Below the pieces are notes generated by a model. It saw nothing but the letters and a program-made list of their open reading frames with translations. It was not told the origin of the DNA and ran no database searches. From Escherichia phage A73: DNA of 64,000 nucleotides. The stretch lies in the sequence record OP778609. One strand, 5' to 3'. This document shows, one piece after another, positions 1-64,000 of this stretch (the first letter of the stretch is position 1; each line of letters starts with the position of its first letter). The position numbers and the translations under genes were made by a program.

Positions 1-350
1 ATTACGCTGATCTGGTTACTCTGAATGCAGATTCTAAAATCAACCTGTCAAACGTGGAAGCGGTGCACGTCCTGGCCCGCCGCTGGTTCCAAAAGTTATA
101 TGGTAATACTTATTTCTCTTTAAGTGTAGATGTGGAGATCGCTGGTAAATTGGTAGAAGTAGTTAACGTCCCGTTTAAATATGGTTATGGTGATCATTTC
201 GATACCGTGGCACTGGAAGAATTTAGCAAGGTTATCAACATGGAAGGAAAAGAGTTTTCAGAGTATAGTTACCTTTCCCGTTTTTGCCGTGACAATAACA
301 TCCCTGTTTATTCGAACGCTGTTGATGTTAAACGCAAAAAAGATATGTAA
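1..350 (+). CDS. hypothetical protein, 5'-truncated at window edge
   Basis: Reading frame open from position 3 to stop at 348-350; no upstream stop in window, so the true start lies outside. Confidence 0.45.
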   Translation, partial: YADLVTLNADSKINLSNVEAVHVLARRWFQKLYGNTYFSLSVDVEIAGKLVEVVNVPFKYGYGDHFDTVALEEFSKVINMEGKEFSEYSYLSRFCRDNNIPVYSNAVDVKRKKDM

Positions 351-437
351 TTATTATTGACAGTACATAGAAAACAAGTAAACTGTATTACATAGAAAGC
401 GGGAACACTTCCCGCTTATATTCCAGGAGTAAGAGAA

Positions 438-689
438 ATGATCGAACAAATCAAAACTACGACGGCTAATGTAACGGGTACAGTATCGCACTTCATTAGT
501 GATGAATCACGGGGCGTTCCTTATTGTGCAGTACATATAAACAAAAATGGCGACTACTGGTTAACGGCGTATGGATCTTATTCTTTCGGACGTAGTGCAC
601 ACCAAAAGATCCTAGATAAAGTACAGCCAACGGGTAAAAATATTACCGCTGAGATGTTTAATAAATCACTTGCAAAGTTAAAAGCGTAA
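438..689 (+). CDS. hypothetical protein (83 aa)
   Basis: ATG preceded by AGGAG RBS; upstream hairpin 398-418; downstream hairpin 703-725. Confidence 0.55.
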   Translation: MIEQIKTTTANVTGTVSHFISDESRGVPYCAVHINKNGDYWLTAYGSYSFGRSAHQKILDKVQPTGKNITAEMFNKSLAKLKA

Positions 690-750
690 AGTATAATACA
701 TCACATCAGGCGGGGAGTGTTTCCCCGCCACAAAACGAAAGGCCAACAAA

Positions 751-921
751 ATGAAAGCAAGCATGATGGTAGCGACTGTAAACATTATCATTGGTAACGG
801 AACTGGACACCACGAAATCATAAAAAACAAGGCTTACTCTATTAGCTCCCTCAAAAACGACATGCGTTTATCTTTGGGCCAAATCCGCGCTTACTTTCGT
901 GAAGGCTATCAGAAAAAGTAG
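751..921 (+). CDS. hypothetical small protein (56 aa)
   Basis: ATG at 751 after AAAGG; below the 60-aa track cutoff; fills the gap between flanking genes. Confidence 0.3.
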   Translation: MKASMMVATVNIIIGNGTGHHEIIKNKAYSISSLKNDMRLSLGQIRAYFREGYQKK

Positions 922-932
922 CAAATTAATAG

Positions 933-961
933 TTGACGCAAAGGTCATTTTAATTTAATCT
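933..961 (+). promoter_or_regulatory. sigma70-like promoter (TTGACG-17-TAATCT)
   Basis: -35 at 933-938 and -10 at 956-961 upstream of the ORF at 990. Confidence 0.45.
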
Positions 962-989
962 ATAACAAATCGACAAATGAGGCATAATC

Positions 990-1292
990 ATGTTTACCAA
1001 AGCAAATGAGTATTTCTTTTTAGATTTACTTGATGAAAGTATCTTTGTAGCTATGGGCAAAAAGTCAATGGTCTTTAAACGCAAAAAAGATAATGGTGAA
1101 TTTGAAGATAGCGAAGCCGTGCTAACAGTCAAGGAAGGTAAAGAACCTGCAACGTCTGTTTTAATCTACACCTTGACCAACGGCGGTGAAGTTATCGCAT
1201 CAGGTAGTAGCCATCCGATCCCAAAATCGGAAGTGAACACTGTAATTATTGGTTTTGTTGCAGCTTGTTTCTACGAGGAAAAAAGCAAATGA
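990..1292 (+). CDS. hypothetical protein (100 aa)
   Basis: ATG with upstream GAGG; stop overlaps the next start (ATGA). Confidence 0.55.
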   Translation: MFTKANEYFFLDLLDESIFVAMGKKSMVFKRKKDNGEFEDSEAVLTVKEGKEPATSVLIYTLTNGGEVIASGSSHPIPKSEVNTVIIGFVAACFYEEKSK

Positions 1293-1453
1293 ATCCGCAA
1301 AATTTATCTTATGTAAACTGGCCCAATAAGGCTGAGAAGAAAGAAAACTTGAAACGTCTGGTTAACTTTTATCGTGAAGCTGGTCATAGTAAAGTAACAG
1401 CGGTTAAAATGGCAAAGCGCCACCTTAACAAGCCAAGTACTAAACTAATTTAA
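1289..1453 (+). CDS. hypothetical basic protein (54 aa)
   Basis: ATG at 1289 overlapping the upstream stop, GAGGAA RBS; lysine-rich. Confidence 0.4.
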   Translation: MNPQNLSYVNWPNKAEKKENLKRLVNFYREAGHSKVTAVKMAKRHLNKPSTKLI

Positions 1454-1461
1454 AAAACTTG

Positions 1462-1490
1462 TTGACGTTGGCTTGTGCCGTACCTATAAT
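1462..1490 (+). promoter_or_regulatory. sigma70-like promoter (TTGACG-17-TATAAT)
   Basis: Consensus -35 at 1462-1467 and perfect -10 at 1485-1490 with 17-bp spacer. Confidence 0.6.
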
Positions 1491-1525
1491 GGACGGCATA
1501 GGCAAACGAAATAGGATTTATAGAA

Positions 1526-1732
1526 ATGAAAAAGAAAATTGTATATAATATTATTAGCTTTATCGCAACTATCCTCCTGGCTATTGCTGGTCTATCTTTG
1601 ATTGTTGCAGTAGGATCTCTGTTTCCTGGGGCAATAAGTATTAGCATAGCTTTCGCCGCATTGTCTGTTTTTACAGGGTATGCAGGGATTAAAGTTACTT
1701 ACTGGTCAGAAGATTACAAATATTCAAACTAA
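1526..1732 (+). CDS. small membrane protein (68 aa, two predicted TM helices)
   Basis: Hydrophobic stretches IISFIATILLAIAGLSLIVAV and ISISIAFAALSVFTGYAGI. Confidence 0.5.
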   Translation: MKKKIVYNIISFIATILLAIAGLSLIVAVGSLFPGAISISIAFAALSVFTGYAGIKVTYWSEDYKYSN

Positions 1733-1745
1733 ATTGAGGTGTAAG

Positions 1746-1895
1746 ATGTACAAGCTATTAACCTGGGAAACAGAATCATCGTCACCGATCAGCCGGACCT
1801 TTTTTGATTTGTGCACGGCTTACAGGCTGGCAAAGGGAGGATATCATAAGGCCCAAATCATTGATGAATTTAATGTTATCCTTTATGAATTTTAA
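1746..1895 (+). CDS. hypothetical small protein (49 aa)
   Basis: ATG at 1746 after GAGGTG; the longer track ORF uses an alternative start. Confidence 0.3.
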   Translation: MYKLLTWETESSSPISRTFFDLCTAYRLAKGGYHKAQIIDEFNVILYEF

Positions 1896-1942
1896 TCAAT
1901 TCATACACTTAAAAGAAAGTTAGAAAAAGTTTTAAAAAGTGG

Positions 1943-1971
1943 TTGCAACAGGTATTGGATAGTAGTATAGT
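1943..1971 (+). promoter_or_regulatory. sigma70-like promoter (TTGCAA-17-TATAGT)
   Basis: -35 at 1943-1948, -10 at 1966-1971. Confidence 0.4.
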
Positions 1972-2122
1972 ACTTTCAACGGGGCGAGATGGCCCAAAAC
2001 GAAAAAACTTGAAAGGTGATTATCATGATGGCAATTTTCTTAGTTTCTCTTCTGGTTGCTGTATGTTCTGCCACTGCTGCCGCTGTACTTTATGACACTC
2101 GCTACAATGAGGAATAATAAAA

Positions 2123-2341
2123 ATGAATATTGTCAACATTACAGGTAAGACCGAGATCCTTAAGAATCTTGCACCAGGTGAGTCCACCGTATGGATCTGC
2201 AAAGATGGAGAAGTAGAAAAACAAATGAGATTGTTTACCGCTATTTGTTGTCGGTTAAACATGAAAGTTACACAAATCCGGTCGATGATTGTTAGTGTGG
2301 GAAACATTCCGACTGAATGCATAATTCTTACAAAGATTTAA
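2123..2341 (+). CDS. hypothetical protein (72 aa)
   Basis: ATG preceded by GAGGAA RBS. Confidence 0.5.
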   Translation: MNIVNITGKTEILKNLAPGESTVWICKDGEVEKQMRLFTAICCRLNMKVTQIRSMIVSVGNIPTECIILTKI

Positions 2342-2417
2342 AAATAGCTTTACAACAACGATAAAATCAGTACAATACAAATCAGGCAATAAAGCCGACT
2401 AAAGAAAGGTAAAGACC

Positions 2418-2657
2418 ATGCAAACTATTATCACTAAATTTCTTCCTCCTACTAATACCCGTGGCGCTCGCATCAAAGCAAAATGTTGGTTGACAGATAT
2501 CACTATCGCCTATCCGGTAGCCGAGATCAACGAAGCCCATAAACTGGCGGCAGAAGTGTTAATTACAAAATTGAAGATGACAACAGATATTGATTGGAAT
2601 ATCGTTGCAAGCGGTGAAACACCGGACGGCAGCGGCTACGCTTTCATTATCAAATAA
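2418..2657 (+). CDS. hypothetical protein (79 aa)
   Basis: ATG after AAAGG; followed by hairpin 2666-2685. Confidence 0.55.
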   Translation: MQTIITKFLPPTNTRGARIKAKCWLTDITIAYPVAEINEAHKLAAEVLITKLKMTTDIDWNIVASGETPDGSGYAFIIK

Positions 2658-2711
2658 TCATAAAGCGGCGGGAATAGTTCCCGCCTTATTAAAGAGAAAA
2701 GAGAAGATATC

Positions 2712-2990
2712 ATGACTATTACTAAATTATCCACCGAAGAGATCACCAACATTCTGACTACTAATCTTGAAGATTGGAAGCGTGAAGCTGATTTGCAAGC
2801 AACCTGTAAGCTGAATACAGAGCTAACATCAGACGATATTGAAACGATCGTCCATGCTGATTTCTATGATGCTTTGCATGATGATTCTATCATCCTTGAA
2901 ACGATGCTAGATAATGCCTGGATTAATCCCGATTTGGCGGCGTATGGTCGTAGCACCTTTATCACTATCCACAATATTTATAACCGTTAA
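2712..2990 (+). CDS. hypothetical protein (92 aa), paralog of 3662-3940
   Basis: N-terminus MTITKLSTEEI...TTNLE.WKREAD and C-terminus FITIH.IYN shared with the ORF at 3662. Confidence 0.6.
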   Translation: MTITKLSTEEITNILTTNLEDWKREADLQATCKLNTELTSDDIETIVHADFYDALHDDSIILETMLDNAWINPDLAAYGRSTFITIHNIYNR

Positions 2991-3117
2991 GAGGCGATAA
3001 ATGGTCCTGTAACAGCCTAAAACGGCGAAAGTATGCAATCACCTTACTTGACGATATTCTACGCACTGGCTTACACTGGGGCTTTTAAAAGGGCACAAAA
3101 TAATTCGAAAAAAGTAG

Positions 3118-3146
3118 TTGACGGCAATTAATAATCTGGTAAAGTG
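3118..3146 (+). promoter_or_regulatory. sigma70-like promoter (TTGACG, weak -10) with conserved leader
   Basis: -35 at 3118-3123; downstream ACGTAAGGCGGCAATAGCGCCGCC leader hairpin at 3156-3173. Confidence 0.4.
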
Positions 3147-3192
3147 TACCACGTAAGGCGGCAATAGCGCCGCCATTAAAGAGATAAACGAA

Positions 3193-3579
3193 ATGAAACA
3201 AGAAATCATCAATGAAATTATTAGCGGTTACAAAGAAGCCTTTATTTTCGCTGAATCAGCAACAGATCAGCACGGGGAGTATATCGATAACCTTGATCCT
3301 TATGACTTCTCCCAGGATGCAAACGACCGGATCGCCCAGGATGTGACAGCCTTTATCAATGCTAATGTTGCCGCTATCTCTGAAGCGATGAGCGACGGCG
3401 CTACAGCCAACCAGATCGGGAATGATTTACATTTTACCCGTAACGGTCACGGTGTAGGCTTTTGGGATCGCCCTGAAATATACACCACTAACACGGCTAA
3501 CCGTTTGAGCAATGCCGCTAAATTAATGCCTAACGTGTCAGCTTACATTGGGAAAGATAATCTGATTTATATTGAATAA
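3193..3579 (+). CDS. hypothetical protein (128 aa)
   Basis: ATG after AAAGAG; acidic protein. Confidence 0.55.
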   Translation: MKQEIINEIISGYKEAFIFAESATDQHGEYIDNLDPYDFSQDANDRIAQDVTAFINANVAAISEAMSDGATANQIGNDLHFTRNGHGVGFWDRPEIYTTNTANRLSNAAKLMPNVSAYIGKDNLIYIE

Positions 3580-3661
3580 AAAGTATTGACAAGCTGAATC
3601 AACCTGATAAGATGTATCACATAGGGGCGACAAGCGCCCCGCCTAACAGAGAGATAGAATC

Positions 3662-3940
3662 ATGACCATCGCCAAATTATCCACCGAAGAAATCGAACAA
3701 GTGTTAACTACTAACCTGGAACAATGGAAACGTGAGGCAGATATACAATCAGCAAAATGGCTTAACGAGAAGTTAACACCGGATGATCTGAGTAAGATTA
3801 TAGATCCTCAATTCTATGAAGATATTCACGACACGGCGTTATCCGTTGAGGATGTACTCGATAAGCATTACATTGCTACTGATTTGCAGGTTTACGGGCG
3901 TAAAAACTTTATTACTATTCACGACATTTACAATAACTAA
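3662..3940 (+). CDS. hypothetical protein (92 aa), paralog of 2712-2990
   Basis: About half of residues identical to the ORF at 2712 along the full length. Confidence 0.6.
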   Translation: MTIAKLSTEEIEQVLTTNLEQWKREADIQSAKWLNEKLTPDDLSKIIDPQFYEDIHDTALSVEDVLDKHYIATDLQVYGRKNFITIHDIYNN

Positions 3941-3975
3941 GGGCGGCAACGCCCTACAACTAAAAGGGTAATATT

Positions 3976-4170
3976 ATGACGTTAGCAACATGCACCGGAT
4001 CAAAAATTGCTTGCTTTGAGTTTATGGAAGACTATGAAACGACAGCTATCACCGATCAATATATCACCGTGATCACGCGTGACGGTATCGCCTGGCATGT
4101 TCCGGTTTATGATGGGGATACCTATGAAGTCACCGACAGCGGCGGCAATACAGCTATCTTTGTTGTCTAA
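3976..4170 (+). CDS. hypothetical protein (64 aa)
   Basis: ATG after AAAGGG. Confidence 0.45.
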   Translation: MTLATCTGSKIACFEFMEDYETTAITDQYITVITRDGIAWHVPVYDGDTYEVTDSGGNTAIFVV

Positions 4171-4183
4171 GGGGGGAAACACT

Positions 4184-4411
4184 ATGCACAATAACATCAT
4201 TACCGATCGTGCCGCTACTATGCGCCCTGGCGATCGGGCACGTTTACAGATCGGCGCTTATCCGTTCCCTACCTATGACTTTTGCAAAGTAACCGCTATC
4301 GAAAACAATCCCTTTGATCCTGATACCGTGATCATCTGGTACGAAGGAAAGGGAAATAAATTTGAAGACATTTTGGGGCGGGATGAGCATATCAATATTA
4401 TTCGTTACTAA
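4184..4411 (+). CDS. hypothetical protein (75 aa)
   Basis: ATG at 4184 preceded by GGGGGG; the longer track ORF 4079-4411 overlaps the previous gene. Confidence 0.5.
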   Translation: MHNNIITDRAATMRPGDRARLQIGAYPFPTYDFCKVTAIENNPFDPDTVIIWYEGKGNKFEDILGRDEHINIIRY

Positions 4412-4529
4412 TCGCCACCTAACAGCCTAAATAGTAGGAGGCAATGCAATCCCCTACTCAATGAGAATGGAGCGCCCTGGCTTATGCTGGGGCGTTCTAC
4501 GTTACAGCAAAATAATTTTAAAAATACAC

Positions 4530-4558
4530 TTGACGTTCGCCAGGTGAGCGGGTATATT
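4530..4558 (+). promoter_or_regulatory. sigma70-like promoter (TTGACG-17-TATATT) with conserved leader hairpin
   Basis: -35 at 4530-4535, -10 at 4553-4558; leader ACGTAGGGCGGCAATAGTGCCGC at 4565-4587. Confidence 0.55.
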
Positions 4559-4607
4559 TTATCACGTAGGGCGGCAATAGTGCCGCTCACTGACTGGAGC
4601 TATCATT

Positions 4608-5009
4608 ATGGCCTTTACAATCACCTCTTACACTGACGTTGCCAACATTGCTAAAACTTTCGGCCCTGAAGCCCTTAAGTATGCGGTATCCAATGGTAAA
4701 CTAACGAAAGAGCAATGTTACCTGATTGGAAGCTGTAAACGTTGGGCGGCATCTCGTAACATCGAGATTGAAAACGTAAATGATGGTAACATCGAGTATA
4801 GCGTTGATGCAGTATTCAAGGCCGTGTATTTGGGCGGTATCTACAATACCAATCTTAATGATGTTCGTATCGTTCGCACTGGTTTTGGGGCTTATGATGT
4901 TCCAGTCCGCGAAGCTATGGAAAAAGGTTATATTAATCCAGCTATTTTAAGTATGATCATGACTGAGGCCAAAGAACGTAACGAAGTACGGGCCATCCTG
5001 GGCCTGTAA
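4608..5009 (+). CDS. hypothetical protein (133 aa)
   Basis: ATG after TGGAG RBS. Confidence 0.55.
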   Translation: MAFTITSYTDVANIAKTFGPEALKYAVSNGKLTKEQCYLIGSCKRWAASRNIEIENVNDGNIEYSVDAVFKAVYLGGIYNTNLNDVRIVRTGFGAYDVPVREAMEKGYINPAILSMIMTEAKERNEVRAILGL

Positions 5010-5040
5010 TGAAATATTAATCGAAAACTATTGACACGGA

Positions 5041-5068
5041 TCGTCAATATGCTAATATTTATCACGTA
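5041..5068 (+). promoter_or_regulatory. sigma70-like promoter (TTGACA-16-TAATAT) with conserved leader hairpin
   Basis: -35 at 5041-5046; leader ACGTAGGGCGGCAATATCGCCGC at 5075-5096. Confidence 0.5.
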
Positions 5069-5113
5069 GGGCGGCAATATCGCCGCTCACCCCTTAAAAG
5101 AGCGAGATCTAAA

Positions 5114-5329
5114 ATGGCGTTAACAAAACAAGAAATCATCGACCGCATCAAAGAGTCAACTGGCGAGAATATTGGTAATGGTTTAATTGTTAAAGTTCTT
5201 GATTATTCAAATAATCCCCTGGCACCGGAACCAGTGGCTTACAAATTATCCTGGATATCCGTATTTAGTGGTAAGCGTACAAGATGCGTATACTATCCGA
5301 ACACCGTGGGGCGTCAGTACTGTAAATAA
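5114..5329 (+). CDS. hypothetical protein (71 aa)
   Basis: ATG after AAAGAG; followed by hairpin GGGGCGGCAACGCCCC at 5351-5366. Confidence 0.5.
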   Translation: MALTKQEIIDRIKESTGENIGNGLIVKVLDYSNNPLAPEPVAYKLSWISVFSGKRTRCVYYPNTVGRQYCK

Positions 5330-5389
5330 AGGGCACTTTAATATTAATAAGGGGCGGCAACGCCCCAGGTCAACCAAAGGGAAACAACA

Positions 5390-5596
5390 ATGAGTATTGC
5401 AATGATTAGCTCATCCGACATTAAAAAGGCTTTATCTGTATTGCGCTATCACCATAGAAGGAAGGTAATCAATGACGAGAGCTATCTAGATTCATCGTTA
5501 GAAAGCGATACGTTGGAAGCCATTTCAAAATTATCTGATTTGCATAAACGCATGACCGAAAGCAACCGATCCGACTTCATAGGGGGCGAAATATGA
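5390..5596 (+). CDS. hypothetical protein (68 aa), MSIAM N-terminus
   Basis: ATG after AAGGGA; shares the N-terminal pentapeptide with the next ORF. Confidence 0.5.
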   Translation: MSIAMISSSDIKKALSVLRYHHRRKVINDESYLDSSLESDTLEAISKLSDLHKRMTESNRSDFIGGEI

Positions 5597-5853
5597 GTAT
5601 TGCAATGTTAATCAATACCGTAGAAGAGGCGAAAGCATTAAAGTTACGTGTTGAACTGATTGATCAACCAGGTGGAGATCTCCTTGTACAAATCTATCCC
5701 CCAAAGGATGATTCTGGCGCTTATGATTGGTGCTACTCTGACACGTTCGAACAAGTAGACATTAAAGCAATAACATCATTTATCAACAGGGCTATACTTG
5801 AGCAAACGATAGAACTTAACGGGATGTTAAAAACACCCTGGCACATTTACTGA
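5593..5853 (+). CDS. hypothetical protein (86 aa), MSIAM N-terminus
   Basis: ATG overlapping the upstream stop; AGGGGG RBS. Confidence 0.5.
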   Translation: MSIAMLINTVEEAKALKLRVELIDQPGGDLLVQIYPPKDDSGAYDWCYSDTFEQVDIKAITSFINRAILEQTIELNGMLKTPWHIY

Positions 5854-5863
5854 GTTCGACAAA

Positions 5864-5891
5864 AGGGCTTGACTTGTTCAGCCCTTTTTTG
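5864..5891 (+). terminator. rho-independent terminator
   Basis: Stem AGGGCT/AGCCCT followed by TTTTTT. Confidence 0.6.
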
Positions 5892-6029
5892 CTATTCTTA
5901 TCAAACGGGCGGCACCTGGGAACAGGGGGAGGTAATCACTGGACGACTCCGCTATACAGTGATAGTAAATAGCTATCAATAATCTCCAAAAATAAAATAA
6001 AACCTATCGAGTCTTTACAATTCTTTCTG

Positions 6030-6058
6030 TTGACACAACAACCGCATTACAGTATTAT
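6030..6058 (+). promoter_or_regulatory. sigma70-like promoter (TTGACA-17-TATTAT)
   Basis: -35 at 6030-6035, -10 at 6053-6058, then CTCGTAGGGC leader motif. Confidence 0.55.
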
Positions 6059-6061
6059 TTA

Positions 6062-6330
6062 TCTCGTAGGGCAGCGAAGCAGTGATGTAAAGTAGTTACT
6101 CTATGATGTAAGTTCTGAGAAGTCGAATCCGATAAAGTATCAGAAAGTTTCTAAGTTTTCGAATCGTCCAGATGAAAAAGGCTGGCAAGTGTTGAGAAAG
6201 GGCACGTTGAGTAAGTCCTGAACAGGGGCGCTCCTAGACACCTTCTACTGAGATTGCGATCGAAGTGTTAAACTGTGAGAAACAAAAGAGCGCTAGGAAA
6301 GAAAGAAACAAGAAAAGAAGTTAAAAAGAT
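6062..6330 (+). ncRNA. candidate untranslated transcript / sRNA
   Basis: About 270 nt downstream of a strong promoter with no ORF longer than 7 codons; the next promoter (6333) serves the gene at 6407. Confidence 0.2.
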
Positions 6331-6332
6331 TG

Positions 6333-6362
6333 TTGACACAAAAGTAAGTTGTATACTATTAT
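6333..6362 (+). promoter_or_regulatory. sigma70-like promoter (TTGACA-18-TATTAT)
   Basis: -35 at 6333-6338; CTCGTAGGGC leader follows. Confidence 0.45.
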
Positions 6363-6406
6363 ATCTCTCGTAGGGCAAACATTCAAAACATCAAAAAGGG
6401 TACAAA

Positions 6407-6682
6407 ATGTTACAACTTAACGCTAAATTAGACAAAGAAATCACTGAATTTTGGGATATGGTAGTAGCTACTGATGTGGACGGTGTAGCAAGTCCTTACC
6501 TCAATAACATCGAGTATCACAATGTTGCCGCTATCAATGCAGAACACAAAGAGAAAGGCGGTGCTGATAAATTTGCTAAAAGCAATGGCTTCACTGATGC
6601 TAATCACATGATGCAATCAGTATTGTGGCAAGCTCAAGAAGATTTCGAAGAAAAAACTCTTGAATTTGCCAGACGCTCATAA
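6407..6682 (+). CDS. hypothetical protein (91 aa)
   Basis: ATG after AAAGGG; followed by hairpin GGGCCGAAAGGCCC at 6697-6710. Confidence 0.55.
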   Translation: MLQLNAKLDKEITEFWDMVVATDVDGVASPYLNNIEYHNVAAINAEHKEKGGADKFAKSNGFTDANHMMQSVLWQAQEDFEEKTLEFARRS

Positions 6683-6737
6683 TAGAATAATCAAACGGGC
6701 CGAAAGGCCCACTAACTGACCTAACAGGATTAACATC

Positions 6738-7007
6738 ATGAATCGCATCGACCAGCTTAAAGTAGTTCAGCATATGGCTTACCGTATCCTTGAAGTTCAG
6801 AAAGGGAGCAAAAAAGAAGTATGTGAGAAGGCTTATAAGGTATTCAGCCACAAAGCTGATGATTGGAAGTTGCAGAAAGTCAAAAAGGCCGATATCCTGG
6901 GCTACCTTGAGGATGAGATCCGCCTTGCGGAGCAAAAACAGATTCGTCGTGATGAGGCAGAACATAACCAGGCCTGGCAGGAGTGGTTTAAAGGGTATAC
7001 TAAGTAA
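6738..7007 (+). CDS. hypothetical protein (89 aa)
   Basis: ATG after ACAGGA; Lys/Glu-rich helical protein. Confidence 0.55.
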   Translation: MNRIDQLKVVQHMAYRILEVQKGSKKEVCEKAYKVFSHKADDWKLQKVKKADILGYLEDEIRLAEQKQIRRDEAEHNQAWQEWFKGYTK

Positions 7008-7016
7008 TATCGAAAA

Positions 7017-7040
7017 CGGGGGGTTATATGCCCCCTTTGT
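7017..7040 (+). terminator. rho-independent terminator
   Basis: GGGGGG/CCCCC hairpin followed by a T-run. Confidence 0.55.
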
Positions 7041-7070
7041 AAATATTCCATTAATTTACAATTCCCTCTA

Positions 7071-7100
7071 TTGACAAGAAAGTCAATTTTGCAGTATAGT
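7071..7100 (+). promoter_or_regulatory. sigma70-like promoter (TTGACA-18-TATAGT)
   Basis: -35 at 7071-7076, -10 at 7095-7100. Confidence 0.5.
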
Positions 7101-7140
7101 TATATCTCTAGCAGCAAACAACAAAACAAAGGACAACGAC

Positions 7141-7560
7141 ATGAACATCAAATCAACTAATCCGGCTTACTCTTTCGATAACGCTTTTTGTCACGGTAGT
7201 GCCGCCAAAGGTTTTGAAATTGATGGTAAACTGGTTATCGTCAATGTTGATGGGGAAGAGGTTGCAGTTTATCCAGTGGCAGACGTTAAAAGCCGTTTAC
7301 AATGCCGCATGGATGTTAACGAATACCGCCTTGATCCGGTTCGTGTCGTTGCCCTGGTACTGGAAGAAGAAATTAAAGCAATGCAGCACAGCAACAAATT
7401 TATCGGCGATGCACAGGACAACATGAAAGTAAGCCGCCACAAAGTTAATGAAGCACTGAAAGATTTTGGCTTTAAAGATCTAGTTATCAAACGTGATGAA
7501 AAATTTCGCTTTCGTAATGATCTGGCAAATCGCTACTATGAAATCTATGAAGCACTTTAA
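7141..7560 (+). CDS. hypothetical protein (139 aa)
   Basis: ATG after AAAGGA; longest ORF in this block. Confidence 0.6.
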   Translation: MNIKSTNPAYSFDNAFCHGSAAKGFEIDGKLVIVNVDGEEVAVYPVADVKSRLQCRMDVNEYRLDPVRVVALVLEEEIKAMQHSNKFIGDAQDNMKVSRHKVNEALKDFGFKDLVIKRDEKFRFRNDLANRYYEIYEAL

Positions 7561-7575
7561 GAGGTAAGACAACAA

Positions 7576-7598
7576 GGGGCCGCAATAGCGGCCTTTTC
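7576..7598 (+). terminator. rho-independent terminator (GGCCGC-AATA-GCGGCC + TTTT)
   Basis: Hairpin with the GCAATAG loop shared by the leader hairpins, followed by a T-run. Confidence 0.6.
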
Positions 7599-7600
7599 TA

Positions 7601-7629
7601 TTGACACCTGCTAATCATTCCTTTAATAT
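7601..7629 (+). promoter_or_regulatory. sigma70-like promoter (TTGACA-17-TAATAT)
   Basis: -35 at 7601-7606, -10 at 7624-7629; CCTTGTAGGGC leader. Confidence 0.55.
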
Positions 7630-7680
7630 GTACCTTGTAGGGCAAGCAATAACGCAAGCCCATAAATAGGACAAACTATC

Positions 7681-7878
7681 ATGACCATCGCTAATGAACT
7701 GATCGCTGTATTGAATGAAGCCAAATCTAATCAGATCGATGTACAGATCAAAGAATTGCCCAATGGCCTGATCGGTTGCACTTGCACCTGCTTCGGAAGT
7801 GACTACACAGAGGTAAGCTCTCTAGAATCTCTCATTCGTCACTTGAAATCAATAGTTGAAGATTGGAGAATCATCTAA
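7681..7878 (+). CDS. hypothetical protein (65 aa)
   Basis: ATG after TAGGA; followed by hairpin GGGCCGCAATAGTGGCCC at 7887-7904. Confidence 0.5.
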   Translation: MTIANELIAVLNEAKSNQIDVQIKELPNGLIGCTCTCFGSDYTEVSSLESLIRHLKSIVEDWRII

Positions 7879-8494
7879 TCAACCAGGGGCCGCAATAGTG
7901 GCCCTTGTCATATCCATCGGCGTGACTCTCCCAACTCTATTAATCCCTTCCCCATTTGGATCATCATAACTTACCTCATCTAATCATTAATCTAATCCCC
8001 TTTGGAATCTCTCCCCCACAAATCTAAACTAATCTGATAGCTTACCATAACATAATCCACAAAGAAAGAACTATTTTGCCCACAATGAAAGGCAGTTTTA
8101 AAGAGATACCATTGCCAGAGTATGGAGGTGGCGCGACCGTAGGGAGCGACACTATAAAACGAGTATACCCCTCCTACCGCTATGCGGTCATCGGTGATAA
8201 CCGATATCGTTACACGCTATCTGTTCTCTTCGTTTCCTCGTTTTATAGTGTCTATATGTAGTAATCTTTTATTCTTTGTCAATACATTATCGAAGATAAT
8301 ATTGAATTATTTAATGCTTTGTTATTCATATAAAGTGAATAGCTAGTCAATAGGAAGGCCGTTAGTGTGACCACACAAAGAGGCTATGCACCACAAAGAG
8401 AGGCCGTACTTGCCCACAAAAGGAGCAAACAAGCAAGGCGGTACGCCAGTTTGCTAATGAGCGTAGCTCTTTTGCTAGACAAAACTCTCTTCTC

Positions 8495-8653
8495 TCTTCT
8501 TTCCCAAAATAAATTTTTTCTTGCTTTTATTGCCAGAGTATGGCGGGGGGAATGTTGAAAAAATAGATCTTGACTGGTCAACATACGATACATCCTATCT
8601 TCTTTCCCAAAATAAATTTTTTCTTGCTTTTATTGCCAGAGTATGGCGGGGGC
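8495..8653. repeat. two copies of a ~55-bp direct repeat
   Basis: TCTTCTTTCCCAAAATAAATTTTTTCTTGCTTTTATTGCCAGAGTATGGCGGGGG at 8495-8550 and again at 8598-8653; partial third copy of TTGCCAGAGTATGG near 8113. Confidence 0.85.
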
Positions 8654-17642: not shown

Positions 17643-18102
17643 CCAACCCTGGTTTCAGTTTTGGAAGATCTCTTATAAACTCAGGATAGAGGACATTAAC
17701 GAAGTCAATCTCATCATCTGTGGGTTTTTGAATATCTTCGAAATACTCGTCAAGATTGAATATCTGCCAATCCTTACACCCTGCCTTTCGGACACCCATG
17801 AAGATTTCATTGTTACAGGTAGCCATCCAGGAGATCCTAGATCCTTTACCATTCGCATTCGGCAATGTTGAAACACAGAAGCGTGGTACTTCCTGAACCT
17901 TAAAACCCTCGTCATAGTATCCACGACCACGTTGAAATTTAAACTTGGTCTTTCCCACTCTTTGACTAATCTTCATATCTCGGCGAAAGCTGTGGTCCCC
18001 CGTATAGATCAGTTGACGAAGACACTGAGTATATCTGATCTTTTTCCAATTCCAATCTCGAATGAGTATTTCATAGACTTCCTTAAATGCTTCATACGCC
18101 AT
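17599..18102 (-). CDS. hypothetical protein (167 aa)
   Basis: ORF. Confidence 0.55.
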   Translation of the reverse strand: MAYEAFKEVYEILIRDWNWKKIRYTQCLRQLIYTGDHSFRRDMKISQRVGKTKFKFQRGRGYYDEGFKVQEVPRFCVSTLPNANGKGSRISWMATCNNEIFMGVRKAGCKDWQIFNLDEYFEDIQKPTDDEIDFVNVLYPEFIRDLPKLKPGLDEIHKELRWRFGGY

Positions 18103-18331
18103 CGGAGGATTCCTTATCTAGAGCACCAACAATCTCGAACTTTGCTACGCCTAAAACAACCACATGACCCAAGGATTGTACACCTGTCCACGGAGTACCA
18201 TTCCTCTTAGGTCGCTTACCAGTTACATCGCAGAAATCATTCCGCATTTCTGTTGCATCAAACAACTCGCCTTTCGGAAAAACATCTTTGAAGTCAGCGA
18301 TCACGTTAAGACATTTCAGTTTCATATTCAA
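18092..18331 (-). CDS. hypothetical protein (79 aa)
   Basis: ORF. Confidence 0.45.
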   Translation of the reverse strand: MNMKLKCLNVIADFKDVFPKGELFDATEMRNDFCDVTGKRPKRNGTPWTGVQSLGHVVVLGVAKFEIVGALDKESSDGV

Positions 18332-18650
18332 ACACTCCTCTCTCTAATCTTTGTTTGGCAAGTAACTCCCTTTGTGCTCTAAGTGGCATCCTGAAAAATA
18401 TCACAACATTCTCCAAATCCGCTGCCCGTTTTTTAAGCCCTTTGGTGAATTTACCTTCCCGCTTAATTGCATCATATATACCCCTGTACTCCTCTTCAAT
18501 GGAGTTGTCTTCAAATATCTGGTTGGATACCATACTATCAATCTCCATACCGAGAGCTTCAAAGCTATACCAGTCTACATGTTCTTCTGTAACAGGACCT
18601 CTTTCTTTGTACACTTGTCCAGTTATTTCATTAACTACGATCGTTGTCAT
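18306..18650 (-). CDS. hypothetical acidic protein (114 aa), paralog of 18631-18975
   Basis: Start MTTIVVNE with AAGGAGA RBS; C-terminal FFRMPLRAQRELL motif shared with the next gene. Confidence 0.5.
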   Translation of the reverse strand: MTTIVVNEITGQVYKERGPVTEEHVDWYSFEALGMEIDSMVSNQIFEDNSIEEEYRGIYDAIKREGKFTKGLKKRAADLENVVIFFRMPLRAQRELLAKQRLERGVFEYETEMS

Positions 18651-18975
18651 TGGAGTATCTCCTTGCATTATACGGCATCCTGAAAAAGTTTAAAAGGTTG
18701 TAGATAGCAGCAACCCTCTCTCTTACCTTTTCGTCAGAGAAACAATCAGGACCTTCGCTGCAAAGTTTAAAATCTATATCTTCCCACTCAGCGACCACAG
18801 ATTCGTCTTCGAAAACTCCCTTTTCAAACATCATTCGAATCTCCATCTCCATACCCTTGAAGATTGTAAAAGTAACATCTTCAGGATCAAGGTATGATAC
18901 ATTGTCTATAAAGAGGCCCCTTTCGGGATAAATGACCATATGCAAAATAATCCTCCTGTGTCCAATATAATCCAC
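18631..18975 (-). CDS. hypothetical acidic protein (up to 114 aa), paralog of 18306-18650
   Basis: C-terminal NFFRMPYNARRY motif; start may be the internal MVIYPERG after AGGAGG. Confidence 0.45.
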   Translation of the reverse strand: MDYIGHRRIILHMVIYPERGLFIDNVSYLDPEDVTFTIFKGMEMEIRMMFEKGVFEDESVVAEWEDIDFKLCSEGPDCFSDEKVRERVAAIYNLLNFFRMPYNARRYSNDNDRS

Positions 18976-19063
18976 CCAGAAGCGATTTTGACGAGGTTTT
19001 CTTAAGATAATGATAAATCACCTTACCTCGTCGTAGACCTCGTTAGAATCGTTCTGAGAGCGT

Positions 19064-19321
19064 TTAAGCCATACCGAGCAAATTCATCTCTTTTAACAGG
19101 CCTTCCAAGGTAGCATTAAACAACACTGGCTTACCTTCCTCCAGCTTATTGAAGAAGATTTCATGAGTCTCATTGTCTATCTTCGCCATCTCTTTTACCA
19201 CTTCTTCTGACAAAAAGATATCGCTACCTCTTAACCCAGGGAACATTAAGAGGATTGCCGTTTTTGAATCAGTTGCCCAACCCTTTCCACCATCCAGACT
19301 GAATACCTTGATCATCATTTT
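19064..19321 (-). CDS. hypothetical protein (85 aa)
   Basis: Start MMIKVFS with GGAG RBS, directly after the upstream stop. Confidence 0.45.
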   Translation of the reverse strand, partial: KMMIKVFSLDGGKGWATDSKTAILLMFPGLRGSDIFLSEEVVKEMAKIDNETHEIFFNKLEEGKPVLFNATLEGLLKEMNLLGMA

Positions 19322-19616
19322 ACTCCAAATTAGCCAGTGCAGTTCGGACTTCAAGAAGAGTTGCCTCTCTTGACTCATTTCTTTCCGAGAAATCACGAAT
19401 TATCATCTTGTACTTCATTTCTTCTTCAGTACGGAGAATCTTCTGTTCGATCAACTTGTAAACTTTGTCCGCTCTTTCTGGAAACAACGCTGCAAAGAGA
19501 TTCCAGTCTTCCAATCGACCTTCGTAAGACTCTCCAGAGGTAAAGTACCGATCTCTTTCGATGCTGTCAACAAAATAATAACCGAATTCACCATAACGCC
19601 AAGTTTCATTTTTCAT
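19320..19616 (-). CDS. hypothetical protein (98 aa), paralog of 19778-20017
   Basis: Shared motif (R/E)YFTS...EGR.EDWN(L/F)...(F/H)PE(R/K). Confidence 0.5.
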   Translation of the reverse strand: MKNETWRYGEFGYYFVDSIERDRYFTSGESYEGRLEDWNLFAALFPERADKVYKLIEQKILRTEEEMKYKMIIRDFSERNESREATLLEVRTALANLE

Positions 19617-19774
19617 TTGATGTACCGCGCCGCAGCAGTGCCGATAAGGAATCCAGCAGGAACTGCGACGATGATAGCTTCAACCATTTTCAGGTCCGCT
19701 GCAACACAAGCTGCACCAACAACAACAGAACCAGCCCAGATAGCAATTACACGTTTCAAAAATTTAGTATTCAT
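19613..19774 (-). CDS. small membrane protein (53 aa, two TM segments)
   Basis: ATG at 19774 with GGAGA RBS; below the track cutoff; hydrophobic VIAIWAGSVVVGAACVAA and AIIVAVPAGFLIGTAAA. Confidence 0.4.
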   Translation of the reverse strand: MNTKFLKRVIAIWAGSVVVGAACVAADLKMVEAIIVAVPAGFLIGTAAARYIK

Positions 19775-19777
19775 TCG

Positions 19778-20017
19778 TTAGTCTCCTGATTTTGTTAAGT
19801 TTTCTTTTATTTTTACGTATTCAATTAAAGAGTTTGCAAGTTCACCATCGATTTTCTCACAAACCATTAGTATCTCTCTTACCTTTTCGGGATGAACAGA
19901 CTCATAAAAGTTCCAATCCTCTGTTCTTCCTTCTGGAGTTTTAGAAGTGAAGTATTCTTCTCTGTCTTGCTCCGGTAAGAGATAATATACAAGATTCAGC
20001 CTTTTATCGTCAAGCAC
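19778..20017 (-). CDS. hypothetical protein (79 aa), paralog of 19320-19616
   Basis: EYFTSKTPEGRTEDWNFYESVHPEK aligns with RYFTSGESYEGRLEDWNLFAALFPER. Confidence 0.5.
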   Translation of the reverse strand: MLDDKRLNLVYYLLPEQDREEYFTSKTPEGRTEDWNFYESVHPEKVREILMVCEKIDGELANSLIEYVKIKENLTKSGD

Positions 20018-20026
20018 TTTATCACC

Positions 20027-20401
20027 TTATTCGTAAAAAAGTTTATCCGCTTGCTCATTCAACCAACCCTGGCGAAAAGCCCCCTTGAGTACCTCTGCCC
20101 ACTTCGGATTTGCTGCCTCTAAGAGAAGAATTTCTTCTTTCTCTATGTTCATAGGATCAGCAAAGAAATCCAAAATCTGTTCATTAAATATACCCTCTAT
20201 CAAGATCCCTTTATATTTCAACGTCAAACGTTTTGTCATAAAACCTTGAGATAACAAAGCCTCCTCCACATCGAGTTTCGTAGTTGGAGGGTTTGGAAAA
20301 GGAAAGCCCGTCATAGGTGTTGGCGATGCACCTGTCTTCACAAAGGTATTCCCTCCAGTATTATTGAAGAAACCTTTCGCATTTTTATCATAAAGCGACA
20401 T
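20027..20401 (-). CDS. hypothetical protein (124 aa)
   Basis: ORF. Confidence 0.5.
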   Translation of the reverse strand: MSLYDKNAKGFFNNTGGNTFVKTGASPTPMTGFPFPNPPTTKLDVEEALLSQGFMTKRLTLKYKGILIEGIFNEQILDFFADPMNIEKEEILLLEAANPKWAEVLKGAFRQGWLNEQADKLFYE

Positions 20402-20404
20402 ATT

Positions 20405-20842
20405 TCATACCCCCTCTTGAATTTTTATCTCTGCCTCGTCCAAAGCTTCACCCATTGCAAGGATATACCTTGAAATTTCAGGAAACAACGCTTCAAACAT
20501 CTCTATCTCTTCTTCAAGTATATCCGTTGGATCGAGGAAATACTCTTCAAGGACTATCCGCTTTGTCCCACTCTTGTTGCCATAAGTAACAAAAACGAAA
20601 CGATCAGGTTTGCCAATAGAATCTTTGGAGGTTCTCCATTGGAAAAGATGCCTGTTTGAACTTATGTTTATCCTTTTGTCAGCCTTGTCCAGCGGGATTC
20701 TAAAACTTACGGATGTTGACATTCCTTCGGATTGAGTCCATTTTTCACTCTTCTTAAAAATATTGTTCCGGTATCTGTTTTTACCTAAGGCATTAAAAGT
20801 CCACTGCCTGCTCAATCTCTCGATTATCTCTTTAGTTTTCAA
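20405..20842 (-). CDS. hypothetical protein (145 aa)
   Basis: ORF; stop overlaps the next start. Confidence 0.5.
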   Translation of the reverse strand: MKTKEIIERLSRQWTFNALGKNRYRNNIFKKSEKWTQSEGMSTSVSFRIPLDKADKRINISSNRHLFQWRTSKDSIGKPDRFVFVTYGNKSGTKRIVLEEYFLDPTDILEEEIEMFEALFPEISRYILAMGEALDEAEIKIQEGV

Positions 20843-21360
20843 AACGGTATGTCCTCGTCAACAATAAATTTTATAGCATTCTTTACAGCCGCTTTATTCA
20901 GATGTTGAACACGCTGGAAGAACATTAGGTTCAAGTCAAGAAGAATATCATCATCTCCGTACAACGCCGTGAAAAGATCAAGCTCTTCATCTGTCGGATG
21001 CGTGGGATTCTCAAATAAGCCCTCAAACACCACCTGGGCCTCATTTCTTTTAGCCAGCGTGGTTGAGTCTCGATAGATATTTAATACCGTGTGTACATCA
21101 TCTACGCTTAGGATTTTGACACATTCCAGATCTCCTGTGTCACCATCGAGATAAAGAGTGATCGCAGGAGTTGACCAATTTGATTCACTTATTGCATAAA
21201 CGTAGATGCTTTTGCGATTACCAACTGCAATAGACTCTTCAATTTTCTTTTCTGCCGCCTTAAAGAAAGGTTGGTGTTTGATCCAATGCTCCCAACCAAT
21301 CCAACGAGCACCCTTACCATACGCATTCAGCACATGATTCTCAATGTTACGTTTACTCAT
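20839..21360 (-). CDS. hypothetical protein (173 aa)
   Basis: ORF; terminator downstream of the block at 21374-21406. Confidence 0.55.
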   Translation of the reverse strand: MSKRNIENHVLNAYGKGARWIGWEHWIKHQPFFKAAEKKIEESIAVGNRKSIYVYAISESNWSTPAITLYLDGDTGDLECVKILSVDDVHTVLNIYRDSTTLAKRNEAQVVFEGLFENPTHPTDEELDLFTALYGDDDILLDLNLMFFQRVQHLNKAAVKNAIKFIVDEDIPF

Positions 21361-21373
21361 TTAAAACCCCCAT

Positions 21374-21406
21374 AAAAGAAAAGCCAGCCACCTTTCGGTG
21401 ACTGGC
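21374..21406 (-). terminator. rho-independent terminator
   Basis: Hairpin GCCAGTCACC-GAAA-GGTGGCTGGC followed by a U-run on the minus strand. Confidence 0.55.
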
Positions 21407-21412
21407 CTAGAG

Positions 21413-21880
21413 TTAGCTACTAATCACCACGAATGCAGTAACTATAGCATACAGAAATCCAATTGCAACAAAAATTATCATAATGGGGTCAGAGGTTACT
21501 CGCTTAAGTTTTCCTAAGAAAGTTGATCGGTATTTGTGTTCCTTCTCCATTTTGTTTATCAAAATGATGAAAGAGTTGATATGAATATCTTCAGCACTCT
21601 CTGCAAAAGGTGTGTACTTGAACGTACCTTCTGTATTTGCAACAAAGCTGCGATGATACTTTTTACCGTCATAACTTTCTATAAGAAGACCATCCTTTGT
21701 CACCCGATAACTGACTGAACGGAACTTGTCATAAAAAACGTATGCCCTGAATCCATCTTGATCGGGAACAGCCTTTCTGACGTAGCCGTCAAAAAACTCC
21801 AATCTCTTTCCAGAATTCAGTTCCAAGTTGTCAGCTAACATAGGGAGTTGACTTACGTATGTAAAGTACATAATGATCAT
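21413..21880 (-). CDS. C-terminally membrane-anchored protein (155 aa)
   Basis: C-terminal hydrophobic segment IMIIFVAIGFLYAIVTAFVVISS. Confidence 0.5.
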   Translation of the reverse strand: MIIMYFTYVSQLPMLADNLELNSGKRLEFFDGYVRKAVPDQDGFRAYVFYDKFRSVSYRVTKDGLLIESYDGKKYHRSFVANTEGTFKYTPFAESAEDIHINSFIILINKMEKEHKYRSTFLGKLKRVTSDPIMIIFVAIGFLYAIVTAFVVISS

Positions 21881-22072
21881 CCTTCCACTAAGCTGAAATC
21901 ATTTTATCATATTATGAAAAAATACAACAGCGAAGATCGGTCATGAACACTATGTTGTTAATTTTTACAACAGGACTCCAAAAAAGTATTTAAATCACTT
22001 AAATCGATTTTAATACATAGAAAATACCTATGGACCAGATCTGACCCATAGGCTATACCTTAATGTGAAATT

Positions 22073-22651
22073 TTATTCATTTCCCCGATATTTTTGAATT
22101 GCGATCGAAGTCCTTGGTTCAGCCAGTCCAGTTCCATATGCATACCATTTGCCAGTGAGTGTTTTTCGAGCACCGTAGGACCCAATCTCCATGTCGTCAC
22201 AATAAACATCGTAACCGATCGGGGTCTTAACTAAAAAGAGTACATTACGAGGAATCCCTAAGAGGGTAAACATCGATATGGCATCTTTTGCGATCTCGTG
22301 AGAAATCTTCTCTGCATTCTTTTTACTGGTTGCACTTCTAAACAGTTCCATCTTTAAGAAGATATTGAAATGAATATCATCAAGAACCATCTCATCACGG
22401 AAGCATGGGGTCACAGCCATCCAACTGCCATCTTCCAACTTCCCTTCTTTGTCGAGTTGGAGGAATGATTGCTCTGCGGAAGCCACTGCATATTTCCCGT
22501 TCTGGACAATTCGAAGATCAGTAACATCTTCGGGGCATGTATGGTCCATAGCATCATCATCCACATAGCTTGGGACAACCTTATCATTGAAACCTTTACA
22601 TTTCCACCAACTGTGGGCATCAATAAACAATGTGAAGTCGATGTTTGACAT
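22073..22651 (-). CDS. hypothetical protein (192 aa)
   Basis: Start MSNIDFTLF with GAGGCT RBS; function not recognised. Confidence 0.5.
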   Translation of the reverse strand: MSNIDFTLFIDAHSWWKCKGFNDKVVPSYVDDDAMDHTCPEDVTDLRIVQNGKYAVASAEQSFLQLDKEGKLEDGSWMAVTPCFRDEMVLDDIHFNIFLKMELFRSATSKKNAEKISHEIAKDAISMFTLLGIPRNVLFLVKTPIGYDVYCDDMEIGSYGARKTLTGKWYAYGTGLAEPRTSIAIQKYRGNE

Positions 22652-22652
22652 T

Positions 22653-23156
22653 TTAGCCTCGCTTACCATTCTGGAATGCACGTTTAGTAATTTTTGACAT
22701 AACCATCAGGTCTTCTATTGAAGTGCTTGGATGATACTTATTCAGGTAGGCTTCCATAGCACCGACCAGATCAGAAAGCTCTACCAACTCCATGATCTTA
22801 CATTTTTGTTTAGCTGCATCCTTGAGTTCATCAAGTTCTTCTTGAATCTTAGTGATCTCTCCAAGCTCTCCGCGAGGGAAAGTATCCAGATGATAACCAG
22901 GTTTTTGTTCTTCAATACCCTCATGTCCGACAACACGAAATTTTCCGGCAGCGAAACGCCAAACACCTTCAAAATACACAATGTAATGTTCCGACTCTAC
23001 AATGAAGATAGTGTCGAAATTTTTAAATTTAAAAAATCCTTCGACAAGATTATCTTCTGTACTGAAACTTCCTAAGAAGTTGAGTTCTTGCTCCGTATGA
23101 AATTCCATAACCATATTTTCGTTCTGGAGTTTCGTCAGCAATTTTAAAATTTTCAT
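22653..23156 (-). CDS. putative MazG-like nucleotide pyrophosphohydrolase (167 aa)
   Basis: C-terminal half has an acidic helical pattern (EITKIQEELDELKDAAK...ELVELSDLVGAMEAYL) resembling MazG/dCTPase; start MKILKLL with AGGAGAG RBS. Confidence 0.35.
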   Translation of the reverse strand: MKILKLLTKLQNENMVMEFHTEQELNFLGSFSTEDNLVEGFFKFKNFDTIFIVESEHYIVYFEGVWRFAAGKFRVVGHEGIEEQKPGYHLDTFPRGELGEITKIQEELDELKDAAKQKCKIMELVELSDLVGAMEAYLNKYHPSTSIEDLMVMSKITKRAFQNGKRG

Positions 23157-23167
23157 TTTCTCTCCTC

Positions 23168-23656
23168 TTATGGGCAACACCGTGGAGATCTTCCACAGAA
23201 GAATTGCCAATTGGTTTCTGAGTCTTTGTAATTTACAAACCCTATCCTTCCGCACCCTTGTCCACTACAAACAGCCTCACGAGGATGATAGTCTATACTA
23301 CAAGAGTGTGGATGGTCAAATGCTTCTCGTATTTCAACACATAGTCGGCTTAACCAGGCGAACATTTTTGGCATAGAAGCCTCAAGAAGTTTAAGTTCGT
23401 CGATCGTAGGTTTGTCTTTCTCAAGGAAGAAGTCATCTATCTCGGAAAACAAAATAACGTTTTGAACTATCCCGTCAGTTACCTTGTAAGAGAACTCCTC
23501 AGTAAGCCTCACGGTAACTTCCTCTATCAGTTCTTTTTCATTATCTTGATCTTTTGCCAGTCTTTCCTCAATCCATCGGATAATGAAGAATCTTTCTCTC
23601 TGAACATCCATGTTCAAAGTGTTGATTATTTTTTCATAGATTAGGTTTCCTTCCAT
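23168..23656 (-). CDS. hypothetical Cys-rich protein (162 aa)
   Basis: C-terminal cluster of Cys/His (HPHSCSIDYHP...CSGQGCGR...CGRSPRCCP). Confidence 0.5.
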   Translation of the reverse strand: MEGNLIYEKIINTLNMDVQRERFFIIRWIEERLAKDQDNEKELIEEVTVRLTEEFSYKVTDGIVQNVILFSEIDDFFLEKDKPTIDELKLLEASMPKMFAWLSRLCVEIREAFDHPHSCSIDYHPREAVCSGQGCGRIGFVNYKDSETNWQFFCGRSPRCCP

Positions 23657-24768
23657 ACCTTGTCTTGTGCCTCCAGGATAAGTTTTTCAACAATCTTCAG
23701 ATCTGTTTTCTTTGGTAAGCTCGATTGCTTATAAAGAACATCTGTGATCATTTTATCTTTTTCTTCAGCCCAGTCAACAATTTCTTCATAGCGGTATTCA
23801 CCATTTCGGATTGCGAGGAGTTCTTCAGCGTCTGGTCGATTCACTAAAACTTTACCTTCTGTGAGGATTTCTTCACCCATCCGAAGAAGCCGGACCAAAT
23901 GCATAGCATGTTTAGTGTCGTAACCGAACTTCTCTTCCAGTTCATGACGCTTCTCGTTACGATTCTTAACCCATTCCCAATAGTTGTGGTGTTTCTCCTT
24001 GGCCCATTTATGATCGTCAGCACAATACTTAACAATCATCAGTGTCTTACCTCTTTTAACTTCATCTGGGATTTCTTCATAGTCCAGCTTACGGATAGAA
24101 CCATCTTTGTTAAACATAGGTTCAACATTTTCACGACGATCCTCTACAACGCCGTAAATGTTACTGCCGTAATGAACCAAAGTACAGAAGCCTTCCATGT
24201 TTTTAAATTTACGAACAAAGTCTTCGTACTTCAACTCACCTTCTCCGAGATAGCTCTGCACCAGACGGAAATAGTCAAATTGAGTTGGTGGCTCTTTTGG
24301 TTGCGGATTATTAATGTGTTTGTTGTGACCCTTGATCCGCTTTAACTGAGACATTGCATAACCACTGAAGCGAAATGCAACTTCACGAGACAGTAAGGAG
24401 TAGAAATGTTCTTTCATCTCTTTCCAAGCTTCGTGCTCGTACAATGTGGCTTTCGGATCAGTAAAACCCAGTTCAATGATATTTGGGTTCATCTTCGAAA
24501 ACAGTTGAAGGAAAGTTCCCAATTCGTAGATCTTAGCATCCTCTTCACCAGGGATGTTTAATTCAGTAACCTCTTTGAATGGGGTACGAACCACATTTGG
24601 GGTTGCAACAAAAACCCCACGGATATCAATATCACTACCTTCGTTATTCGTACCATACGCATGAGATCCTGCCAGACTCAACATCAGTACCTTCGCCACG
24701 TCTGGATGATTTTCCATCTTCTCTACGATACTTTTTACCTTTCCAGCACTCACAACTGAATTTTCCAT
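23641..24768 (-). CDS. Pol-beta-superfamily nucleotidyltransferase-fold protein (375 aa)
   Basis: N-terminal GS-x-AYGT-x(4)-GSDIDIRGVF (GS...D-x-D minimal NTase signature) followed by a long helical domain; GGAGG RBS. Confidence 0.5.
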   Translation of the reverse strand: MENSVVSAGKVKSIVEKMENHPDVAKVLMLSLAGSHAYGTNNEGSDIDIRGVFVATPNVVRTPFKEVTELNIPGEEDAKIYELGTFLQLFSKMNPNIIELGFTDPKATLYEHEAWKEMKEHFYSLLSREVAFRFSGYAMSQLKRIKGHNKHINNPQPKEPPTQFDYFRLVQSYLGEGELKYEDFVRKFKNMEGFCTLVHYGSNIYGVVEDRRENVEPMFNKDGSIRKLDYEEIPDEVKRGKTLMIVKYCADDHKWAKEKHHNYWEWVKNRNEKRHELEEKFGYDTKHAMHLVRLLRMGEEILTEGKVLVNRPDAEELLAIRNGEYRYEEIVDWAEEKDKMITDVLYKQSSLPKKTDLKIVEKLILEAQDKVWKET

Positions 24769-24858
24769 TTATCCTCCAATCATGTAAGTCACACAAGCCA
24801 ACCCAGTTGGCCTGTTTAATCTTTATAAAGTTTACGCAGCTTGTGCAGTCTTTTTTAT

Positions 24859-25254
24859 TTATAGGCATTTCACACCATAAATGATCATCAATACAACAAG
24901 TGTCAGTGTATAGATCAAACTCCCATAAAGTCCATGACTGGTGATTTTAAGCTTTTTCTTAAAGCACATCATTGTACTATAAATTACACCAGTCCAGTGA
25001 ATCACTAAAATCGCGGTGGCAATATCTGAAACATTACCCGCCCAAAGCATCAGAGAGTATGAGAGGTACATTGCAAAACCTGATAGCAGGAATGTAAACA
25101 AATAACCAATTACACTTTTCTTTTTCTGATATACGATTTTATTTTTCATGGTATCGATGTTCAGATTGTAATAGGCAACTGCCACTATCTGGATAATCAG
25201 CCCCAAGATAAAGAAAGAGATCAGTGTAACGTATTCAAAAATTGGTGCAGTCAT
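24859..25254 (-). CDS. integral membrane protein (131 aa, about 4 TM segments)
   Basis: Four hydrophobic stretches along the protein. Confidence 0.5.
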   Translation of the reverse strand: MTAPIFEYVTLISFFILGLIIQIVAVAYYNLNIDTMKNKIVYQKKKSVIGYLFTFLLSGFAMYLSYSLMLWAGNVSDIATAILVIHWTGVIYSTMMCFKKKLKITSHGLYGSLIYTLTLVVLMIIYGVKCL

Positions 25255-25652
25255 TATAATTTCTCCTCAATAATTTCAGAAATGAGATTCGAGATCTCGA
25301 AAGTTTCTAACTCTTCGACGTGTGACAAGCGCTGGAGGCGCTCGATAACAAAGTCTTTCTTCACAAATACATCCGACAAATGCTCAATGTCCTGCTTACC
25401 ACGCATTCCGCTAACCAACTGCTTGTATCGGATGAGTTCAATATACTCCTCTTTAGACATTACTGTCAAGCGTTCATCTGCACAAATATGCAAAAATACT
25501 TGCTTGCTGTCCCAGTCAAATCCTCTGTACACTGCCTCTACTTCACGGCGTGGTGTCCCGCCCAGTGTTACATGACCAACCTCAACAGGGATAGATACCT
25601 GATCATCAGGTCGGCACTGCTGCAACTCCTCAATCAATTCAGAAACTTTCAT
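25254..25652 (-). CDS. hypothetical protein (132 aa)
   Basis: ORF; start overlaps the upstream stop. Confidence 0.5.
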   Translation of the reverse strand: MKVSELIEELQQCRPDDQVSIPVEVGHVTLGGTPRREVEAVYRGFDWDSKQVFLHICADERLTVMSKEEYIELIRYKQLVSGMRGKQDIEHLSDVFVKKDFVIERLQRLSHVEELETFEISNLISEIIEEKL

Positions 25653-25654
25653 AG

Positions 25655-26110
25655 TTACCCCTGCTTAAGCTTGAAAGATTTAAATGCTTCGATAAAGTCC
25701 ATTTCTTTTTGCGTATACTTATGATCGATTGTATCAGCGAAAAGAGGGCAACGACCATCAACCAACTTCACATCCCACAGATGTTGAGGGAGAATAAATG
25801 CAATGGCTGTAAGTGCACCATTCAAAGAATCATTCTCCTCGCAGAAAAATGCGTAAGGAATCTTCTCTATGTTTGGAGCTAAAAATCCTTCTGCAAAATT
25901 AAGCATCTTAGATTGATAGCCTCCGTTCAACAAGATCATTGTTTGGTCTTTGCTTTGCCACTGATCTACAAGGTTGTATCTGTCATCATATCGATCGGCA
26001 TAGGCAAAGCCATAATGACCTACAAGGTTTGCTGCTGCATGTGCTGCTTGGATACCTGCTTGGATTCCCATCATATAGCTGTTTACCAATACGTACATCC
26101 GAGTTTTCAA
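25655..26110 (-). CDS. hypothetical protein with tentative PTH2-like (peptidyl-tRNA hydrolase 2) fold (151 aa)
   Basis: N-terminal M-x-VLV-x(3)-MG-x(4)-I-QAAHAA resembles the PTH2 core; TTG start 5 nt after GGAGG; weak. Confidence 0.3.
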   Translation of the reverse strand: MKTRMYVLVNSYMMGIQAGIQAAHAAANLVGHYGFAYADRYDDRYNLVDQWQSKDQTMILLNGGYQSKMLNFAEGFLAPNIEKIPYAFFCEENDSLNGALTAIAFILPQHLWDVKLVDGRCPLFADTIDHKYTQKEMDFIEAFKSFKLKQG

Positions 26111-26427
26111 TTCTTACCTCCGAAAATTCTTTTTGCAAATTTTTCATTACCTAACGTCATGTTGTAGAAAACTATAATTGAATAGACAATCCACGCAAGG
26201 ACATAAAATAAAATCAAGAAAGGCCAGCCCACAAACCAAAACACTGTCATTATTAACCAGCCCGTCATAAGGAGTTTATAATTAACATTCCCGTGATTTA
26301 AAGGGTCAAGTAAGTTACTGTTCTCTGGCAGGGTGATACGAAACCCACCTTGACGAAGCTTGATCAAAAAGAACCAAGCAGCAGAACTTATAATGCAACA
26401 TAAAATATATATCAGTAATCCTGTCAT
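26107..26427 (-). CDS. small integral membrane protein, paralog A (106 aa)
   Basis: Shares W-F-x-LIKLRQ-x-GF-x-I motif and TM topology with the adjacent gene. Confidence 0.55.
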   Translation of the reverse strand: MTGLLIYILCCIISSAAWFFLIKLRQGGFRITLPENSNLLDPLNHGNVNYKLLMTGWLIMTVFWFVGWPFLILFYVLAWIVYSIIVFYNMTLGNEKFAKRIFGGKN

Positions 26428-26753
26428 TTTTTAACTCCGAAGATCTTAGATAGTAATTTATCATTCCCGATAGTTACACCACAAAAACTTTTTACTCCGT
26501 ATACTAGATACGACCCGATTGTAACACAGATAATGATCGGATAAACAAGATACCAAAAGAATGTTGCAAGTATCCACCCTGCCATCACCATACGTAAATT
26601 TACATTTTCGTTATTCAGTGGCTCCAGGATATAAATATCCTCACAATCTTTTGGGAAGGGGATGTTGAACCCCTTCTGCCGTAATTTGATCAGTAAGAAC
26701 CAAAGTGGGCAACTAATAAGACAACCTATTAAATAACCTTCAACCATTTTCAC
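26424..26753 (-). CDS. small integral membrane protein, paralog B (109 aa)
   Basis: Tandem duplicate of 26107-26427. Confidence 0.55.
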   Translation of the reverse strand: MKMVEGYLIGCLISCPLWFLLIKLRQKGFNIPFPKDCEDIYILEPLNNENVNLRMVMAGWILATFFWYLVYPIIICVTIGSYLVYGVKSFCGVTIGNDKLLSKIFGVKK

Positions 26754-27990
26754 TCTCCTTCAACTTGTCAAGATATTGTGTAACGTATCTTACTTTTACA
26801 TTTCGGATTCTGCTCTTGATCTCATCTGGACGTCCCGCGAATTTTTCAGAAATCTCTTTACTTTCTTTTGAGATTGCAACACTGTTCTGAATAATCCCCG
26901 CCAGTGCTGAGAATAATACCAGTGGTTGACTGTAGTTGTCAAACATTTTTTCAGGTCCACGCCCACGAGCATCACAGATGCAAGCGTCAATAAATTCAGA
27001 GAGGAATGCTTGGTCCTTTTCACCACGTAAGGCTACTAACAAGTCATAAACTTTCTTTGGCTTCATTTCTTTGATACGGTGAAGTCGTGTATGATGCTCA
27101 GTTACAGCTAAAGCCAACTTCTTCCAATTATTGGGGACACCAAAGCGATCACAAACTTGTTCAGTTAACTTGATACCATGTTCTTCGTGACCGTGCAGTT
27201 TACCCGTTAGCCAATAAATACATTTACCTAAGTCGTGACAAAGGACTGCCCACTTCACAGCCTCACTTGCACGAGTCGCCTGGGCATAATCCATGCAAAG
27301 TAAAGTGTGAACAAATGCATCACCTTCAGGATGGTGCTCCTTGGGTTGAACAACATCGTATAAATCCACAAGCTCAGGAAATTCTCCCAGTTGAGTCAAC
27401 ATACGGATCATTACCGAAGGTTTATTCATTTCTGACTGATCACTGAAGCATTTCTTAATCTCTGCAAATTTACGCTCTTTTGGCAATGCACTTAAATCCA
27501 CACTCCGACACATTAGCCAAGTGTCAGGATCAATTGTAAACTCACCGCCGTATCTGGCATGTAATCTGGCTAGTCGGTACACACGTAAAGGGTCTTCGAT
27601 AAATGCTTTAGTGGATACACAACGTAACCGACGAAGTTCAATATCCATTGCACCATTACAAGGGTCGATAATTTCGCCCGTGGAAATATCCTTGGCGATC
27701 GCATTAATGGTTAAATCTCTTCGCATCAGGTCTTGTTCAATTGTAACGTCTGGAGAGAACACAACTTCGAAATCGTGATAACCAGGGCCTGTTGATCTTT
27801 CCGTTCGAGCAAGAGCATACTCTTCTTTAGTGTTCGGTTCAAGGTACACAGGGAAAGCTGCACCAACCTTAGTAAATCCCTTCTCAATCATTTCTTCATG
27901 GGTCGCTCCAACTACAACGTAGTCACGATCCTTGCTTTCAACACTCATTAGTTCATCGCGAACTGCACCACCTACCAAGTAAACTTTCAT
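26740..27990 (-). CDS. cca: CCA-adding tRNA nucleotidyltransferase with HD domain (416 aa)
   Basis: MKVYLVGGAVRD...DRD.VVVG...ERS.GPGY...RRDLTINA plus C-terminal HD-type histidine cluster; matches my recollection of E. coli Cca; GAGAAGAAGGA RBS. Confidence 0.9.
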   Translation of the reverse strand: MKVYLVGGAVRDELMSVESKDRDYVVVGATHEEMIEKGFTKVGAAFPVYLEPNTKEEYALARTERSTGPGYHDFEVVFSPDVTIEQDLMRRDLTINAIAKDISTGEIIDPCNGAMDIELRRLRCVSTKAFIEDPLRVYRLARLHARYGGEFTIDPDTWLMCRSVDLSALPKERKFAEIKKCFSDQSEMNKPSVMIRMLTQLGEFPELVDLYDVVQPKEHHPEGDAFVHTLLCMDYAQATRASEAVKWAVLCHDLGKCIYWLTGKLHGHEEHGIKLTEQVCDRFGVPNNWKKLALAVTEHHTRLHRIKEMKPKKVYDLLVALRGEKDQAFLSEFIDACICDARGRGPEKMFDNYSQPLVLFSALAGIIQNSVAISKESKEISEKFAGRPDEIKSRIRNVKVRYVTQYLDKLKESENG

Positions 27991-28028
27991 TCCTTCTTCT
28001 CCCATTCTTTCCAATTCTGCATGTCCGC

Positions 28029-28223
28029 TCATAGCCATCCCCTTTCTTTATACCCTTTTGTAAATCCTGATTCCCAATCTTGAAATTGCTCCGGCATGGT
28101 GTTTGGATTATACGGGTTGTTTCTCTTGAACATCCCAAACTTGAATCCAGCGGCTCGGCCCTTCTCGTATGCTGAACTGCTTTTTCTTGTCATACTCTTT
28201 CTCCTCTTAAATTTAAAGACCAA
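28029..28223 (-). CDS. hypothetical basic protein (64 aa)
   Basis: ORF. Confidence 0.4.
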   Translation of the reverse strand: MVFKFKRRKSMTRKSSSAYEKGRAAGFKFGMFKRNNPYNPNTMPEQFQDWESGFTKGYKERGWL

Positions 28224-28519
28224 TCTTTTATTTCTTCTTTCCAGTTCGTATTTCTCTTAATGTCTTGCTTTTGACCGCGAAGATAGTTAATGATCTCAAG
28301 CGGGTCTTGCTTAACAAAAGAAATATTGTCGATCGGGCACTCAACTAACTTAAGCATCCTTTCAAAACGATTATACTCATCTTCTGATTTCGGTGCAACA
28401 GGAATAACATCATAATCTTCAAGATTGTCGAGAGTTTCAAGGGTAACCCTCATCTCGTAGCCTTCTAATCTCTTTGTCTTGATACCAAACACTCTTCGAA
28501 AGTAAATGTAATATTTCAT
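28190..28519 (-). CDS. hypothetical protein (109 aa)
   Basis: ORF. Confidence 0.45.
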   Translation of the reverse strand: MKYYIYFRRVFGIKTKRLEGYEMRVTLETLDNLEDYDVIPVAPKSEDEYNRFERMLKLVECPIDNISFVKQDPLEIINYLRGQKQDIKRNTNWKEEIKDWSLNLRGERV

Positions 28520-28572
28520 TATGTTCTCCTACTTAATGATCATCATTATACACATCCCTGAATTCAAGTCAA

Positions 28573-28598
28573 CAAAAAAGGCCACCCGAAGGTGACCT
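28573..28598 (-). terminator. rho-independent terminator
   Basis: Hairpin AGGTCACC-TTCG-GGTGGCCT followed by a U-run on the minus strand. Confidence 0.55.
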
Positions 28599-28604
28599 TT
28601 AAAT

Positions 28605-29114
28605 TTAAGGGTGAATCCAGTAAAAAGGTTTTGTTAAACCAAGTTTACCTTTCGGGTCCCAAATGAAGTAGGCATACGCCGCACCATCTGTTTTCCCATC
28701 CTCAGTAAAAGAGGGTCGCTTGGATAGAGTAACCAAGTGATCAACAGGATATTCCTTCCAGAACTCCACACGTTTGGTACTCTCAAGGAAACCTAAACGA
28801 AGCAGCATTATCACCACATCAGCATCCTTGTGAGCCTTCTCTACAAACTCTTGAGCTAAATTATAAGGTGGGTTAGTTAACACACAATCTACCTTATTGT
28901 ATTTAGTTGCAAGATAATCAACACCTTCTTGAATCTCTCCCCAAGCTGAACCAATTGGCATTTCATTATAAAAACGTCCAGAGGCTCTGCAAGGTTCCAG
29001 ATAAGTCCAATCCTGACGGATTGGAACTAAATTCAAGAAAGCATCTACTGCCCATTTCGGAGTTTCATAGCGATCATTTTCACGGCGCTCTGCTTTAGGT
29101 TTCAATGCTGCCAC
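28605..29114 (-). CDS. phage Dam-like N6-adenine DNA methyltransferase (169 aa)
   Basis: DRYETP motif near the N-terminus and catalytic NPPY tetrapeptide (LTNPPYNL). Confidence 0.65.
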   Translation of the reverse strand: MAALKPKAERRENDRYETPKWAVDAFLNLVPIRQDWTYLEPCRASGRFYNEMPIGSAWGEIQEGVDYLATKYNKVDCVLTNPPYNLAQEFVEKAHKDADVVIMLLRLGFLESTKRVEFWKEYPVDHLVTLSKRPSFTEDGKTDGAAYAYFIWDPKGKLGLTKPFYWIHP

Positions 29115-29116
29115 TC

Positions 29117-29962
29117 TTATTTGCCCCCTTCTTTCGCCGCAGTGATGATCTGTTCAATTAACTCATCACGATAATAAACGTACTGTTCAACACCGAAACA
29201 TTCCGCAATCTCGTCTAGTTCGTCGAGGTTGTACTCGTCAAAGTCTCGTGGGTTAAGAGTAAAGATGTTGAATTTTTTGGCGTAGCCTTCGTCGAGGACG
29301 ATTTCAAATTCTCCCTCTCCGATTTCCTTCGCATCATCAACATCACTCGATTCGATTGACCCTTCAACCTTAATCCCCCCTGTATTTTGTTGATCGGCTT
29401 CCATTTGCTTTTTAATTGCTTCATCTTCAGCGGTCAAACGGGCTTGCATCTGAGAGGAAGTGAAGTAAATTTCGCCAGCACGATCAAACAGTTCAACGAG
29501 TTCATCTTCTGTCATAACACCCTTGTACAGATCGTAGTATTTCTCTTTGAACAGGTCTTTGTAGAAATCGCTACGTTTAAATACCAGTGCTGAATCACCA
29601 CCCATACTCATCTGAACGTTGTGGAACATGTAATGAGAACCTGGACGACAAATTCGAACATGACCAGACAAGAAGATCATTGTTGCAGCACTTGCCACTT
29701 CACCAATACCGTGTGTTACAACAGTCGCCTTTGTTTCAGAGATCGCTGTCATGTACATATCTGCGATATCACAATAACCACCACAAGAAGTAATGTACAG
29801 ATTTACAATATCACCTTCAGGTGCTGAACGAATCAGGTCAACAGCCTCGATATGTGCTTCAGGTGAATTGTGCAGATCCGTAACATAAATACGCCAATCG
29901 TTAGAAGTTACTGGAGACACCCAAATGTTTTTTGCCGGACCATTCATTACGATTTCTTCCAT
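29117..29962 (-). CDS. ClpP-like serine peptidase (S14 family) (281 aa)
   Basis: LYITSCGGYCDIADMY...GEVASAATMIFL...HYMFHNVQMSMGG follows the ClpP pattern. Confidence 0.6.
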   Translation of the reverse strand: MEEIVMNGPAKNIWVSPVTSNDWRIYVTDLHNSPEAHIEAVDLIRSAPEGDIVNLYITSCGGYCDIADMYMTAISETKATVVTHGIGEVASAATMIFLSGHVRICRPGSHYMFHNVQMSMGGDSALVFKRSDFYKDLFKEKYYDLYKGVMTEDELVELFDRAGEIYFTSSQMQARLTAEDEAIKKQMEADQQNTGGIKVEGSIESSDVDDAKEIGEGEFEIVLDEGYAKKFNIFTLNPRDFDEYNLDELDEIAECFGVEQYVYYRDELIEQIITAAKEGGK

Positions 29963-29974
29963 ATTAATTCCCCC

Positions 29975-30445
29975 TTAGCTAATTAAAGTACGGATGCGGG
30001 TAGCGTTTTGCAGAACCCAGTCTACTACGACAGAATGATCAGAGTCAACAATTACTTCATGATGACGTTTGAACATATCAAGAATCTTTGCTGCTTCGGC
30101 AGTATAAAGTGCCGCACGATCTAAAAAGATAATCTGCTCTTTAAGTTCTTCTGTAATCGGACATAACTTACTTGGGACCTTGATGGCTGACAAATGTTCT
30201 ACCAACTCTTTTCGAGTAGAGAACATAATATCAACTTCCTGATCGATACTAAGAGAGCCTAAGAATAAGCGAGAAAACCATCCACGATACTCATCGTTGT
30301 TTTTACGCAAAGTCTTAATTCCAAATATTAACTCTTCGAACAGGGCTGTTGCAATTTCTTCAATACGATCAGGAACAATAGCCCCACAATTTTTCAATTC
30401 CATCAGTTTACGATGATCAACTGTTGCGTACATACCCTTATCCAT
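29975..30445 (-). CDS. hypothetical protein (156 aa)
   Basis: ORF. Confidence 0.5.
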   Translation of the reverse strand: MDKGMYATVDHRKLMELKNCGAIVPDRIEEIATALFEELIFGIKTLRKNNDEYRGWFSRLFLGSLSIDQEVDIMFSTRKELVEHLSAIKVPSKLCPITEELKEQIIFLDRAALYTAEAAKILDMFKRHHEVIVDSDHSVVVDWVLQNATRIRTLIS

Positions 30446-30453
30446 ATCACCCC

Positions 30454-30771
30454 TTAAATTCCGATTAAATATTTAAACTTCCCGTCGTTCTCTGCGATCT
30501 TGTGGATTACATAGAACCAATTTTCAATTCCGTCTTCATCTTCCTCTTTCACACGATCACCAGTTTTTAACTCAACCTCGGAAACGTACTCCTTACTTTC
30601 AAGGAAATACTTCCACTGAACCATGTCTTTAAAATTACAGATTAGTTTATTTTTGCCATCTGTCGTCCAAAGGTCCTGATTGACCCACATACCAACAACG
30701 AAATTCTTTTCTTTCTTAGGACGACCAAGTGCATAAGTGTTGTTTAACATCTTTGCTTTATCTAAGACCAC
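30454..30771 (-). CDS. hypothetical protein (105 aa)
   Basis: ORF. Confidence 0.5.
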   Translation of the reverse strand: MVLDKAKMLNNTYALGRPKKEKNFVVGMWVNQDLWTTDGKNKLICNFKDMVQWKYFLESKEYVSEVELKTGDRVKEEDEDGIENWFYVIHKIAENDGKFKYLIGI

Positions 30772-31390
30772 GTTTTGACTCCAAGTTAACTAAGAAACTC
30801 TCAAGCACTGCGATGTTGTCTTCTTTCCAAAGATTAAGTGTTCTTACACCATTCTTCTTTGCCAGATTGACTGCTGTTGCAGTGCCGCCTTTAGGATTAC
30901 CCGTCTTTGTTTCCTTTGCGTAGTATATCACAAATTTACTTTGCATCAAGTAGGCATTTGAAAGATTTTTACCAAAAATTTGGTGTACGTTTCTTTCGTG
31001 TAATTTCCTTGCCCCTTGACTCAACTTGTCCCATCCACCATGAACTTCCTTTATCCATTCCCATCGCATTTCTGTATGTTCTGGAAATTCTTTATCAATC
31101 GTGTTCAGGGAGATATTATACAGATCTTTAAGTCCTTGTCCACCTTTAAAGTTGTCCCAAGGAACATATATCTCTGCAAGTTTGCTCGGTGATTGAGTCA
31201 TATTGCAATCTTCATGAAACTTCTGCATACCTCTTTGGAAAGCTGCATCTGCACCATCTGCACCGCCAGATCGTAATGTATATCCGACCCTTGCTAATCT
31301 CCAACCCGCATCTTCCATAATTTTTAATACTTCTTCAGGGGCCTCCCTTGAACCTATTCCTGTATAAGCTGGCACTTTAACCTCCTTCAT
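30758..31390 (-). CDS. DprA/SLOG-like Rossmann-fold protein (about 210 aa; start uncertain)
   Basis: GIGSREAPEEV...LRSGGADGADAAFQRG pattern; the track ORF would overlap nrdG by 113 nt, so the start MKEVKV (overlapping the nrdG stop) is preferred. Confidence 0.4.
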   Translation of the reverse strand: MKEVKVPAYTGIGSREAPEEVLKIMEDAGWRLARVGYTLRSGGADGADAAFQRGMQKFHEDCNMTQSPSKLAEIYVPWDNFKGGQGLKDLYNISLNTIDKEFPEHTEMRWEWIKEVHGGWDKLSQGARKLHERNVHQIFGKNLSNAYLMQSKFVIYYAKETKTGNPKGGTATAVNLAKKNGVRTLNLWKEDNIAVLESFLVNLESKRGLR

Positions 31391-31859
31391 CTTCAGTTGA
31401 CCAGTACCCATTAACTTTTTTCCAAAGTCTTTGGTTATCTGATCCCCTGAATCTTTTAGTTGTAGGTTTGTTTTCATCATACTTGCCATCCATGATTAAG
31501 TCAACGTATTTCTTTATTTCCTCATCTAAGTCTTGAAAAAGATACCCTGTCCACACCATGATATCTTTACTCTCACCAAAGCACGACTTTACTTCCTTGA
31601 TAATTCTTTTTACAACATCAATATTCTCAGGGTCAAGAGGTTCTCCACCCATAATTGACAATCCACTGATAAAATTTCGAGAAAGATCTTTTTTCAAACT
31701 CTCCATATCTTCATCTGTGAATTCTTTCCCATACCTGTATGACCAAGCCTTTTGGTTAAAACAACCCTTACACTTATGACTGCATCCACTAACCCAGAGA
31801 GAGGTTCTTACCCCCTCTCCATTGATGAAGTCTGTTCTTTCATATCCGCAAATGTTCAA
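31377..31859 (-). CDS. nrdG: anaerobic ribonucleotide reductase activating protein
   Basis: Radical-SAM CSHKCKGC motif; immediately downstream of nrdD. Confidence 0.9.
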   Translation of the reverse strand: MNICGYERTDFINGEGVRTSLWVSGCSHKCKGCFNQKAWSYRYGKEFTDEDMESLKKDLSRNFISGLSIMGGEPLDPENIDVVKRIIKEVKSCFGESKDIMVWTGYLFQDLDEEIKKYVDLIMDGKYDENKPTTKRFRGSDNQRLWKKVNGYWSTEDEGG

Positions 31860-33934
31860 ACGTGTTTTTCCCTTTGTAAGACCTCCTGCATCTTACCTTT
31901 GTTATAAGGTCTTGCATTTGGTGCAGATAAATAACCAGAAACCCTTCGGATTACTGAAATTGTTCCCTCTTCTTTGTTACCGCAACAAGGGCATTCAAAA
32001 CCTTTAGCCGTTGCATCGAACTCCCCGCTAAAGTTACATTTAAAGCACTGGTCTACAGGTTGATTAACACCGAAGTAAGGTATGGTTTTATAACCGTAAT
32101 CGATCAACGTTTCAAGTGCCTTCATATTATTTTTCAAGTTTGGCGTTTCAACATAACCAATATTACCGCCTGAACTTATTGTTGCGAAACCGGATTCATA
32201 CTTCCACTTAGCGAAAGGATCTGAATGTTCCCAAACAGGTGCATGAAAAGAGTTTGTAAGATAGTCTCGCTTAATGGCTTCTGGATATTTTTCCTTAAGC
32301 TTGGTGGCGAAACGATAACATAAACTCTCAGCGGGTGTTCCGTAGAGGCTAAAGGAAATACGTGAACGCTCTTTAAATTCATCACATTTGATTTTCATGT
32401 GATTGAGGATCATTACCGCTAAAGCCTTATGCTTTTGCCCCACCATAATATCAACTGCTTCCGATAAGCCTACATATCCAATACTGATCGATGCGTACCC
32501 GTCATAGAATAACTTACTAATCTTTTCATCAGCACCCAATCTTGCTAAAGCACCCTCCATAAACAGGGTTGGGTTTTGAGATGCTTTCACATTCTTGAGT
32601 CTATTGACACGAACCATATGCGATTCATATGCGTTTTCCATGTGCTGGTCAAGAAGTGCATAAAAATTACCACCTTTGGCTTTATACTCTGCCGCAATCA
32701 ATGGGAGGTTGATCGACACAACACCAAGGTTGAACCTTCCATCATACTTCTCTCCATGTTCTGTCGTAAATTTGGAAAGGAAGCTCCTACAACCCATACT
32801 TGTAACTTTCCCATCTGAAGATCCAGTAACCTCTTTATTTAATGGCACAGAGATGAAGTCAGGATAGATCCTTTCAACACAGCACTGCATTGCTATTTGT
32901 TTAAGGTCATAATTAACATCACCAGGTTTCAGGTTTACACCATCTTGCAAAAAGAAGACAACCTTCGGAAAAACTGGAGTTACCTTATCCTTGCCAAGCC
33001 CCTCAGTATGGACCTTTAGATAGTTTTTGGTAATCATCCTACCAAACTCTGAAGTTTCAAGACCCATACTGATCGTAATGAAAGGCGATTGACCGTTAAC
33101 ACTCATTAAAGTATTAACCTGATAAACCAGAGTCTGCATTGCATCATACACATCTCGGTCTGTCATTTCCATTGCTAAAGATTCATTAGGTTTTCCGATC
33201 TTTTCTAAAAACTCGATATTCTTTTTGTGACTCATCTCAACATATGTTTTCAAACCCTCATCGATATGAGCACATGTTTGTCCTCCGTATTGACTGGATG
33301 CTACAGCCTGAATGATTTGAGTCAGAACTGTTGTTGCAACACCAATCGACTTAGGTTTTTCGATCTTCGCATTTCCAATCTTAAAACCATTTTCAAGCAT
33401 GTCCCGATAGTTAACAAGACAACAGTTAGTTAATGGACTAACCAAATAATCCAAGTCGTGAATGTGACCATAACCTTCATTGTGCCAAGCAGCGAGGTCT
33501 TTTGGCAAGATCTGATTAATACTGACATGCTTGCTTAAAATACCTGCCAGCAAGTCCCGATGAGTATTTACCAAATTGCTAGGTTTGTTTGCATTCTCAC
33601 GAGTAAATTCTTCAGCCGTTTGATCCAAAAATCCGCTAATATCTGAATAAAGTTTACCTTTGCCTTCACGAACTGAATCCCGATCATGACGGTATTCAAT
33701 ATAGCATCTGGCAACATCTTGAAGATTTTTCTGACTCATTAAGGTATTCTCAACAACCTTATGAATCTCTTCTACAGATATACGATCTTTATCTTCAATC
33801 TGACTAACGACTTCAGTAATGAGTTTATCAACATCGGCTTTAGTGCCTGCGGATAAAAGAGCGCCCCGAAGGGCTGCTCCGATCTTATCCGTGCACAAGG
33901 TTTCTTCACGCCCGTCACGTTTTGCAATAATCAA
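31856..33934 (-). CDS. nrdD: anaerobic ribonucleoside-triphosphate reductase
   Basis: 692 aa; C-terminal glycyl-radical motif RVSGYL; cysteine cluster CPCCG. Confidence 0.93.
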   Translation of the reverse strand: MIIAKRDGREETLCTDKIGAALRGALLSAGTKADVDKLITEVVSQIEDKDRISVEEIHKVVENTLMSQKNLQDVARCYIEYRHDRDSVREGKGKLYSDISGFLDQTAEEFTRENANKPSNLVNTHRDLLAGILSKHVSINQILPKDLAAWHNEGYGHIHDLDYLVSPLTNCCLVNYRDMLENGFKIGNAKIEKPKSIGVATTVLTQIIQAVASSQYGGQTCAHIDEGLKTYVEMSHKKNIEFLEKIGKPNESLAMEMTDRDVYDAMQTLVYQVNTLMSVNGQSPFITISMGLETSEFGRMITKNYLKVHTEGLGKDKVTPVFPKVVFFLQDGVNLKPGDVNYDLKQIAMQCCVERIYPDFISVPLNKEVTGSSDGKVTSMGCRSFLSKFTTEHGEKYDGRFNLGVVSINLPLIAAEYKAKGGNFYALLDQHMENAYESHMVRVNRLKNVKASQNPTLFMEGALARLGADEKISKLFYDGYASISIGYVGLSEAVDIMVGQKHKALAVMILNHMKIKCDEFKERSRISFSLYGTPAESLCYRFATKLKEKYPEAIKRDYLTNSFHAPVWEHSDPFAKWKYESGFATISSGGNIGYVETPNLKNNMKALETLIDYGYKTIPYFGVNQPVDQCFKCNFSGEFDATAKGFECPCCGNKEEGTISVIRRVSGYLSAPNARPYNKGKMQEVLQREKHV

Positions 33935-33936
33935 CC

Positions 33937-34683
33937 TTAATTACCTCCTTTAAGATCCTTTTCACGAGCCTTGACAACTGCCTTACAGAATGGACTACGA
34001 ACGATTTCTTCACTAGTCGCTTCAACATAATCGGCAAAGTCGTAAAGTTCATGACGATCAATGAATTCGATTGCCCATTCTAATCCAGTTTCACGATTAC
34101 GCATATCGTTCTGTGTGATATCGCCTAAGCAGAACAGCTTAGAACTTTCACCTTTACGAGTCATGATCGTGTAAGCCGTATCTTCATCTGTGTTCTGAAA
34201 CTCATCGACAATAACAACCGCATTATCGAAAGAACGCCCACGGATATATTCCAGAGGAACAAATTCAATGTTACCACAACCCAACTGAGTTTCAAAGAAA
34301 CCGTGACCGTAGCGTTGCTGAATAACCTGAATAAGTGCCTGAAGGAAAGGCTCGAATTTCTCACGGATAGTCCCAGGTAGTAACCCGAGGCTGTTCCCCA
34401 TTCCCAATGTTGGTCGAGTAAGGACGATCTTTTCAATCTTACCTTGCTTCAGCCAATCAATAACGGTACTCATAATGACAAATGTCTTACCTGTACCCGC
34501 CGGAGCGTTAACGAAAACAACTTCCTTCTCGTTAACCAGAGATAACAATTCCTTTTGGAATCGGTTCTTTGGAGTAATAGGTTTTTTCAACTCTTCATAG
34601 GCTTTAGGTGTTACCTGACGGCCTTTTGAACGCTTCTCTTCACGACGATCCTGACGAGATTTACGATTAGTATGACGTTGCAT
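33937..34683 (-). CDS. phoH: PhoH-like ATPase
   Basis: Walker A GTGKTF and PhoH-like arrangement. Confidence 0.85.
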   Translation of the reverse strand: MQRHTNRKSRQDRREEKRSKGRQVTPKAYEELKKPITPKNRFQKELLSLVNEKEVVFVNAPAGTGKTFVIMSTVIDWLKQGKIEKIVLTRPTLGMGNSLGLLPGTIREKFEPFLQALIQVIQQRYGHGFFETQLGCGNIEFVPLEYIRGRSFDNAVVIVDEFQNTDEDTAYTIMTRKGESSKLFCLGDITQNDMRNRETGLEWAIEFIDRHELYDFADYVEATSEEIVRSPFCKAVVKAREKDLKGGN

Positions 34684-34698
34684 AGAGTACCTCGCTTC

Positions 34699-35082
34699 TT
34701 AAGGGTAGAGTTTATGAGGGAGTTGGAAATGAGGACCATCTTTAAATGAAGTCCAATCACCGCCCCACTCAATCGGGATGTTTAATTCTTTTGCTGCATC
34801 CTTAACAGCTTCTGCCATCGGGTAATAATATTTCCAGTCCCAAGTAACCGATCCGTTAACCAAAGGCCACAAATCTACAGCATGTCCGGTCAGATGACGA
34901 CTATTCATCGTTTTACTCTTACCTTCTGCAACATACTTACGTTGGGTTTCTATTGTACGTAGACCTTCACCAACAGTAAAGTCAATCGTACTCTTTTTGA
35001 TTGCCAGTTTCACAACTTCAACCAAGTCGGGATGAACGCCCTTAAGACGTTCAATACTCCGTTTACCTAATACAAATCCCAT
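34699..35082 (-). CDS. endolysin, L-alanyl-D-glutamate peptidase (peptidase M15, T5-type)
   Basis: GLRT...Q...SRHLTGHAVDL...WGGDW...DGPHFQL matches my recollection of the phage T5 endolysin. Confidence 0.85.
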   Translation of the reverse strand: MGFVLGKRSIERLKGVHPDLVEVVKLAIKKSTIDFTVGEGLRTIETQRKYVAEGKSKTMNSRHLTGHAVDLWPLVNGSVTWDWKYYYPMAEAVKDAAKELNIPIEWGGDWTSFKDGPHFQLPHKLYP

Positions 35083-35090
35083 TAAGTCTC

Positions 35091-35501
35091 CTAGTGAGTA
35101 ACTTCAGTTTTTACATACCCCAAGATCAAATCATCTTGGATCTCTTTCATCGCCACAGACATTTTCAACTGAACTTCAGCGATAGCTTCTGAATATTCAA
35201 TTTCGTCTACAAAGCGTTGAAGATGTTCAGTGGATAACGAATCCATATTTTCCACGATCGCATTCTGCATTACCTTTTCGTAATTTTCAGAAGTCATCGC
35301 TTCAACGATCTTCTGTTGATTTCGGACCTTAATGATATCTTCTTCTGTCTTATCTTCAATACCTTTCAGGAAGTCCAGCGTCATCACTGCCACTTCAAGG
35401 TTTGCGTCAATTGCCTTACCAACAACGTACTTTGCAATTTTATGAAGCAGACGCTCACGATCAGTCAGTTCTTTTTCAATTTTATCAACGGTATTAGTCA
35501 T
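35091..35501 (-). CDS. hypothetical protein (136 aa)
   Basis: ORF; no TM segment, so not an obvious holin. Confidence 0.5.
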   Translation of the reverse strand: MTNTVDKIEKELTDRERLLHKIAKYVVGKAIDANLEVAVMTLDFLKGIEDKTEEDIIKVRNQQKIVEAMTSENYEKVMQNAIVENMDSLSTEHLQRFVDEIEYSEAIAEVQLKMSVAMKEIQDDLILGYVKTEVTH

Positions 35502-35794
35502 TACAGATCTCCCAGGTCATCGTTATTGAAGTCAAGTTCTACTTTGCTCGGCAAATTCTTTGCTACCAGTTCAGTGTAGCCACCAACGTACTCACTGTCA
35601 ATAAAAATCTGAGGAACTGTACGTGGAACATAACCAACAGCATCGCTTACCTTTTTAACCATCTCTTGCAGATTGCCAGAGTTTGCACCCACGTCAATAT
35701 ACTCATACTCATAACCTTTCTGATCAAGGAGGGTTTTTGCATTGTCACAGAATGGGCAGTTTACTTTACCAAAAATCACATTACTCATTATCAA
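35501..35794 (-). CDS. glutaredoxin/thioredoxin-like protein (NrdH/NrdC-like)
   Basis: Active-site CPFC in VNCPFCDNAK; adjacent to nrdAB. Confidence 0.85.
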   Translation of the reverse strand: MIMSNVIFGKVNCPFCDNAKTLLDQKGYEYEYIDVGANSGNLQEMVKKVSDAVGYVPRTVPQIFIDSEYVGGYTELVAKNLPSKVELDFNNDDLGDL

Positions 35795-35825
35795 TCTCCT
35801 TTATCCAGAAAACAAAACTATTTAA

Positions 35826-36089
35826 TCACACTTCTTTGAACGTTGCAAGCACTGTTGATTCAATTTCGTAATAATTTTCACGAACTTTGATATCTTCATT
35901 CAATGCCCAAGGTACACCAAGGTCAGTGCTTACATATTGGAGATCATCTGATCCATCATAAACAGAATTCTGTTCAAACACAAAACCTTCCACTGCAAAA
36001 GTACAAATAAGTTTTTTCACTTTTAGAATCTCCAGGTTAAGGGCCTTTCGGCCCAGCTTATTAAAGTTCGAAATCGAAGTCAGATGCAC
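35826..36089 (-). CDS. hypothetical protein (87 aa; start overlaps the nrdB 3' end)
   Basis: ORF overlapping nrdB by 29 nt. Confidence 0.35.
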
Positions 36090-37158
36090 TTACTGAAGAG
36101 TCAACCTGACCAGACAGATATTGACCATTTTCTAGTTCCTGTGGAGTCACCTGGACGTTTTTAGTATTCAGGTGGCTATTGATCCAAGGGATCGGATTCT
36201 TCAGTGGCTTACTGATGAAACTATCTAAACCAACTGCTCGCATACGTTGGTCAGCCATATAATCTACGTATTGCCACAGGATCTCTTTATTCAGTCCAAC
36301 CATCGAACCATCTTTGAACAGGTATTCTGCCCAATCACGTTCTTGCTGTCGTGCCTGTAAGAACAACTCACGGGCTTCATCTTTACAATCTTCTGCAACT
36401 CGTGCAATAAGGTCACCTTCACGACCACTCTGCATTTCGTTCAGAATATACTGAGTACCCGACAAATGCAAGGCTTCATCACGAGCGATCAGTTCAATAA
36501 TGTTGGTGTTACCAGTCATGATACTACGCTCACCAAATGCAAACGAACATGCAAAGCTCACATAGAAACGGATTGCTTCCAGAGCATTAATGCTGTGCAT
36601 ACACAGATACAGTGCTCGTGCATGTGCATAACGATCAACTGACAAGTTCAAAGCGTAACGACTGTTCAACTGGAATAAATCGTCATACAGCCTCGTAACC
36701 GCATCTGCACGTTCCAGAATTTCTGGAGTTTTCATGATCTCATCAAGAATTGCAGAAGGATCACTAAATACATTTCGAATAATGTGTGTATATGAACGGC
36801 TGTGGATTGTTTCACTGAAACCCCAAGTCTCAATCCAAGTTTCCAAAGCTGGATCAGAAACAATTGGAAGTAATACTGCATTCGGGCCACGCCCTTGAAC
36901 TGAATCAAGCAATGTTTGATACTTAAGGTTACTAATGAAAATATGTTTTTCATGATCAGGTAATCCCATAAAGTCAATTCGGTCGCGGGTCACATCGATC
37001 TCTTCCGGCCGCCAGAAGAATGCCAACTGCTTTTCTGTCAGCTTTTCAAATTTGTTGTGTTTTTGCTTGTCGTAACGAGAAACGTTAACAGACTCGCCAA
37101 AGAACATCGGTTGTTCCATAAAATCAAACTGGTTTTTGTTAAAAGTTGTGTAACTCAC
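36061..37158 (-). CDS. nrdB: ribonucleotide reductase class Ia beta subunit
   Basis: Near-colinear with E. coli NrdB as I recall it (MSYTTF...EPMFFG...FFWRPEE...[15 protein letters not shown]...EALHL). Confidence 0.97.
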
Positions 37159-37213
37159 TTATTATCTCCTCTTCGCTAATCTGAAAACCATTATACCTAA
37201 ACTTACCAGGAAA

Positions 37214-37555
37214 TCAATAGTTATTTCTTAAAATTTCAATCCCATACCGCTTAAAGACTTCCTTTGCTGCCATAAACTTTTGTGCTGCACTTGGATTTGA
37301 AGTGTGAACAAACAGAACAGCAGGATACAGGATCGGTTTGCCAAACACAAGTTTTTCTTCTAACATTTCTAAGCAACGGTAACCTTCTTTTGAATCTTCA
37401 CCAAGATCATTGTCGAAATGCCATTCTGTTACCCGACGATACATTTTATTAGGGTCCTCAAGGAACTCTATAAACTGGTCAGAATTTTTAAACCAGATGG
37501 CATCATCATGCCCGTAATCTTTCGGATCTCTCAAATCATCAAGCCAAATCTTCAT
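37214..37555 (-). CDS. hypothetical protein (113 aa)
   Basis: ATG with AGGAGGAAAGG RBS. Confidence 0.55.
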   Translation of the reverse strand: MKIWLDDLRDPKDYGHDDAIWFKNSDQFIEFLEDPNKMYRRVTEWHFDNDLGEDSKEGYRCLEMLEEKLVFGKPILYPAVLFVHTSNPSAAQKFMAAKEVFKRYGIEILRNNY

Positions 37556-37611
37556 CCTTTCCTCCTGTCTCGTTTATGTGATTTATTATACGGATTACTT
37601 TACCAAAGTCA

Positions 37612-37638
37612 ATAAAAAACCGCCCCAAAGGGCGGTTA
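37612..37638 (-). terminator. rho-independent terminator (AACCGCCC-TTTG-GGGCGGTT + U-run)
   Basis: Member of the recurring CCGCCC hairpin family. Confidence 0.65.
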
Positions 37639-37641
37639 ATT

Positions 37642-37830
37642 TCAATTGTACTTGTTGAGAATCTTAAACATATCTTTTGCAATATATTTATTGTCTCGAC
37701 AACCAGCAAGGTTGTTACGAAGTGCAGCCATATAGATCTCTGTACCACAACCTGGGTATTTCGTTCCGAATCTTTTTGCCTGCCGTTTAAATGTCCAACG
37801 ATCAATAAAGAACCACGAGATAAACTTCAT
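37642..37830 (-). CDS. hypothetical protein (62 aa)
   Basis: Start MKFISW with GAGGAGGAA RBS. Confidence 0.45.
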   Translation of the reverse strand: MKFISWFFIDRWTFKRQAKRFGTKYPGCGTEIYMAALRNNLAGCRDNKYIAKDMFKILNKYN

Positions 37831-37870
37831 ATTCCTCCTCAGAACCACCCCAAAGGGTGGCTATTCATTG

Positions 37871-40129
37871 TCACAATTTGCAAGCACCTGATTCGCAACC
37901 ATCATCCTCTTCATCTTCACCATCGCGAGTTTCTTGATAGTAAACAGTTTTCAAGCCAATCTTGTAAGCATACATCAGGTCACGCAGTACAATCTTAATT
38001 GGCAGTTTGCCACCTGGATAATCCCAAGGTTTGTAGAAGGTATTGGTCGAGATCGACTGGTCAATAAACTTCTGGATGATAGCCATCAGGTTAAGATAAG
38101 CTGTCGGTCCGTTCATATCCCATTTGTACTCGTACACCACACCTTCCTCACCAACACCAGGAACCAGCGTCGGAAGCATACCCGCAGGTGACTTCTTAAA
38201 CGTCACCGGACCACGAGGAGGTTCAATCCCGTTGGTAGAGTTGGTGATCTGGCTTGATGTTTCACAAGGCATCATTGTGGACAACGTTGAGTTACGTAAT
38301 CCGTGCAATGCGATATCCAGACGCAAACTTTCCCAATCTTGTTGCAATTCTGCGGTATGCAACTGATCAACTTCTTTCTTGTAGCGATCGATAGGTAAGA
38401 TGCCACGAGAATAAGATGTTTGATCGTACCACTCACAAGAACCACGCTCTTTTGCCAACTGAACAGAAGCTTTCAGCAGGTAGAACTGGAATGCTTCCGC
38501 GAGTTTATGAACTTCATTGGCAGCTTCTGGCGAACTATATTTGAGTCCACGTTTAGCTAAGTAATACGCCAAGTTAGTCCAGCCAATACCCAAAGTACGA
38601 CGCAGTAACGTTTTCTCTGCTGCAAGAACAGGGTAGTTCTGATAATCAAGCAGGTTATCAAGAGCACGTACCGTGATCATAACAGGTTCTTCTAAATCTT
38701 CAAGCTTCTCGATCTTCCCGAGGTTGATTGCTGATAAAGTACACAGTGCAACTTCACCAGAATCTTTCGGGTCCTTAATGTTATTGATCGGGGCCGTAGG
38801 TAATGCAATTTCCATACACAGATTAGACTGCTTAATCGGAGCCACATCAGGAAGGAACGGACTGTTGCTATTGCAGTGGTCAACGTTCTGAATATAAATA
38901 CGACCTGTCTGGCTACGTTCTTGAGCTAAACGAGTGAAAGCATCCGTCGCTTCAAGCTCTTTGCGAGGAATGGAAGGGTCTGCTTCCAATTTCTCATACA
39001 GTTCTGCAAATGCTTCTTGATCCGAGAAGAAGTGTTTATACAGATCGCCGTTTGCTACGTTTGGATGGAAGAAACTGATCTTGCCACCTTTCTGTAAACG
39101 AGTATAGAAGAACTTGTTGATCTGAACACCATAGTCAACATGTCGTGCACGGGTGCTTTCAGTACCACGGTTGTTCTTCATTACGATCAGATTTTCAAAG
39201 TCCCAGTGCCAAATCGGGTAGAAGTAGTTAGCTGAAGCTTTACGCAGACCACCTTGAGATGCCCAACCTAAAGATTCTTGATACATTCGAACAATGCCGA
39301 CCGTACCTGCATGTTTAACTTCCCCGCCGCGAATAGGAGCGTCCTGTCCACGAATAGCACCAAAGTTCAAACCGATACCTGCTCGCTGTGCTGCATACTT
39401 ACCTTGTGCTTCAACTGCGGCAAAGATCTGGTTAATATCATCACCAGATTCAATCAGTACACAAGAACTGAATTGGCGAGTCGGAGTTCGTACACCACCC
39501 ATAATCGGAGTAGGCAGAGAAACCTTCATGGTAGAAACCATATTGTACAGATCAATCACTTTTTGTAGACGCTTCTTAGGATCTTCTTTACTCATCAAGC
39601 ACATTGCGATCAGCATCAGTGCTGTCTGAGGAGATTCAAAGATTTCACCTGTTACACGATCCTTGACCAGATATTTATCTTCGTACTGACGCATAGCTGC
39701 GTAAGTGTAATCAAAATCACGGTCATGATCGATAACTGTATCTAAAAATTCAATCTCTTCTTTCGTGTAATCTGAAATCAGATGTTCATCGTATTTACCG
39801 CGAGCCACAGTCATAAGAATGTGAGCGTACAGTGGACGAGGTTCAAAACCACCATAAGCCTGCTTACGCAGTTTAAACAGAAGCAGACGTGCTGCTGGAT
39901 ACTGATAGTTTGGACTTTCTACACTAATTAGGTCCGCTGCGGACTTGATCAGGGTATCGTGGATCGCGTCTGTTTCTACACCATCATACATCTGAATCTG
40001 AGATTTCATCAGGATATCAGAAGGACTTACATCATTAACCCCTTCACAAGACCAAACTACAACACGGTTGATTTTCTCAGCTTCGAATTTCTCTACAGAA
40101 CCATTACGCTTACGAACAGTAATACCCAA
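37871..40129 (-). CDS. nrdA: ribonucleotide reductase class Ia alpha subunit
   Basis: 752 aa; N-terminal ATP-cone, SGVRTPTRQFSSCVLIE, NLC.EI, C-terminal CESGACKL; near-colinear with E. coli NrdA as I recall it. Confidence 0.97.
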   Translation of the reverse strand: MGITVRKRNGSVEKFEAEKINRVVVWSCEGVNDVSPSDILMKSQIQMYDGVETDAIHDTLIKSAADLISVESPNYQYPAARLLLFKLRKQAYGGFEPRPLYAHILMTVARGKYDEHLISDYTKEEIEFLDTVIDHDRDFDYTYAAMRQYEDKYLVKDRVTGEIFESPQTALMLIAMCLMSKEDPKKRLQKVIDLYNMVSTMKVSLPTPIMGGVRTPTRQFSSCVLIESGDDINQIFAAVEAQGKYAAQRAGIGLNFGAIRGQDAPIRGGEVKHAGTVGIVRMYQESLGWASQGGLRKASANYFYPIWHWDFENLIVMKNNRGTESTRARHVDYGVQINKFFYTRLQKGGKISFFHPNVANGDLYKHFFSDQEAFAELYEKLEADPSIPRKELEATDAFTRLAQERSQTGRIYIQNVDHCNSNSPFLPDVAPIKQSNLCMEIALPTAPINNIKDPKDSGEVALCTLSAINLGKIEKLEDLEEPVMITVRALDNLLDYQNYPVLAAEKTLLRRTLGIGWTNLAYYLAKRGLKYSSPEAANEVHKLAEAFQFYLLKASVQLAKERGSCEWYDQTSYSRGILPIDRYKKEVDQLHTAELQQDWESLRLDIALHGLRNSTLSTMMPCETSSQITNSTNGIEPPRGPVTFKKSPAGMLPTLVPGVGEEGVVYEYKWDMNGPTAYLNLMAIIQKFIDQSISTNTFYKPWDYPGGKLPIKIVLRDLMYAYKIGLKTVYYQETRDGEDEEDDGCESGACKL

Positions 40130-40140
40130 TTTATTTCTCC

Positions 40141-40389
40141 TTATTTAGTTTCAGTTTTAGTTGCAGACTTGTTGATCAGGGTATCATATTTATCGACATT
40201 TTCAAGTGTCGGTTCACCTAATCGAACAGTTAATCCAGAATATTGATCGTGGTAAGTGTCGTCATAACCAAACGAGTCATCAACCAGATCATTAAACTGC
40301 AACCAACCTAAGTATTCATGCTTGCTTGCAAAACCACGCTGGAACCATTTAGTTTGTTCAACCGGAACTGTTAATTTAGATTTACCCAT
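40141..40389 (-). CDS. hypothetical protein (82 aa)
   Basis: ORF. Confidence 0.5.
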   Translation of the reverse strand: MGKSKLTVPVEQTKWFQRGFASKHEYLGWLQFNDLVDDSFGYDDTYHDQYSGLTVRLGEPTLENVDKYDTLINKSATKTETK

Positions 40390-40403
40390 AATATCTCTCC
40401 TTA

Positions 40404-40877
40404 TTATTTAATCAGTGTTTCAGAAAACTCAGGAAGATCCATAACGATTGTTTCGGAACGATCTTCTTTTCGTGTGTACTTACGGGTATTCACCTTTTCA
40501 ACAACCGGAATATCAAAATCTAAAGAGTTAACAAAAGCTGTTGCTTTTGAACTTCTAACATCCAGAATGTCCATCTTTTCATAGATATCTACCAGCGGGA
40601 ATTCTGATTTGTCACGTAGACGTCCAGAAAACACTGTTGTTTCACGGCAAAGGTACGGCTTGTCGATACAACGCACATTCACTCGGTTAATTCGGTCAAT
40701 CTGGCAAGGTTTATATTCACCAGTCTCTTCATTCAGAATTGAAACTTGGAAACCGATCAGGTGAAGGACTTTACGAAGAGTTTTGTCATCCTTCGGGTCG
40801 AAGTTCATGATTTTTGCACATTCCAAAATGAAATCCAGAGTTACTGCACCGTATTTAACTTCTTTCTTAAAACCCAT
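40404..40877 (-). CDS. hypothetical protein (157 aa)
   Basis: Start MGFKKEV with GAGGAGA RBS. Confidence 0.5.
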   Translation of the reverse strand: MGFKKEVKYGAVTLDFILECAKIMNFDPKDDKTLRKVLHLIGFQVSILNEETGEYKPCQIDRINRVNVRCIDKPYLCRETTVFSGRLRDKSEFPLVDIYEKMDILDVRSSKATAFVNSLDFDIPVVEKVNTRKYTRKEDRSETIVMDLPEFSETLIK

Positions 40878-40964
40878 TTTAATCTCCTCGTACAACATTT
40901 TAAAAGTGGGGCAACATGCCCCAGCGCCGATAATGATATAAAATTAACTAACCAATGTCAATAA

Positions 40965-41987
40965 TTATTTTGCAACATGTCCAGGAATTAACTGACGATG
41001 TTGAACAAACCCTTTCAGGTTACCACTCCAGAAGTTACCGTCGCGATCTACGTGAGTAATGCCTTCTTCCCAAGATTCTGGACACCACGGCACGTTCACC
41101 ATGCTCTGCCCTTCTTCAACATCCTCACACGTTTCCTGGATCTCCTTCGCCTGATGCTCGAATGGAGAAGCGTGAACCTTTTTACCCGATACAAGCTTGG
41201 CATAAATATCCAGAGCCTTATCTTTCGTATTGTTAAGACGACGATAACTTACCTGCCCACAACAAGAGGAAGAGATAGACAAAGCTTCTTCTTCAGACAG
41301 CATAATATGATTACCATCTTCATCCTGTACACAATACCCTGCGAAAATATGTCCATCGCCCAAAGGTCCAGAGTCGAAGCAATGATCTACGTAAGGAGTA
41401 TGCCACACCCCAGGCTGTAACCATTCTGGAGTAGAAGCTTTATAAGCTTCGTGCATTTTCTTAGCCAATACTTCGATCGTTGGATCTGCATCTGCATCAA
41501 CACGTAGCCAGAAGAAGTTTTCAAATTCCGTTGCTGTAACGATAGTCTTCATCATCTGGAACGGTTCGATCAATCGGTTAGCAATCTGCTTATGGAACCC
41601 TGCCGTCTCGAAACGTTCTGCCCATTCACAGGCATTTTCCGCAGCCTTGGCCCAAGCTTCTCGTCCGGTACAGTACAGTTCATGACACACGCCACTTGTA
41701 TCTTCCACCCAATCATACCATACTTTACCATCATGTTCTGTTCCTTTATCCTGCATACCAGGTTGGTTAGCACCAAATCGAACAGGCATTGCCATATTTT
41801 CACGGATCAGTTTAACCATTGTCTTGATCGGCACTGCACGAGAAGACATTGCATTTCGGCTAAACAGTCGGTGCGTCATAAGTTCTGAGTGAATGAATCG
41901 AGGATAGGTCAATTCAAACGTGGTGATACGAGCTTTACTACGGTAGCCAACAGAATCTGCAATAATACGGGCTTCAATCATGGACAT
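40965..41987 (-). CDS. thyX: flavin-dependent thymidylate synthase
   Basis: ThyX signature RHR-x(7)-S-x-R (THRLFSRNAMSSRAVP). Confidence 0.8.
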   Translation of the reverse strand: MSMIEARIIADSVGYRSKARITTFELTYPRFIHSELMTHRLFSRNAMSSRAVPIKTMVKLIRENMAMPVRFGANQPGMQDKGTEHDGKVWYDWVEDTSGVCHELYCTGREAWAKAAENACEWAERFETAGFHKQIANRLIEPFQMMKTIVTATEFENFFWLRVDADADPTIEVLAKKMHEAYKASTPEWLQPGVWHTPYVDHCFDSGPLGDGHIFAGYCVQDEDGNHIMLSEEEALSISSSCCGQVSYRRLNNTKDKALDIYAKLVSGKKVHASPFEHQAKEIQETCEDVEEGQSMVNVPWCPESWEEGITHVDRDGNFWSGNLKGFVQHRQLIPGHVAK

Positions 41988-42003
41988 TCAAATCTCCTCT
42001 CTA

Positions 42004-42210
42004 TTAATTTAAATCTTCAACAAATTGTGGCAAGTAATCTTCAATTGGGCGACTCAAATCATTTTCTCTTACAATTTCCAAGTTAGCAAGTCTTTTCTTT
42101 GCCAAGTAAGAAATAAATTCCTTAGTATCTACCCTGTGCCCTTCTAGTGCCAACTTACCGTCAATATAAACACCTTCCCAATCTTCACCTTCGAAAAATA
42201 CTATTTTCAT
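42004..42210 (-). CDS. hypothetical protein (68 aa)
   Basis: ORF. Confidence 0.45.
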   Translation of the reverse strand: MKIVFFEGEDWEGVYIDGKLALEGHRVDTKEFISYLAKKRLANLEIVRENDLSRPIEDYLPQFVEDLN

Positions 42211-42392
42211 TTTATTTTCCTGATTTTGTAATCAACACGAACATCATACATAACGTGAAGATACATGTCAAACATTTCTTTGCACATATCGCTTTTTACT
42301 TTGAAGGAAGCCAAAAGGCTTCCATTTTCTTTAGAAAGGATCTCTACATAATCCCCTTCCCTAACTACCCACCTTCCTTTACCACATCTCAA
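42207..42392 (-). CDS. hypothetical protein (61 aa)
   Basis: ORF with overlapping stop/start. Confidence 0.4.
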   Translation of the reverse strand: MRCGKGRWVVREGDYVEILSKENGSLLASFKVKSDMCKEMFDMYLHVMYDVRVDYKIRKIK

Positions 42393-42994
42393 GATTCTCT
42401 CTCCAAAATAAATTCAGCAATCGATGCCCAATCGCTAGTTACCAAGTCGTAACATCCGATCTCTTCTTCATCTTGACTGAAGGGTGTATCATACTTGATT
42501 TTTACTACCTTGTCACTAAATTGATTCAAAAATTTATTACGATCATCAATGATGTAATCACCCGAAACTCCAGCCTTGTACTTTGTAGCATAAAATCCAC
42601 ACCCGTCTGTTCCATTTTCAAGGTCCAGGTTAGGGAAGTGTCTCTTCAAGAAACGAACCTTACTGCTAAAATGACCTTTCTTGCAATAAGAAACAAACCG
42701 AATAGGGAATCCTGCGGCATGTAACTTGTTGATTGCATCTACCGCCCCCGCAATAGGGAACATCTTATCATACAAGAAAGGATCTTCCCAATAATCATAA
42801 GGAGGGATAGCCTTCTTACAGCGATCAGGGAAGTACCGAGAAAGATTGTAATCAAAATACCCATTCTCGCTAATGTCCTTGTCCATAAGGTCAGAATCAG
42901 CCTCCATATTATAGATGCTTTCCATCCAGTGCAACCAAGGCCATCCAGAATCAACGATAGTTAAGTCAACATCCACAATGATCGCTTTTTTCAT
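42389..42994 (-). CDS. HAD-superfamily phosphatase, possible 5'(3')-deoxyribonucleotidase (201 aa)
   Basis: N-terminal IIVDVDLTIVDSG (HAD motif I-like D-x-D-x-T) and later YIIDDR. Confidence 0.4.
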   Translation of the reverse strand: MKKAIIVDVDLTIVDSGWPWLHWMESIYNMEADSDLMDKDISENGYFDYNLSRYFPDRCKKAIPPYDYWEDPFLYDKMFPIAGAVDAINKLHAAGFPIRFVSYCKKGHFSSKVRFLKRHFPNLDLENGTDGCGFYATKYKAGVSGDYIIDDRNKFLNQFSDKVVKIKYDTPFSQDEEEIGCYDLVTSDWASIAEFILERES

Positions 42995-43633
42995 TTACTC
43001 TTTCCCCTCTGAGAGTTTGATAATTAATTTTGCAGTTTCAGTTAGCTTACCATTAACGTTTTCAACGTCGAAATCTCTAGGTCGTGCACTTTCAGGGAAA
43101 TTCTCAGAGTAAATATAATTACGAGAATCACCTTCAAAAGTTAATTTATTACCTGTTCGTGGATCAGTACGATGTAAACGGATCAGGGTGTAATCACCAT
43201 TTACCGCTTTAACTACCGGAACACTTTCATGAATAAATCCACCATCAGAGCTAATAAATGTACAAGTATAACCATCCATTTCCATACTTTTCGCAATATC
43301 TTTAACACGCTTGGCAAGAGCAACACCGAAGTATTCTTCCCCGAAGAGAGGCTTCGCAACATTCTCCGAGATGTGGATCAGCCAGTTACGTGGGGACACT
43401 TGTTTACCTGCAACATTAAAATATGGTTGAGGTACTTCTTTATAATCACGGTGGTAAAGTGCATCCCACAGTTCACGATTAATACCTGCAATACGAATAG
43501 CTAGATCGATAAGGGAACCTTTAAACTCCACATGAATACCCACGTTGTTGCCTACGGTAACTAACTGAGCGATCTCACCAGCAAGAGCATCTTTACCAGA
43601 AAAAGCAGGACCATTCAAATTGATAAATTTCAT
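42995..43633 (-). CDS. deoxynucleoside monophosphate kinase
   Basis: N-terminal P-loop-like GPAFSGKD, resembling T4 gp1-type dNMP kinase. Confidence 0.65.
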   Translation of the reverse strand: MKFINLNGPAFSGKDALAGEIAQLVTVGNNVGIHVEFKGSLIDLAIRIAGINRELWDALYHRDYKEVPQPYFNVAGKQVSPRNWLIHISENVAKPLFGEEYFGVALAKRVKDIAKSMEMDGYTCTFISSDGGFIHESVPVVKAVNGDYTLIRLHRTDPRTGNKLTFEGDSRNYIYSENFPESARPRDFDVENVNGKLTETAKLIIKLSEGKE

Positions 43634-43657
43634 ATTAATCTCCTCTCAGTTTCACAA

Positions 43658-43683
43658 TAAAAAACCGCCCCGAAGGGCGGTTA
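43658..43683 (-). terminator. rho-independent terminator (AACCGCCCTTCGGGGCGGTT + U-run)
   Basis: Recurring hairpin family. Confidence 0.65.
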
Positions 43684-43691
43684 AATCAAAA

Positions 43692-44786
43692 TTACAGAAT
43701 GTTTGCCAGCGTTTTCTTCATCGCTGCCTTCTCGCGAACATTCTGACGATCTCGTGCACAAGAACCACATTCTTGACAACGATAAATCTTGAACTTAGAC
43801 AAGAACGTTACTGCTGACTTACCTTCCTCAATAACCAGGTCGTCACTACCACAACGAACACAACGCATTGCCGTCTGATCTTTGTGGAACAATGCAATGT
43901 TCGGATGTTTACGCATGAAAGGTCGTACAGTCAGATACAGTTCTTCCAGCGTTGGAATATCACCAATGTTATATTCTTCCATCTCTTCAAATGCGGTTGG
44001 GTCACCTTCAACACAACGTCGCCACAGACTGAAACCTTCGTGCGACAGCTTACGACTATCAAGTTCAAAATAGTTACATGCTGCTTCAAGTGCATTTGAA
44101 GGAAGAGAGAAAGCTTCTTTCAGTGCAGCCAATGTATCGATCGTAATGTAAGGACTTGGTGGTTGCATACCGTAGTATGCGAAACGCTGATTTGCCCAAC
44201 CACGGTCAAAGCGAGCATTATGTGCGATGAAGATATCACATTCATCCAGAACTTTCCACAGGTCTTCGATCAACTTACGATCTGACTGGTGATCTCGTGC
44301 AAACTCTTCTGGATAATCCGTCAGCTTACGGCTGAAGATCGACGGGTTGTGCAACCACTTACCAGCGAATGTCAGCATGTACGGTTCCATAATTACCTGC
44401 TTCGGTGCAATGAACTGTTTAAATCGTCCAAACGAATATGCAACAGAAGGAGATGTTTCAACGTCACCAAGGAAAACTTTAGCACCTGGGTTCTGCTCTT
44501 TGATCTTTTCAATGAAATCTTTTTGAATCTTAGCAACAGGTTCACCACTCGACTCTTTCTGCTGCATATATTCCGCATAGTTTTCGTAATCTTCATAGGC
44601 CGGAGTAATTTCAAGGAGTTCCTTAACACTTGAAACATCATTCTTTTCAATTTCACGACGGATCATATTACGAACCGTGGATTCCTGAGACTCTTTACCC
44701 AATTGGCGAGCTACTTCACGCTGAGACAGACCGTGTTTCATCAGTTGCAGAACTTGTTCAACAGTAAAAGTTACTTTATTAGTCAC
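43692..44786 (-). CDS. DEDDh 3'-5' exonuclease with N-terminal HTH domain (364 aa)
   Basis: Exo I FLGDVETS and Exo III AHNARFD motifs. Confidence 0.6.
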   Translation of the reverse strand: MTNKVTFTVEQVLQLMKHGLSQREVARQLGKESQESTVRNMIRREIEKNDVSSVKELLEITPAYEDYENYAEYMQQKESSGEPVAKIQKDFIEKIKEQNPGAKVFLGDVETSPSVAYSFGRFKQFIAPKQVIMEPYMLTFAGKWLHNPSIFSRKLTDYPEEFARDHQSDRKLIEDLWKVLDECDIFIAHNARFDRGWANQRFAYYGMQPPSPYITIDTLAALKEAFSLPSNALEAACNYFELDSRKLSHEGFSLWRRCVEGDPTAFEEMEEYNIGDIPTLEELYLTVRPFMRKHPNIALFHKDQTAMRCVRCGSDDLVIEEGKSAVTFLSKFKIYRCQECGSCARDRQNVREKAAMKKTLANIL

Positions 44787-44796
44787 TAAAAACTCC

Positions 44797-45024
44797 TTAT
44801 TTAAAAAATTCGATTACATCGGCAACAGCAAAGTCACGGATATCTTGTTTATCTACATCATACGCTTTCATAAACCACTGTTCGCCACGATGATAGGGCG
44901 ATTCACCATACCACATCACTGGCGTTCCAGTTACAGTACGATAACCACACTCACCTTTCCAATTGCGATAATAAAACCGCAGGGTTGGTAAACCGTAGGT
45001 GTTATGGTCAACTTCTTGACTCAT
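44797..45024 (-). CDS. hypothetical protein (75 aa)
   Basis: Start MSQEVD with GAGGAGGG RBS. Confidence 0.45.
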   Translation of the reverse strand: MSQEVDHNTYGLPTLRFYYRNWKGECGYRTVTGTPVMWYGESPYHRGEQWFMKAYDVDKQDIRDFAVADVIEFFK

Positions 45025-45586
45025 ACAAATAACCCTCCTCAAGTTTATCGATAAACGCTTTTACATAAAGAGTTATCATCTCTCCTTTATCCAAGCTCTC
45101 ATCGATAACTACATTGTATCTCAATAAAGCGTTCGTTGCAATTGTTTCTTTCTTTAATCTCTTCAAATATTTTTTCAGGTCAGCAACAATCTCACCATGA
45201 AATTTCCTTGAAGAGTAATCCCTTTCGAGATAGTCAGCCATTCTACGCAGAACTTCACTCATTGTCAAGTCTGTTTTATCTTCCATATGTTTAGACCAAA
45301 GTTTTTGTACACCACCTTCGAAAAGGTTAAGAGTGCTTCCAATAACGCCCCTTACCTTTCCGTCGAAGTGGTCATGGTCCAAACAAGGCTTCTCCATAAC
45401 TTCACCCAGTATAGCACAAACTCCTTGTTGGTCAAGCAATATTTCATCACGATATTTTGCTATTTCTTTTGACCCACTTACCCAAAGATCCTTATTTAGT
45501 TTCACACGGATAGGTGTAGTCGCCTTATCCTTTGCTGTGAATAGAGGCTTCTTTGACCGCCGCTTCCTCACTCTCGGTACTCGCAT
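45008..45586 (-). CDS. Endonuclease VII-like Holliday-junction resolvase (start uncertain)
   Basis: CAILGEVMEKPCLDHDHFDGKVRGV resembles T4 Endo VII (C..C...HLDHDH...GKVRGL). Confidence 0.6.
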   Translation of the reverse strand: MRVPRVRKRRSKKPLFTAKDKATTPIRVKLNKDLWVSGSKEIAKYRDEILLDQQGVCAILGEVMEKPCLDHDHFDGKVRGVIGSTLNLFEGGVQKLWSKHMEDKTDLTMSEVLRRMADYLERDYSSRKFHGEIVADLKKYLKRLKKETIATNALLRYNVVIDESLDKGEMITLYVKAFIDKLEEGYLYESRS

Positions 45587-46193
45587 GTACTCCCTCCAAG
45601 GCTAAAGCCATTAATAACTCACCATGTGTTGGTTCAAGAGGGTTTTCAAAATACTCTTCCATTCCGAAACGATAAAGTGACATTGGGAAGTTTATACTAC
45701 TAAACAAGCTGTTGTCAACATTATTTTTAAATTCCGGTGGAACGTTCGTATCAAATTCCCTAAAGAATTCAGATCGACTAGAGTTTATAAAAACCCTTAG
45801 AGCATTATCAAAAATTGGATTACCTTTTTGCTTAGTCAGATAAAGCAATTCTTTTAGCGAAGCCTTATCAGAAACAGACTTAAAAGAATATCCACTGATG
45901 ATGATCTCGTCAAAACACATACCCCTGACTTTTTGCCAGAAAGACCACTGTGCAGAACTGATCGTCTGAATGTGCATGTTCAGCTTAGATCGTTCATTAA
46001 ACAGGTTTATATCGTAACCACTACGATCTTTCTGATAAGAACCAAACCCCAAGCTATTTGCAGTGTGCTTCAGTTTAGCAATGAAATCCCCCCTTTCGAG
46101 GGTATTCCAACAGATCACTAATTTCTTACTCTGGTAAAACTCTTCAGATTCATAGCGTTCAATAACCGTTTCGTTCAAGGTAGCATCTCCCAA
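45525..46193 (-). CDS. hypothetical protein (222 aa)
   Basis: ORF. Confidence 0.5.
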   Translation of the reverse strand: MGDATLNETVIERYESEEFYQSKKLVICWNTLERGDFIAKLKHTANSLGFGSYQKDRSGYDINLFNERSKLNMHIQTISSAQWSFWQKVRGMCFDEIIISGYSFKSVSDKASLKELLYLTKQKGNPIFDNALRVFINSSRSEFFREFDTNVPPEFKNNVDNSLFSSINFPMSLYRFGMEEYFENPLEPTHGELLMALALEGVHASTESEEAAVKEASIHSKG

Positions 46194-46737
46194 TTAAGTA
46201 GGCATCTGCAAGATCTGTAGACCCGCCGTTCTTACCCGTCTTTGAATATCCAGCTAAAAACCCAGGTTCCATCAACTCGCAAACCTTCATCATTTGATCT
46301 TTATCCATTTTAATTTTTTCCATCTTCGTACCTTTTGCATTCATCACTTCTTGTTCTTCACCAGGTAACTTACCTCGTGCCCAAGATTTAACGGATGTTG
46401 GTGCAATTGTGTGTATGTTGTCCATACTATACCCATCTCGAAGCAGTGTCAACTGAATACAGAAAAATAATCCTGCAAGATCCCTTGTCGCATTACCAGC
46501 AGAGCCGAAACTCAAAGACTCCAATACGATCTTCTCAACCTTAAAAGATTCACAAATATCTGCAATGTGTCTAGAGATGTATGCCATCTGCTCGACAGGG
46601 TTGTCAAATCGAATCTGCCAGTCCTTGGCATTTGCAGATCCAGTGGTTTTTAATACCTCTTTAAAGATCGGTTCATTACCGTCAAAAACTACACATGCAC
46701 AAGAAGCCATACTCTGATCGATGGATAAAATTTTCAC
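46159..46737 (-). CDS. RuvC-like / RNase H-fold nuclease (192 aa)
   Basis: MKILSIDQSMASCACVV...VLESLSFGS...TDLADAYLIG follows the RuvC-like pattern. Confidence 0.45.
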   Translation of the reverse strand: MKILSIDQSMASCACVVFDGNEPIFKEVLKTTGSANAKDWQIRFDNPVEQMAYISRHIADICESFKVEKIVLESLSFGSAGNATRDLAGLFFCIQLTLLRDGYSMDNIHTIAPTSVKSWARGKLPGEEQEVMNAKGTKMEKIKMDKDQMMKVCELMEPGFLAGYSKTGKNGGSTDLADAYLIGRCYLERNGY

Positions 46738-47045
46738 GCTGATTCCCCTTCTTCGGTATTATCAAGATAATGATACTGGTCGATTAAGAACACATAGTTC
46801 TTTACTTCTCCGTCCATGTAAACCATAAAAGTTACATATTTCTCATCATAGAACGGATCACCAACAACATAGATCTGGCAGATAGAATCAACACGTTTGT
46901 CAAACCACTGGATTCGCCAAGGCTCCTCAAGCATAGTCCAAGGTTCTTCAATCTTGTAGACCTGGCGCTTTGCGCCAGGAACGAGTGCTGCACGAATTTC
47001 GTCAGCGATCATAACATCATCAAAACTCTCAGAAAAACCCGACAT
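46734..47045 (-). CDS. hypothetical protein (103 aa)
   Basis: ORF. Confidence 0.5.
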   Translation of the reverse strand: MSGFSESFDDVMIADEIRAALVPGAKRQVYKIEEPWTMLEEPWRIQWFDKRVDSICQIYVVGDPFYDEKYVTFMVYMDGEVKNYVFLIDQYHYLDNTEEGESA

Positions 47046-48154
47046 TAAATACCTACCCGTTTTAAAGTTGAGGCTAATGTTGTCTTATCATTTTCTGTAC
47101 GCTTCATATAAACACACTGGAAAATGACAGAAGCCCACTGACCCGCCGAAAACTTACGATGATTACCTAAATGATCTGTGTATTCAACACCATCAGGAAA
47201 CCACTTCTTATATTGATCAATAATAGCCAACCACATACTCTTCTCGTCTGCACAAGGGGAGATGACCTGGAAAGCCGATGTTTCACCAAAGCGAAGACCC
47301 TCGAAGGTTTGATATGGTTTAACGTTATCCGCTGCATCACCAAATAGCATTTGGTAACCGAAGAATTTCTTACCCCAACCTTTTACCTTACCAGACTCCA
47401 TCCAGATCTCACCCATAGAATCATCGATCAACCAAAGTTCAGGATGTTTCCATGTACGCTCTGTTGAGTCACGCATTGTGTTAAACAACAAAGAAGGAAC
47501 CTGAACCTGATCCTTATCGAATGATGCCACAATATGACTAAACTTTCCAGTCTTCCGATAATTTAAATATCCTTTATATCCAAGGATCGATAAATAATCA
47601 TCTGCCTCAATACCATCCACAATGATCGCACCATACTTCTGCTGAACATATCGACGAGTCTCCCCAAGCAACAGAGGACGTAAAGTATCTTCACGGTTAC
47701 CCTTATAGATCTCAGGGGTCGGGAGTGCAAGACGGAAGTTACCACTCCCACCTAAAACACCAAGCCCGTTTGCTGATCCTACGTGTTCAAGAATAGCATT
47801 GATCTTAATCTTCAATAAGTGAAGACAGTTCTCCACTGGTTCTGGAGTTTGCTTTTCAATGATCTCGAAATCATCACGGGTCCACGGAGTAAATTCTTTT
47901 CCGCGAGCAACCGCTTTTGCTTCCATATTAATGTTTTGGTCTTTTAACCATCCACCAACAACATTCTTTTGGCGACCCCAGAATTCTGTTCGATTTTTAA
48001 ACTCTTTCTCTCGGCCTGTTTCTTTGTGCCGAGCAATGATCGTTCGCTTCTCTGCACCTGCCGCAGCCACGTATGCTGTCTGGTCCAGATCCAATGCCAC
48101 GACAACATTATCTTCGACAATACCTGACCAATCTTTAATTACCGGATAACCCAT
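47045..48154 (-). CDS. 5'-3' exonuclease / flap endonuclease (FEN family, T5 D15-like)
   Basis: GIEADD, FDKD and GDAADNV motifs typical of 5' nucleases. Confidence 0.75.
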   Translation of the reverse strand: MGYPVIKDWSGIVEDNVVVALDLDQTAYVAAAGAEKRTIIARHKETGREKEFKNRTEFWGRQKNVVGGWLKDQNINMEAKAVARGKEFTPWTRDDFEIIEKQTPEPVENCLHLLKIKINAILEHVGSANGLGVLGGSGNFRLALPTPEIYKGNREDTLRPLLLGETRRYVQQKYGAIIVDGIEADDYLSILGYKGYLNYRKTGKFSHIVASFDKDQVQVPSLLFNTMRDSTERTWKHPELWLIDDSMGEIWMESGKVKGWGKKFFGYQMLFGDAADNVKPYQTFEGLRFGETSAFQVISPCADEKSMWLAIIDQYKKWFPDGVEYTDHLGNHRKFSAGQWASVIFQCVYMKRTENDKTTLASTLKRVGI

Positions 48155-48168
48155 GAAATCTCCCCTTA

Positions 48169-48687
48169 TTAAAATGCTTCGCCGTAATCTTCGTCTTCTT
48201 TAACTTCTTTTACTGGTCGCTTAAATTTGAAATCTTGACCCATGTATTCATACAGATAATCAATATTCAAAGACCATTCTTGCTTACTTCTTTGTCGCCA
48301 TAAACTAAATTCTTCTTTCAAATAATCAATCGCCTGATCACGAGTGATGTTGTTAACCTTCATGAATTGACGAATTGCCCTTTCAAGGTGTCCATTCTTT
48401 TGTGCTAACCCAGGATGCATGAATTCATGACAAGGTGGGCAAAGACACATAAGGCCGACAAGTTTAACCTCTCCATTTTCAAAAGTCCACTCTTCATGAC
48501 ATTCTACCGCATGTTTTCTTCCATTACCTCCCTGACCGTTACATATCTGACAATGCCAGTTGTGCTCTGCATAACTTTTCTTGCGGATCTTATCCCATTG
48601 GGACTGAGTAAGATATGAACGTAAATTGTTATTCCATGCTGTCTGTGGGATTATGCAAATTTTATGTTTTATATCTACCATTTTCAT
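48169..48687 (-). CDS. putative zinc-binding HNH-like nuclease (172 aa)
   Basis: C..C...H...CHE...C..CH...H pattern. Confidence 0.4.
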   Translation of the reverse strand: MKMVDIKHKICIIPQTAWNNNLRSYLTQSQWDKIRKKSYAEHNWHCQICNGQGGNGRKHAVECHEEWTFENGEVKLVGLMCLCPPCHEFMHPGLAQKNGHLERAIRQFMKVNNITRDQAIDYLKEEFSLWRQRSKQEWSLNIDYLYEYMGQDFKFKRPVKEVKEDEDYGEAF

Positions 48688-49193
48688 TTTCCTCTAAAGT
48701 TGCCTTCCAGTTCAGGGTATTTTTCATTTTTTAGATCGAGGTAAGCTTGTTTTGCTTCCTCTTCTGTTTTGCAATACTTCACGTACTCTCGACCACCCCT
48801 GTTAAGTCTTGCTTGCCAGCAATTACTCTTTTTATGCCAACGATAACCTTTACTCAGTGACCTGTTTACGTTGTTTGCAGATCTATCGACTTCTCGCAGA
48901 TTCCAACCTGCATTATTTTGTCTATTCCCGTCTATGTGATCAATATCTCCAAGAGGCCAATACCCATTAAGAATGAAAAACACAACTCTATGCGCCCTAT
49001 AAGTTTTGTCATTAAGATTCCCGTAAAAATAATTACGATCTCCTTTCTTACATGTTGTGAAGGCGGGATCTCCTATCTCAGACCTTATTCTCTTTATCTT
49101 CCAACGAAGACCTGTATAACTTGACTCATCAACCCCCAGCGATAACTTTATATTTTCAAGTTCCTCCTCGGTTGGGACTCTAACTTTTGTCAT
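48684..49193 (-). CDS. HNH homing endonuclease (169 aa)
   Basis: AHRVVF...DHIDGNRQNN...NLR; paralog at 52876-53376. Confidence 0.75.
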   Translation of the reverse strand: MTKVRVPTEEELENIKLSLGVDESSYTGLRWKIKRIRSEIGDPAFTTCKKGDRNYFYGNLNDKTYRAHRVVFFILNGYWPLGDIDHIDGNRQNNAGWNLREVDRSANNVNRSLSKGYRWHKKSNCWQARLNRGGREYVKYCKTEEEAKQAYLDLKNEKYPELEGNFRGK

Positions 49194-49745
49194 TTAATAT
49201 GCCTCACATTTACCAATCATATTCATAGCTTCAGAAACATCGATAATCATATCGGTTGCTTCGTCCCAAGCTTTCCCCAAGAGATTCTCACCATACCAGA
49301 AACTTTCATCATCTACCATAGGGTGATTCTCATCCATACCGATCCCCCATATACGATCTCTCGGAGAAGCCTCTACAAACTTTAAACCCTTTTTACGGTA
49401 ACCTACCGCAAGTTCACGGAGATTACCATTATCACACATACGACTATACACTAAACGGGTTACAATGTTAAATTTATTTTCATCCCAAACTGCCTGATCA
49501 AAATCCTTAACTTTACGACCTAGCCTTTTAGCACCTTGTGGAGTTACAGATTTAAGGATTCTTTCCGCTGAAGCTTTGTCACCGAAAAGCATAGCCTTTT
49601 CATACATCATGTAATGCTCACCTGTGTGGAAATAAACCCCTTTCATCTTCTGGTCGAAGTTTGAAAACGGAGAGATCTCCTGGTAATGATTACTAAAAAC
49701 ATCACGAAAAGAATAAAAGAACACATGTTTATCAGTGACTCGCAT
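49194..49745 (-). CDS. NADAR-domain (YbiA-like) protein (183 aa)
   Basis: FFYS...FSNF...TGEHYMMYEKA.LF.D...KRLGRKV.DFD...W...K...LR...EASP.DRIWGIG; start MRVTDK with AGGAG RBS. Confidence 0.6.
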   Translation of the reverse strand: MRVTDKHVFFYSFRDVFSNHYQEISPFSNFDQKMKGVYFHTGEHYMMYEKAMLFGDKASAERILKSVTPQGAKRLGRKVKDFDQAVWDENKFNIVTRLVYSRMCDNGNLRELAVGYRKKGLKFVEASPRDRIWGIGMDENHPMVDDESFWYGENLLGKAWDEATDMIIDVSEAMNMIGKCEAY

Positions 49746-49881
49746 AAAAACTCCTATAGATCTAATGCAGATATTGAAATCAAGAATAGCACTACCGAAA
49801 GTAATCCGTCCGGCGTACTGAAAAATCCAATCCAGCACGCTCTTGTGAACAGGTAGAATGCCAGTATTAAAACGATAACCC

Positions 49882-50118
49882 CTAAGAATGTTTCGATTTT
49901 TCTAACTCCCGAGCCATAATCTTCGTAATGTCAGCAAACGCAACATAAGCATGTTTGTAACAACCTACATCAACATTGAGAGACTTGATCTCCTCTTCTA
50001 ATGAATTTATTACATGAAGTGTTTGACGAATAAGATCAACATCCTTAGTCGTTACATTGGGCGAAGCTGTCATCAACTTAAGCCTTTCTTTAATCGTTTC
50101 GATATCTTGATTATACAT
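49882..50118 (-). CDS. hypothetical protein (78 aa)
   Basis: ORF. Confidence 0.45.
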   Translation of the reverse strand: MYNQDIETIKERLKLMTASPNVTTKDVDLIRQTLHVINSLEEEIKSLNVDVGCYKHAYVAFADITKIMARELEKSKHS

Positions 50119-50443
50119 TCACAATCTCCAGTAAAGATCCAGGAATTGAAACAGAACAGTTTTCTGCCATCGGGAATTTAGCAATCCAATCTGAAAGGCT
50201 GCAATAGGCAGACCAATCAAAGTCTTCGTCGAAAACGACAATATTATTAAATTCCACACCATCAAGATTAACAATCTTTTTAATAATCAGGTCTTCGATC
50301 TGACTTGCCTTAAAAAGACCACAGATTTTGGATGGCAAGTTAAGTCCCCACCGTTCACGAAATTCAGAATCTTCAAACTTGAAGAAACCAACTGCCTTTG
50401 CCAAGTCTGCTGCACGGACCTCTAAAATAACCAATTTACTCAT
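50111..50443 (-). CDS. hypothetical protein (110 aa)
   Basis: ORF. Confidence 0.5.
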   Translation of the reverse strand: MSKLVILEVRAADLAKAVGFFKFEDSEFRERWGLNLPSKICGLFKASQIEDLIIKKIVNLDGVEFNNIVVFDEDFDWSAYCSLSDWIAKFPMAENCSVSIPGSLLEIVNV

Positions 50444-50692
50444 TTAATTTTCTCCTCGATCTGTGTAGTGCTGTATAATCTCATTTAAACATTTACCTGT
50501 CAACGAAAATTTCTTAGCTACGTAGCATTCGAGAATATGCTCTTTCAAGTCTTCAGAGTCAGTGTATCCCATCTTCACAATGAAGTTGCGAATCTTAGCC
50601 TTATCTTTATCATTTAAAGAATTAAAATAATCACTTTTAGAATTAATTATCCTCATTTTCAAGTTTCCTGATCTGATAGTAAAGAGAGTCAA
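50444..50692 (-). CDS. hypothetical protein (82 aa)
   Basis: ORF. Confidence 0.45.
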   Translation of the reverse strand: MTLFTIRSGNLKMRIINSKSDYFNSLNDKDKAKIRNFIVKMGYTDSEDLKEHILECYVAKKFSLTGKCLNEIIQHYTDRGEN

Positions 50693-50915
50693 TGATCTCT
50701 TCGTTGGCCTTAATGTACATATCCCGTAAGAAAGGTTTCAACCCATCACGCAAAATATTTCCATCACAAGCATCGTTCAGGTATGGATGACCTAGAGCCT
50801 CCCAGGCAGGTTGATTGGTATAAGTGCCCCAGCCTTCATTCATCATCTGGTTAAGATACTCGATTTGTTTTATCTTAAGCTGCAAAGCTTCAATAGTAAG
50901 CTGTTTAATGTTCAT
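50643..50915 (-). CDS. hypothetical protein (90 aa)
   Basis: ORF. Confidence 0.45.
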   Translation of the reverse strand: MNIKQLTIEALQLKIKQIEYLNQMMNEGWGTYTNQPAWEALGHPYLNDACDGNILRDGLKPFLRDMYIKANEEIIDSLYYQIRKLENEDN

Positions 50916-51379
50916 CAGTAAAGGTCCTCCGAGTAAAGTTCTTTCTCACTTCCACCACGTTCGATACGTACCTGTCCGGCATAAGTTGCAATAACCATTG
51001 CTTCTTCACGAGTCCAGTAATTTGAATATTGATCAATAAAGCCTTGATCATCACCACAAACTTGTTGTGAAACTAATTGGGGACCAACCACATCAAGCAC
51101 TTCAGCCATATCTTTAGAGTAATGACGAGCACCAGGAATGACTATAGTTCCACCATCCTTCAATTTAAACCGATTAGCAGCACATACAATAGTACGTTGA
51201 ACTTTTTGATCATTATTCCAATGACATGTTTGCCAACAGATCTCAGGAATATCGTCCATCATATCTTCGAAAGAGTAATCAGCATTTCCGTATGACTGTA
51301 GTTTTTCAAACAAACTCTCTGGAGTTTCACGAGACAAAGCTTTATCCAATAATTCCAGACGTTCTTTAAAAGTTTTCAA
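50915..51379 (-). CDS. hypothetical protein (154 aa)
   Basis: ORF. Confidence 0.5.
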
Positions 51380-51383
51380 TTGA

Positions 51384-51572
51384 TCACCCCTCTGTAGTAG
51401 AATCTTGCTTGGTCATTTCACGAAGAATAAGTGCTCCAACATTTTCAAGAAGTGTTACGAGAGAGTCAACTTCAGGTAACTTAATACTCTTAGATTCTTT
51501 ACTCATCCCATCACGAACTGACGAAATTTGCATAAACACGGCGATCATTTCTTTTGTAAGCTTAATATTCAT
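51384..51572 (-). CDS. hypothetical protein (62 aa)
   Basis: ORF. Confidence 0.4.
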
Positions 51573-51647
51573 TTTATCCTCTTTAGTTAGTAGATGAATC
51601 GTTGATCATGGTTGTGGCCCAAGTTGAACAATCTGAAGTAATTTATA

Positions 51648-51869
51648 TCAATTTCTCTTGATGTGTTTACTAGGACAGGCTCCCGCACCGTCTTTATATA
51701 CCACAGCAGACGATCGACCGTTGCTATAAACGCATACAGTTTGGCTACCGTCGCGGTATGAATCTTCTAAGTCTAACGTCTGACTGGCGTGAGCCTCAGG
51801 GAAGTTTAGTACACTCGTAATTAGGCAACCAAGTGCAAAACCCATAATCAGTGCTCTATTTTTGCGCAT
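51648..51869 (-). CDS. small secreted protein with signal peptide (73 aa)
   Basis: N-terminal MRKNRALIMGFALGCLITSVLNFPEAHA with AxA cleavage site; two mature cysteines. Confidence 0.5.
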   Translation of the reverse strand: MRKNRALIMGFALGCLITSVLNFPEAHASQTLDLEDSYRDGSQTVCVYSNGRSSAVVYKDGAGACPSKHIKRN

Positions 51870-51942
51870 TATTTCATATCCTCTTCGTTGGTTGATATAA
51901 GGATTATACAGGATTGGTGGCAGGTGTCAATAGATAGATAAA

Positions 51943-51968
51943 GAAAAACCGCCCCGAAGGGCGGCTTA
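51943..51968 (-). terminator. rho-independent terminator (AAGCCGCCCTTCGGGGCGGTT + U-run)
   Basis: Recurring hairpin family. Confidence 0.65.
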
Positions 51969-51975
51969 AAAATTT

Positions 51976-52218
51976 TTACCAATTTGCGTAACCATCTTGT
52001 TCATCAGTGTCACGATCTACGATTCGTGGCTTTGGAGTTAGATCCATATGAGCAAGAGGCGTACCTTCTGGAATATCATTCAGTGAATATTCAACATTTA
52101 CCAGTTGACCTGTAAGCTCATCCATCTTTTGGGAGATATACGCTGCAACTGATCGACCTTCCAGAGTAGCCAGGTATTTCAGTTTTTCGTAAGTCGCGTC
52201 ATTAAAATTGATATTCAT
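51976..52218 (-). CDS. hypothetical protein (80 aa)
   Basis: ORF. Confidence 0.45.
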   Translation of the reverse strand: MNINFNDATYEKLKYLATLEGRSVAAYISQKMDELTGQLVNVEYSLNDIPEGTPLAHMDLTPKPRIVDRDTDEQDGYANW

Positions 52219-52280
52219 ATTTGTATCTCCTTTTTGTATTTTTCATTATAAGGGCCACACTAACGTGGCCCGATCGTTAC

Positions 52281-52502
52281 TTAAGCTACCAGTTCTAAAT
52301 CTTCAGCTTCTGCGTAGAAACCATCAACGATAACACCATCCTGACGTGTGAATGCAACAATAACATCTCCCCAATCTTCATCGACGAATTCAACAACGCC
52401 AATATCTCCAAATCGAACACCAGACAAACTGTAGCGGTCTTCATAATTACCTAACGGACTGAACTTAACTGTCTGACCTGGATTAACTTCTTTGATATTC
52501 AC
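52281..52502 (-). CDS. hypothetical protein (73 aa)
   Basis: ORF; hairpin GGGCCACGTTAGTGTGGCCC downstream. Confidence 0.45.
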   Translation of the reverse strand: MNIKEVNPGQTVKFSPLGNYEDRYSLSGVRFGDIGVVEFVDEDWGDVIVAFTRQDGVIVDGFYAEAEDLELVA

Positions 52503-52544
52503 AGAATTTCTCCTTATACAACTTTAAGATATTAGCTTTCTATA

Positions 52545-52859
52545 TTATTCACCAAAAGCAACTTCACGACCCATCAGGATATCAAGCTCATTCAGTTGCT
52601 CAATCTGACTTTCAAGCGCTGCACGTTTCTTCTCTGCTGCATCTTGCTTATCGTATTCACCGTTGATCAGGGTACGCAGGAATTTAGGGTCGATGTTCAG
52701 GTCTTCTTTAGTGATCGCCAGTATGCTTTTCAGATCTTCAGCGGCATCTTTCTGACGACGAACAGCTTCAACACCTTCCTGAACAATGTTAGCCAGACGC
52801 TTACGAACTTCCAGGTCAGAAGGCAGGGTAGTGATCAGATCAGTTTTAGATTTAGCCAT
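52545..52859 (-). CDS. hypothetical coiled-coil protein (104 aa)
   Basis: Start MAKSKTD with AGGAGA RBS. Confidence 0.5.
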   Translation of the reverse strand: MAKSKTDLITTLPSDLEVRKRLANIVQEGVEAVRRQKDAAEDLKSILAITKEDLNIDPKFLRTLINGEYDKQDAAEKKRAALESQIEQLNELDILMGREVAFGE

Positions 52860-52875
52860 TTTTTTATTTCTCCTA

Positions 52876-53376
52876 TTATTTCCAATAAAATTTACCATTA
52901 AGATGAGGGTAGAGTTCAAGTTTCTTTTTCTCGTACCACTCCCTCGCTTCTTTTTCACTTAAGGTGTTTTTAGTATACACCCTAACTCCGCACTTTACAA
53001 CACTTCTCCAACAATTTTTCTCTGTACACCAAAAATAACCACGAGCTATTTTATTAGCACCGTTATCCAAATGATCAACCTCTCGGAGATTATCAGGATT
53101 GTTGTTACTTTTATCTCTGTCTATATGGTCTATTATACCACTAGGCCAATAGCCTCTGTCAAGAAAAAATACAACTCGGTGACAAAGATACGGCTTATTC
53201 AAAAATCTACCAGAGAAATACCCACTCTTTGTTACTGTGGTCATTGCTGGGTCACCAACCAAAGCCCTTGGCCCAGGTGATAACTTCCAACGAAGAAAAC
53301 TTATACTTGTGTCATCTACGAAAAGATAATCATTGATTGCATAAAGTTCCTTATCACTTGGGATGTATATTTTCAT
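52876..53376 (-). CDS. HNH homing endonuclease (166 aa)
   Basis: CHRVVF...IDHIDRDKSNN...NLR; paralog of 48684-49193. Confidence 0.75.
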   Translation of the reverse strand: MKIYIPSDKELYAINDYLFVDDTSISFLRWKLSPGPRALVGDPAMTTVTKSGYFSGRFLNKPYLCHRVVFFLDRGYWPSGIIDHIDRDKSNNNPDNLREVDHLDNGANKIARGYFWCTEKNCWRSVVKCGVRVYTKNTLSEKEAREWYEKKKLELYPHLNGKFYWK

Positions 53377-53436
53377 AAAATAACACCTCTATCTTTGCTT
53401 CGATGGGGTAAATAATACCCCATTCAATATCTTCTG

Positions 53437-53781
53437 TCAAGCAGGATTTTTAAGTTCTTTAAAAACAACCTGAAAGACTGGAATTTCATCACTGATCTCT
53501 GACACAAGCAGAGCTACAGTTTCACAAGGTAAAGTACACGTTGCAAATGTTTCATAACCCGTATGGATCTTCAAGGTTAAATTACCTTTTAGTCCAATTT
53601 GGAACTGACGGACAAAAGGACTTAATGCACTGACATAGATCTCATGATAACCGTTTGGACGACGAGCATATTTTTTACCACTCGCAAGACCTGTAATAAC
53701 TAAACCATCAAAAGAAATTTTAGTCTGAGAACCATCATACACAGGTAAGCCAGGTTTTTCAACATCTTTTTCTTGATTCAT
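53437..53781 (-). CDS. hypothetical protein (114 aa)
   Basis: ORF. Confidence 0.5.
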   Translation of the reverse strand: MNQEKDVEKPGLPVYDGSQTKISFDGLVITGLASGKKYARRPNGYHEIYVSALSPFVRQFQIGLKGNLTLKIHTGYETFATCTLPCETVALLVSEISDEIPVFQVVFKELKNPA

Positions 53782-53789
53782 AATTCCCC

Positions 53790-53965
53790 CTATCGTACAA
53801 ACATTTTACCCTGGTCACAATAACCGTTTTTAATTCCTCGTGGAGCAGACAAACATTTTACTGCAATCTCTCCACACTTGCAAGGAGCATTTTCACGTTC
53901 TGCAATCTTTCGATTCTGATCGAAAACTTCACCACATTTTTCACATTTGTAAGAATACAACGGCA
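53790..53965 (-). pseudogene. FmdB-like zinc-ribbon gene interrupted by an apparent 1-nt frameshift
   Basis: ATG at 53965 with MPLYSYKCE N-terminus, then a -1 shift in an A4 run; downstream frame reads CGEVFDQ...PCKCGE...LSAP; one extra A would restore a ~58-aa CxxC...CxxC protein. Confidence 0.4.
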
Positions 53966-53969
53966 TTAA

Positions 53970-54707
53970 TTACATACCCTCCAGGTTTGCTTCAAAATAA
54001 GTGATTGGCTTCATGATCTTGCCATTCTTATCTTTAAATACTACACGATCCATACCATCACCACCTTTTACGATGCTTCCCTTTACACCTTGATAACGGT
54101 TACGGTTACGCAGTTCAATCTGTTCAGCTTCCAAACGCAACATGGCATCAATATCAAAATCAGCTTCTGCAAAAAAGTAATACGTCTTGTAGAAACATTC
54201 CGTAAATTCTTTCACGGTTGGGATCTTGGAATCATTTGAATCCAAAACCTCATTTAAAGCACGACGAGCATTAAAGTTGGAGTTCTGCATGATTGCAACA
54301 ACCGCCATAACGATCCCGTTTGTATTGTCACTCTCGATAAATTGATCAAGAGTTCGATAAAGCGAAGTCAGATTATACGTACCAACATTGTCAGCAGGAC
54401 AGATGTTTTCAGAACCACCTTTCAGGAAGTTGTAATATGATCCAACTACAAACAGGTCGCAAAGTGCATCTATGATTTCCTTACGATTCTTTTTAGTTAA
54501 ACCAAGATCATAAAGTTCATTGTACTCTTCCATAACAAGAGTTTTTTGGAATTTTGAAACATCTTCAGAGAAGTCATGAAAACCACGAGCAACAAAATTC
54601 CAATTTTTTACTCGCTCTGCTGCTTCCCGAAAGAAGCTATTGCCCTTAACATCAATCATCTCGGAAATAAAGGTTTTTTGATCAGTACTCAATTCTTTGT
54701 ATTTCAA
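53970..54707 (-). CDS. hypothetical protein (245 aa)
   Basis: ORF. Confidence 0.55.
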   Translation of the reverse strand: MKYKELSTDQKTFISEMIDVKGNSFFREAAERVKNWNFVARGFHDFSEDVSKFQKTLVMEEYNELYDLGLTKKNRKEIIDALCDLFVVGSYYNFLKGGSENICPADNVGTYNLTSLYRTLDQFIESDNTNGIVMAVVAIMQNSNFNARRALNEVLDSNDSKIPTVKEFTECFYKTYYFFAEADFDIDAMLRLEAEQIELRNRNRYQGVKGSIVKGGDGMDRVVFKDKNGKIMKPITYFEANLEGM

Positions 54708-54760
54708 TTTAATCTCCTTTCGTTTAACTTGGGGCCATTATACATGACCCCTTATCATTG

Positions 54761-55222
54761 TCAACAGTCTTTATAAGTTTCTAGTGCAACTTTACGTGCT
54801 TCATCCTTTTCAATCTCAAACTTAGATCGCTTGTCCTTTCTTGAAGCCTTGTTACGGCGTTTAATGATCCGACGGCAAGCATGATAAAGGCGTGTACCTT
54901 CGTAATCATTCATCCAGAACAGATCGCCATTTACAAAAAGGCTGTCGGAGAAAATACCACAAACCTTTTCAATGTAAGTAACCTTACCTGTGACCGTATC
55001 AACAATTGTATAATCAACATACCAAAGATCATCATTGTCTTCACAAGGGTCTTCATGACCTTCAGGAACAAAAACTCCAGAATGTATCTCAAACCGAGGA
55101 GATCCTTTACGAATCAACTTCAAGATCTTACCTGCTGGCTTACGAGTCATCAGCACAGGAGCGCCCAAAATTAAAGAAAGGTAAAGCGCAATCCCCACAA
55201 CAGCGATAATTAAAGCTTCCAC
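54761..55222 (-). CDS. N-terminally membrane-anchored protein (153 aa)
   Basis: N-terminal TM helix LIIAVVGIALYLSLILGAPVL; basic C-terminus. Confidence 0.5.
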   Translation of the reverse strand: MEALIIAVVGIALYLSLILGAPVLMTRKPAGKILKLIRKGSPRFEIHSGVFVPEGHEDPCEDNDDLWYVDYTIVDTVTGKVTYIEKVCGIFSDSLFVNGDLFWMNDYEGTRLYHACRRIIKRRNKASRKDKRSKFEIEKDEARKVALETYKDC

Positions 55223-55224
55223 TA

Positions 55225-56592
55225 TTAAACCTCCTCTGCAATTTTACGAAGAAGATCCAGAAGAGAGTTCGATGCTTCGATCACTTCTTCCAGGCTGTTG
55301 GCTACGCTCTTATCAAAGCGAAGTTCAACAAACTTATAATTTAAACGAGGCAAAAACAGAGATTTCAGATCTTTGTTCTCTGCATCAGTAATGTCATTAG
55401 CCTTGATCGTAATAATCTGCCCAATGAAATACTCACTCGGTTTTTTACGAAGAGCATCAGTAAGTCCAGACCCTGCACCAACTTCAAGAAGTCCATCACG
55501 AGTACGGCAGATCAGAGATCCAATAAGCCCAGGCTTCTTTTTGTGAGGCGTTGTCGCCACAACTTCAAGATCAACATCGAACTCATTTTTAAGTTTGATC
55601 CCTTTCTTAGTTTTGTTATCTCCCCAAGGCATATTCGCTTCTTTAAGAACCGTACCCTCTTTCTTCTGCAAACGCATTTCGATAAAGTGGTCAATAGCCT
55701 CTTTAAGACTGCCAATCTGACGACCACGGATCATCTGGAAATGAGAAGACTCATCAACATAGTTGACAATATTTTCAACCTGCTTACGACGGTCTTTATA
55801 TTTTTTCTTGGATTTACGTGCGATATACTCGTCCATAGAAACAACATCCCAAACAACCAAACGTACCAGATTAGGATCAATGTTTTCAGGATCTTGGTTA
55901 AGATATCCGTTACCGATCTCTCGTGGTTGAACCCCGTGCGGGTATGACAGGTCAATAACTAAACCTTCCCCGTGCATAACAAAAGGACCATCAGAATTGG
56001 CTTTTTCTTTCAGGTTTTGCTCAAGTGAAGGAATACACCGGAAATTAAGCTCTTTCCCTGATCGTGAACGATAAATGATCTGCTCAGGCCAAACCATAAT
56101 GTCTGCATAAAGTCCGTCCATCTTCTCGTCGGAGAAAGCACCCTCGTAGTTGAAATTACGAAGGAGATCCTCTTTGAAAAGGGTGTAGCTCTGGTAAGGA
56201 GGCTCTGTAACCAGATCCTTCCAAACCTTGTTGGTCAGAGTTGTCTGGATACCACACTCAAGATCGCGGTTAATGATCTTCAGCAGTGTTTCTGGTTCTT
56301 CGCACAGTTGAACAGCATTCGTGAGAACATCACGGGCTTCATGCCCAGTATACATACGACTTGCAACATCGTTGACGATAAGATCAATACTCTCTTGCAG
56401 ATTCCGATTCCCTTGGTGGAAAGTTGCAGGATCAACCTTAAAACTGCGAACAAAGAAGTTTAACTCTTTGCTGTATGCAACCCGAAATACTTCACGCAGG
56501 CCATCATTGTCCGCATGGCTACGTAAGATCGCTTCTTTTTCTTTTGTTGATCCGGTTGCTGCCAGTTGTTCGATAATCTTAGTTACGCTCAT
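55225..56592 (-). CDS. ATP-dependent DNA ligase (T4 gp30-like)
   Basis: IIEQLAATGSTKEKEAIL, RDLECG, nucleotidyl-lysine motif KMDG, VGAGSGLTD and LFLPR align with my recollection of T4 DNA ligase; motif I residue 6 is Tyr rather than Arg. Confidence 0.85.
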   Translation of the reverse strand: MSVTKIIEQLAATGSTKEKEAILRSHADNDGLREVFRVAYSKELNFFVRSFKVDPATFHQGNRNLQESIDLIVNDVASRMYTGHEARDVLTNAVQLCEEPETLLKIINRDLECGIQTTLTNKVWKDLVTEPPYQSYTLFKEDLLRNFNYEGAFSDEKMDGLYADIMVWPEQIIYRSRSGKELNFRCIPSLEQNLKEKANSDGPFVMHGEGLVIDLSYPHGVQPREIGNGYLNQDPENIDPNLVRLVVWDVVSMDEYIARKSKKKYKDRRKQVENIVNYVDESSHFQMIRGRQIGSLKEAIDHFIEMRLQKKEGTVLKEANMPWGDNKTKKGIKLKNEFDVDLEVVATTPHKKKPGLIGSLICRTRDGLLEVGAGSGLTDALRKKPSEYFIGQIITIKANDITDAENKDLKSLFLPRLNYKFVELRFDKSVANSLEEVIEASNSLLDLLRKIAEEV

Positions 56593-56601
56593 AGTTTCTC
56601 C

Positions 56602-56937
56602 TTAGTTTGCTTTGATTTCTAATGTGTATTTTGCCAGACCAAGATTAATCTTGTCAAGATCTTCTATTGATTTTTTAACCTCTTCAAAGACCTCTTTGGT
56701 TACATTCTTGCCATTAACAATATACTGTATCTCAGGGCTTCCCTCCTCCACAACTTCGAAATCATAGTCCTTAAAAAATACGATCACTCCGGCTGCACCA
56801 TTCTCGTCACTACCAGATAGCATGATTCCCTCTTCATTAGCAACTTCAAAAATTCGATCTTTGAAATCATATACCTTACCAACAACAAACTTAAGAGAGT
56901 TAAATTTAGTCTTGTAGCCTTTAAATCGGTATTTCAT
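56602..56937 (-). CDS. hypothetical protein (111 aa)
   Basis: ORF. Confidence 0.5.
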   Translation of the reverse strand: MKYRFKGYKTKFNSLKFVVGKVYDFKDRIFEVANEEGIMLSGSDENGAAGVIVFFKDYDFEVVEEGSPEIQYIVNGKNVTKEVFEEVKKSIEDLDKINLGLAKYTLEIKAN

Positions 56938-57155
56938 TTAGTCTCCTTTAGTTTTCCACAAAGAGCACCTTCAACATAATCAGGATTCTCTTTAAAGAAC
57001 TGATCATTCTTTTTAATGAAACCACCAATGTTCCGACGGAGAAATGCGAATGCTTTGATCCCTCGATACCAAGCATCAAAGCTTGATTTCTTCAGTTCCC
57101 CACCCATATAGACATTGGTGAAATAAAACGGATGAGTCTTCTTACTTATCCTCAT
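56934..57155 (-). CDS. hypothetical protein (73 aa)
   Basis: ORF. Confidence 0.45.
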   Translation of the reverse strand: MRISKKTHPFYFTNVYMGGELKKSSFDAWYRGIKAFAFLRRNIGGFIKKNDQFFKENPDYVEGALCGKLKETK

Positions 57156-57164
57156 TGTTTCCTC

Positions 57165-57659
57165 CTAAACAGAGAAAAGAACCTCTTCTTTCTCCACATG
57201 AAACTCAAAACCGTCCACAAGATTAGATTCTCGATCCTTACTTTCATGATAACTACACGTCCAACGGTAAACACCAGGACCAGAATCTGAATCAGGTGGA
57301 AGACCAATATACTCCGCTTCAGGACCCTCGTCAAGCAATGCAGGATGAATATTTGGTGCTTTAAGGACGGTTACCCGTCCACTGTAATCAACAGCCACAA
57401 TCCAAACACTTCCATTCGGAGATTCGAAAACTTCCTCTTTTGGATCTTCTTTGATAAGAGCTTTGTTTGGCTTTTTCAAGCAGGTTGCCAATCCAGAATC
57501 AATCCACTGGTTTGACATTCCTGCATTAAGCCATGTTTCAGACAGACTTTTTCTTTTTGACGGCACGTTTCTTCTCCTTAACCTGTTCAACAGGTTTTCT
57601 CTTAGGCTTAGGTTTTGGTTTGTACGGTTCCTCAGGCTTCTGGTAAAGCCCAAGAACAA
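57165..57659 (-). CDS. hypothetical protein (up to 164 aa; start uncertain)
   Basis: Track ORF overlaps the upstream gene by ~120 nt; the real start is probably internal. Confidence 0.4.
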   Translation of the reverse strand: MFLGFTRSLRNRTNQNLSLRENLLNRLRRRNVPSKRKSLSETWLNAGMSNQWIDSGLATCLKKPNKALIKEDPKEEVFESPNGSVWIVAVDYSGRVTVLKAPNIHPALLDEGPEAEYIGLPPDSDSGPGVYRWTCSYHESKDRESNLVDGFEFHVEKEEVLFSV

Positions 57660-57906
57660 CTCTTTCTATTGCACTCATAGGTACGGTTGTCATCTTCCGT
57701 CTCTTAGCGTCAGGAAGCTGCAATTCCCAAATACCCAACCAATAAGACAGATCGTCGATACGATCCTGTACCCAAGGGTCCGGCTTCGGAATAGTTAGTA
57801 GTCTACTTAACTCTTCATTACATGTCAACAAACATTCTTCAAGTTTTTCAACTGGCGTATTAAAAACAAAGGCAGTCTTGTCAAAAGGCTTCTTCTCTGT
57901 CGTCAT
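57538..57906 (-). CDS. hypothetical protein with Lys/Pro-rich basic tail (122 aa)
   Basis: C-terminus KPKPKPKRKPVEQVKEKKRAVKKKKSV. Confidence 0.45.
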   Translation of the reverse strand: MTTEKKPFDKTAFVFNTPVEKLEECLLTCNEELSRLLTIPKPDPWVQDRIDDLSYWLGIWELQLPDAKRRKMTTVPMSAIERVVLGLYQKPEEPYKPKPKPKRKPVEQVKEKKRAVKKKKSV

Positions 57907-57910
57907 AGCA

Positions 57911-58102
57911 TCACTCTTCAGTATCGTAAGTGTTATTCTTGATTGCTTCCAGTAATACGTCCAAAGGAACAGTGAATGACTCTACAGTGTCCATCCCACC
58001 AACCTTATAGCCGTGAACAATCTCACCACCTTCACGATTGCATACCAGAAGAGAATACCCACCAGCAATGTTCTCACTGATCTCGATATCAACAACTTTC
58101 AT
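57911..58102 (-). CDS. hypothetical protein (63 aa)
   Basis: ORF. Confidence 0.4.
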   Translation of the reverse strand: MKVVDIEISENIAGGYSLLVCNREGGEIVHGYKVGGMDTVESFTVPLDVLLEAIKNNTYDTEE

Positions 58103-58331
58103 CTTTAGTCTCCTTCTTGTTCTCTACCCAACCATAAGCCTTCATACACCCCTGGTAATTAGGCCACCTTTTATTTACAACGTTCTCAAGCCACTCAAGA
58201 TCCGTACTTACATGAATGTATTCACTATACAGTTCATCAAGAGTGTCAACAAGGTCAGGGCGATCTTTCAAATACTCTCGAACATCACTGATCCTTTTTC
58301 CAAGCTTACAGTTATCACATTCACAAGTCAT
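58089..58331 (-). CDS. hypothetical Cys-containing protein (80 aa)
   Basis: N-terminal CECDNC. Confidence 0.45.
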   Translation of the reverse strand: MTCECDNCKLGKRISDVREYLKDRPDLVDTLDELYSEYIHVSTDLEWLENVVNKRWPNYQGCMKAYGWVENKKETKDESC

Positions 58332-58627
58332 CCCATATGCTCCAAAACAAGAAGGTGCTTATAACGATGATTATGTGCATAGACCAATAGGGCCATATCC
58401 ATCCAAGCAACCTCGTCAGCGTCACCAATCACAGAGAGGCATAAGTTGTCACAGTTCTGTCTTACTTTCGCCACAGTGAGTTCTACACCCCTTCCTTCTA
58501 GGATTTCTTCAAGATATTCAAACTGGTCATTCAGTTCCATAGACCACAAGTAGAATCGTGGCTTCTCCTGTGCACGAAAGATGTTTTCCAACTGCTCGCT
58601 TAATTCATCACTAAAGATCAATTTCAT
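58328..58627 (-). CDS. hypothetical protein (99 aa)
   Basis: ORF. Confidence 0.45.
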   Translation of the reverse strand: MKLIFSDELSEQLENIFRAQEKPRFYLWSMELNDQFEYLEEILEGRGVELTVAKVRQNCDNLCLSVIGDADEVAWMDMALLVYAHNHRYKHLLVLEHMG

Positions 58628-58766
58628 GATTTACTTTTCCTCTCTCCAATACCTTTGTTAAGATACTTAACCAAACTGATACCAAATGCTATCATGATCA
58701 GAAACCACACTGTACCAAACTCAACAATGTTCAATCCAAACGCAACAACATCGTTACACTCTTTCA

Positions 58767-59048
58767 TCAGATCATCTCCAAAGTTATTAGTACATTATCC
58801 AAATCTTCAGCCACAAGCTGTAAGTCAGGTTTCATACTATCTTCCACACGATGATAAATCAAGCCTTTTTCCACATAAGGATTCATTACTCCGTAATAGT
58901 TCCCCAAAATGGTGTACCAGTCACATTCGTAAACAGTCACAACACATACTTTCAGTCCAGCTTTTGCTGAATGCCAAGCTTCTCTCATAGCTTGAAGGTG
59001 ACTTAGTTCATTTTCTGATAACTTTTTACATTTATTATTCAAAATCAT
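58767..59048 (-). CDS. hypothetical protein (93 aa)
   Basis: First gene of the minus-strand block, downstream of the promoter at 59085-59116. Confidence 0.5.
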   Translation of the reverse strand: MILNNKCKKLSENELSHLQAMREAWHSAKAGLKVCVVTVYECDWYTILGNYYGVMNPYVEKGLIYHRVEDSMKPDLQLVAEDLDNVLITLEMI

Positions 59049-59084
59049 TATAAAAATAACCTGTTGTTTGTTAAAGTAAGAGCA

Positions 59085-59116
59085 CTATACCTATGTAAAA
59101 ACTCCATGTCAAGACT
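59085..59116 (-). promoter_or_regulatory. sigma70-like promoter (TTGACA-17-TATAGT on minus strand)
   Basis: Complement of 59111-59116 is the -35, complement of 59085-59090 is the -10. Confidence 0.5.
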
Positions 59117-59360
59117 TTAAATTTAAAAAATTTAGTATAAAATCTATAAAAGATCCTTTAAGATCTATAGATCATACATAAAAAGATCTTATAAAAGATC
59201 TTGTTTTTATTGTTTTTAATAATAATTATGAATGTAATGAATAATTATTATATAATTTATGAATGTAATGAATAAATTATAAAGATAAAGGGTTTGGCGA
59301 GAGGCTTCGAGCCAGGGAAATCTAATATAGTATTGTATGCCTAAACGGGCATAAAGGGTT
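59117..59360. repeat. AT-rich divergent intergenic region with GATC cluster and 22-bp direct repeats
   Basis: Five GATC sites within ~50 bp (59150-59205); TTATGAATGTAATGAATAA repeated at 59227-59249 and 59257-59279. Confidence 0.7.
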
Positions 59361-59389
59361 TGACATGTTGGGATAGTCATGTAAGATAG
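59361..59389 (+). promoter_or_regulatory. sigma70-like promoter (TTGACA-16-TAAGAT)
   Basis: Upstream of the plus-strand gene at 59416, which has a GAGGAGGG RBS. Confidence 0.5.
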
Positions 59390-59415
59390 CGAATGTAAGG
59401 TTAAGAGGAGGGACT

Positions 59416-59802
59416 ATGTTTGAGATAAACACCTCTGTTGGGAAGAAAACTTTTGAAGACGATGCATTCGCCATGCTTCCTCTTCGTTGGGTTACTGAAA
59501 TGTCCGGCGAGGATTTAAAGAGGATGATACTTTTGAGGTGGAGATTTTCATTCTTTGCGGAGTTTGCTTCTCGACAGGGCGAATCAGTGGAAACGTGTTT
59601 CTATGAATCACAGGTGGCATTGTGTGAGTTGTTTCAAATGTCACCGACCAGTCAAGCTAAGGTAAGTGCATTCCTTAAGAAGATGGAGACTGGTGGTTAC
59701 ATCAGGATTTACAGAGATAAGGTGATAATCAACGGGAAGTCGAAACCACGTCATTACATTGTGGTTAACGACCCAATACTTAAAGAGAAGTACGGATATT
59801 GA
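59416..59802 (+). CDS. hypothetical protein (128 aa)
   Basis: ATG with GAGGAGGG RBS. Confidence 0.6.
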   Translation: MFEINTSVGKKTFEDDAFAMLPLRWVTEMSGEDLKRMILLRWRFSFFAEFASRQGESVETCFYESQVALCELFQMSPTSQAKVSAFLKKMETGGYIRIYRDKVIINGKSKPRHYIVVNDPILKEKYGY

Positions 59803-59813
59803 CGGAGGTAATC

Positions 59814-60044
59814 GTGAATCAGGTTTCAGAATGCCGTTTAAACGCAATAGGAAGCTCTCTCACGAAAGAAACAGATGAAGTTATGTCTTTTCTTGACTGG
59901 AGTGCAATGAACGCTCAAATCGTTTCTGAGAGAGTTTATGCCGATATGGCATCTCAGTTTATGATACCCTGTAAGGAGATTCAGGTTGAATCTAAGCTTG
60001 AAGAAGAAATATCTGGACTTCTTCAATCGTTTGAGTTACATTGA
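59814..60044 (+). CDS. hypothetical protein (76 aa, GTG start)
   Basis: GTG 6 nt after GGAGG; track ORF begins at an upstream TTG. Confidence 0.4.
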   Translation: MNQVSECRLNAIGSSLTKETDEVMSFLDWSAMNAQIVSERVYADMASQFMIPCKEIQVESKLEEEISGLLQSFELH

Positions 60045-60102
60045 CTATCATTGGTTATGCCAGTAAAATGGAGGTATACTTTTATTTAACTGGTTAACTA
60101 AT

Positions 60103-60351
60103 ATGAAAAACTTTAAACTTGCACTGGAATACGGTGCTGCTGGATACGTAACGGAAGAGTATATCGATATCTTTGACAGCTATGACGAAGCCTTTGATGA
60201 AGGTAACGACATTGCCTTTGAGAGTACAGGCTTTTCTCTGGAGTGCTGGAAAAAGATTGACTTTGGAAAAGGAAATCGAATATACTTCTTCTACCCCAAC
60301 GAGGGTGATTTAACTTCTCGTTATAAAATGACTTTTATGGAGGCAAAATGA
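60103..60351 (+). CDS. hypothetical acidic protein (82 aa)
   Basis: ORF. Confidence 0.5.
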   Translation: MKNFKLALEYGAAGYVTEEYIDIFDSYDEAFDEGNDIAFESTGFSLECWKKIDFGKGNRIYFFYPNEGDLTSRYKMTFMEAK

Positions 60352-60572
60352 AATTTAGCATTACACTGAACTTTACCGTAGACAAGTCCAATGAAACTCT
60401 TGCCAAAGAGATGAAAGAAGCTGCTGAACGTCAAGGTATTACAGTTGAAGAAATCTACAAGACATTCCCACAGCAATTCCTTCAGGGTTTTGTAGAACAG
60501 TTCCCTAATGACGATTCTGAGTTCCCTGGGTTAACTACAGAAGTTACTGTTTCGGAGATCACCAATGACTAA
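60348..60572 (+). CDS. hypothetical acidic protein (74 aa)
   Basis: ATG with GGAGG RBS; overlaps the upstream stop. Confidence 0.55.
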   Translation: MKFSITLNFTVDKSNETLAKEMKEAAERQGITVEEIYKTFPQQFLQGFVEQFPNDDSEFPGLTTEVTVSEITND

Positions 60573-60783
60573 ACAGGTTGTAGAACTCAAGGTCACTTAT
60601 GAAATTGACTACACTAACGAAGATATGGCAGAGATGTTAAAGGCTAAGATGGAAAAATCTGGCTTGAGCATCGAAGAAATTTTCGAAGCTGTAGAAAAAG
60701 AACTTATCGAAGGAACTCTCGAATCTATGGAGTTAGAGTGCAAAACTCTACCTGGTTTCAGTGTCGGCGTTGTTAAACTGTAA
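60565..60783 (+). CDS. hypothetical acidic protein (72 aa)
   Basis: ATG after GGAGA; overlapping stop/start. Confidence 0.55.
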   Translation: MTKQVVELKVTYEIDYTNEDMAEMLKAKMEKSGLSIEEIFEAVEKELIEGTLESMELECKTLPGFSVGVVKL

Positions 60784-60891
60784 TAGGGGTAAGATACATG
60801 ATTGGATACGGAGAAGGTTGATGAAAGATGAATTTGATGGTTTCGTAGGATTCGGGGAGGGAATCATTAACGAGGAGAATTGGGATGTGTG

Positions 60892-61062
60892 ATGAAAGAC
60901 CAGACCTTTGAATCTCTAAGTTTCGATGACCCTCGTAATCATGAAAAACAAAAAGGTTACATGTGTCAGTGTTTTGTTTGTGGTTACAAATTTTTAGGGC
61001 CTAAGCGATCAGTGATGTGCAATCTTTGCCTTATTGGTAAAAAGACTGTTGACAATAGCTGA
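60892..61062 (+). CDS. small zinc-ribbon protein (56 aa)
   Basis: CQCFVCGY...CNLC cysteine pairs; start codon uncertain (ATG 60892 or TTG 60880). Confidence 0.4.
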   Translation: MKDQTFESLSFDDPRNHEKQKGYMCQCFVCGYKFLGPKRSVMCNLCLIGKKTVDNS

Positions 61063-61313
61063 TTAAATATGTAAGATTATCTTGTCGCCTGAGAGATTAG
61101 TCATCTTAATGGCTGGGTGGATAAATATAAGTTGGAACCATTATACCACCGACGCGATTTACGCTTTTGGTTGACTGTGACTAAATGGGATGCCCAGTCC
61201 ATCCTTCTTTAAAACGGGGAGCCGTCGAAGATTGTCTGATTAGTGATTTACGGATCATTATAGTTTTAATACCACGACAATCTTTTACGGTGTACCCCTT
61301 GTAAGAGAATTTA

Positions 61314-61396
61314 GCGCGGGTGTATCTCAACGGTCTTCTAAACCGTCGTTAATCGAGTAATTGGAGTATGAAGGTTCGAGTCCTTCCTCCCGCGCT
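61314..61396 (+). tRNA. atypical tRNA-like element (possible tRNA pseudogene or unusual tRNA)
   Basis: Canonical T-arm GAAGG-TTCGAGT-CCTTC and acceptor-like pairing GCGGGTG/CTCCCGC with one mismatch; hairpin ACGGT-CTTCTAA-ACCGT could be an anticodon arm (TCT), but there is no room for a normal D-arm. Confidence 0.3.
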
Positions 61397-61413
61397 AAGT
61401 TCTTTTGAATATA

Positions 61414-61488
61414 GGCCCTGTAGCTGGACGGTTCAAGCAAGCGACTCATAATCGCCAGACGGTGGTTCGATTCCACCCAGGGCCACCA
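61414..61488 (+). tRNA. tRNA-Met/Ile2 (anticodon CAT)
   Basis: Acceptor GGCCCTG/CAGGGCC, T-arm GGTGG-TTCGATT-CCACC, anticodon loop CTCATAA, encoded CCA; 75 nt. Confidence 0.8.
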
Positions 61489-61677
61489 TACAAAGTCGGG
61501 TAGCTCCCGATAAGTCGTCGGACTGATGTTCCCTGACTATGAGTTCTCTCAACGATAACGACGTAGATCACAGCAGAAACGGCGCACCCTATTATATTTC
61601 TTAATACATTTCAATAAGTTCTTGACATAATCCTATTATACTGCTAATATAGATATATCGACTGAATTGAGGTGTTT

Positions 61678-62052
61678 ATGGCTAAAGCTGAAATCGTTAC
61701 TCGAAAACGCGGTCGGCCTACTACAGAGGAAAGCATTGCAATCAATACTGAGAGAGCAATTCTTCATGCTCGTTCCGAGTTTGCAAGACTTACTCCTCAA
61801 GCAATTAAAACTCTGGAAGGTCTACTGACTTCCGGTACAGAGAAAGTTAAAGAAACTACTGCGAAGTATATTCTTGAGCAAGCTGAAAAGGCAAACAATC
61901 TGTACACAATGGAAGATAATGAAGAGGATCTGGCAGGAGGAACTACTTCTGCAAATTCAGAAACTCATCAAGGCCCTTCTGATGCATTTAAAGATGCTAT
62001 CCCATTAACTACTCAGATTCGTGAGTATAAAATGGCAGAAGGTGAAGATTAA
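61678..62052 (+). CDS. hypothetical protein with AT-hook-like RKRGRPT motif (124 aa)
   Basis: Own promoter TTGACA-17-TAATAT at 61622-61650; GAGGTG RBS; terminator 62051-62073. Confidence 0.55.
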   Translation: MAKAEIVTRKRGRPTTEESIAINTERAILHARSEFARLTPQAIKTLEGLLTSGTEKVKETTAKYILEQAEKANNLYTMEDNEEDLAGGTTSANSETHQGPSDAFKDAIPLTTQIREYKMAEGED

Positions 62053-62073
62053 GGCTCGCAAGGGCCTTTATTA
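62051..62073 (+). terminator. rho-independent terminator
   Basis: AAGGC-TCGCAAGG-GCCTT followed by a T-rich run. Confidence 0.55.
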
Positions 62074-62297
62074 AGAAGTTTTCTTTAAGGTAGTTCTTAC
62101 TTTAGCAGAGTAAATCTTCGGCAAGTGGCGGTAACCACTTTACCGATACCTCATAGTCAGTGCTGCAAACACTGGCTACCTTAAAGAGAATTTAACTCGT
62201 CGAATAAGGAAGATGCTGATCTCAAAGTGAGGTCACTTACCGCAAGGGGTGTGCATAGACTCCCGCTTCCGAATAGACTATGTGGCGAGATGTATTT

Positions 62298-62379
62298 GGG
62301 GACGTGGCAGAGCGGTCGAATGCGCCTGACTGTAAATCAGGTATCCCACACGGTGGTTCGAATCCATCCGGCCCCACCA
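62298..62379 (+). tRNA. tRNA-Tyr (anticodon GTA)
   Basis: Anticodon arm CCTGA-CTGTAAA-TCAGG, 3-bp D-stem, T-arm GGTGG-TTCGAAT-CCATC, encoded CCA; one A-G mismatch in the acceptor stem. Confidence 0.75.
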
Positions 62380-62382
62380 AAT

Positions 62383-62457
62383 TTTCCGTTAGGCTTACAG
62401 GATAAGATTCCCACAACATATCGTTGTGATACTGGTTCGAATCCAGTACGGAAACCA
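62383..62457 (+). tRNA. atypical tRNA-like element (no encoded CCA)
   Basis: Perfect 7-bp acceptor TTTCCGT/ACGGAAA and T-arm ACTGG-TTCGAAT-CCAGT; anticodon-like hairpin CACAA-CATATCG-TTGTG has non-canonical loop positions; D-arm irregular. Confidence 0.35.
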
Positions 62458-62582
62458 AATTAAGCCGTGATGTGATGTAATCACTGACCTCTTTGAAGGA
62501 TCATGGCATTTTATACAAAAACCTGAATAATTTAGGTTTTAATTCCTGGGGTTCGTAGCCCTATTACTAAGAGGACTTAACT

Positions 62583-62792
62583 ATGTTTACTATTAAAATT
62601 ATTGATATCGATGGAAATGAGACTGGTGTTTCAACAAGGCACTATAGATGGTACTCAAAAATGAATATTTTTGATCTGGAGGGTGGTGAATCTGTTTCTG
62701 TACCACCAAAAAGTCGTGCTTATGTAATGAATGACAAAGGAATAACCATCGGTAGATACACAAATACAGCGGATCAACGCGTTCTTAATTAA
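62583..62792 (+). CDS. hypothetical protein (69 aa)
   Basis: ATG with AAGAGGA RBS; sits between tRNA genes. Confidence 0.5.
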   Translation: MFTIKIIDIDGNETGVSTRHYRWYSKMNIFDLEGGESVSVPPKSRAYVMNDKGITIGRYTNTADQRVLN

Positions 62793-62793
62793 A

Positions 62794-62868
<75 letters not shown>

Positions 62869-62967
62869 AACCTCTATCCATCTGACGCGTTTATGGGGTT
62901 GACCTGATCACTCTTCTCCTAATCTCGTGTGAAGACACCATGATTGTTGGGATGGATAAACTTCTTT

Positions 62968-63042
62968 TGGGGATTAGCCAAGCGGTAAGGCATCGGATTT
63001 TGATTCCGACATTCACTGGTTCGATTCCAGTATCCCCAGCCA
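62968..63042 (+). tRNA. tRNA-Gln (anticodon TTG)
   Basis: Acceptor TGGGGAT/ATCCCCA, anticodon arm TCGGA-TTTTGAT-TCCGA, T-arm ACTGG-TTCGATT-CCAGT, encoded CCA; 75 nt. Confidence 0.85.
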
Positions 63043-63047
63043 ATTAA

Positions 63048-63124
<77 letters not shown>

Positions 63125-63173
63125 ATTTACCCTCATATAATAACAATAATATAATCTCCTCTCCTTCGCCTCA

Positions 63174-63199
63174 GCCTCCCTCATTTGGGAGGCTTTTTT
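63174..63199 (+). terminator. rho-independent terminator closing the tRNA cluster
   Basis: GCCTCCC-TCATTT-GGGAGGC followed by TTTTTT. Confidence 0.7.
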
Positions 63200-63241
63200 A
63201 TTTGTGCTTTCGGTGATAAAATATCCAAAAGGAGGATTTAT

Positions 63242-63601
63242 ATGTTACCCGCTAAAAAATATTTCATTTACGCAATGATCGGCGTTGCGTTATTTACGTC
63301 TGGAAAACTGTATCTCGGACACGTCGAGTCTGTGGGATATGACAAAGGCTACGATGCTGCAAACACGGCTTGGATAAAGAAAGCTACTGAGTACAAAGGA
63401 AAGCTTGACTCTACATTGGAAGAGAATAAGAGGTTGAATGAAGAACTTTCTTATGCAAATGCAAAACGGATCATCGCTGAGGAAAAATTACGTGATGAAG
63501 TAGAGGCAATGAGAATCGACTATGCAAAATCTAAAAAGGGACAAGAAATATTTATGGATGATGAGATAGTTGATATCTATAACAAATCACTGGGGGAATA
63601 A
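63242..63601 (+). CDS. i-spanin-like protein (N-terminal TM + coiled coil, 119 aa), tentative
   Basis: Start MLPAKK with AAAAGGAGGA RBS; TM helix YFIYAMIGVALFTSG then charged helical region; stop overlaps the next start (TAATG). Confidence 0.4.
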   Translation: MLPAKKYFIYAMIGVALFTSGKLYLGHVESVGYDKGYDAANTAWIKKATEYKGKLDSTLEENKRLNEELSYANAKRIIAEEKLRDEVEAMRIDYAKSKKGQEIFMDDEIVDIYNKSLGE

Positions 63602-63900
63602 TGAAGAAGATTATCGCCGGAATTATCCTTTGTTTTGGTCTTGTTGGTTGTCAGAGTAAAGAAATTTGTGGGCCTACTGAAGAAGTTAAGATAGAAAAGC
63701 TGATCGAAAAGCCGGATCTTGAACTTATGAAGAAAGAAGGTCCTAAGCTGGTTATGGAAAAACGCTCTGCAAAGACAACTGTTGCTGACGTTCTTAGTCA
63801 TAACAATCTTCGTGCTGCAAGAATAGAAAGGCGTGCTGAAGGATTACAGACCTACGTTTGTAATATTTTTAAAGAAAATCCACCAGAGTTCTGCAAATAA
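63601..63900 (+). CDS. outer-membrane lipoprotein (o-spanin-like or superinfection-exclusion-type), 99 aa
   Basis: Signal peptide with lipobox LVGC (MKKIIAGIILCFGLVGC); GGGGGA RBS; four cysteines in the mature part. Confidence 0.5.
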   Translation: MKKIIAGIILCFGLVGCQSKEICGPTEEVKIEKLIEKPDLELMKKEGPKLVMEKRSAKTTVADVLSHNNLRAARIERRAEGLQTYVCNIFKENPPEFCK

Positions 63901-64000
63901 TGTTGACAAGGTCAGTGCTTTTATGCATTGGCCTTTATTTTTTATCCTTTTTATGGTAATATACCTTTTATCGGTTCAAGTCAAGAACTAAAGGAGAATT

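Follow-up and report, generated by a model that had tools for sequence, protein, structure and literature searches.

What is the function of the short, A/T-rich non-coding stretch from which the two largest transcription blocks of an Escherichia phage diverge, and why are GATC sites clustered within it? In the original prediction the cluster was described as a possible methylation-regulated switch or origin, in a phage that encodes its own Dam-like methyltransferase. Here, the question is addressed by analysis of a 64,000-nucleotide stretch of phage DNA (referred to as the window) and of the corresponding region in related phages.

The last 10.3 kb of the window are, apart from one mismatch, those of Escherichia phage W70 (OP778610.1, Vequintavirinae, 137,323 bp), while the first part belongs to a diverged, indel-rich relative of W70 (position 1 corresponds approximately to W70 79,691, with 86% identity). 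The region of the GATC array falls in the W70-identical part, where the window position equals the W70 position minus 73,323. The phage is a virulent myovirus with a 137-kb genome and with polymerase and helicase-primase genes of its own. The leftward block, which is ~50 kb long and starts at 59048, harbors genes for a ligase, for nucleotide metabolism and for a methyltransferase. The rightward block is composed of small genes and five tRNAs, followed, in W70, by the terminase and structural genes. The point of divergence is defined by the following features:

58767–59048, minus strand: gene that opens the leftward block, 93-aa product, phrog_12865 (unknown function)
59049–59415: divergent spacer, 367 bp, 27% GC, which separates the leftward and rightward blocks
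59416–59802, plus strand: gene of a winged-helix DNA-binding protein, 128 aa, phrog_8453

The first leftward gene has a weak, non-syntenic relative in rV5 gp018. From left to right, the module in and beside the spacer consists of the leftward promoter, an A/T stretch, the GATC units, a T-rich tract, direct repeats, a palindrome, the rightward promoter and the winged-helix gene. Within the spacer, the elements are located as follows:

59084–59112, minus strand: leftward early promoter, TTGACA-N17-TATAGT, 11 of 12 consensus matches in a consensus scan
59113–59144: pure A/T stretch, similar to an UP element, upstream of the leftward −35
59116–59143, plus strand: weak rightward promoter-like site, TTTAAA-N16-TAAAAT, 9 of 12 consensus matches
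59145–59205: GATC array, five units of the approximate form WTAWA-GATC-Y, with GATC at 59152, 59162, 59170, 59185 and 59197
59201–59218, plus strand: T-rich tract, TTGTTTTTA twice
59214–59275, plus strand: two iteron-like direct repeats, 31 nt, 84% identity, 31-bp period
59226–59244 and 59257–59275, plus strand: exact 19-nt core of the repeats, TTATGAATGTAATGAATAA, unique in the W70 genome
59285 and 59351: two copies of ATAAAGGGTTTG in the spacer
59320–59357: 38-nt element that holds the palindrome TATGCC-N6-GGCATA (59336–59353) and abuts the rightward −35
59360–59387, plus strand: rightward promoter, TTGACA-N16-TAAGAT
59391–59398: third copy of GAATGTAA, in the leader of the rightward gene

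The divergent promoters that had been postulated are found in the form of two near-consensus sigma-70 sites, which flank the region and lie between ORFs on opposite strands (58767–59048, minus; 59416–59802, plus). From its sequence, the leftward early promoter is predicted to drive the ~50-kb leftward block, and an equivalent promoter is present in CR8, KB57 and PVP-SE1. A conserved non-coding module of ~370 bp, of which the GATC array is one part, marks the divergence point of the two largest transcription blocks of these phages.

Five GATC sites within ~50 bp between divergent promoters, three of them as AGATCT, had been reported for this region, and all are present in the sequence. The sites span 49 bp (59152–59200) with spacings of 10, 8, 15 and 12, the AGATCT hexamers are found at 59161, 59184 and 59196, and nearly all G and C inside the array belong to GATC sites. 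If transcription starts ~7 nt beyond each −10 hexamer, the array is located at approximately −75 to −123 relative to the leftward start and −195 to −240 relative to the rightward start. No other 50-bp segment of the window, or of the entire W70 genome (137 kb), is as dense in GATC; the runner-up has 3 sites. The bare count is not compelling on the scale of the genome because uniform random placement of the same number of sites yields a cluster of at least five in 50 bp in 11% (window) and 18% (genome) of trials. Against the local composition, i.e., in dinucleotide shuffles of the 367-bp spacer, 0.67 GATC are expected and five are observed, a number reached in 0 of 3000 shuffles. Extended motifs are also clustered, with P = 0.008 for three AGATCT in 41 bp and P ~1e-4 for AAGATC/GATCTT, a count that scores two of the five sites twice.

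A genome-wide over-representation of GATC (407 observed, 256 expected) was considered as well and abandoned, since it is gone under a trinucleotide model (O/E 1.03); most other 4-bp palindromes are depleted in the genome, and GATC is not. When folded as a single strand of DNA, the array forms more stable hairpins than its shuffles (z = −3.65), but this score carries no independent weight because it is what the tandem AAGATCTT palindromes predict, and an Rfam search gave only sub-threshold chance matches. The case for non-randomness rests on local composition, on the clustering of extended motifs and on recurrence in relatives. We conclude that the GATC cluster exists as described, that it is not random given its context, and that it has been maintained in evolution.

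The recurrence was followed by reading the spacers of the W70 group, four Certrevirus genomes, SSBI34, the Mydovirus members KB57, Ro1 and KNP2, Seunavirus PVP-SE1, Henunavirus Hena1, two Serratia phages, TH18 and three metagenomic relatives. The gene of the 128-aa protein and the divergent spacer upstream of it are syntenic in 73 phage records, and most relatives keep the same order of elements, i.e., GATC unit(s), a TTGTTTT-type tract, two A/T-rich repeats, YCC-N6-GGR palindromes, a TTGACA promoter and the winged-helix gene. The tract TTGTTTT(N)TTGTTTT is conserved in Certrevirus, Mydovirus, Seunavirus, SSBI34 and Hena1, and all relatives, as well as the distant L027, have YCC-N6-GGR palindromes analogous to TATGCC-N6-GGCATA at this place. 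The Serratia phages are without the T-rich tract and have one copy of the repeat, TH18 and Av-05 have a different spacer with a TATATA tract, and in rV5-type phages the corresponding place was not found to hold the module. When the winged-helix profile was used to scan viral and metagenome contigs, only 5 and 2 loci, respectively, were identified.

The number of GATC units varies between these phages. There are five in the window and in A7_1, and six in LTH01 and UPEC06 by way of a 10-bp tandem duplication. The metagenomic relatives L022, L038 and L037 have five (spacings 11, 5, 13 and 14), four and three units, respectively. Three are found in CR8, CR9, KaOmega, SSBI34 and PVP-SE1, two to three in KB57 and KNP2, two in phiTE, and one to two in Ro1, Hena1 and the Serratia phages. 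Relative to composition, the local enrichment is significant in the window (P < 1/3000), in SSBI34 (0.0013) and in CR8, CR9 and KaOmega (0.002–0.004), marginal in phiTE (0.037) and PVP-SE1 (0.04), and not significant in Ro1, KB57, Hena1, Kashira and ChuuTotoro. What the units of one phage and of different phages have in common is (A)GATC alone; flanks and spacing (5 to 22 bp) turn over, and the 3′ flank may be T, C, A or G, which argues that the tetranucleotide itself is the functional, retained unit. Arrays that differ in spacing and flanks persist at the same position even where the winged-helix proteins are only 48–65% identical to that of the window.

The array abuts the least stable tract of DNA. 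The spacer contains the least stable and most A/T-rich DNA of the W70 genome, by a wide margin, with the minimum at window 59189–59290. Here, a 60-bp segment has 8.3% GC, and the nearest-neighbor energy over 100 bp is −97.7 kcal/mol, to be compared with a genome mean of −131 ± 6.2 and with −106.4 at the next locus elsewhere. In PVP-SE1, a genome with 45.6% GC, the homologous spacer ranks first for segments of 60 and 150 bp and second for 100 bp.

The direct repeats are located inside the most A/T-rich 60–100 bp of the genome (8–11% GC). They had been described as two copies of a 22-bp A/T-rich repeat; the copy number holds, while the length was approximate, as the exact core is 19 nt and the repeat extends to 31 nt. 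In A7_1, LTH01 and UPEC06, one and the same T-to-A difference is found in the two 19-nt copies, which therefore appear to evolve in concert; the winged-helix protein is identical where compared (A5-4, LTH01, UPEC06) despite this change. The iteron-type features observed are two exact 19-nt cores only, which have a 31-bp period, are unique in the genome and evolve in concert. In W70 and PVP-SE1, neither the 19-nt repeats nor the palindromes occur outside this spacer, save one exact inverted copy of the 38-nt element in W70 (68929–68966, outside the window), and they are therefore local cis elements rather than sites of a genome-wide regulon. To judge from this distribution, whatever binds the repeats and palindromes would act locally and not on a regulon.

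The candidate for such a binder is the 128-aa winged-helix protein encoded next to the spacer. Its AlphaFold model is confident (pLDDT 86) and consists of one winged-helix domain, for which replication-initiator winged-helix domains head the list of structure matches. In Pfam, only generic regulator-type winged-helix matches were obtained (among them Crp-like, TrmB, ArsR and MarR), and one record labels a homologue a transcriptional regulator. The family is tiny, with 19 representative clusters among 1.8 billion proteins. Four longer members carry an extra acidic tail that ends in VPF, PPF or TNF and that, in our view, resembles the C-terminal tail of E. coli SSB. No relative of the protein was found among 72,556 plasmids, nor any sequence similarity to plasmid Rep proteins.

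Which enzyme could methylate the array? The gene that had been proposed to do so is indeed found:

28605–29114, minus strand: NPPY N6-adenine methyltransferase with a TNPPY motif, catalytic domain only

The description of its product as Dam-like, however, is not upheld. The protein scores below the thresholds of the Dam families (PF05869, E = 0.046, 13.8 bits, cutoff 28.1; TIGR01712, E = 0.037, 13.6 bits, cutoff 97) and matches phrog_799 (“DNA methyltransferase”), and its model (pLDDT 90) is a bare catalytic domain without a Dam-type target-recognition domain. Among the structure matches listed, the closest are ErmC′, METTL5, M.TaqI, MmeI and type I M subunits, while none of the 60 chains listed is described as Dam. 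The phage NPPY methyltransferase is a gamma-class enzyme, close to Erm and TaqI, and is not Dam-like. Because its gene lies three genes from that of the CCA-adding enzyme, its substrate may also be RNA.

Nor was a tie found between the GATC cluster and this enzyme, as had been suggested. Both Serratia phage Kashira and PVP-SE1 (gp152, for which a record note names rv5_gp118 as similar) have an orthologue, and these are phages without a notable array or without the whole module. Since the phage enzyme is not Dam-like and occurs without the array, GATC methylation, if any, would most simply be attributed to host Dam. For Certrevirus CB7, a ClaI digest of the phage DNA was read as Dam methylation, where host and phage enzymes were not separated (PMC7344957).

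Our preferred reading, which we hold tentatively, is that the spacer serves both as a module for unwinding and assembly of the origin type and as the control region of the divergent early promoters, and that its GATC units are targets of host Dam and SeqA. The proposal that this locus is a methylation-regulated switch or origin is retained in this form, given the origin-like features, the maintenance across genera and the divergent early promoters; the part that is lost is the link to the phage methyltransferase. The sequences show the anatomy of the module, its uniqueness in the genome, its extreme instability, its conservation and turnover and the predicted fold of the protein encoded beside it; unwinding, protein binding, involvement of Dam and SeqA, and origin activity are what we infer. 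According to this model, the spacer would be a replication origin of the phage with its own site-specific binding protein, i.e., a site of nucleoprotein assembly and unwinding. Host Dam would methylate the GATC units that flank the unwinding element, as at the 13-mer end of oriC and the core of P1 oriR. After passage of the first fork, the units would be hemimethylated and bind SeqA, so that both origin firing and the leftward early promoter next to it would depend on whether the template has been replicated. These phages infect enterobacteria, and we take their hosts to carry Dam and SeqA.

The observations that count for an origin are the genome-wide minimum of duplex stability, the GATC array that adjoins it, the iteron-like repeats and the initiator-like fold encoded next door. 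In addition, the GATC copy number has been maintained at 3–6 in the W70 group, Certrevirus, SSBI34 and the metagenomic relatives despite turnover, including the duplication of a 10-bp unit. Counting against an origin are the presence of only two iteron-like repeats and the decrease of the array to 1–2 GATC in Ro1, Hena1 and the Serratia phages. The cumulative GC-skew minimum, which falls exactly on the spacer, was discounted as evidence for an origin: the skew follows gene strand block by block (+30 to +65 per kb in plus-strand blocks, −61 and −70 per kb in minus-strand blocks), and there is no GC-skew sign change of the replication type.

The closest likeness in the E. coli chromosome is to the 13-mer or unwinding end of oriC: as there, the spacer has GATC sites at short distances, several in the form AGATCT, which lead into a T-rich tract of lowest stability. 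In oriC, AGATCT is the 6-mer ATP-DnaA box of the unwinding element, and GATC is targeted by SeqA (PMC4285127), which prefers sites ~10 or 20 bp apart (PMC2912659). The spacings of the array (10, 8, 15, 12) are compatible with this preference. As in oriC, GATC is over-represented in the spacer, and the DNA is the weakest of the genome, as expected for an unwinding element. The T-rich tract together with the last GATC reads GATCTTGTTTTTA, with 2 mismatches to the oriC 13-mer consensus GATCTnTTnTTTT. An oriC-type set of three 13-mers was not found; there are only two matches, at 59197 (plus) and 59176 (minus), with 2 mismatches each, and 70 such matches occur across the window. Neither is there a cluster of DnaA 9-mer boxes (TTWTNCACA), as the spacer has a single match with 1 mismatch, at 59092 in the leftward promoter, and the window has 169 of these. 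No IHF or Fis consensus sites were found in the scan of spacer and window. The candidate binder is encoded by the neighboring phage winged-helix gene, unlike at oriC, where DnaA has this role, and the region has no sequence similarity to any E. coli genome or plasmid searched.

In the plasmid replication origin oriR of P1, a core of five GATC heptamers, which are Dam-dependent and bound by SeqA, is followed by iterons and then repA; Brendler et al. 1995 is among the references of PMC4285127. The phage module is similar in that five short GATC-bearing repeats in A/T-rich DNA are combined with direct repeats, a promoter and the gene of a winged-helix protein. In contrast to P1 oriR, it has two direct repeats instead of five 19-bp iterons, no DnaA boxes and a single-domain protein of 128 aa without Rep similarity, and it resides in a virulent 137-kb myovirus with its own polymerase and helicase-primase.

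A third comparison is that with the transcription-activated origins of T4 (oriF and oriG) and T7 (the primary origin), in which a promoter is followed by an A/T-rich unwinding element. In KB57 (Mydovirus) and PVP-SE1 (Seunavirus), a strong consensus rightward sigma-70 promoter is located at the place equivalent to the weak site 59116–59143 and points through the array and the A/T tract. In these two phages, the arrangement matches the promoter-plus-unwinding-element layout well, and it counts for an origin. The window departs from the T4/T7 type in that its corresponding promoter is weak (9/12), and in CR8 the consensus scan detects none. To our knowledge, the origins of T4 and T7 include neither GATC arrays nor a gene for a dedicated DNA-binding protein.

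An origin may also be located elsewhere. A repeat-rich stretch without convincing ORFs at window ~7,900–9,700 matches by position a 2.2-kb non-coding region of PVP-SE1 and a region of ~2.5 kb in Bas54, in which no transposon insertions were obtained (preprint 10.1101/2025.11.20.689424). This stretch is a serious alternative as the origin, or an additional origin candidate. That the spacer is itself the counterpart of the transposon-free region of Bas54 (rV5 type) was considered and rejected; the Bas54 region is convergent, ~2.5 kb long, has GTGTAAAC-type repeats and is not homologous.

The main rival to the origin reading is a transcriptional role. Here, the spacer would be purely a transcriptional control region and no origin, with the winged-helix protein autoregulating its own promoter through the palindrome and repeats and with the array as an upstream modulator of the leftward promoter. 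We consider this possible but, on balance, doubtful. The array could act through occupancy by SeqA or Dam, which silences the early promoter after replication, or through phased A-tract bending. Comparable Dam-controlled promoters are those of Mu mom, which has three upstream GATC in an OxyR site, and of pap and agn43. As in these systems, several GATC are located upstream of a promoter in a Dam-positive host, and in Certrevirus the array is accompanied by ATAG-N7-CTAT, which we take to be an OxyR-type half site. Unlike in Mu mom, the array is far upstream (~−75 to −123) and embedded in a tract of the unwinding type, and the best window match to the four-element OxyR consensus (ATAG-N7-CTAT, twice) has 6/16 mismatches, a score reached by 266 of 300 shuffles.

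A transcriptional role would account for the two near-consensus divergent promoters that flank the elements, for the position of the palindrome directly upstream of the rightward −35, for the third GAATGTAA in the leader, and for the extra GATC sites that Certrevirus and SSBI34 have within the spacer of the leftward promoter. The generic regulator-type Pfam matches of the 128-aa protein, the annotation of its homologue and a GC skew without an origin sign point in the same direction. However, with no GATC cluster this dense elsewhere in the window or in W70, no other promoter has one, and a leftward promoter with 11/12 consensus matches and an A/T upstream element should not need activation. 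A purely transcriptional role also leaves unexplained the duplex-stability minimum in two genera and the initiator-type domains at the head of the fold list.

It is improbable that the array is a neutral by-product of replication slippage, which multiplied a GATC-bearing unit in an A/T-rich spacer. Such an origin of the array would fit the frequency of comparable clusters among uniform placements (11–18%), the 10-bp tandem duplication between close relatives, and the range of 1 to 6 copies across the subfamily, which includes the five phages listed above without significant enrichment. On the other hand, arrays with different spacing and flanks would not be expected to persist over the divergence seen in the winged-helix protein (48–65% identity), the local enrichment is significant in the window, SSBI34 and three Certrevirus genomes and marginal in phiTE, and the tract has hardly any other G or C.

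Quite improbable, too, is a model where the units are sites for a host or phage protein that reads the longer A/T-rich sequence ~WTAWAGATCY, so that the presence of GATC would be a coincidence and its methylation would not matter. Nearly all units have an A in front of GATC, with TAAA or TATAA flanks being common, and Certrevirus keeps ATAG-N7-CTAT beside the array; in phiTE, the four-element OxyR match has 3/16 mismatches, reached in 1/300 shuffles. But these flanks are as expected from a background of 90% A/T, all four nucleotides occur as the 3′ flank, the spacing ranges from 5 to 22 bp, and no Fis, IHF, DnaA-box or OxyR consensus is found in the window.

A packaging (pac) site or physical genome end, comparable to the GATC-rich pac site of P1, is highly improbable and was rejected: two independent Logan contigs end at the same base (window 59327) and records of TH18-like phages are split in the equivalent spacer, but the shared contig ends are explained by the 38-nt exact inverted repeat (59320–59357 and W70 68929–68966), which breaks k=31 assembly graphs, the related Certrevirus genomes CB7 and phiTE are circularly permuted according to BAL-31 and read-depth tests (PMC7344957), and the W70 terminase gene starts ~4.6 kb downstream of the rightward promoter.

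Our search of the literature identified no description of a replication origin for this large group of phages, which includes coliphages and phages of Salmonella, Klebsiella, Cronobacter and Pectobacterium. Nor did it identify a description of the present module; the reports found were promoter surveys and the transposon-free non-coding region elsewhere in the genome. Several phages of the group are under study as candidates for biocontrol or therapy.

The annotation of the methyltransferase can be corrected independently of the function of the spacer: Dam is the wrong name for the small NPPY enzyme of the phage. With a defined cis module and a binding protein dedicated to it, these phages would become easier to engineer, and the start of replication in a virulent phage would become easier to study. 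Extending the origin-type reading to the non-rV5 Vequintavirinae as a whole, we raise the speculative and rather unlikely idea that they have a kind of origin that has gone unrecognized, with single-domain winged-helix initiators of a new, very small family, where both firing and the early promoter are gated by host Dam and SeqA through an expandable GATC array. If true, this would mean that a virulent phage uses the hemimethylation clock of its host to time the first rounds of replication and the early-to-middle switch. If the array reads the Dam/SeqA state of the host, a virulent myovirus would join the chromosomes, plasmids and temperate phages that are under hemimethylation control.

The two copies of the 19-nt repeat that precedes the winged-helix gene (repeat, window 59226-59275; gene, window 59416-59802) each differ, at the same position, from their counterparts in the close relatives A7_1, LTH01 and UPEC06 (comparison with loci L023, L024 and L025; GAATGTAATGAAT vs GAATGAAATGAAT). 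The third copy, located in the leader, differs too (GAATGTAA vs GAAGGTAA), and LTH01, UPEC06 and A5-4 encode a 100% identical winged-helix protein beside the repeats. The features of the window that are referred to in the following are:

59320-59357: 38-nt element with the palindrome TATGCC-N6-GGCATA; its second copy is at W70 68929-68966, outside the window
61414-63124, plus strand: set of five genes for tRNAs (Met, Tyr, Gly, Gln and Pro) that follows the rightward block
28605-29114, minus strand: small NPPY methyltransferase, catalytic domain only

The 38-nt element is present in two exact copies in the genome of W70, which are inverted with respect to each other and lie ~64 kb apart; the copy at W70 68929-68966 directly follows the stop codon of W70_32 and precedes a terminator-like hairpin. 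Because of this repeat, the Logan contigs (k=31) of two samples both stop at window 59327. Another Logan contig, from SRR17836600 (L020), departs from its relatives at a point shortly before the winged-helix gene, and its divergent sequence (L020 1-30) harbors SacI, PstI and ClaI-type sites side by side (GAGCTCTGCAGTCATCGAT). This stretch could represent vector-derived or engineered DNA, or a chimera.

Loci outside the window that are referred to below are:

L003 1162-1173 and 1238-1252 (as an example): GATC and ATAG-N7-CTAT features of a Certrevirus spacer
L027 816-1230: locus listed with the long winged-helix members

In Certrevirus, the leftward promoter retains two GATC sites within its 17-bp spacer (L002-L005 and L037; one site in L038), and an exact ATAG-N7-CTAT, an OxyR-type half site, is found directly after the GATC array in the spacers L002-L005 and L038, L037 being the exception. 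The sequence of the Certrevirus phiTE has 3/16 mismatches to the four-element OxyR consensus. Four distant homologues of the winged-helix protein (P0025, P0027, P0028 and P0029) are longer, 233-253 aa, and end in acidic C-terminal tails (...DTVPF, ...DWVPF, ...IDPPF and ...WRTNF), which resemble the C-terminal tail of E. coli SSB. The DNA upstream of P0027 contains TGTTCC-N6-GGGAACA palindromes of the same kind as those near the window gene, as well as one A/T tract with two GATC sites flanking it.

Across the whole W70 genome, including the window, GATC is not depleted (O/E 1.03, trinucleotide model), while most other 4-bp palindromes are (O/E: CTAG 0.59, CCGG 0.65, CATG 0.70, CGCG 0.72). The structures nearest to the NPPY methyltransferase, which the original prediction regarded as Dam-like, are those of the rRNA m6A enzymes ErmC' and METTL5 together with M.TaqI, and a CCA-adding tRNA nucleotidyltransferase (26740-28038) is encoded three genes away; the substrate of the methyltransferase could be RNA instead of DNA.

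The region at window ~7,900-9,700, where plus-strand and minus-strand genes meet, contains many repeats and is devoid of convincing ORFs. It includes a 58-nt repeat (98% identity, at 8492 and 8595), three copies of ATTGCCAGAGTATGG and, at position 8242, the 100-bp stretch that ranks second in A/T content within the window. Its positional counterparts are a 2.2-kb non-coding region in the Seunavirus PVP-SE1 and a transposon-free region of ~2.5 kb in the rV5-type phage Bas54. This region is possibly an origin or a non-coding RNA locus. Elsewhere in PVP-SE1, the third extreme A/T-rich spot of that phage (131526-131797; L031 31526-31797) adjoins gp213, a 92-aa protein annotated as “replication initiation protein”.

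The last 10.3 kb of the window are the same as in W70 except for one base. The left end (1-8,000) is not colinear with W70 (79,691 onward), the alignment there being limited to 310 bp (identity, 86%). Relative to the matching W70 stretch, the window has ~6.4 kb of additional length. Together, the non-colinear left end and the near-identical right end mean that the source phage is a mosaic relative of W70.

What the first reader, a model, noticed from the sequence alone, without database searches (positions are those of the whole stretch)
61314..62457. Two atypical tRNA-like elements among canonical phage tRNAs
Element 61314-61396 has a perfect T-arm and acceptor-like pairing but no space for a normal D-arm. 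Element 62383-62457 has a perfect acceptor and T-arm, no encoded CCA, and a non-canonical anticodon loop. They could be degenerate pseudogenes, unusual decoy tRNAs, or processing signals. Non-coding stretches at 61100-61310 and 62090-62290 also have stable stem-loops and may encode additional small RNAs.
Basis: seen in the sequence. Interest (0 to 1): 0.45.

Follow-up and report, generated by a model that had tools for sequence, protein, structure and literature searches.

The report
Phage arginine tRNA with rewired D-arm
One of the two odd elements belongs to a large, previously unannotated family of phage arginine tRNAs whose D-arm is built from two separated strands wrapped around the anticodon arm, a natural non-cloverleaf tRNA that appears to work in bacteria; the other is a conserved tRNA look-alike that cannot read codons.

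Summary
The window is Escherichia phage W70. Both elements are real, and neither is a decaying pseudogene.

Element 1 (body 61316-61394) belongs to a family of at least 129 distinct sequences. It occurs in about 270 phage genomes (Felixounavirus, phi92-like, Klebsiella myoviruses, jumbo phages) and in many metagenomes, and is nearly absent from cellular genomes. Covariation proves four helices: acceptor, anticodon stem, T-stem and a long-range 3-bp helix. That helix joins the connector before the anticodon arm to a GAG after it (100% paired, four pair types). A D-loop-like strand (AAnnGGAGUA) then runs straight into the T-stem. Anticodons are UCU, CCU, ACG or UCG (arginine), apart from one ACU. 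Large phage tRNA clusters carrying the element usually lack a canonical tRNA-Arg(UCU), and W70 has no other tRNA-Arg. The best reading is a functional AGA-reading tRNA with a topologically rewired D-arm. W70's copy lacks CCA and sits on a 13-bp flanking stalk, a recurrent, covarying subtype.

Element 2 (62383-62457) is a narrower conserved tRNA-like family. Its acceptor, T-arm and D region are maintained, but its "anticodon" loop is 3-9 nt with no conserved triplet. Its function is unknown.

Both flagged non-coding stretches hold conserved structured RNAs.

The parts
61049..61077 (+). Sigma-70-like promoter (TTGACA-17-TAAGAT) upstream of the leader hairpin, element 1 and tRNA-Met
   Evidence: 10 of 12 consensus matches; function inferred from the consensus match only
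61205..61310 (+). Structured leader hairpin between the promoter and element 1; related to an intergenic element in T-even phages
   Evidence: z -4.0; more than 600 records at 80-85% identity over about 95 nt; T4 rIII-30.9 intergenic region
61303..61315 (+). 5' strand of the 13-bp stalk that extends the acceptor helix of element 1 (AAGAGAATTTAGC)
   Evidence: pairs with 61394-61406; the same 12-16 bp extension, with unrelated sequences, occurs in about 18 CCA-less family members
61316..61322 (+). Element 1 acceptor stem, 5' strand (GCGGGTG)
   Evidence: pairs with 61387-61393; all 7 pairs covary in the family; W70 has U-U at pair 6-67
61323..61329 (+). Connector TATCTCA: U8/A9-like TA, then T-CTC (3'-strand-like half of the D-stem), then an A26-like base
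   Evidence: C61326-G61357, T61327-A61356 and C61328-G61355 are 100% paired in 129 members, with UA/AU/GC/CG and CG/UA/GC types; TA is invariant
61330..61346 (+). Anticodon arm: stem ACGGT/ACCGT, loop CTTCTAA, anticodon TCT (61337-61339) reading AGA
   Evidence: all 5 pairs covary; family anticodons are TCT 116, CCT 5, ACG 5, TCG 2, ACT 1
61347..61354 (+). Conserved bulge CGTTAATC between the anticodon stem and the D-like helix
   Evidence: C, TT and AA are invariant or nearly so, although the search pattern did not fix them; 3-nt-bulge variants exist
61355..61369 (+). GAGT (5'-strand-like half of the D-stem) + AATTGGAGTA (D-loop-like, with G18 G19 A20 A21 equivalents) + T (U48-like), running directly into the T-stem
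   Evidence: helix covariation; canonical phage tRNA-Arg D-loops read AAnnGGATA, the element AAnnGGAGTA; the two 'n' positions are the variable ones
61370..61386 (+). Element 1 T-arm (GAAGG TTCGAGT CCTTC)
61387..61394 (+). Element 1 acceptor 3' strand (CTCCCGC) and discriminator G61394; no CCA follows (CTA)
61394..61406 (+). 3' strand of the stalk (GCTAAGTTCTTTT); ends 7 nt before tRNA-Met
61414..61488 (+). Canonical tRNA-Met(CAT), in the same transcription unit
62076..62195 (+). Conserved four-way-junction RNA with a 19-bp closing stem
62298..62379 (+). Canonical tRNA-Tyr(GTA), 3 nt upstream of element 2
62383..62457 (+). Element 2: tRNA-like RNA. Acceptor 62383-89 / 62448-54; D stem-loop CTTA-CAGGA-TAAG 62394-62406; hairpin CACAAC-ATATC-GTTGTG 62412-28; T-arm 62431-47; CCA 62455-57 with no discriminator

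Best explanation
Element 1 is W70's only arginine tRNA gene. It belongs to a widespread, phage-specific class of tRNA-Arg with a non-cloverleaf architecture.

Shown: the RNA has a normal acceptor stem, anticodon arm and T-arm, but no D hairpin. Instead, three bases of the connector before the anticodon arm (CUC) pair with three bases after it (GAG). This forms a D-stem-like helix that stacks under the anticodon stem and encloses it.

Inferred from sequence resemblance: the strand that follows (AAnnGGAGUA-U) looks like a tRNA-Arg D-loop (A14, R15, variable 16/17, G18 G19, A20, A21, then U48) and runs straight into the T-stem. In effect the block 10-21 of a normal tRNA has moved from before position 22 to after position 43.

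Inferred from the known tRNA L-shape: every new junction (9 to 22, 43 to 10, 21 to 48) joins residues that are already neighbours in a normal tRNA. The molecule could therefore still form the elbow (GG with the T-loop) and present A20 and C35 to arginyl-tRNA synthetase, be charged, and read AGA (and AGG) codons, which W70 uses about four times more often than its host.

W70's copy is of the CCA-less 'stalked' subtype. Thirteen flanking base pairs extend the acceptor helix to about 20 bp. I infer that this stalk is a processing helix, with RNase III the obvious candidate, followed by RNase P, 3' trimming and CCA addition by host enzymes.

Element 2 is a separate, narrower family of tRNA-shaped RNAs, probably derived from a tRNA-Arg. 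It keeps the acceptor, T-arm and D region but has a non-decoding hairpin. It most likely acts through its tRNA shape rather than in decoding; its actual role is unknown.
For: Fold:
- Acceptor, anticodon and T helices are 99.2% paired, and 14 of 17 pairs change on both sides.
- On 92 distinct members the four-helix fold is 97.7% paired, with covariation 0.785 against 0.186 for shuffles and 0.144 or less for slid controls. The D-like helix is 100% paired (UA57/AU18/GC13/CG4; CG83/UA6/GC3) (also on 129 members).
- The rival registers fail.
- Length is invariant at 78 nt plus discriminator.

Membership: W70's copy scores 105.7 bits, in the upper part of the family range (77-108), while canonical tRNAs score 39 bits or less.

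Arginine identity:
- Anticodons are TCT 116, CCT 5, ACG 5, TCG 2, ACT 1, so C35 is always kept. The discriminator is G or A in 123 of 129.
- The D-loop-like segment matches phage tRNA-Arg D-loops, including A20.
- One contig carries ACG, UCU and CCU versions of the fold.
- 92 of 129 members encode CCA.

Complementarity:
- 16 of 20 phage clusters with 15 or more tRNAs that carry the element have no canonical tRNA-Arg(UCU).
- ESCO5 and JES2013, which have a canonical one, lack the element in the fetched tRNA regions.
- The whole W70 genome has five canonical tRNAs, none of them Arg.
- AGA is 8.1 per 1000 codons in W70.

Expression context: a promoter lies upstream and the element is co-oriented with tRNA-Met.

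Stalk: a 12-16 bp extension occurs in about 18 CCA-less members, each with a different sequence, and never exceeds 1 bp in CCA-encoding members. W70's stalked fold has z -4.38.

Element 2.
Against: - There is no expression, aminoacylation or decoding data for any member.
- W70's own copy lacks CCA, has a U-U mismatch in the acceptor stem (shared with one other stalked member, L021) and is buried in a 20-bp helix, so its maturation is hypothetical.
- Thermodynamic folding alone does not recover the fold.
- The tertiary mimicry (GG with the T-loop, A20 recognition) is inferred from sequence resemblance, not tested.
- Two clusters carry both the element and a canonical tRNA-Arg(UCU) (L054, L173), so replacement is not strict.
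- A decoy that mimics tRNA-Arg would also keep the anticodon loop.
- My family searches anchored on conserved motifs, so invariance of some positions is partly imposed by the search.
- Lack of prior description rests on a literature library that omits most subscription journals.
Confidence: 0.7

Rival explanations
1. Element 1 is a tRNA-Arg mimic that is not used in translation. It would act as a decoy or sponge for a host factor that recognises tRNA-Arg, such as an anticodon nuclease of an anti-phage system or a colicin-D-like enzyme, or for a modification enzyme, thereby protecting host tRNA-Arg.
For: The anticodon loop is strongly conserved and the architecture is non-canonical. W70's stalked, CCA-less subtype might never expose a chargeable 3' end. 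Phage tRNAs countering tRNA-targeting defences are documented in the literature retrieved (titles and abstracts, e.g. PMC10264068, PMC12409363).
Against: 71% of members encode discriminator + CCA, as chargeable tRNAs do. Anticodons switch among four arginine anticodons while keeping C35, which fits synthetase and codon logic better than mimicry of one target. The element fills the tRNA-Arg(UCU) gap in otherwise near-complete phage tRNA sets.
Confidence: 0.15
2. The elements are processing or punctuation signals: tRNA-shaped structures kept only so that RNase P, RNase Z or RNase III cut the polycistronic transcript at the right places. The released RNA would have no function of its own.
For: Both lie within tRNA/ORF transcription units next to canonical tRNAs. 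W70's element 1 has a roughly 20-bp stalk and the nearby four-way-junction RNA a 19-bp closing stem. Element 2 has no decoding loop.
Against: A cleavage signal needs no conserved arginine anticodon loop, no D-loop-like GGA motif and no invariant bulge. Most members have no stalk. This remains plausible for element 2.
Confidence: 0.08
3. They are degenerate tRNA pseudogenes, left over from decay of a larger tRNA cluster.
For: ARAGORN does not call them. W70's record and most others leave them unannotated. W70's element 1 lacks CCA and has one mismatch, and element 2 has a 5-nt loop.
Against: Compensatory changes occur in every helix across 92-129 distinct element 1 sequences, with no indels. 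For element 2, 8 pairs show double changes among 9 sequences, and its identity exceeds that of canonical tRNAs while spacers are at random level. The score gap to ordinary tRNAs is bimodal.
Confidence: 0.03

Closest known systems
Canonical bacterial and phage tRNA-Arg(UCU), e.g. E. coli argU and the tRNA-Arg of JES2013 and ESCO5
   Same: 7-bp acceptor, 5-bp anticodon stem, loop CUUCUAA with C32/U33/A37 (the same loop as argU, from my own knowledge of that sequence), T-arm with a TTCGAnn loop, discriminator A or G, a GGA(U)A motif with A20, and location in phage tRNA clusters.
   Different: There is no D hairpin. The D-stem is formed between a strand before the anticodon arm and a strand after it, the D-loop-like strand joins the T-stem directly, and an 8-nt conserved bulge replaces the variable loop. 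Standard tools miss it or label it tRNA-OTHER or tRNA-TERM. W70's copy also lacks CCA and has a stalk.
D-arm-lacking mitochondrial tRNAs (metazoan mt-tRNA-Ser(AGY), nematode and arachnid truncated tRNAs)
   Same: In both, a short connector replaces the D hairpin between the acceptor and anticodon stems, and both are thought to be working adaptors (reviews retrieved).
   Different: Those tRNAs have lost the D domain and the D-loop/T-loop contact, and they work with a co-evolved mitochondrial machinery. Here a D-like helix and a GG-containing D-loop-like strand are retained in a new connectivity, the RNA is full length (79 nt), and it must work with unmodified bacterial machinery.
Permuted and split tRNA genes of algae and archaea
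   Same: Both rearrange the order of tRNA segments relative to the cloverleaf.
   Different: Those are gene-level circular permutations or splits, repaired by processing to give a normal mature cloverleaf. Here the 5' and 3' ends are normal and the rearrangement (block 10-21 moved downstream of the anticodon arm) would persist in the mature RNA. No bulge-helix-bulge motif or intron is evident.
Engineered or evolved non-canonical tRNA in E. coli (PMC11551756, NAR 2024)
   Same: That work addresses the same question: can bacterial translation use a tRNA without the canonical fold?
   Different: That work had to evolve E. coli to accept a designed D-arm-lacking tRNA, and its abstract states that all known bacterial tRNAs are canonical cloverleaves. 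The present family is natural and widespread.
Pseudo-tRNAs and tRNA-like stable RNAs (T4 species 1 and 2 RNAs in the T4 tRNA cluster; B. cereus 'tRNA-Other'; tmRNA and YrlA tRNA-like domains), as comparators for element 2
   Same: They are tRNA-shaped RNAs encoded among tRNA genes, with acceptor and T-arm features but no decoding anticodon loop, and mostly unknown or non-translational roles (from my own knowledge of these RNAs).
   Different: No sequence relationship was found: there is no Rfam hit for element 2, and only weak YrlA, tmRNA-like and similar noise elsewhere. Element 2 is tRNA-sized (75 nt) with a tRNA-Arg-like D region.

Membership tests
Canonical cloverleaf tRNA (Rfam RF00005 / ARAGORN) | 7-bp acceptor stem continuous with a 5-bp T-stem and a 7-nt T-loop (TTCRAnn) | tested here: met
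   Both elements. Covariation is shown. Element 1 in W70 has one U-U in the acceptor stem.
Canonical cloverleaf tRNA (Rfam RF00005 / ARAGORN) | D hairpin (3-4 bp stem plus loop with GG) between positions 9 and 26 | tested here: not met
   Element 1 has only 7 nt there, and Rfam's alignment deletes 15 model positions. The D-like helix is long-range. Element 2 has a compact 4-bp/5-nt stem-loop with an extra base and no A14 in register.
Canonical cloverleaf tRNA (Rfam RF00005 / ARAGORN) | 5-bp anticodon stem with a 7-nt loop, U33 and a purine at 37 | tested here: met
   Met for element 1 (CTTCTAA). Not met for element 2: 5-nt loop in W70, and 3, 4, 7 or 9 nt in relatives.
Canonical cloverleaf tRNA (Rfam RF00005 / ARAGORN) | Scores above curated thresholds or is called by tRNA finders | tested here: inconclusive
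   Element 1 scores 35.8 bits in Rfam against a cutoff of 29, but ARAGORN misses it in W70 and in six other phages. Element 2 has no Rfam hit even at E up to 10 and no ARAGORN call in W70; its phiEB49 homologue is called tRNA-Val(AAC).
Canonical cloverleaf tRNA (Rfam RF00005 / ARAGORN) | Discriminator followed by an encoded (or added) 3' CCA | tested here: not met
   W70's element 1 has G73 then CTA. 92 of 129 family members do encode CCA. W70's element 2 has a CCA that directly abuts the stem. Post-transcriptional CCA addition is not testable here.
tRNA-Arg identity set (E. coli ArgRS: C35, U36 or G36, A20, A or G73; from my own knowledge of the identity literature) | C35 and U36 or G36 in the anticodon | tested here: met
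   All 129 members have C35, and position 36 is T or G.
tRNA-Arg identity set (E. coli ArgRS: C35, U36 or G36, A20, A or G73; from my own knowledge of the identity literature) | A20 in the D-loop | tested here: inconclusive
   An A follows GG in the D-loop-like strand (GGAGTA), matching GGATA in canonical phage tRNA-Arg. Whether it occupies the A20 position in three dimensions cannot be tested with these tools.
tRNA-Arg identity set (E. coli ArgRS: C35, U36 or G36, A20, A or G73; from my own knowledge of the identity literature) | Purine discriminator | tested here: met
   G 76, A 47, T 5, C 1. W70 has G61394.
tRNA-Arg identity set (E. coli ArgRS: C35, U36 or G36, A20, A or G73; from my own knowledge of the identity literature) | Aminoacylation with arginine | not testable with these tools
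   Needs in vitro charging or acid-gel Northern blots.
Rewired-D tRNA-Arg family defined here (model R1) | Four covarying helices, invariant UA, conserved CnUUAA bulge, GAGU-AAnnGGAGUA-U segment, 78-nt body | tested here: met
   W70's copy scores 105.7 bits, E about 1e-26, in the upper part of the family range. All motifs are present.
D-arm-lacking mitochondrial-type tRNA | D domain absent: the connector is unpaired and there is no D-loop/T-loop GG contact | tested here: not met
   The connector pairs with a downstream strand in 100% of members, and a GG-containing strand is retained.
Permuted or split tRNA gene | 3' half encoded upstream of the 5' half, or halves in separate genes, with a bulge-helix-bulge processing motif | tested here: not met
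   The acceptor 5' and 3' strands are in normal order at the ends of one 79-nt unit.
Known non-tRNA RNA families (Rfam 15: tmRNA, YrlA, other sRNAs) | Match to a curated covariance model | tested here: not met
   Only sub-threshold noise in 60900-63250 at E up to 10.

The most novel reading that the evidence does not exclude
Phages have evolved, and spread widely by horizontal transfer, a tRNA with a new strand topology. It is charged by the host ArgRS and used by bacterial ribosomes, making it the first natural non-cloverleaf tRNA known to work in bacterial translation. The rewired D domain is adaptive: it lets the phage's AGA decoder escape host factors that recognise the normal D-arm or elbow of tRNA-Arg, such as tRNA-targeting defence nucleases. 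A stalked, CCA-less subtype (as in W70) matures through a separate RNase III-dependent route.
Probability: 0.3. Interest if true: 0.92.

Novelty: new variant of a known kind. Interest (0 to 1): 0.8.

Why it matters
tRNA architecture is among the most conserved features in biology. A 2024 paper retrieved here opens by stating that all known bacterial tRNAs are canonical cloverleaves, and its authors had to evolve E. coli to accept a designed alternative.

If this family is active, nature has already solved that problem in common laboratory phage groups (Felix O1-like, phi92-like, rV5-like, Klebsiella myoviruses, jumbo phages). It would give:

1. A natural test of which tRNA contacts really matter for ArgRS, EF-Tu, RNase P, modification enzymes and the ribosome.
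2. A new scaffold for orthogonal tRNAs.
3. A correction to phage annotation, since hundreds of genomes lack their AGA-reading tRNA in current records, which biases codon-compensation analyses.
4. A possible link to the arms race over tRNA-targeting immunity.

All of this is directly testable with phages that are already in culture.

Tried and rejected
1. ARAGORN on W70 and on six homologous loci misses the element. In a 60-locus run it produced odd 94-96-nt 'tRNA-Arg(tct)' calls over the element in L024 and L080, plus a 98-nt call over a different variant in L061.
2. Rfam at a permissive threshold shows no dedicated family, only tRNA at 35.8 bits plus noise.
3. I tested pairing the connector with the second GAG (GGAGTA). 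It pairs in only 63% at the informative position, against 100% for the first GAG.
4. ViennaRNA proposed a local GNRA-like hairpin, YCGA-GUAA-NYGG. It is refuted: 42% paired against 100% in the 52 informative sequences.
5. Thermodynamic folding of W70's body alone gives a non-tRNA fold with z -1.1 and is uninformative.
6. A pattern anchored only on the 5' half (GTATCTCA-N5-CTTCTAA) added just one new member; the other new hits were random coding sequence.
7. An IMG/VR scan for element 2's D region found only a phapecoctavirus contig and phiEB49, the rest being random. The R2 model search over about 190 loci found no further relatives.
8. I guessed that the T4 match of the leader might be T4's species 1 or 2 RNA in its tRNA cluster. 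That was wrong: it lies between rIII and 30.9.
9. Seven literature searches, including one for the family's signature 13-mer, found no prior description. The library lacks most subscription journals, so this is not proof of novelty.
10. The genome-contig scan gave only 12 hits. The four that are true members (L221, L222, L225, L226) lie on MAG contigs, so there is no evidence that a cellular organism uses the family.
Full report
**Identity of the window and layout.** Window 61000-63200 is 100% identical to Escherichia phage W70 (OP778610.1, Vequintavirinae); window position 1 corresponds to record position 73324. W70's record annotates no tRNA at all in this stretch. ARAGORN finds five canonical tRNAs: Met 61414-88, Tyr 62298-379, Gly 62794-868, Gln 62968-63042 and Pro 63048-124. 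The rest of the 137-kb genome holds no further tRNA. Two strong sigma-70-like promoters (61049-77 and 61622-50) and a terminator (63173-94) frame two transcription units, so both atypical elements sit beside canonical tRNAs on the same strand.

**Element 1: the observation.** The sequence reads:
- acceptor GCGGGTG (61316-22)
- connector TATCTCA
- anticodon stem ACGGT/ACCGT with loop CTTCTAA (anticodon TCT)
- a 23-nt 'variable' stretch, CGTTAATCGAGTAATTGGAGTAT
- T-arm GAAGG-TTCGAGT-CCTTC
- acceptor 3' strand CTCCCGC
- discriminator G61394, followed by CTA rather than CCA

Rfam's tRNA model scores it 35.8 bits (cutoff 29), with the D-arm deleted and a 20-nt insertion. ARAGORN misses it.

**Element 1 is a member of a large family.** Sensitive BLAST finds copies at 80-90% identity in about 270 phage records of unrelated lineages. 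These include the W70 group, Salmonella SSBI34, Felixounavirus, Justusliebigvirus (phi92), Klebsiella and Proteus myoviruses, 350-380-kb jumbo phages and 70-77-kb podoviruses. Nearly all copies are unannotated; a few are labelled 'tRNA-OTHER', 'tRNA-TERM' or simply 'tRNA'. Pattern scans added about 70 IMG/VR loci. Only 12 hits appeared in one genome each of 185,579 bacterial and archaeal species, and the four that are true members lie on MAG contigs. In all I obtained 129 distinct sequences that fit a single frame of exactly 78 nt plus discriminator, with no indels.

**The fold.** On 36 diverse members the acceptor, anticodon and T helices are 99.2% paired. Fourteen of 17 pairs change on both sides, and the covariation score is 0.875, against 0.22 for shuffles and 0.11-0.18 for slid controls.

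The connector and the 23-nt stretch looked invariant at first. Once I anchored searches only on the 3' part, they varied, and they covary:

| Connector | Downstream segment |
|---|---|
| TATC-TCA | GAG |
| TATC-ACA | GTG |
| TATC-GCC | GCG |
| TATC-ATC | GATG |
| TATC-AGT | GCTG |
| TATC-TTC | GAAG |

Three pairs are Watson-Crick in 129 of 129 sequences. In W70 they are C61326-G61357, T61327-A61356 and C61328-G61355. A covariance model with this fourth helix (R1) separates family members (77-108 bits; W70 105.7) from canonical tRNAs (39 bits or less). On 92 distinct members the four-helix structure is 97.7% paired with covariation 0.785 against 0.186, and the long-range helix is 100% paired with types UA57/AU18/GC13/CG4 and CG83/UA6/GC3.

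Two rival pairings fail. The second GAG pairs in only 63% at the informative position. A local YCGA-GUAA-NYGG hairpin suggested by ViennaRNA pairs in 42% of cells, against 100% for the long-range helix, in the 52 informative sequences.

**Reading the fold.** After the downstream helix strand (GAGU) comes AAnnGGAGUA, then U, then the T-stem. Canonical phage tRNA-Arg D-loops read AAnnGGAUA. The two 'n' positions are exactly the variable ones, as positions 16 and 17 are in ordinary tRNAs.

I therefore map the element as follows:

| Element segment | Canonical tRNA equivalent |
|---|---|
| TA | U8, A9 |
| TCTC | the 22-25 strand |
| A | position 26 |
| GAGU | the 10-13 strand (G10-C25, A11-U24, G12-C23, U13·U22) |
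| AAnnGGAGUA | D-loop, with A14, A15, G18, G19, A20, A21 |
| following U | U48 |

In other words, block 10-21 has moved from upstream of 22 to downstream of 43. The helix is shown by covariation; the base-by-base mapping is inference from sequence resemblance.

From established tRNA structure (my own knowledge), U8-A14-A21 stacks on pair 13-22, R15 pairs with Y48, 26 pairs with 44, and 45 contacts 10-25. Each new junction (9 to 22, 43 to 10, 21 to 48) therefore joins residues that are already neighbours in the L-shape. A normal three-dimensional shape, with the GG/T-loop elbow, is geometrically plausible.

The conserved 8-nt bulge (C-n-U-U-A-A-n-n) takes the place of the variable loop. Its C, UU and AA are invariant or nearly so, although my searches did not fix them. 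Variants with a 3-nt bulge also exist.

**Why I think it is a working tRNA-Arg.**
- Anticodons are TCT 116, CCT 5, ACG 5, TCG 2 and ACT 1. All but the single ACT are arginine anticodons, and C35 is always kept. One contig carries ACG, UCU and CCU versions of the fold side by side.
- The discriminator is G or A in 123 of 129 members, and 92 of 129 encode CCA.
- The loop CUUCUAA is the same as that of E. coli argU (my own knowledge).
- Of 20 phage clusters with 15 or more canonical tRNAs that carry the element, 16 have no canonical tRNA-Arg(UCU); many have tRNA-Arg(ACG) only. Conversely ESCO5 and JES2013, which have a canonical tRNA-Arg(UCU), lack the element in the fetched tRNA regions.
- W70 has no other tRNA-Arg. 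It uses AGA at 8.1 per 1000 codons, 16% of its Arg codons, against roughly 2 per 1000 in E. coli K-12 (my own knowledge).

None of this is experimental. A tRNA-Arg decoy would share several of these features.

**W70's subtype.** W70's copy lacks CCA. Its flanks AAGAGAATTTAGC (61303-15) and GCTAAGTTCTTTT (61394-406) pair over 13 bp, extending the acceptor helix to about 20 bp (z -4.38). Among the 37 CCA-less members, about 18 have such a 12-16 bp extension, each with a different, mutually compensated sequence. CCA-encoding members never have more than one extra pair. This is therefore a selected subtype and not decay. A 20-bp helix is the classic RNase III substrate length (my own knowledge). 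I infer an RNase III 'processing stalk' followed by RNase P, 3' trimming and CCA addition. T4's CCA-less tRNAs, which depend on host RNase BN and the CCA-adding enzyme, provide a precedent (my own knowledge). The U-U at acceptor pair 6-67 is shared with another stalked member (L021) whose neighbouring pairs differ, which suggests it is tolerated.

**Element 2.** The sequence reads:
- acceptor TTTCCGT (62383-89)
- TAGG
- D stem-loop CTTA-CAGGA-TAAG
- ATTCC
- hairpin CACAAC-ATATC-GTTGTG
- AT
- T-arm ACTGG-TTCGAAT-CCAGT
- acceptor 3' strand ACGGAAA
- CCA (62455-57)

Its relatives are fewer:
- the W70 group;
- about 70 phapecoctaviruses, where it fills the unannotated 78-nt gap between tRNA-Ile and a tRNA-Met-like gene;
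- the siphovirus phiEB49, where it is called tRNA-Val(AAC) and lies 1 nt after tRNA-Arg(CCU);
- Enterobacter phages SonariX and SABI.

The acceptor, T-arm and D region are maintained: 95.8% of cells are paired, and 8 pairs show double changes in only 9 sequences, against 3.2 in shuffles and 0-2 in slid controls. The hairpin keeps pairing, but its loop is 3, 4, 5, 7 or 9 nt with no conserved triplet.

Between W70 and ESCO5, element 2 is 78.7% identical. The shared tRNA-Gly, tRNA-Gln and tRNA-Pro are 66%, 60.5% and 74% identical, and spacers sit at 49%, equal to shuffled sequence. Element 2 is therefore under constraint and is not a pseudogene.

Model R2 finds no further relatives in about 190 loci. 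The best-scoring ordinary tRNAs are tRNA-Arg genes, because its D region GCTT-ACAGGATA-AGA resembles their D-arm. I conclude that it is a conserved tRNA-shaped RNA, probably derived from a tRNA-Arg, that cannot decode. Its role (decoy, processing aid or other) is open.

**The non-coding stretches.** Window 62076-62195 folds into a four-way junction closed by a 19-bp stem (z -4.78). It is conserved in 177 phage records of several subfamilies, always inside tRNA clusters and often flush with the neighbouring tRNAs. It shows compensatory changes, and its second arm has a variable loop. It has no Rfam match.

Window ~61205-61310, between the promoter and element 1, is a long hairpin (z -4.0). It is 80-85% identical to an unannotated stretch in more than 600 T-even phages (in T4, between rIII and 30.9), and also to phi92 and some 75-kb podoviruses.

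**Novelty.** Seven full-text searches found no description of a phage or bacterial tRNA with this architecture, and the family's 13-nt signature occurs in no held paper. A 2024 NAR abstract states that all known bacterial tRNAs are canonical. The library omits most subscription journals, so prior description cannot be excluded. I rate the finding a new structural variant of a known kind (tRNA). It is highly interesting because it is widespread, occurs in cultured model phages and is immediately testable.

Noticed in passing
window 62076-62195 (+): A conserved 118-120-nt four-way-junction RNA with a 19-bp closing stem (z -4.78). It occurs in 177 phage records across Phapecoctavirus, Vequintavirus, Justusliebigvirus, Epseptimavirus, Felix-like and Cronobacter/Klebsiella phages, always inside tRNA clusters and often flush with flanking tRNAs. 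It is 90.8% identical between W70 and ESCO5, shows compensatory changes in arm 2, and has no Rfam family.
   Followed up: partly
window ~61205-61310 (+): A long structured hairpin (z -4.0) between a strong promoter and element 1. It is 80-85% identical over about 95 nt to an unannotated intergenic stretch in more than 600 T-even phages (T4: between rIII and 30.9), in phi92 and in some 75-kb podoviruses. It looks like a widely shared intergenic RNA or regulatory cassette.
   Followed up: partly
L173 (metagenome contig Ga0255783_10000721), minus strand, 4096-4188, 8592-8684, 11195-11287: One contig with 31 tRNAs and a tmRNA-like gene carries three rewired-D tRNA-Arg genes with anticodons CCU, UCU and ACG respectively, in addition to two canonical tRNA-Arg(UCU).
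   Followed up: partly
L061 13332-13429; also L158, L179, L198, L153 ('not fitting'): Further architectural variants of odd tRNA-Arg genes. One has TAATTGGATAG...CAT before the T-stem and a possible different enclosing helix (56.9 bits to R1). Several have a 3-nt instead of an 8-nt bulge.
   Followed up: no
L100 ~1424-1507 (human gut metagenome contig): A tRNA-like sequence with a normal D-arm (GCTC-AACAGGATA-GAGC) and T-arm but apparently no anticodon arm. It carries the same TAATTGGAGTATG motif directly before the T-stem (35.7 bits to R1).
   Followed up: no
L012 928-997 and 2598-2672; L015 262-337; L045 5383-5457; L058 1770-1845; L039 2806-2882: ARAGORN reports 'tRNA-???' genes with 2- or 4-base 'anticodons' (6- or 8-nt loops) in other phage tRNA clusters. 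tRNA-like genes with odd anticodon loops seem common in these clusters.
   Followed up: no
L008 489-873 (Klebsiella phage Roth50); also hits H57, H159, H179: In several phages an HNH (homing) endonuclease gene lies directly next to or over the element 1 homologue. This may help explain its spread among unrelated phages at 85-89% identity.
   Followed up: no
L250 228-306 (phAPEC8) and the equivalent in ESCO5/ESCO37, just downstream of the element 2 homologue: A 79-nt tRNA-Met-like gene with its anticodon at position 37, annotated 'tRNA-Pseudo-CAT' in phAPEC8. It is another atypical tRNA next to element 2's relatives.
   Followed up: no
window 61000-63200 = OP778610.1 134323-136523: The deposited W70 record annotates no tRNA genes at all in this region, although five canonical tRNAs are present. 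Several related records (A7_1, A5-4, UPEC06) likewise list only hypothetical proteins under the match.
   Followed up: yes
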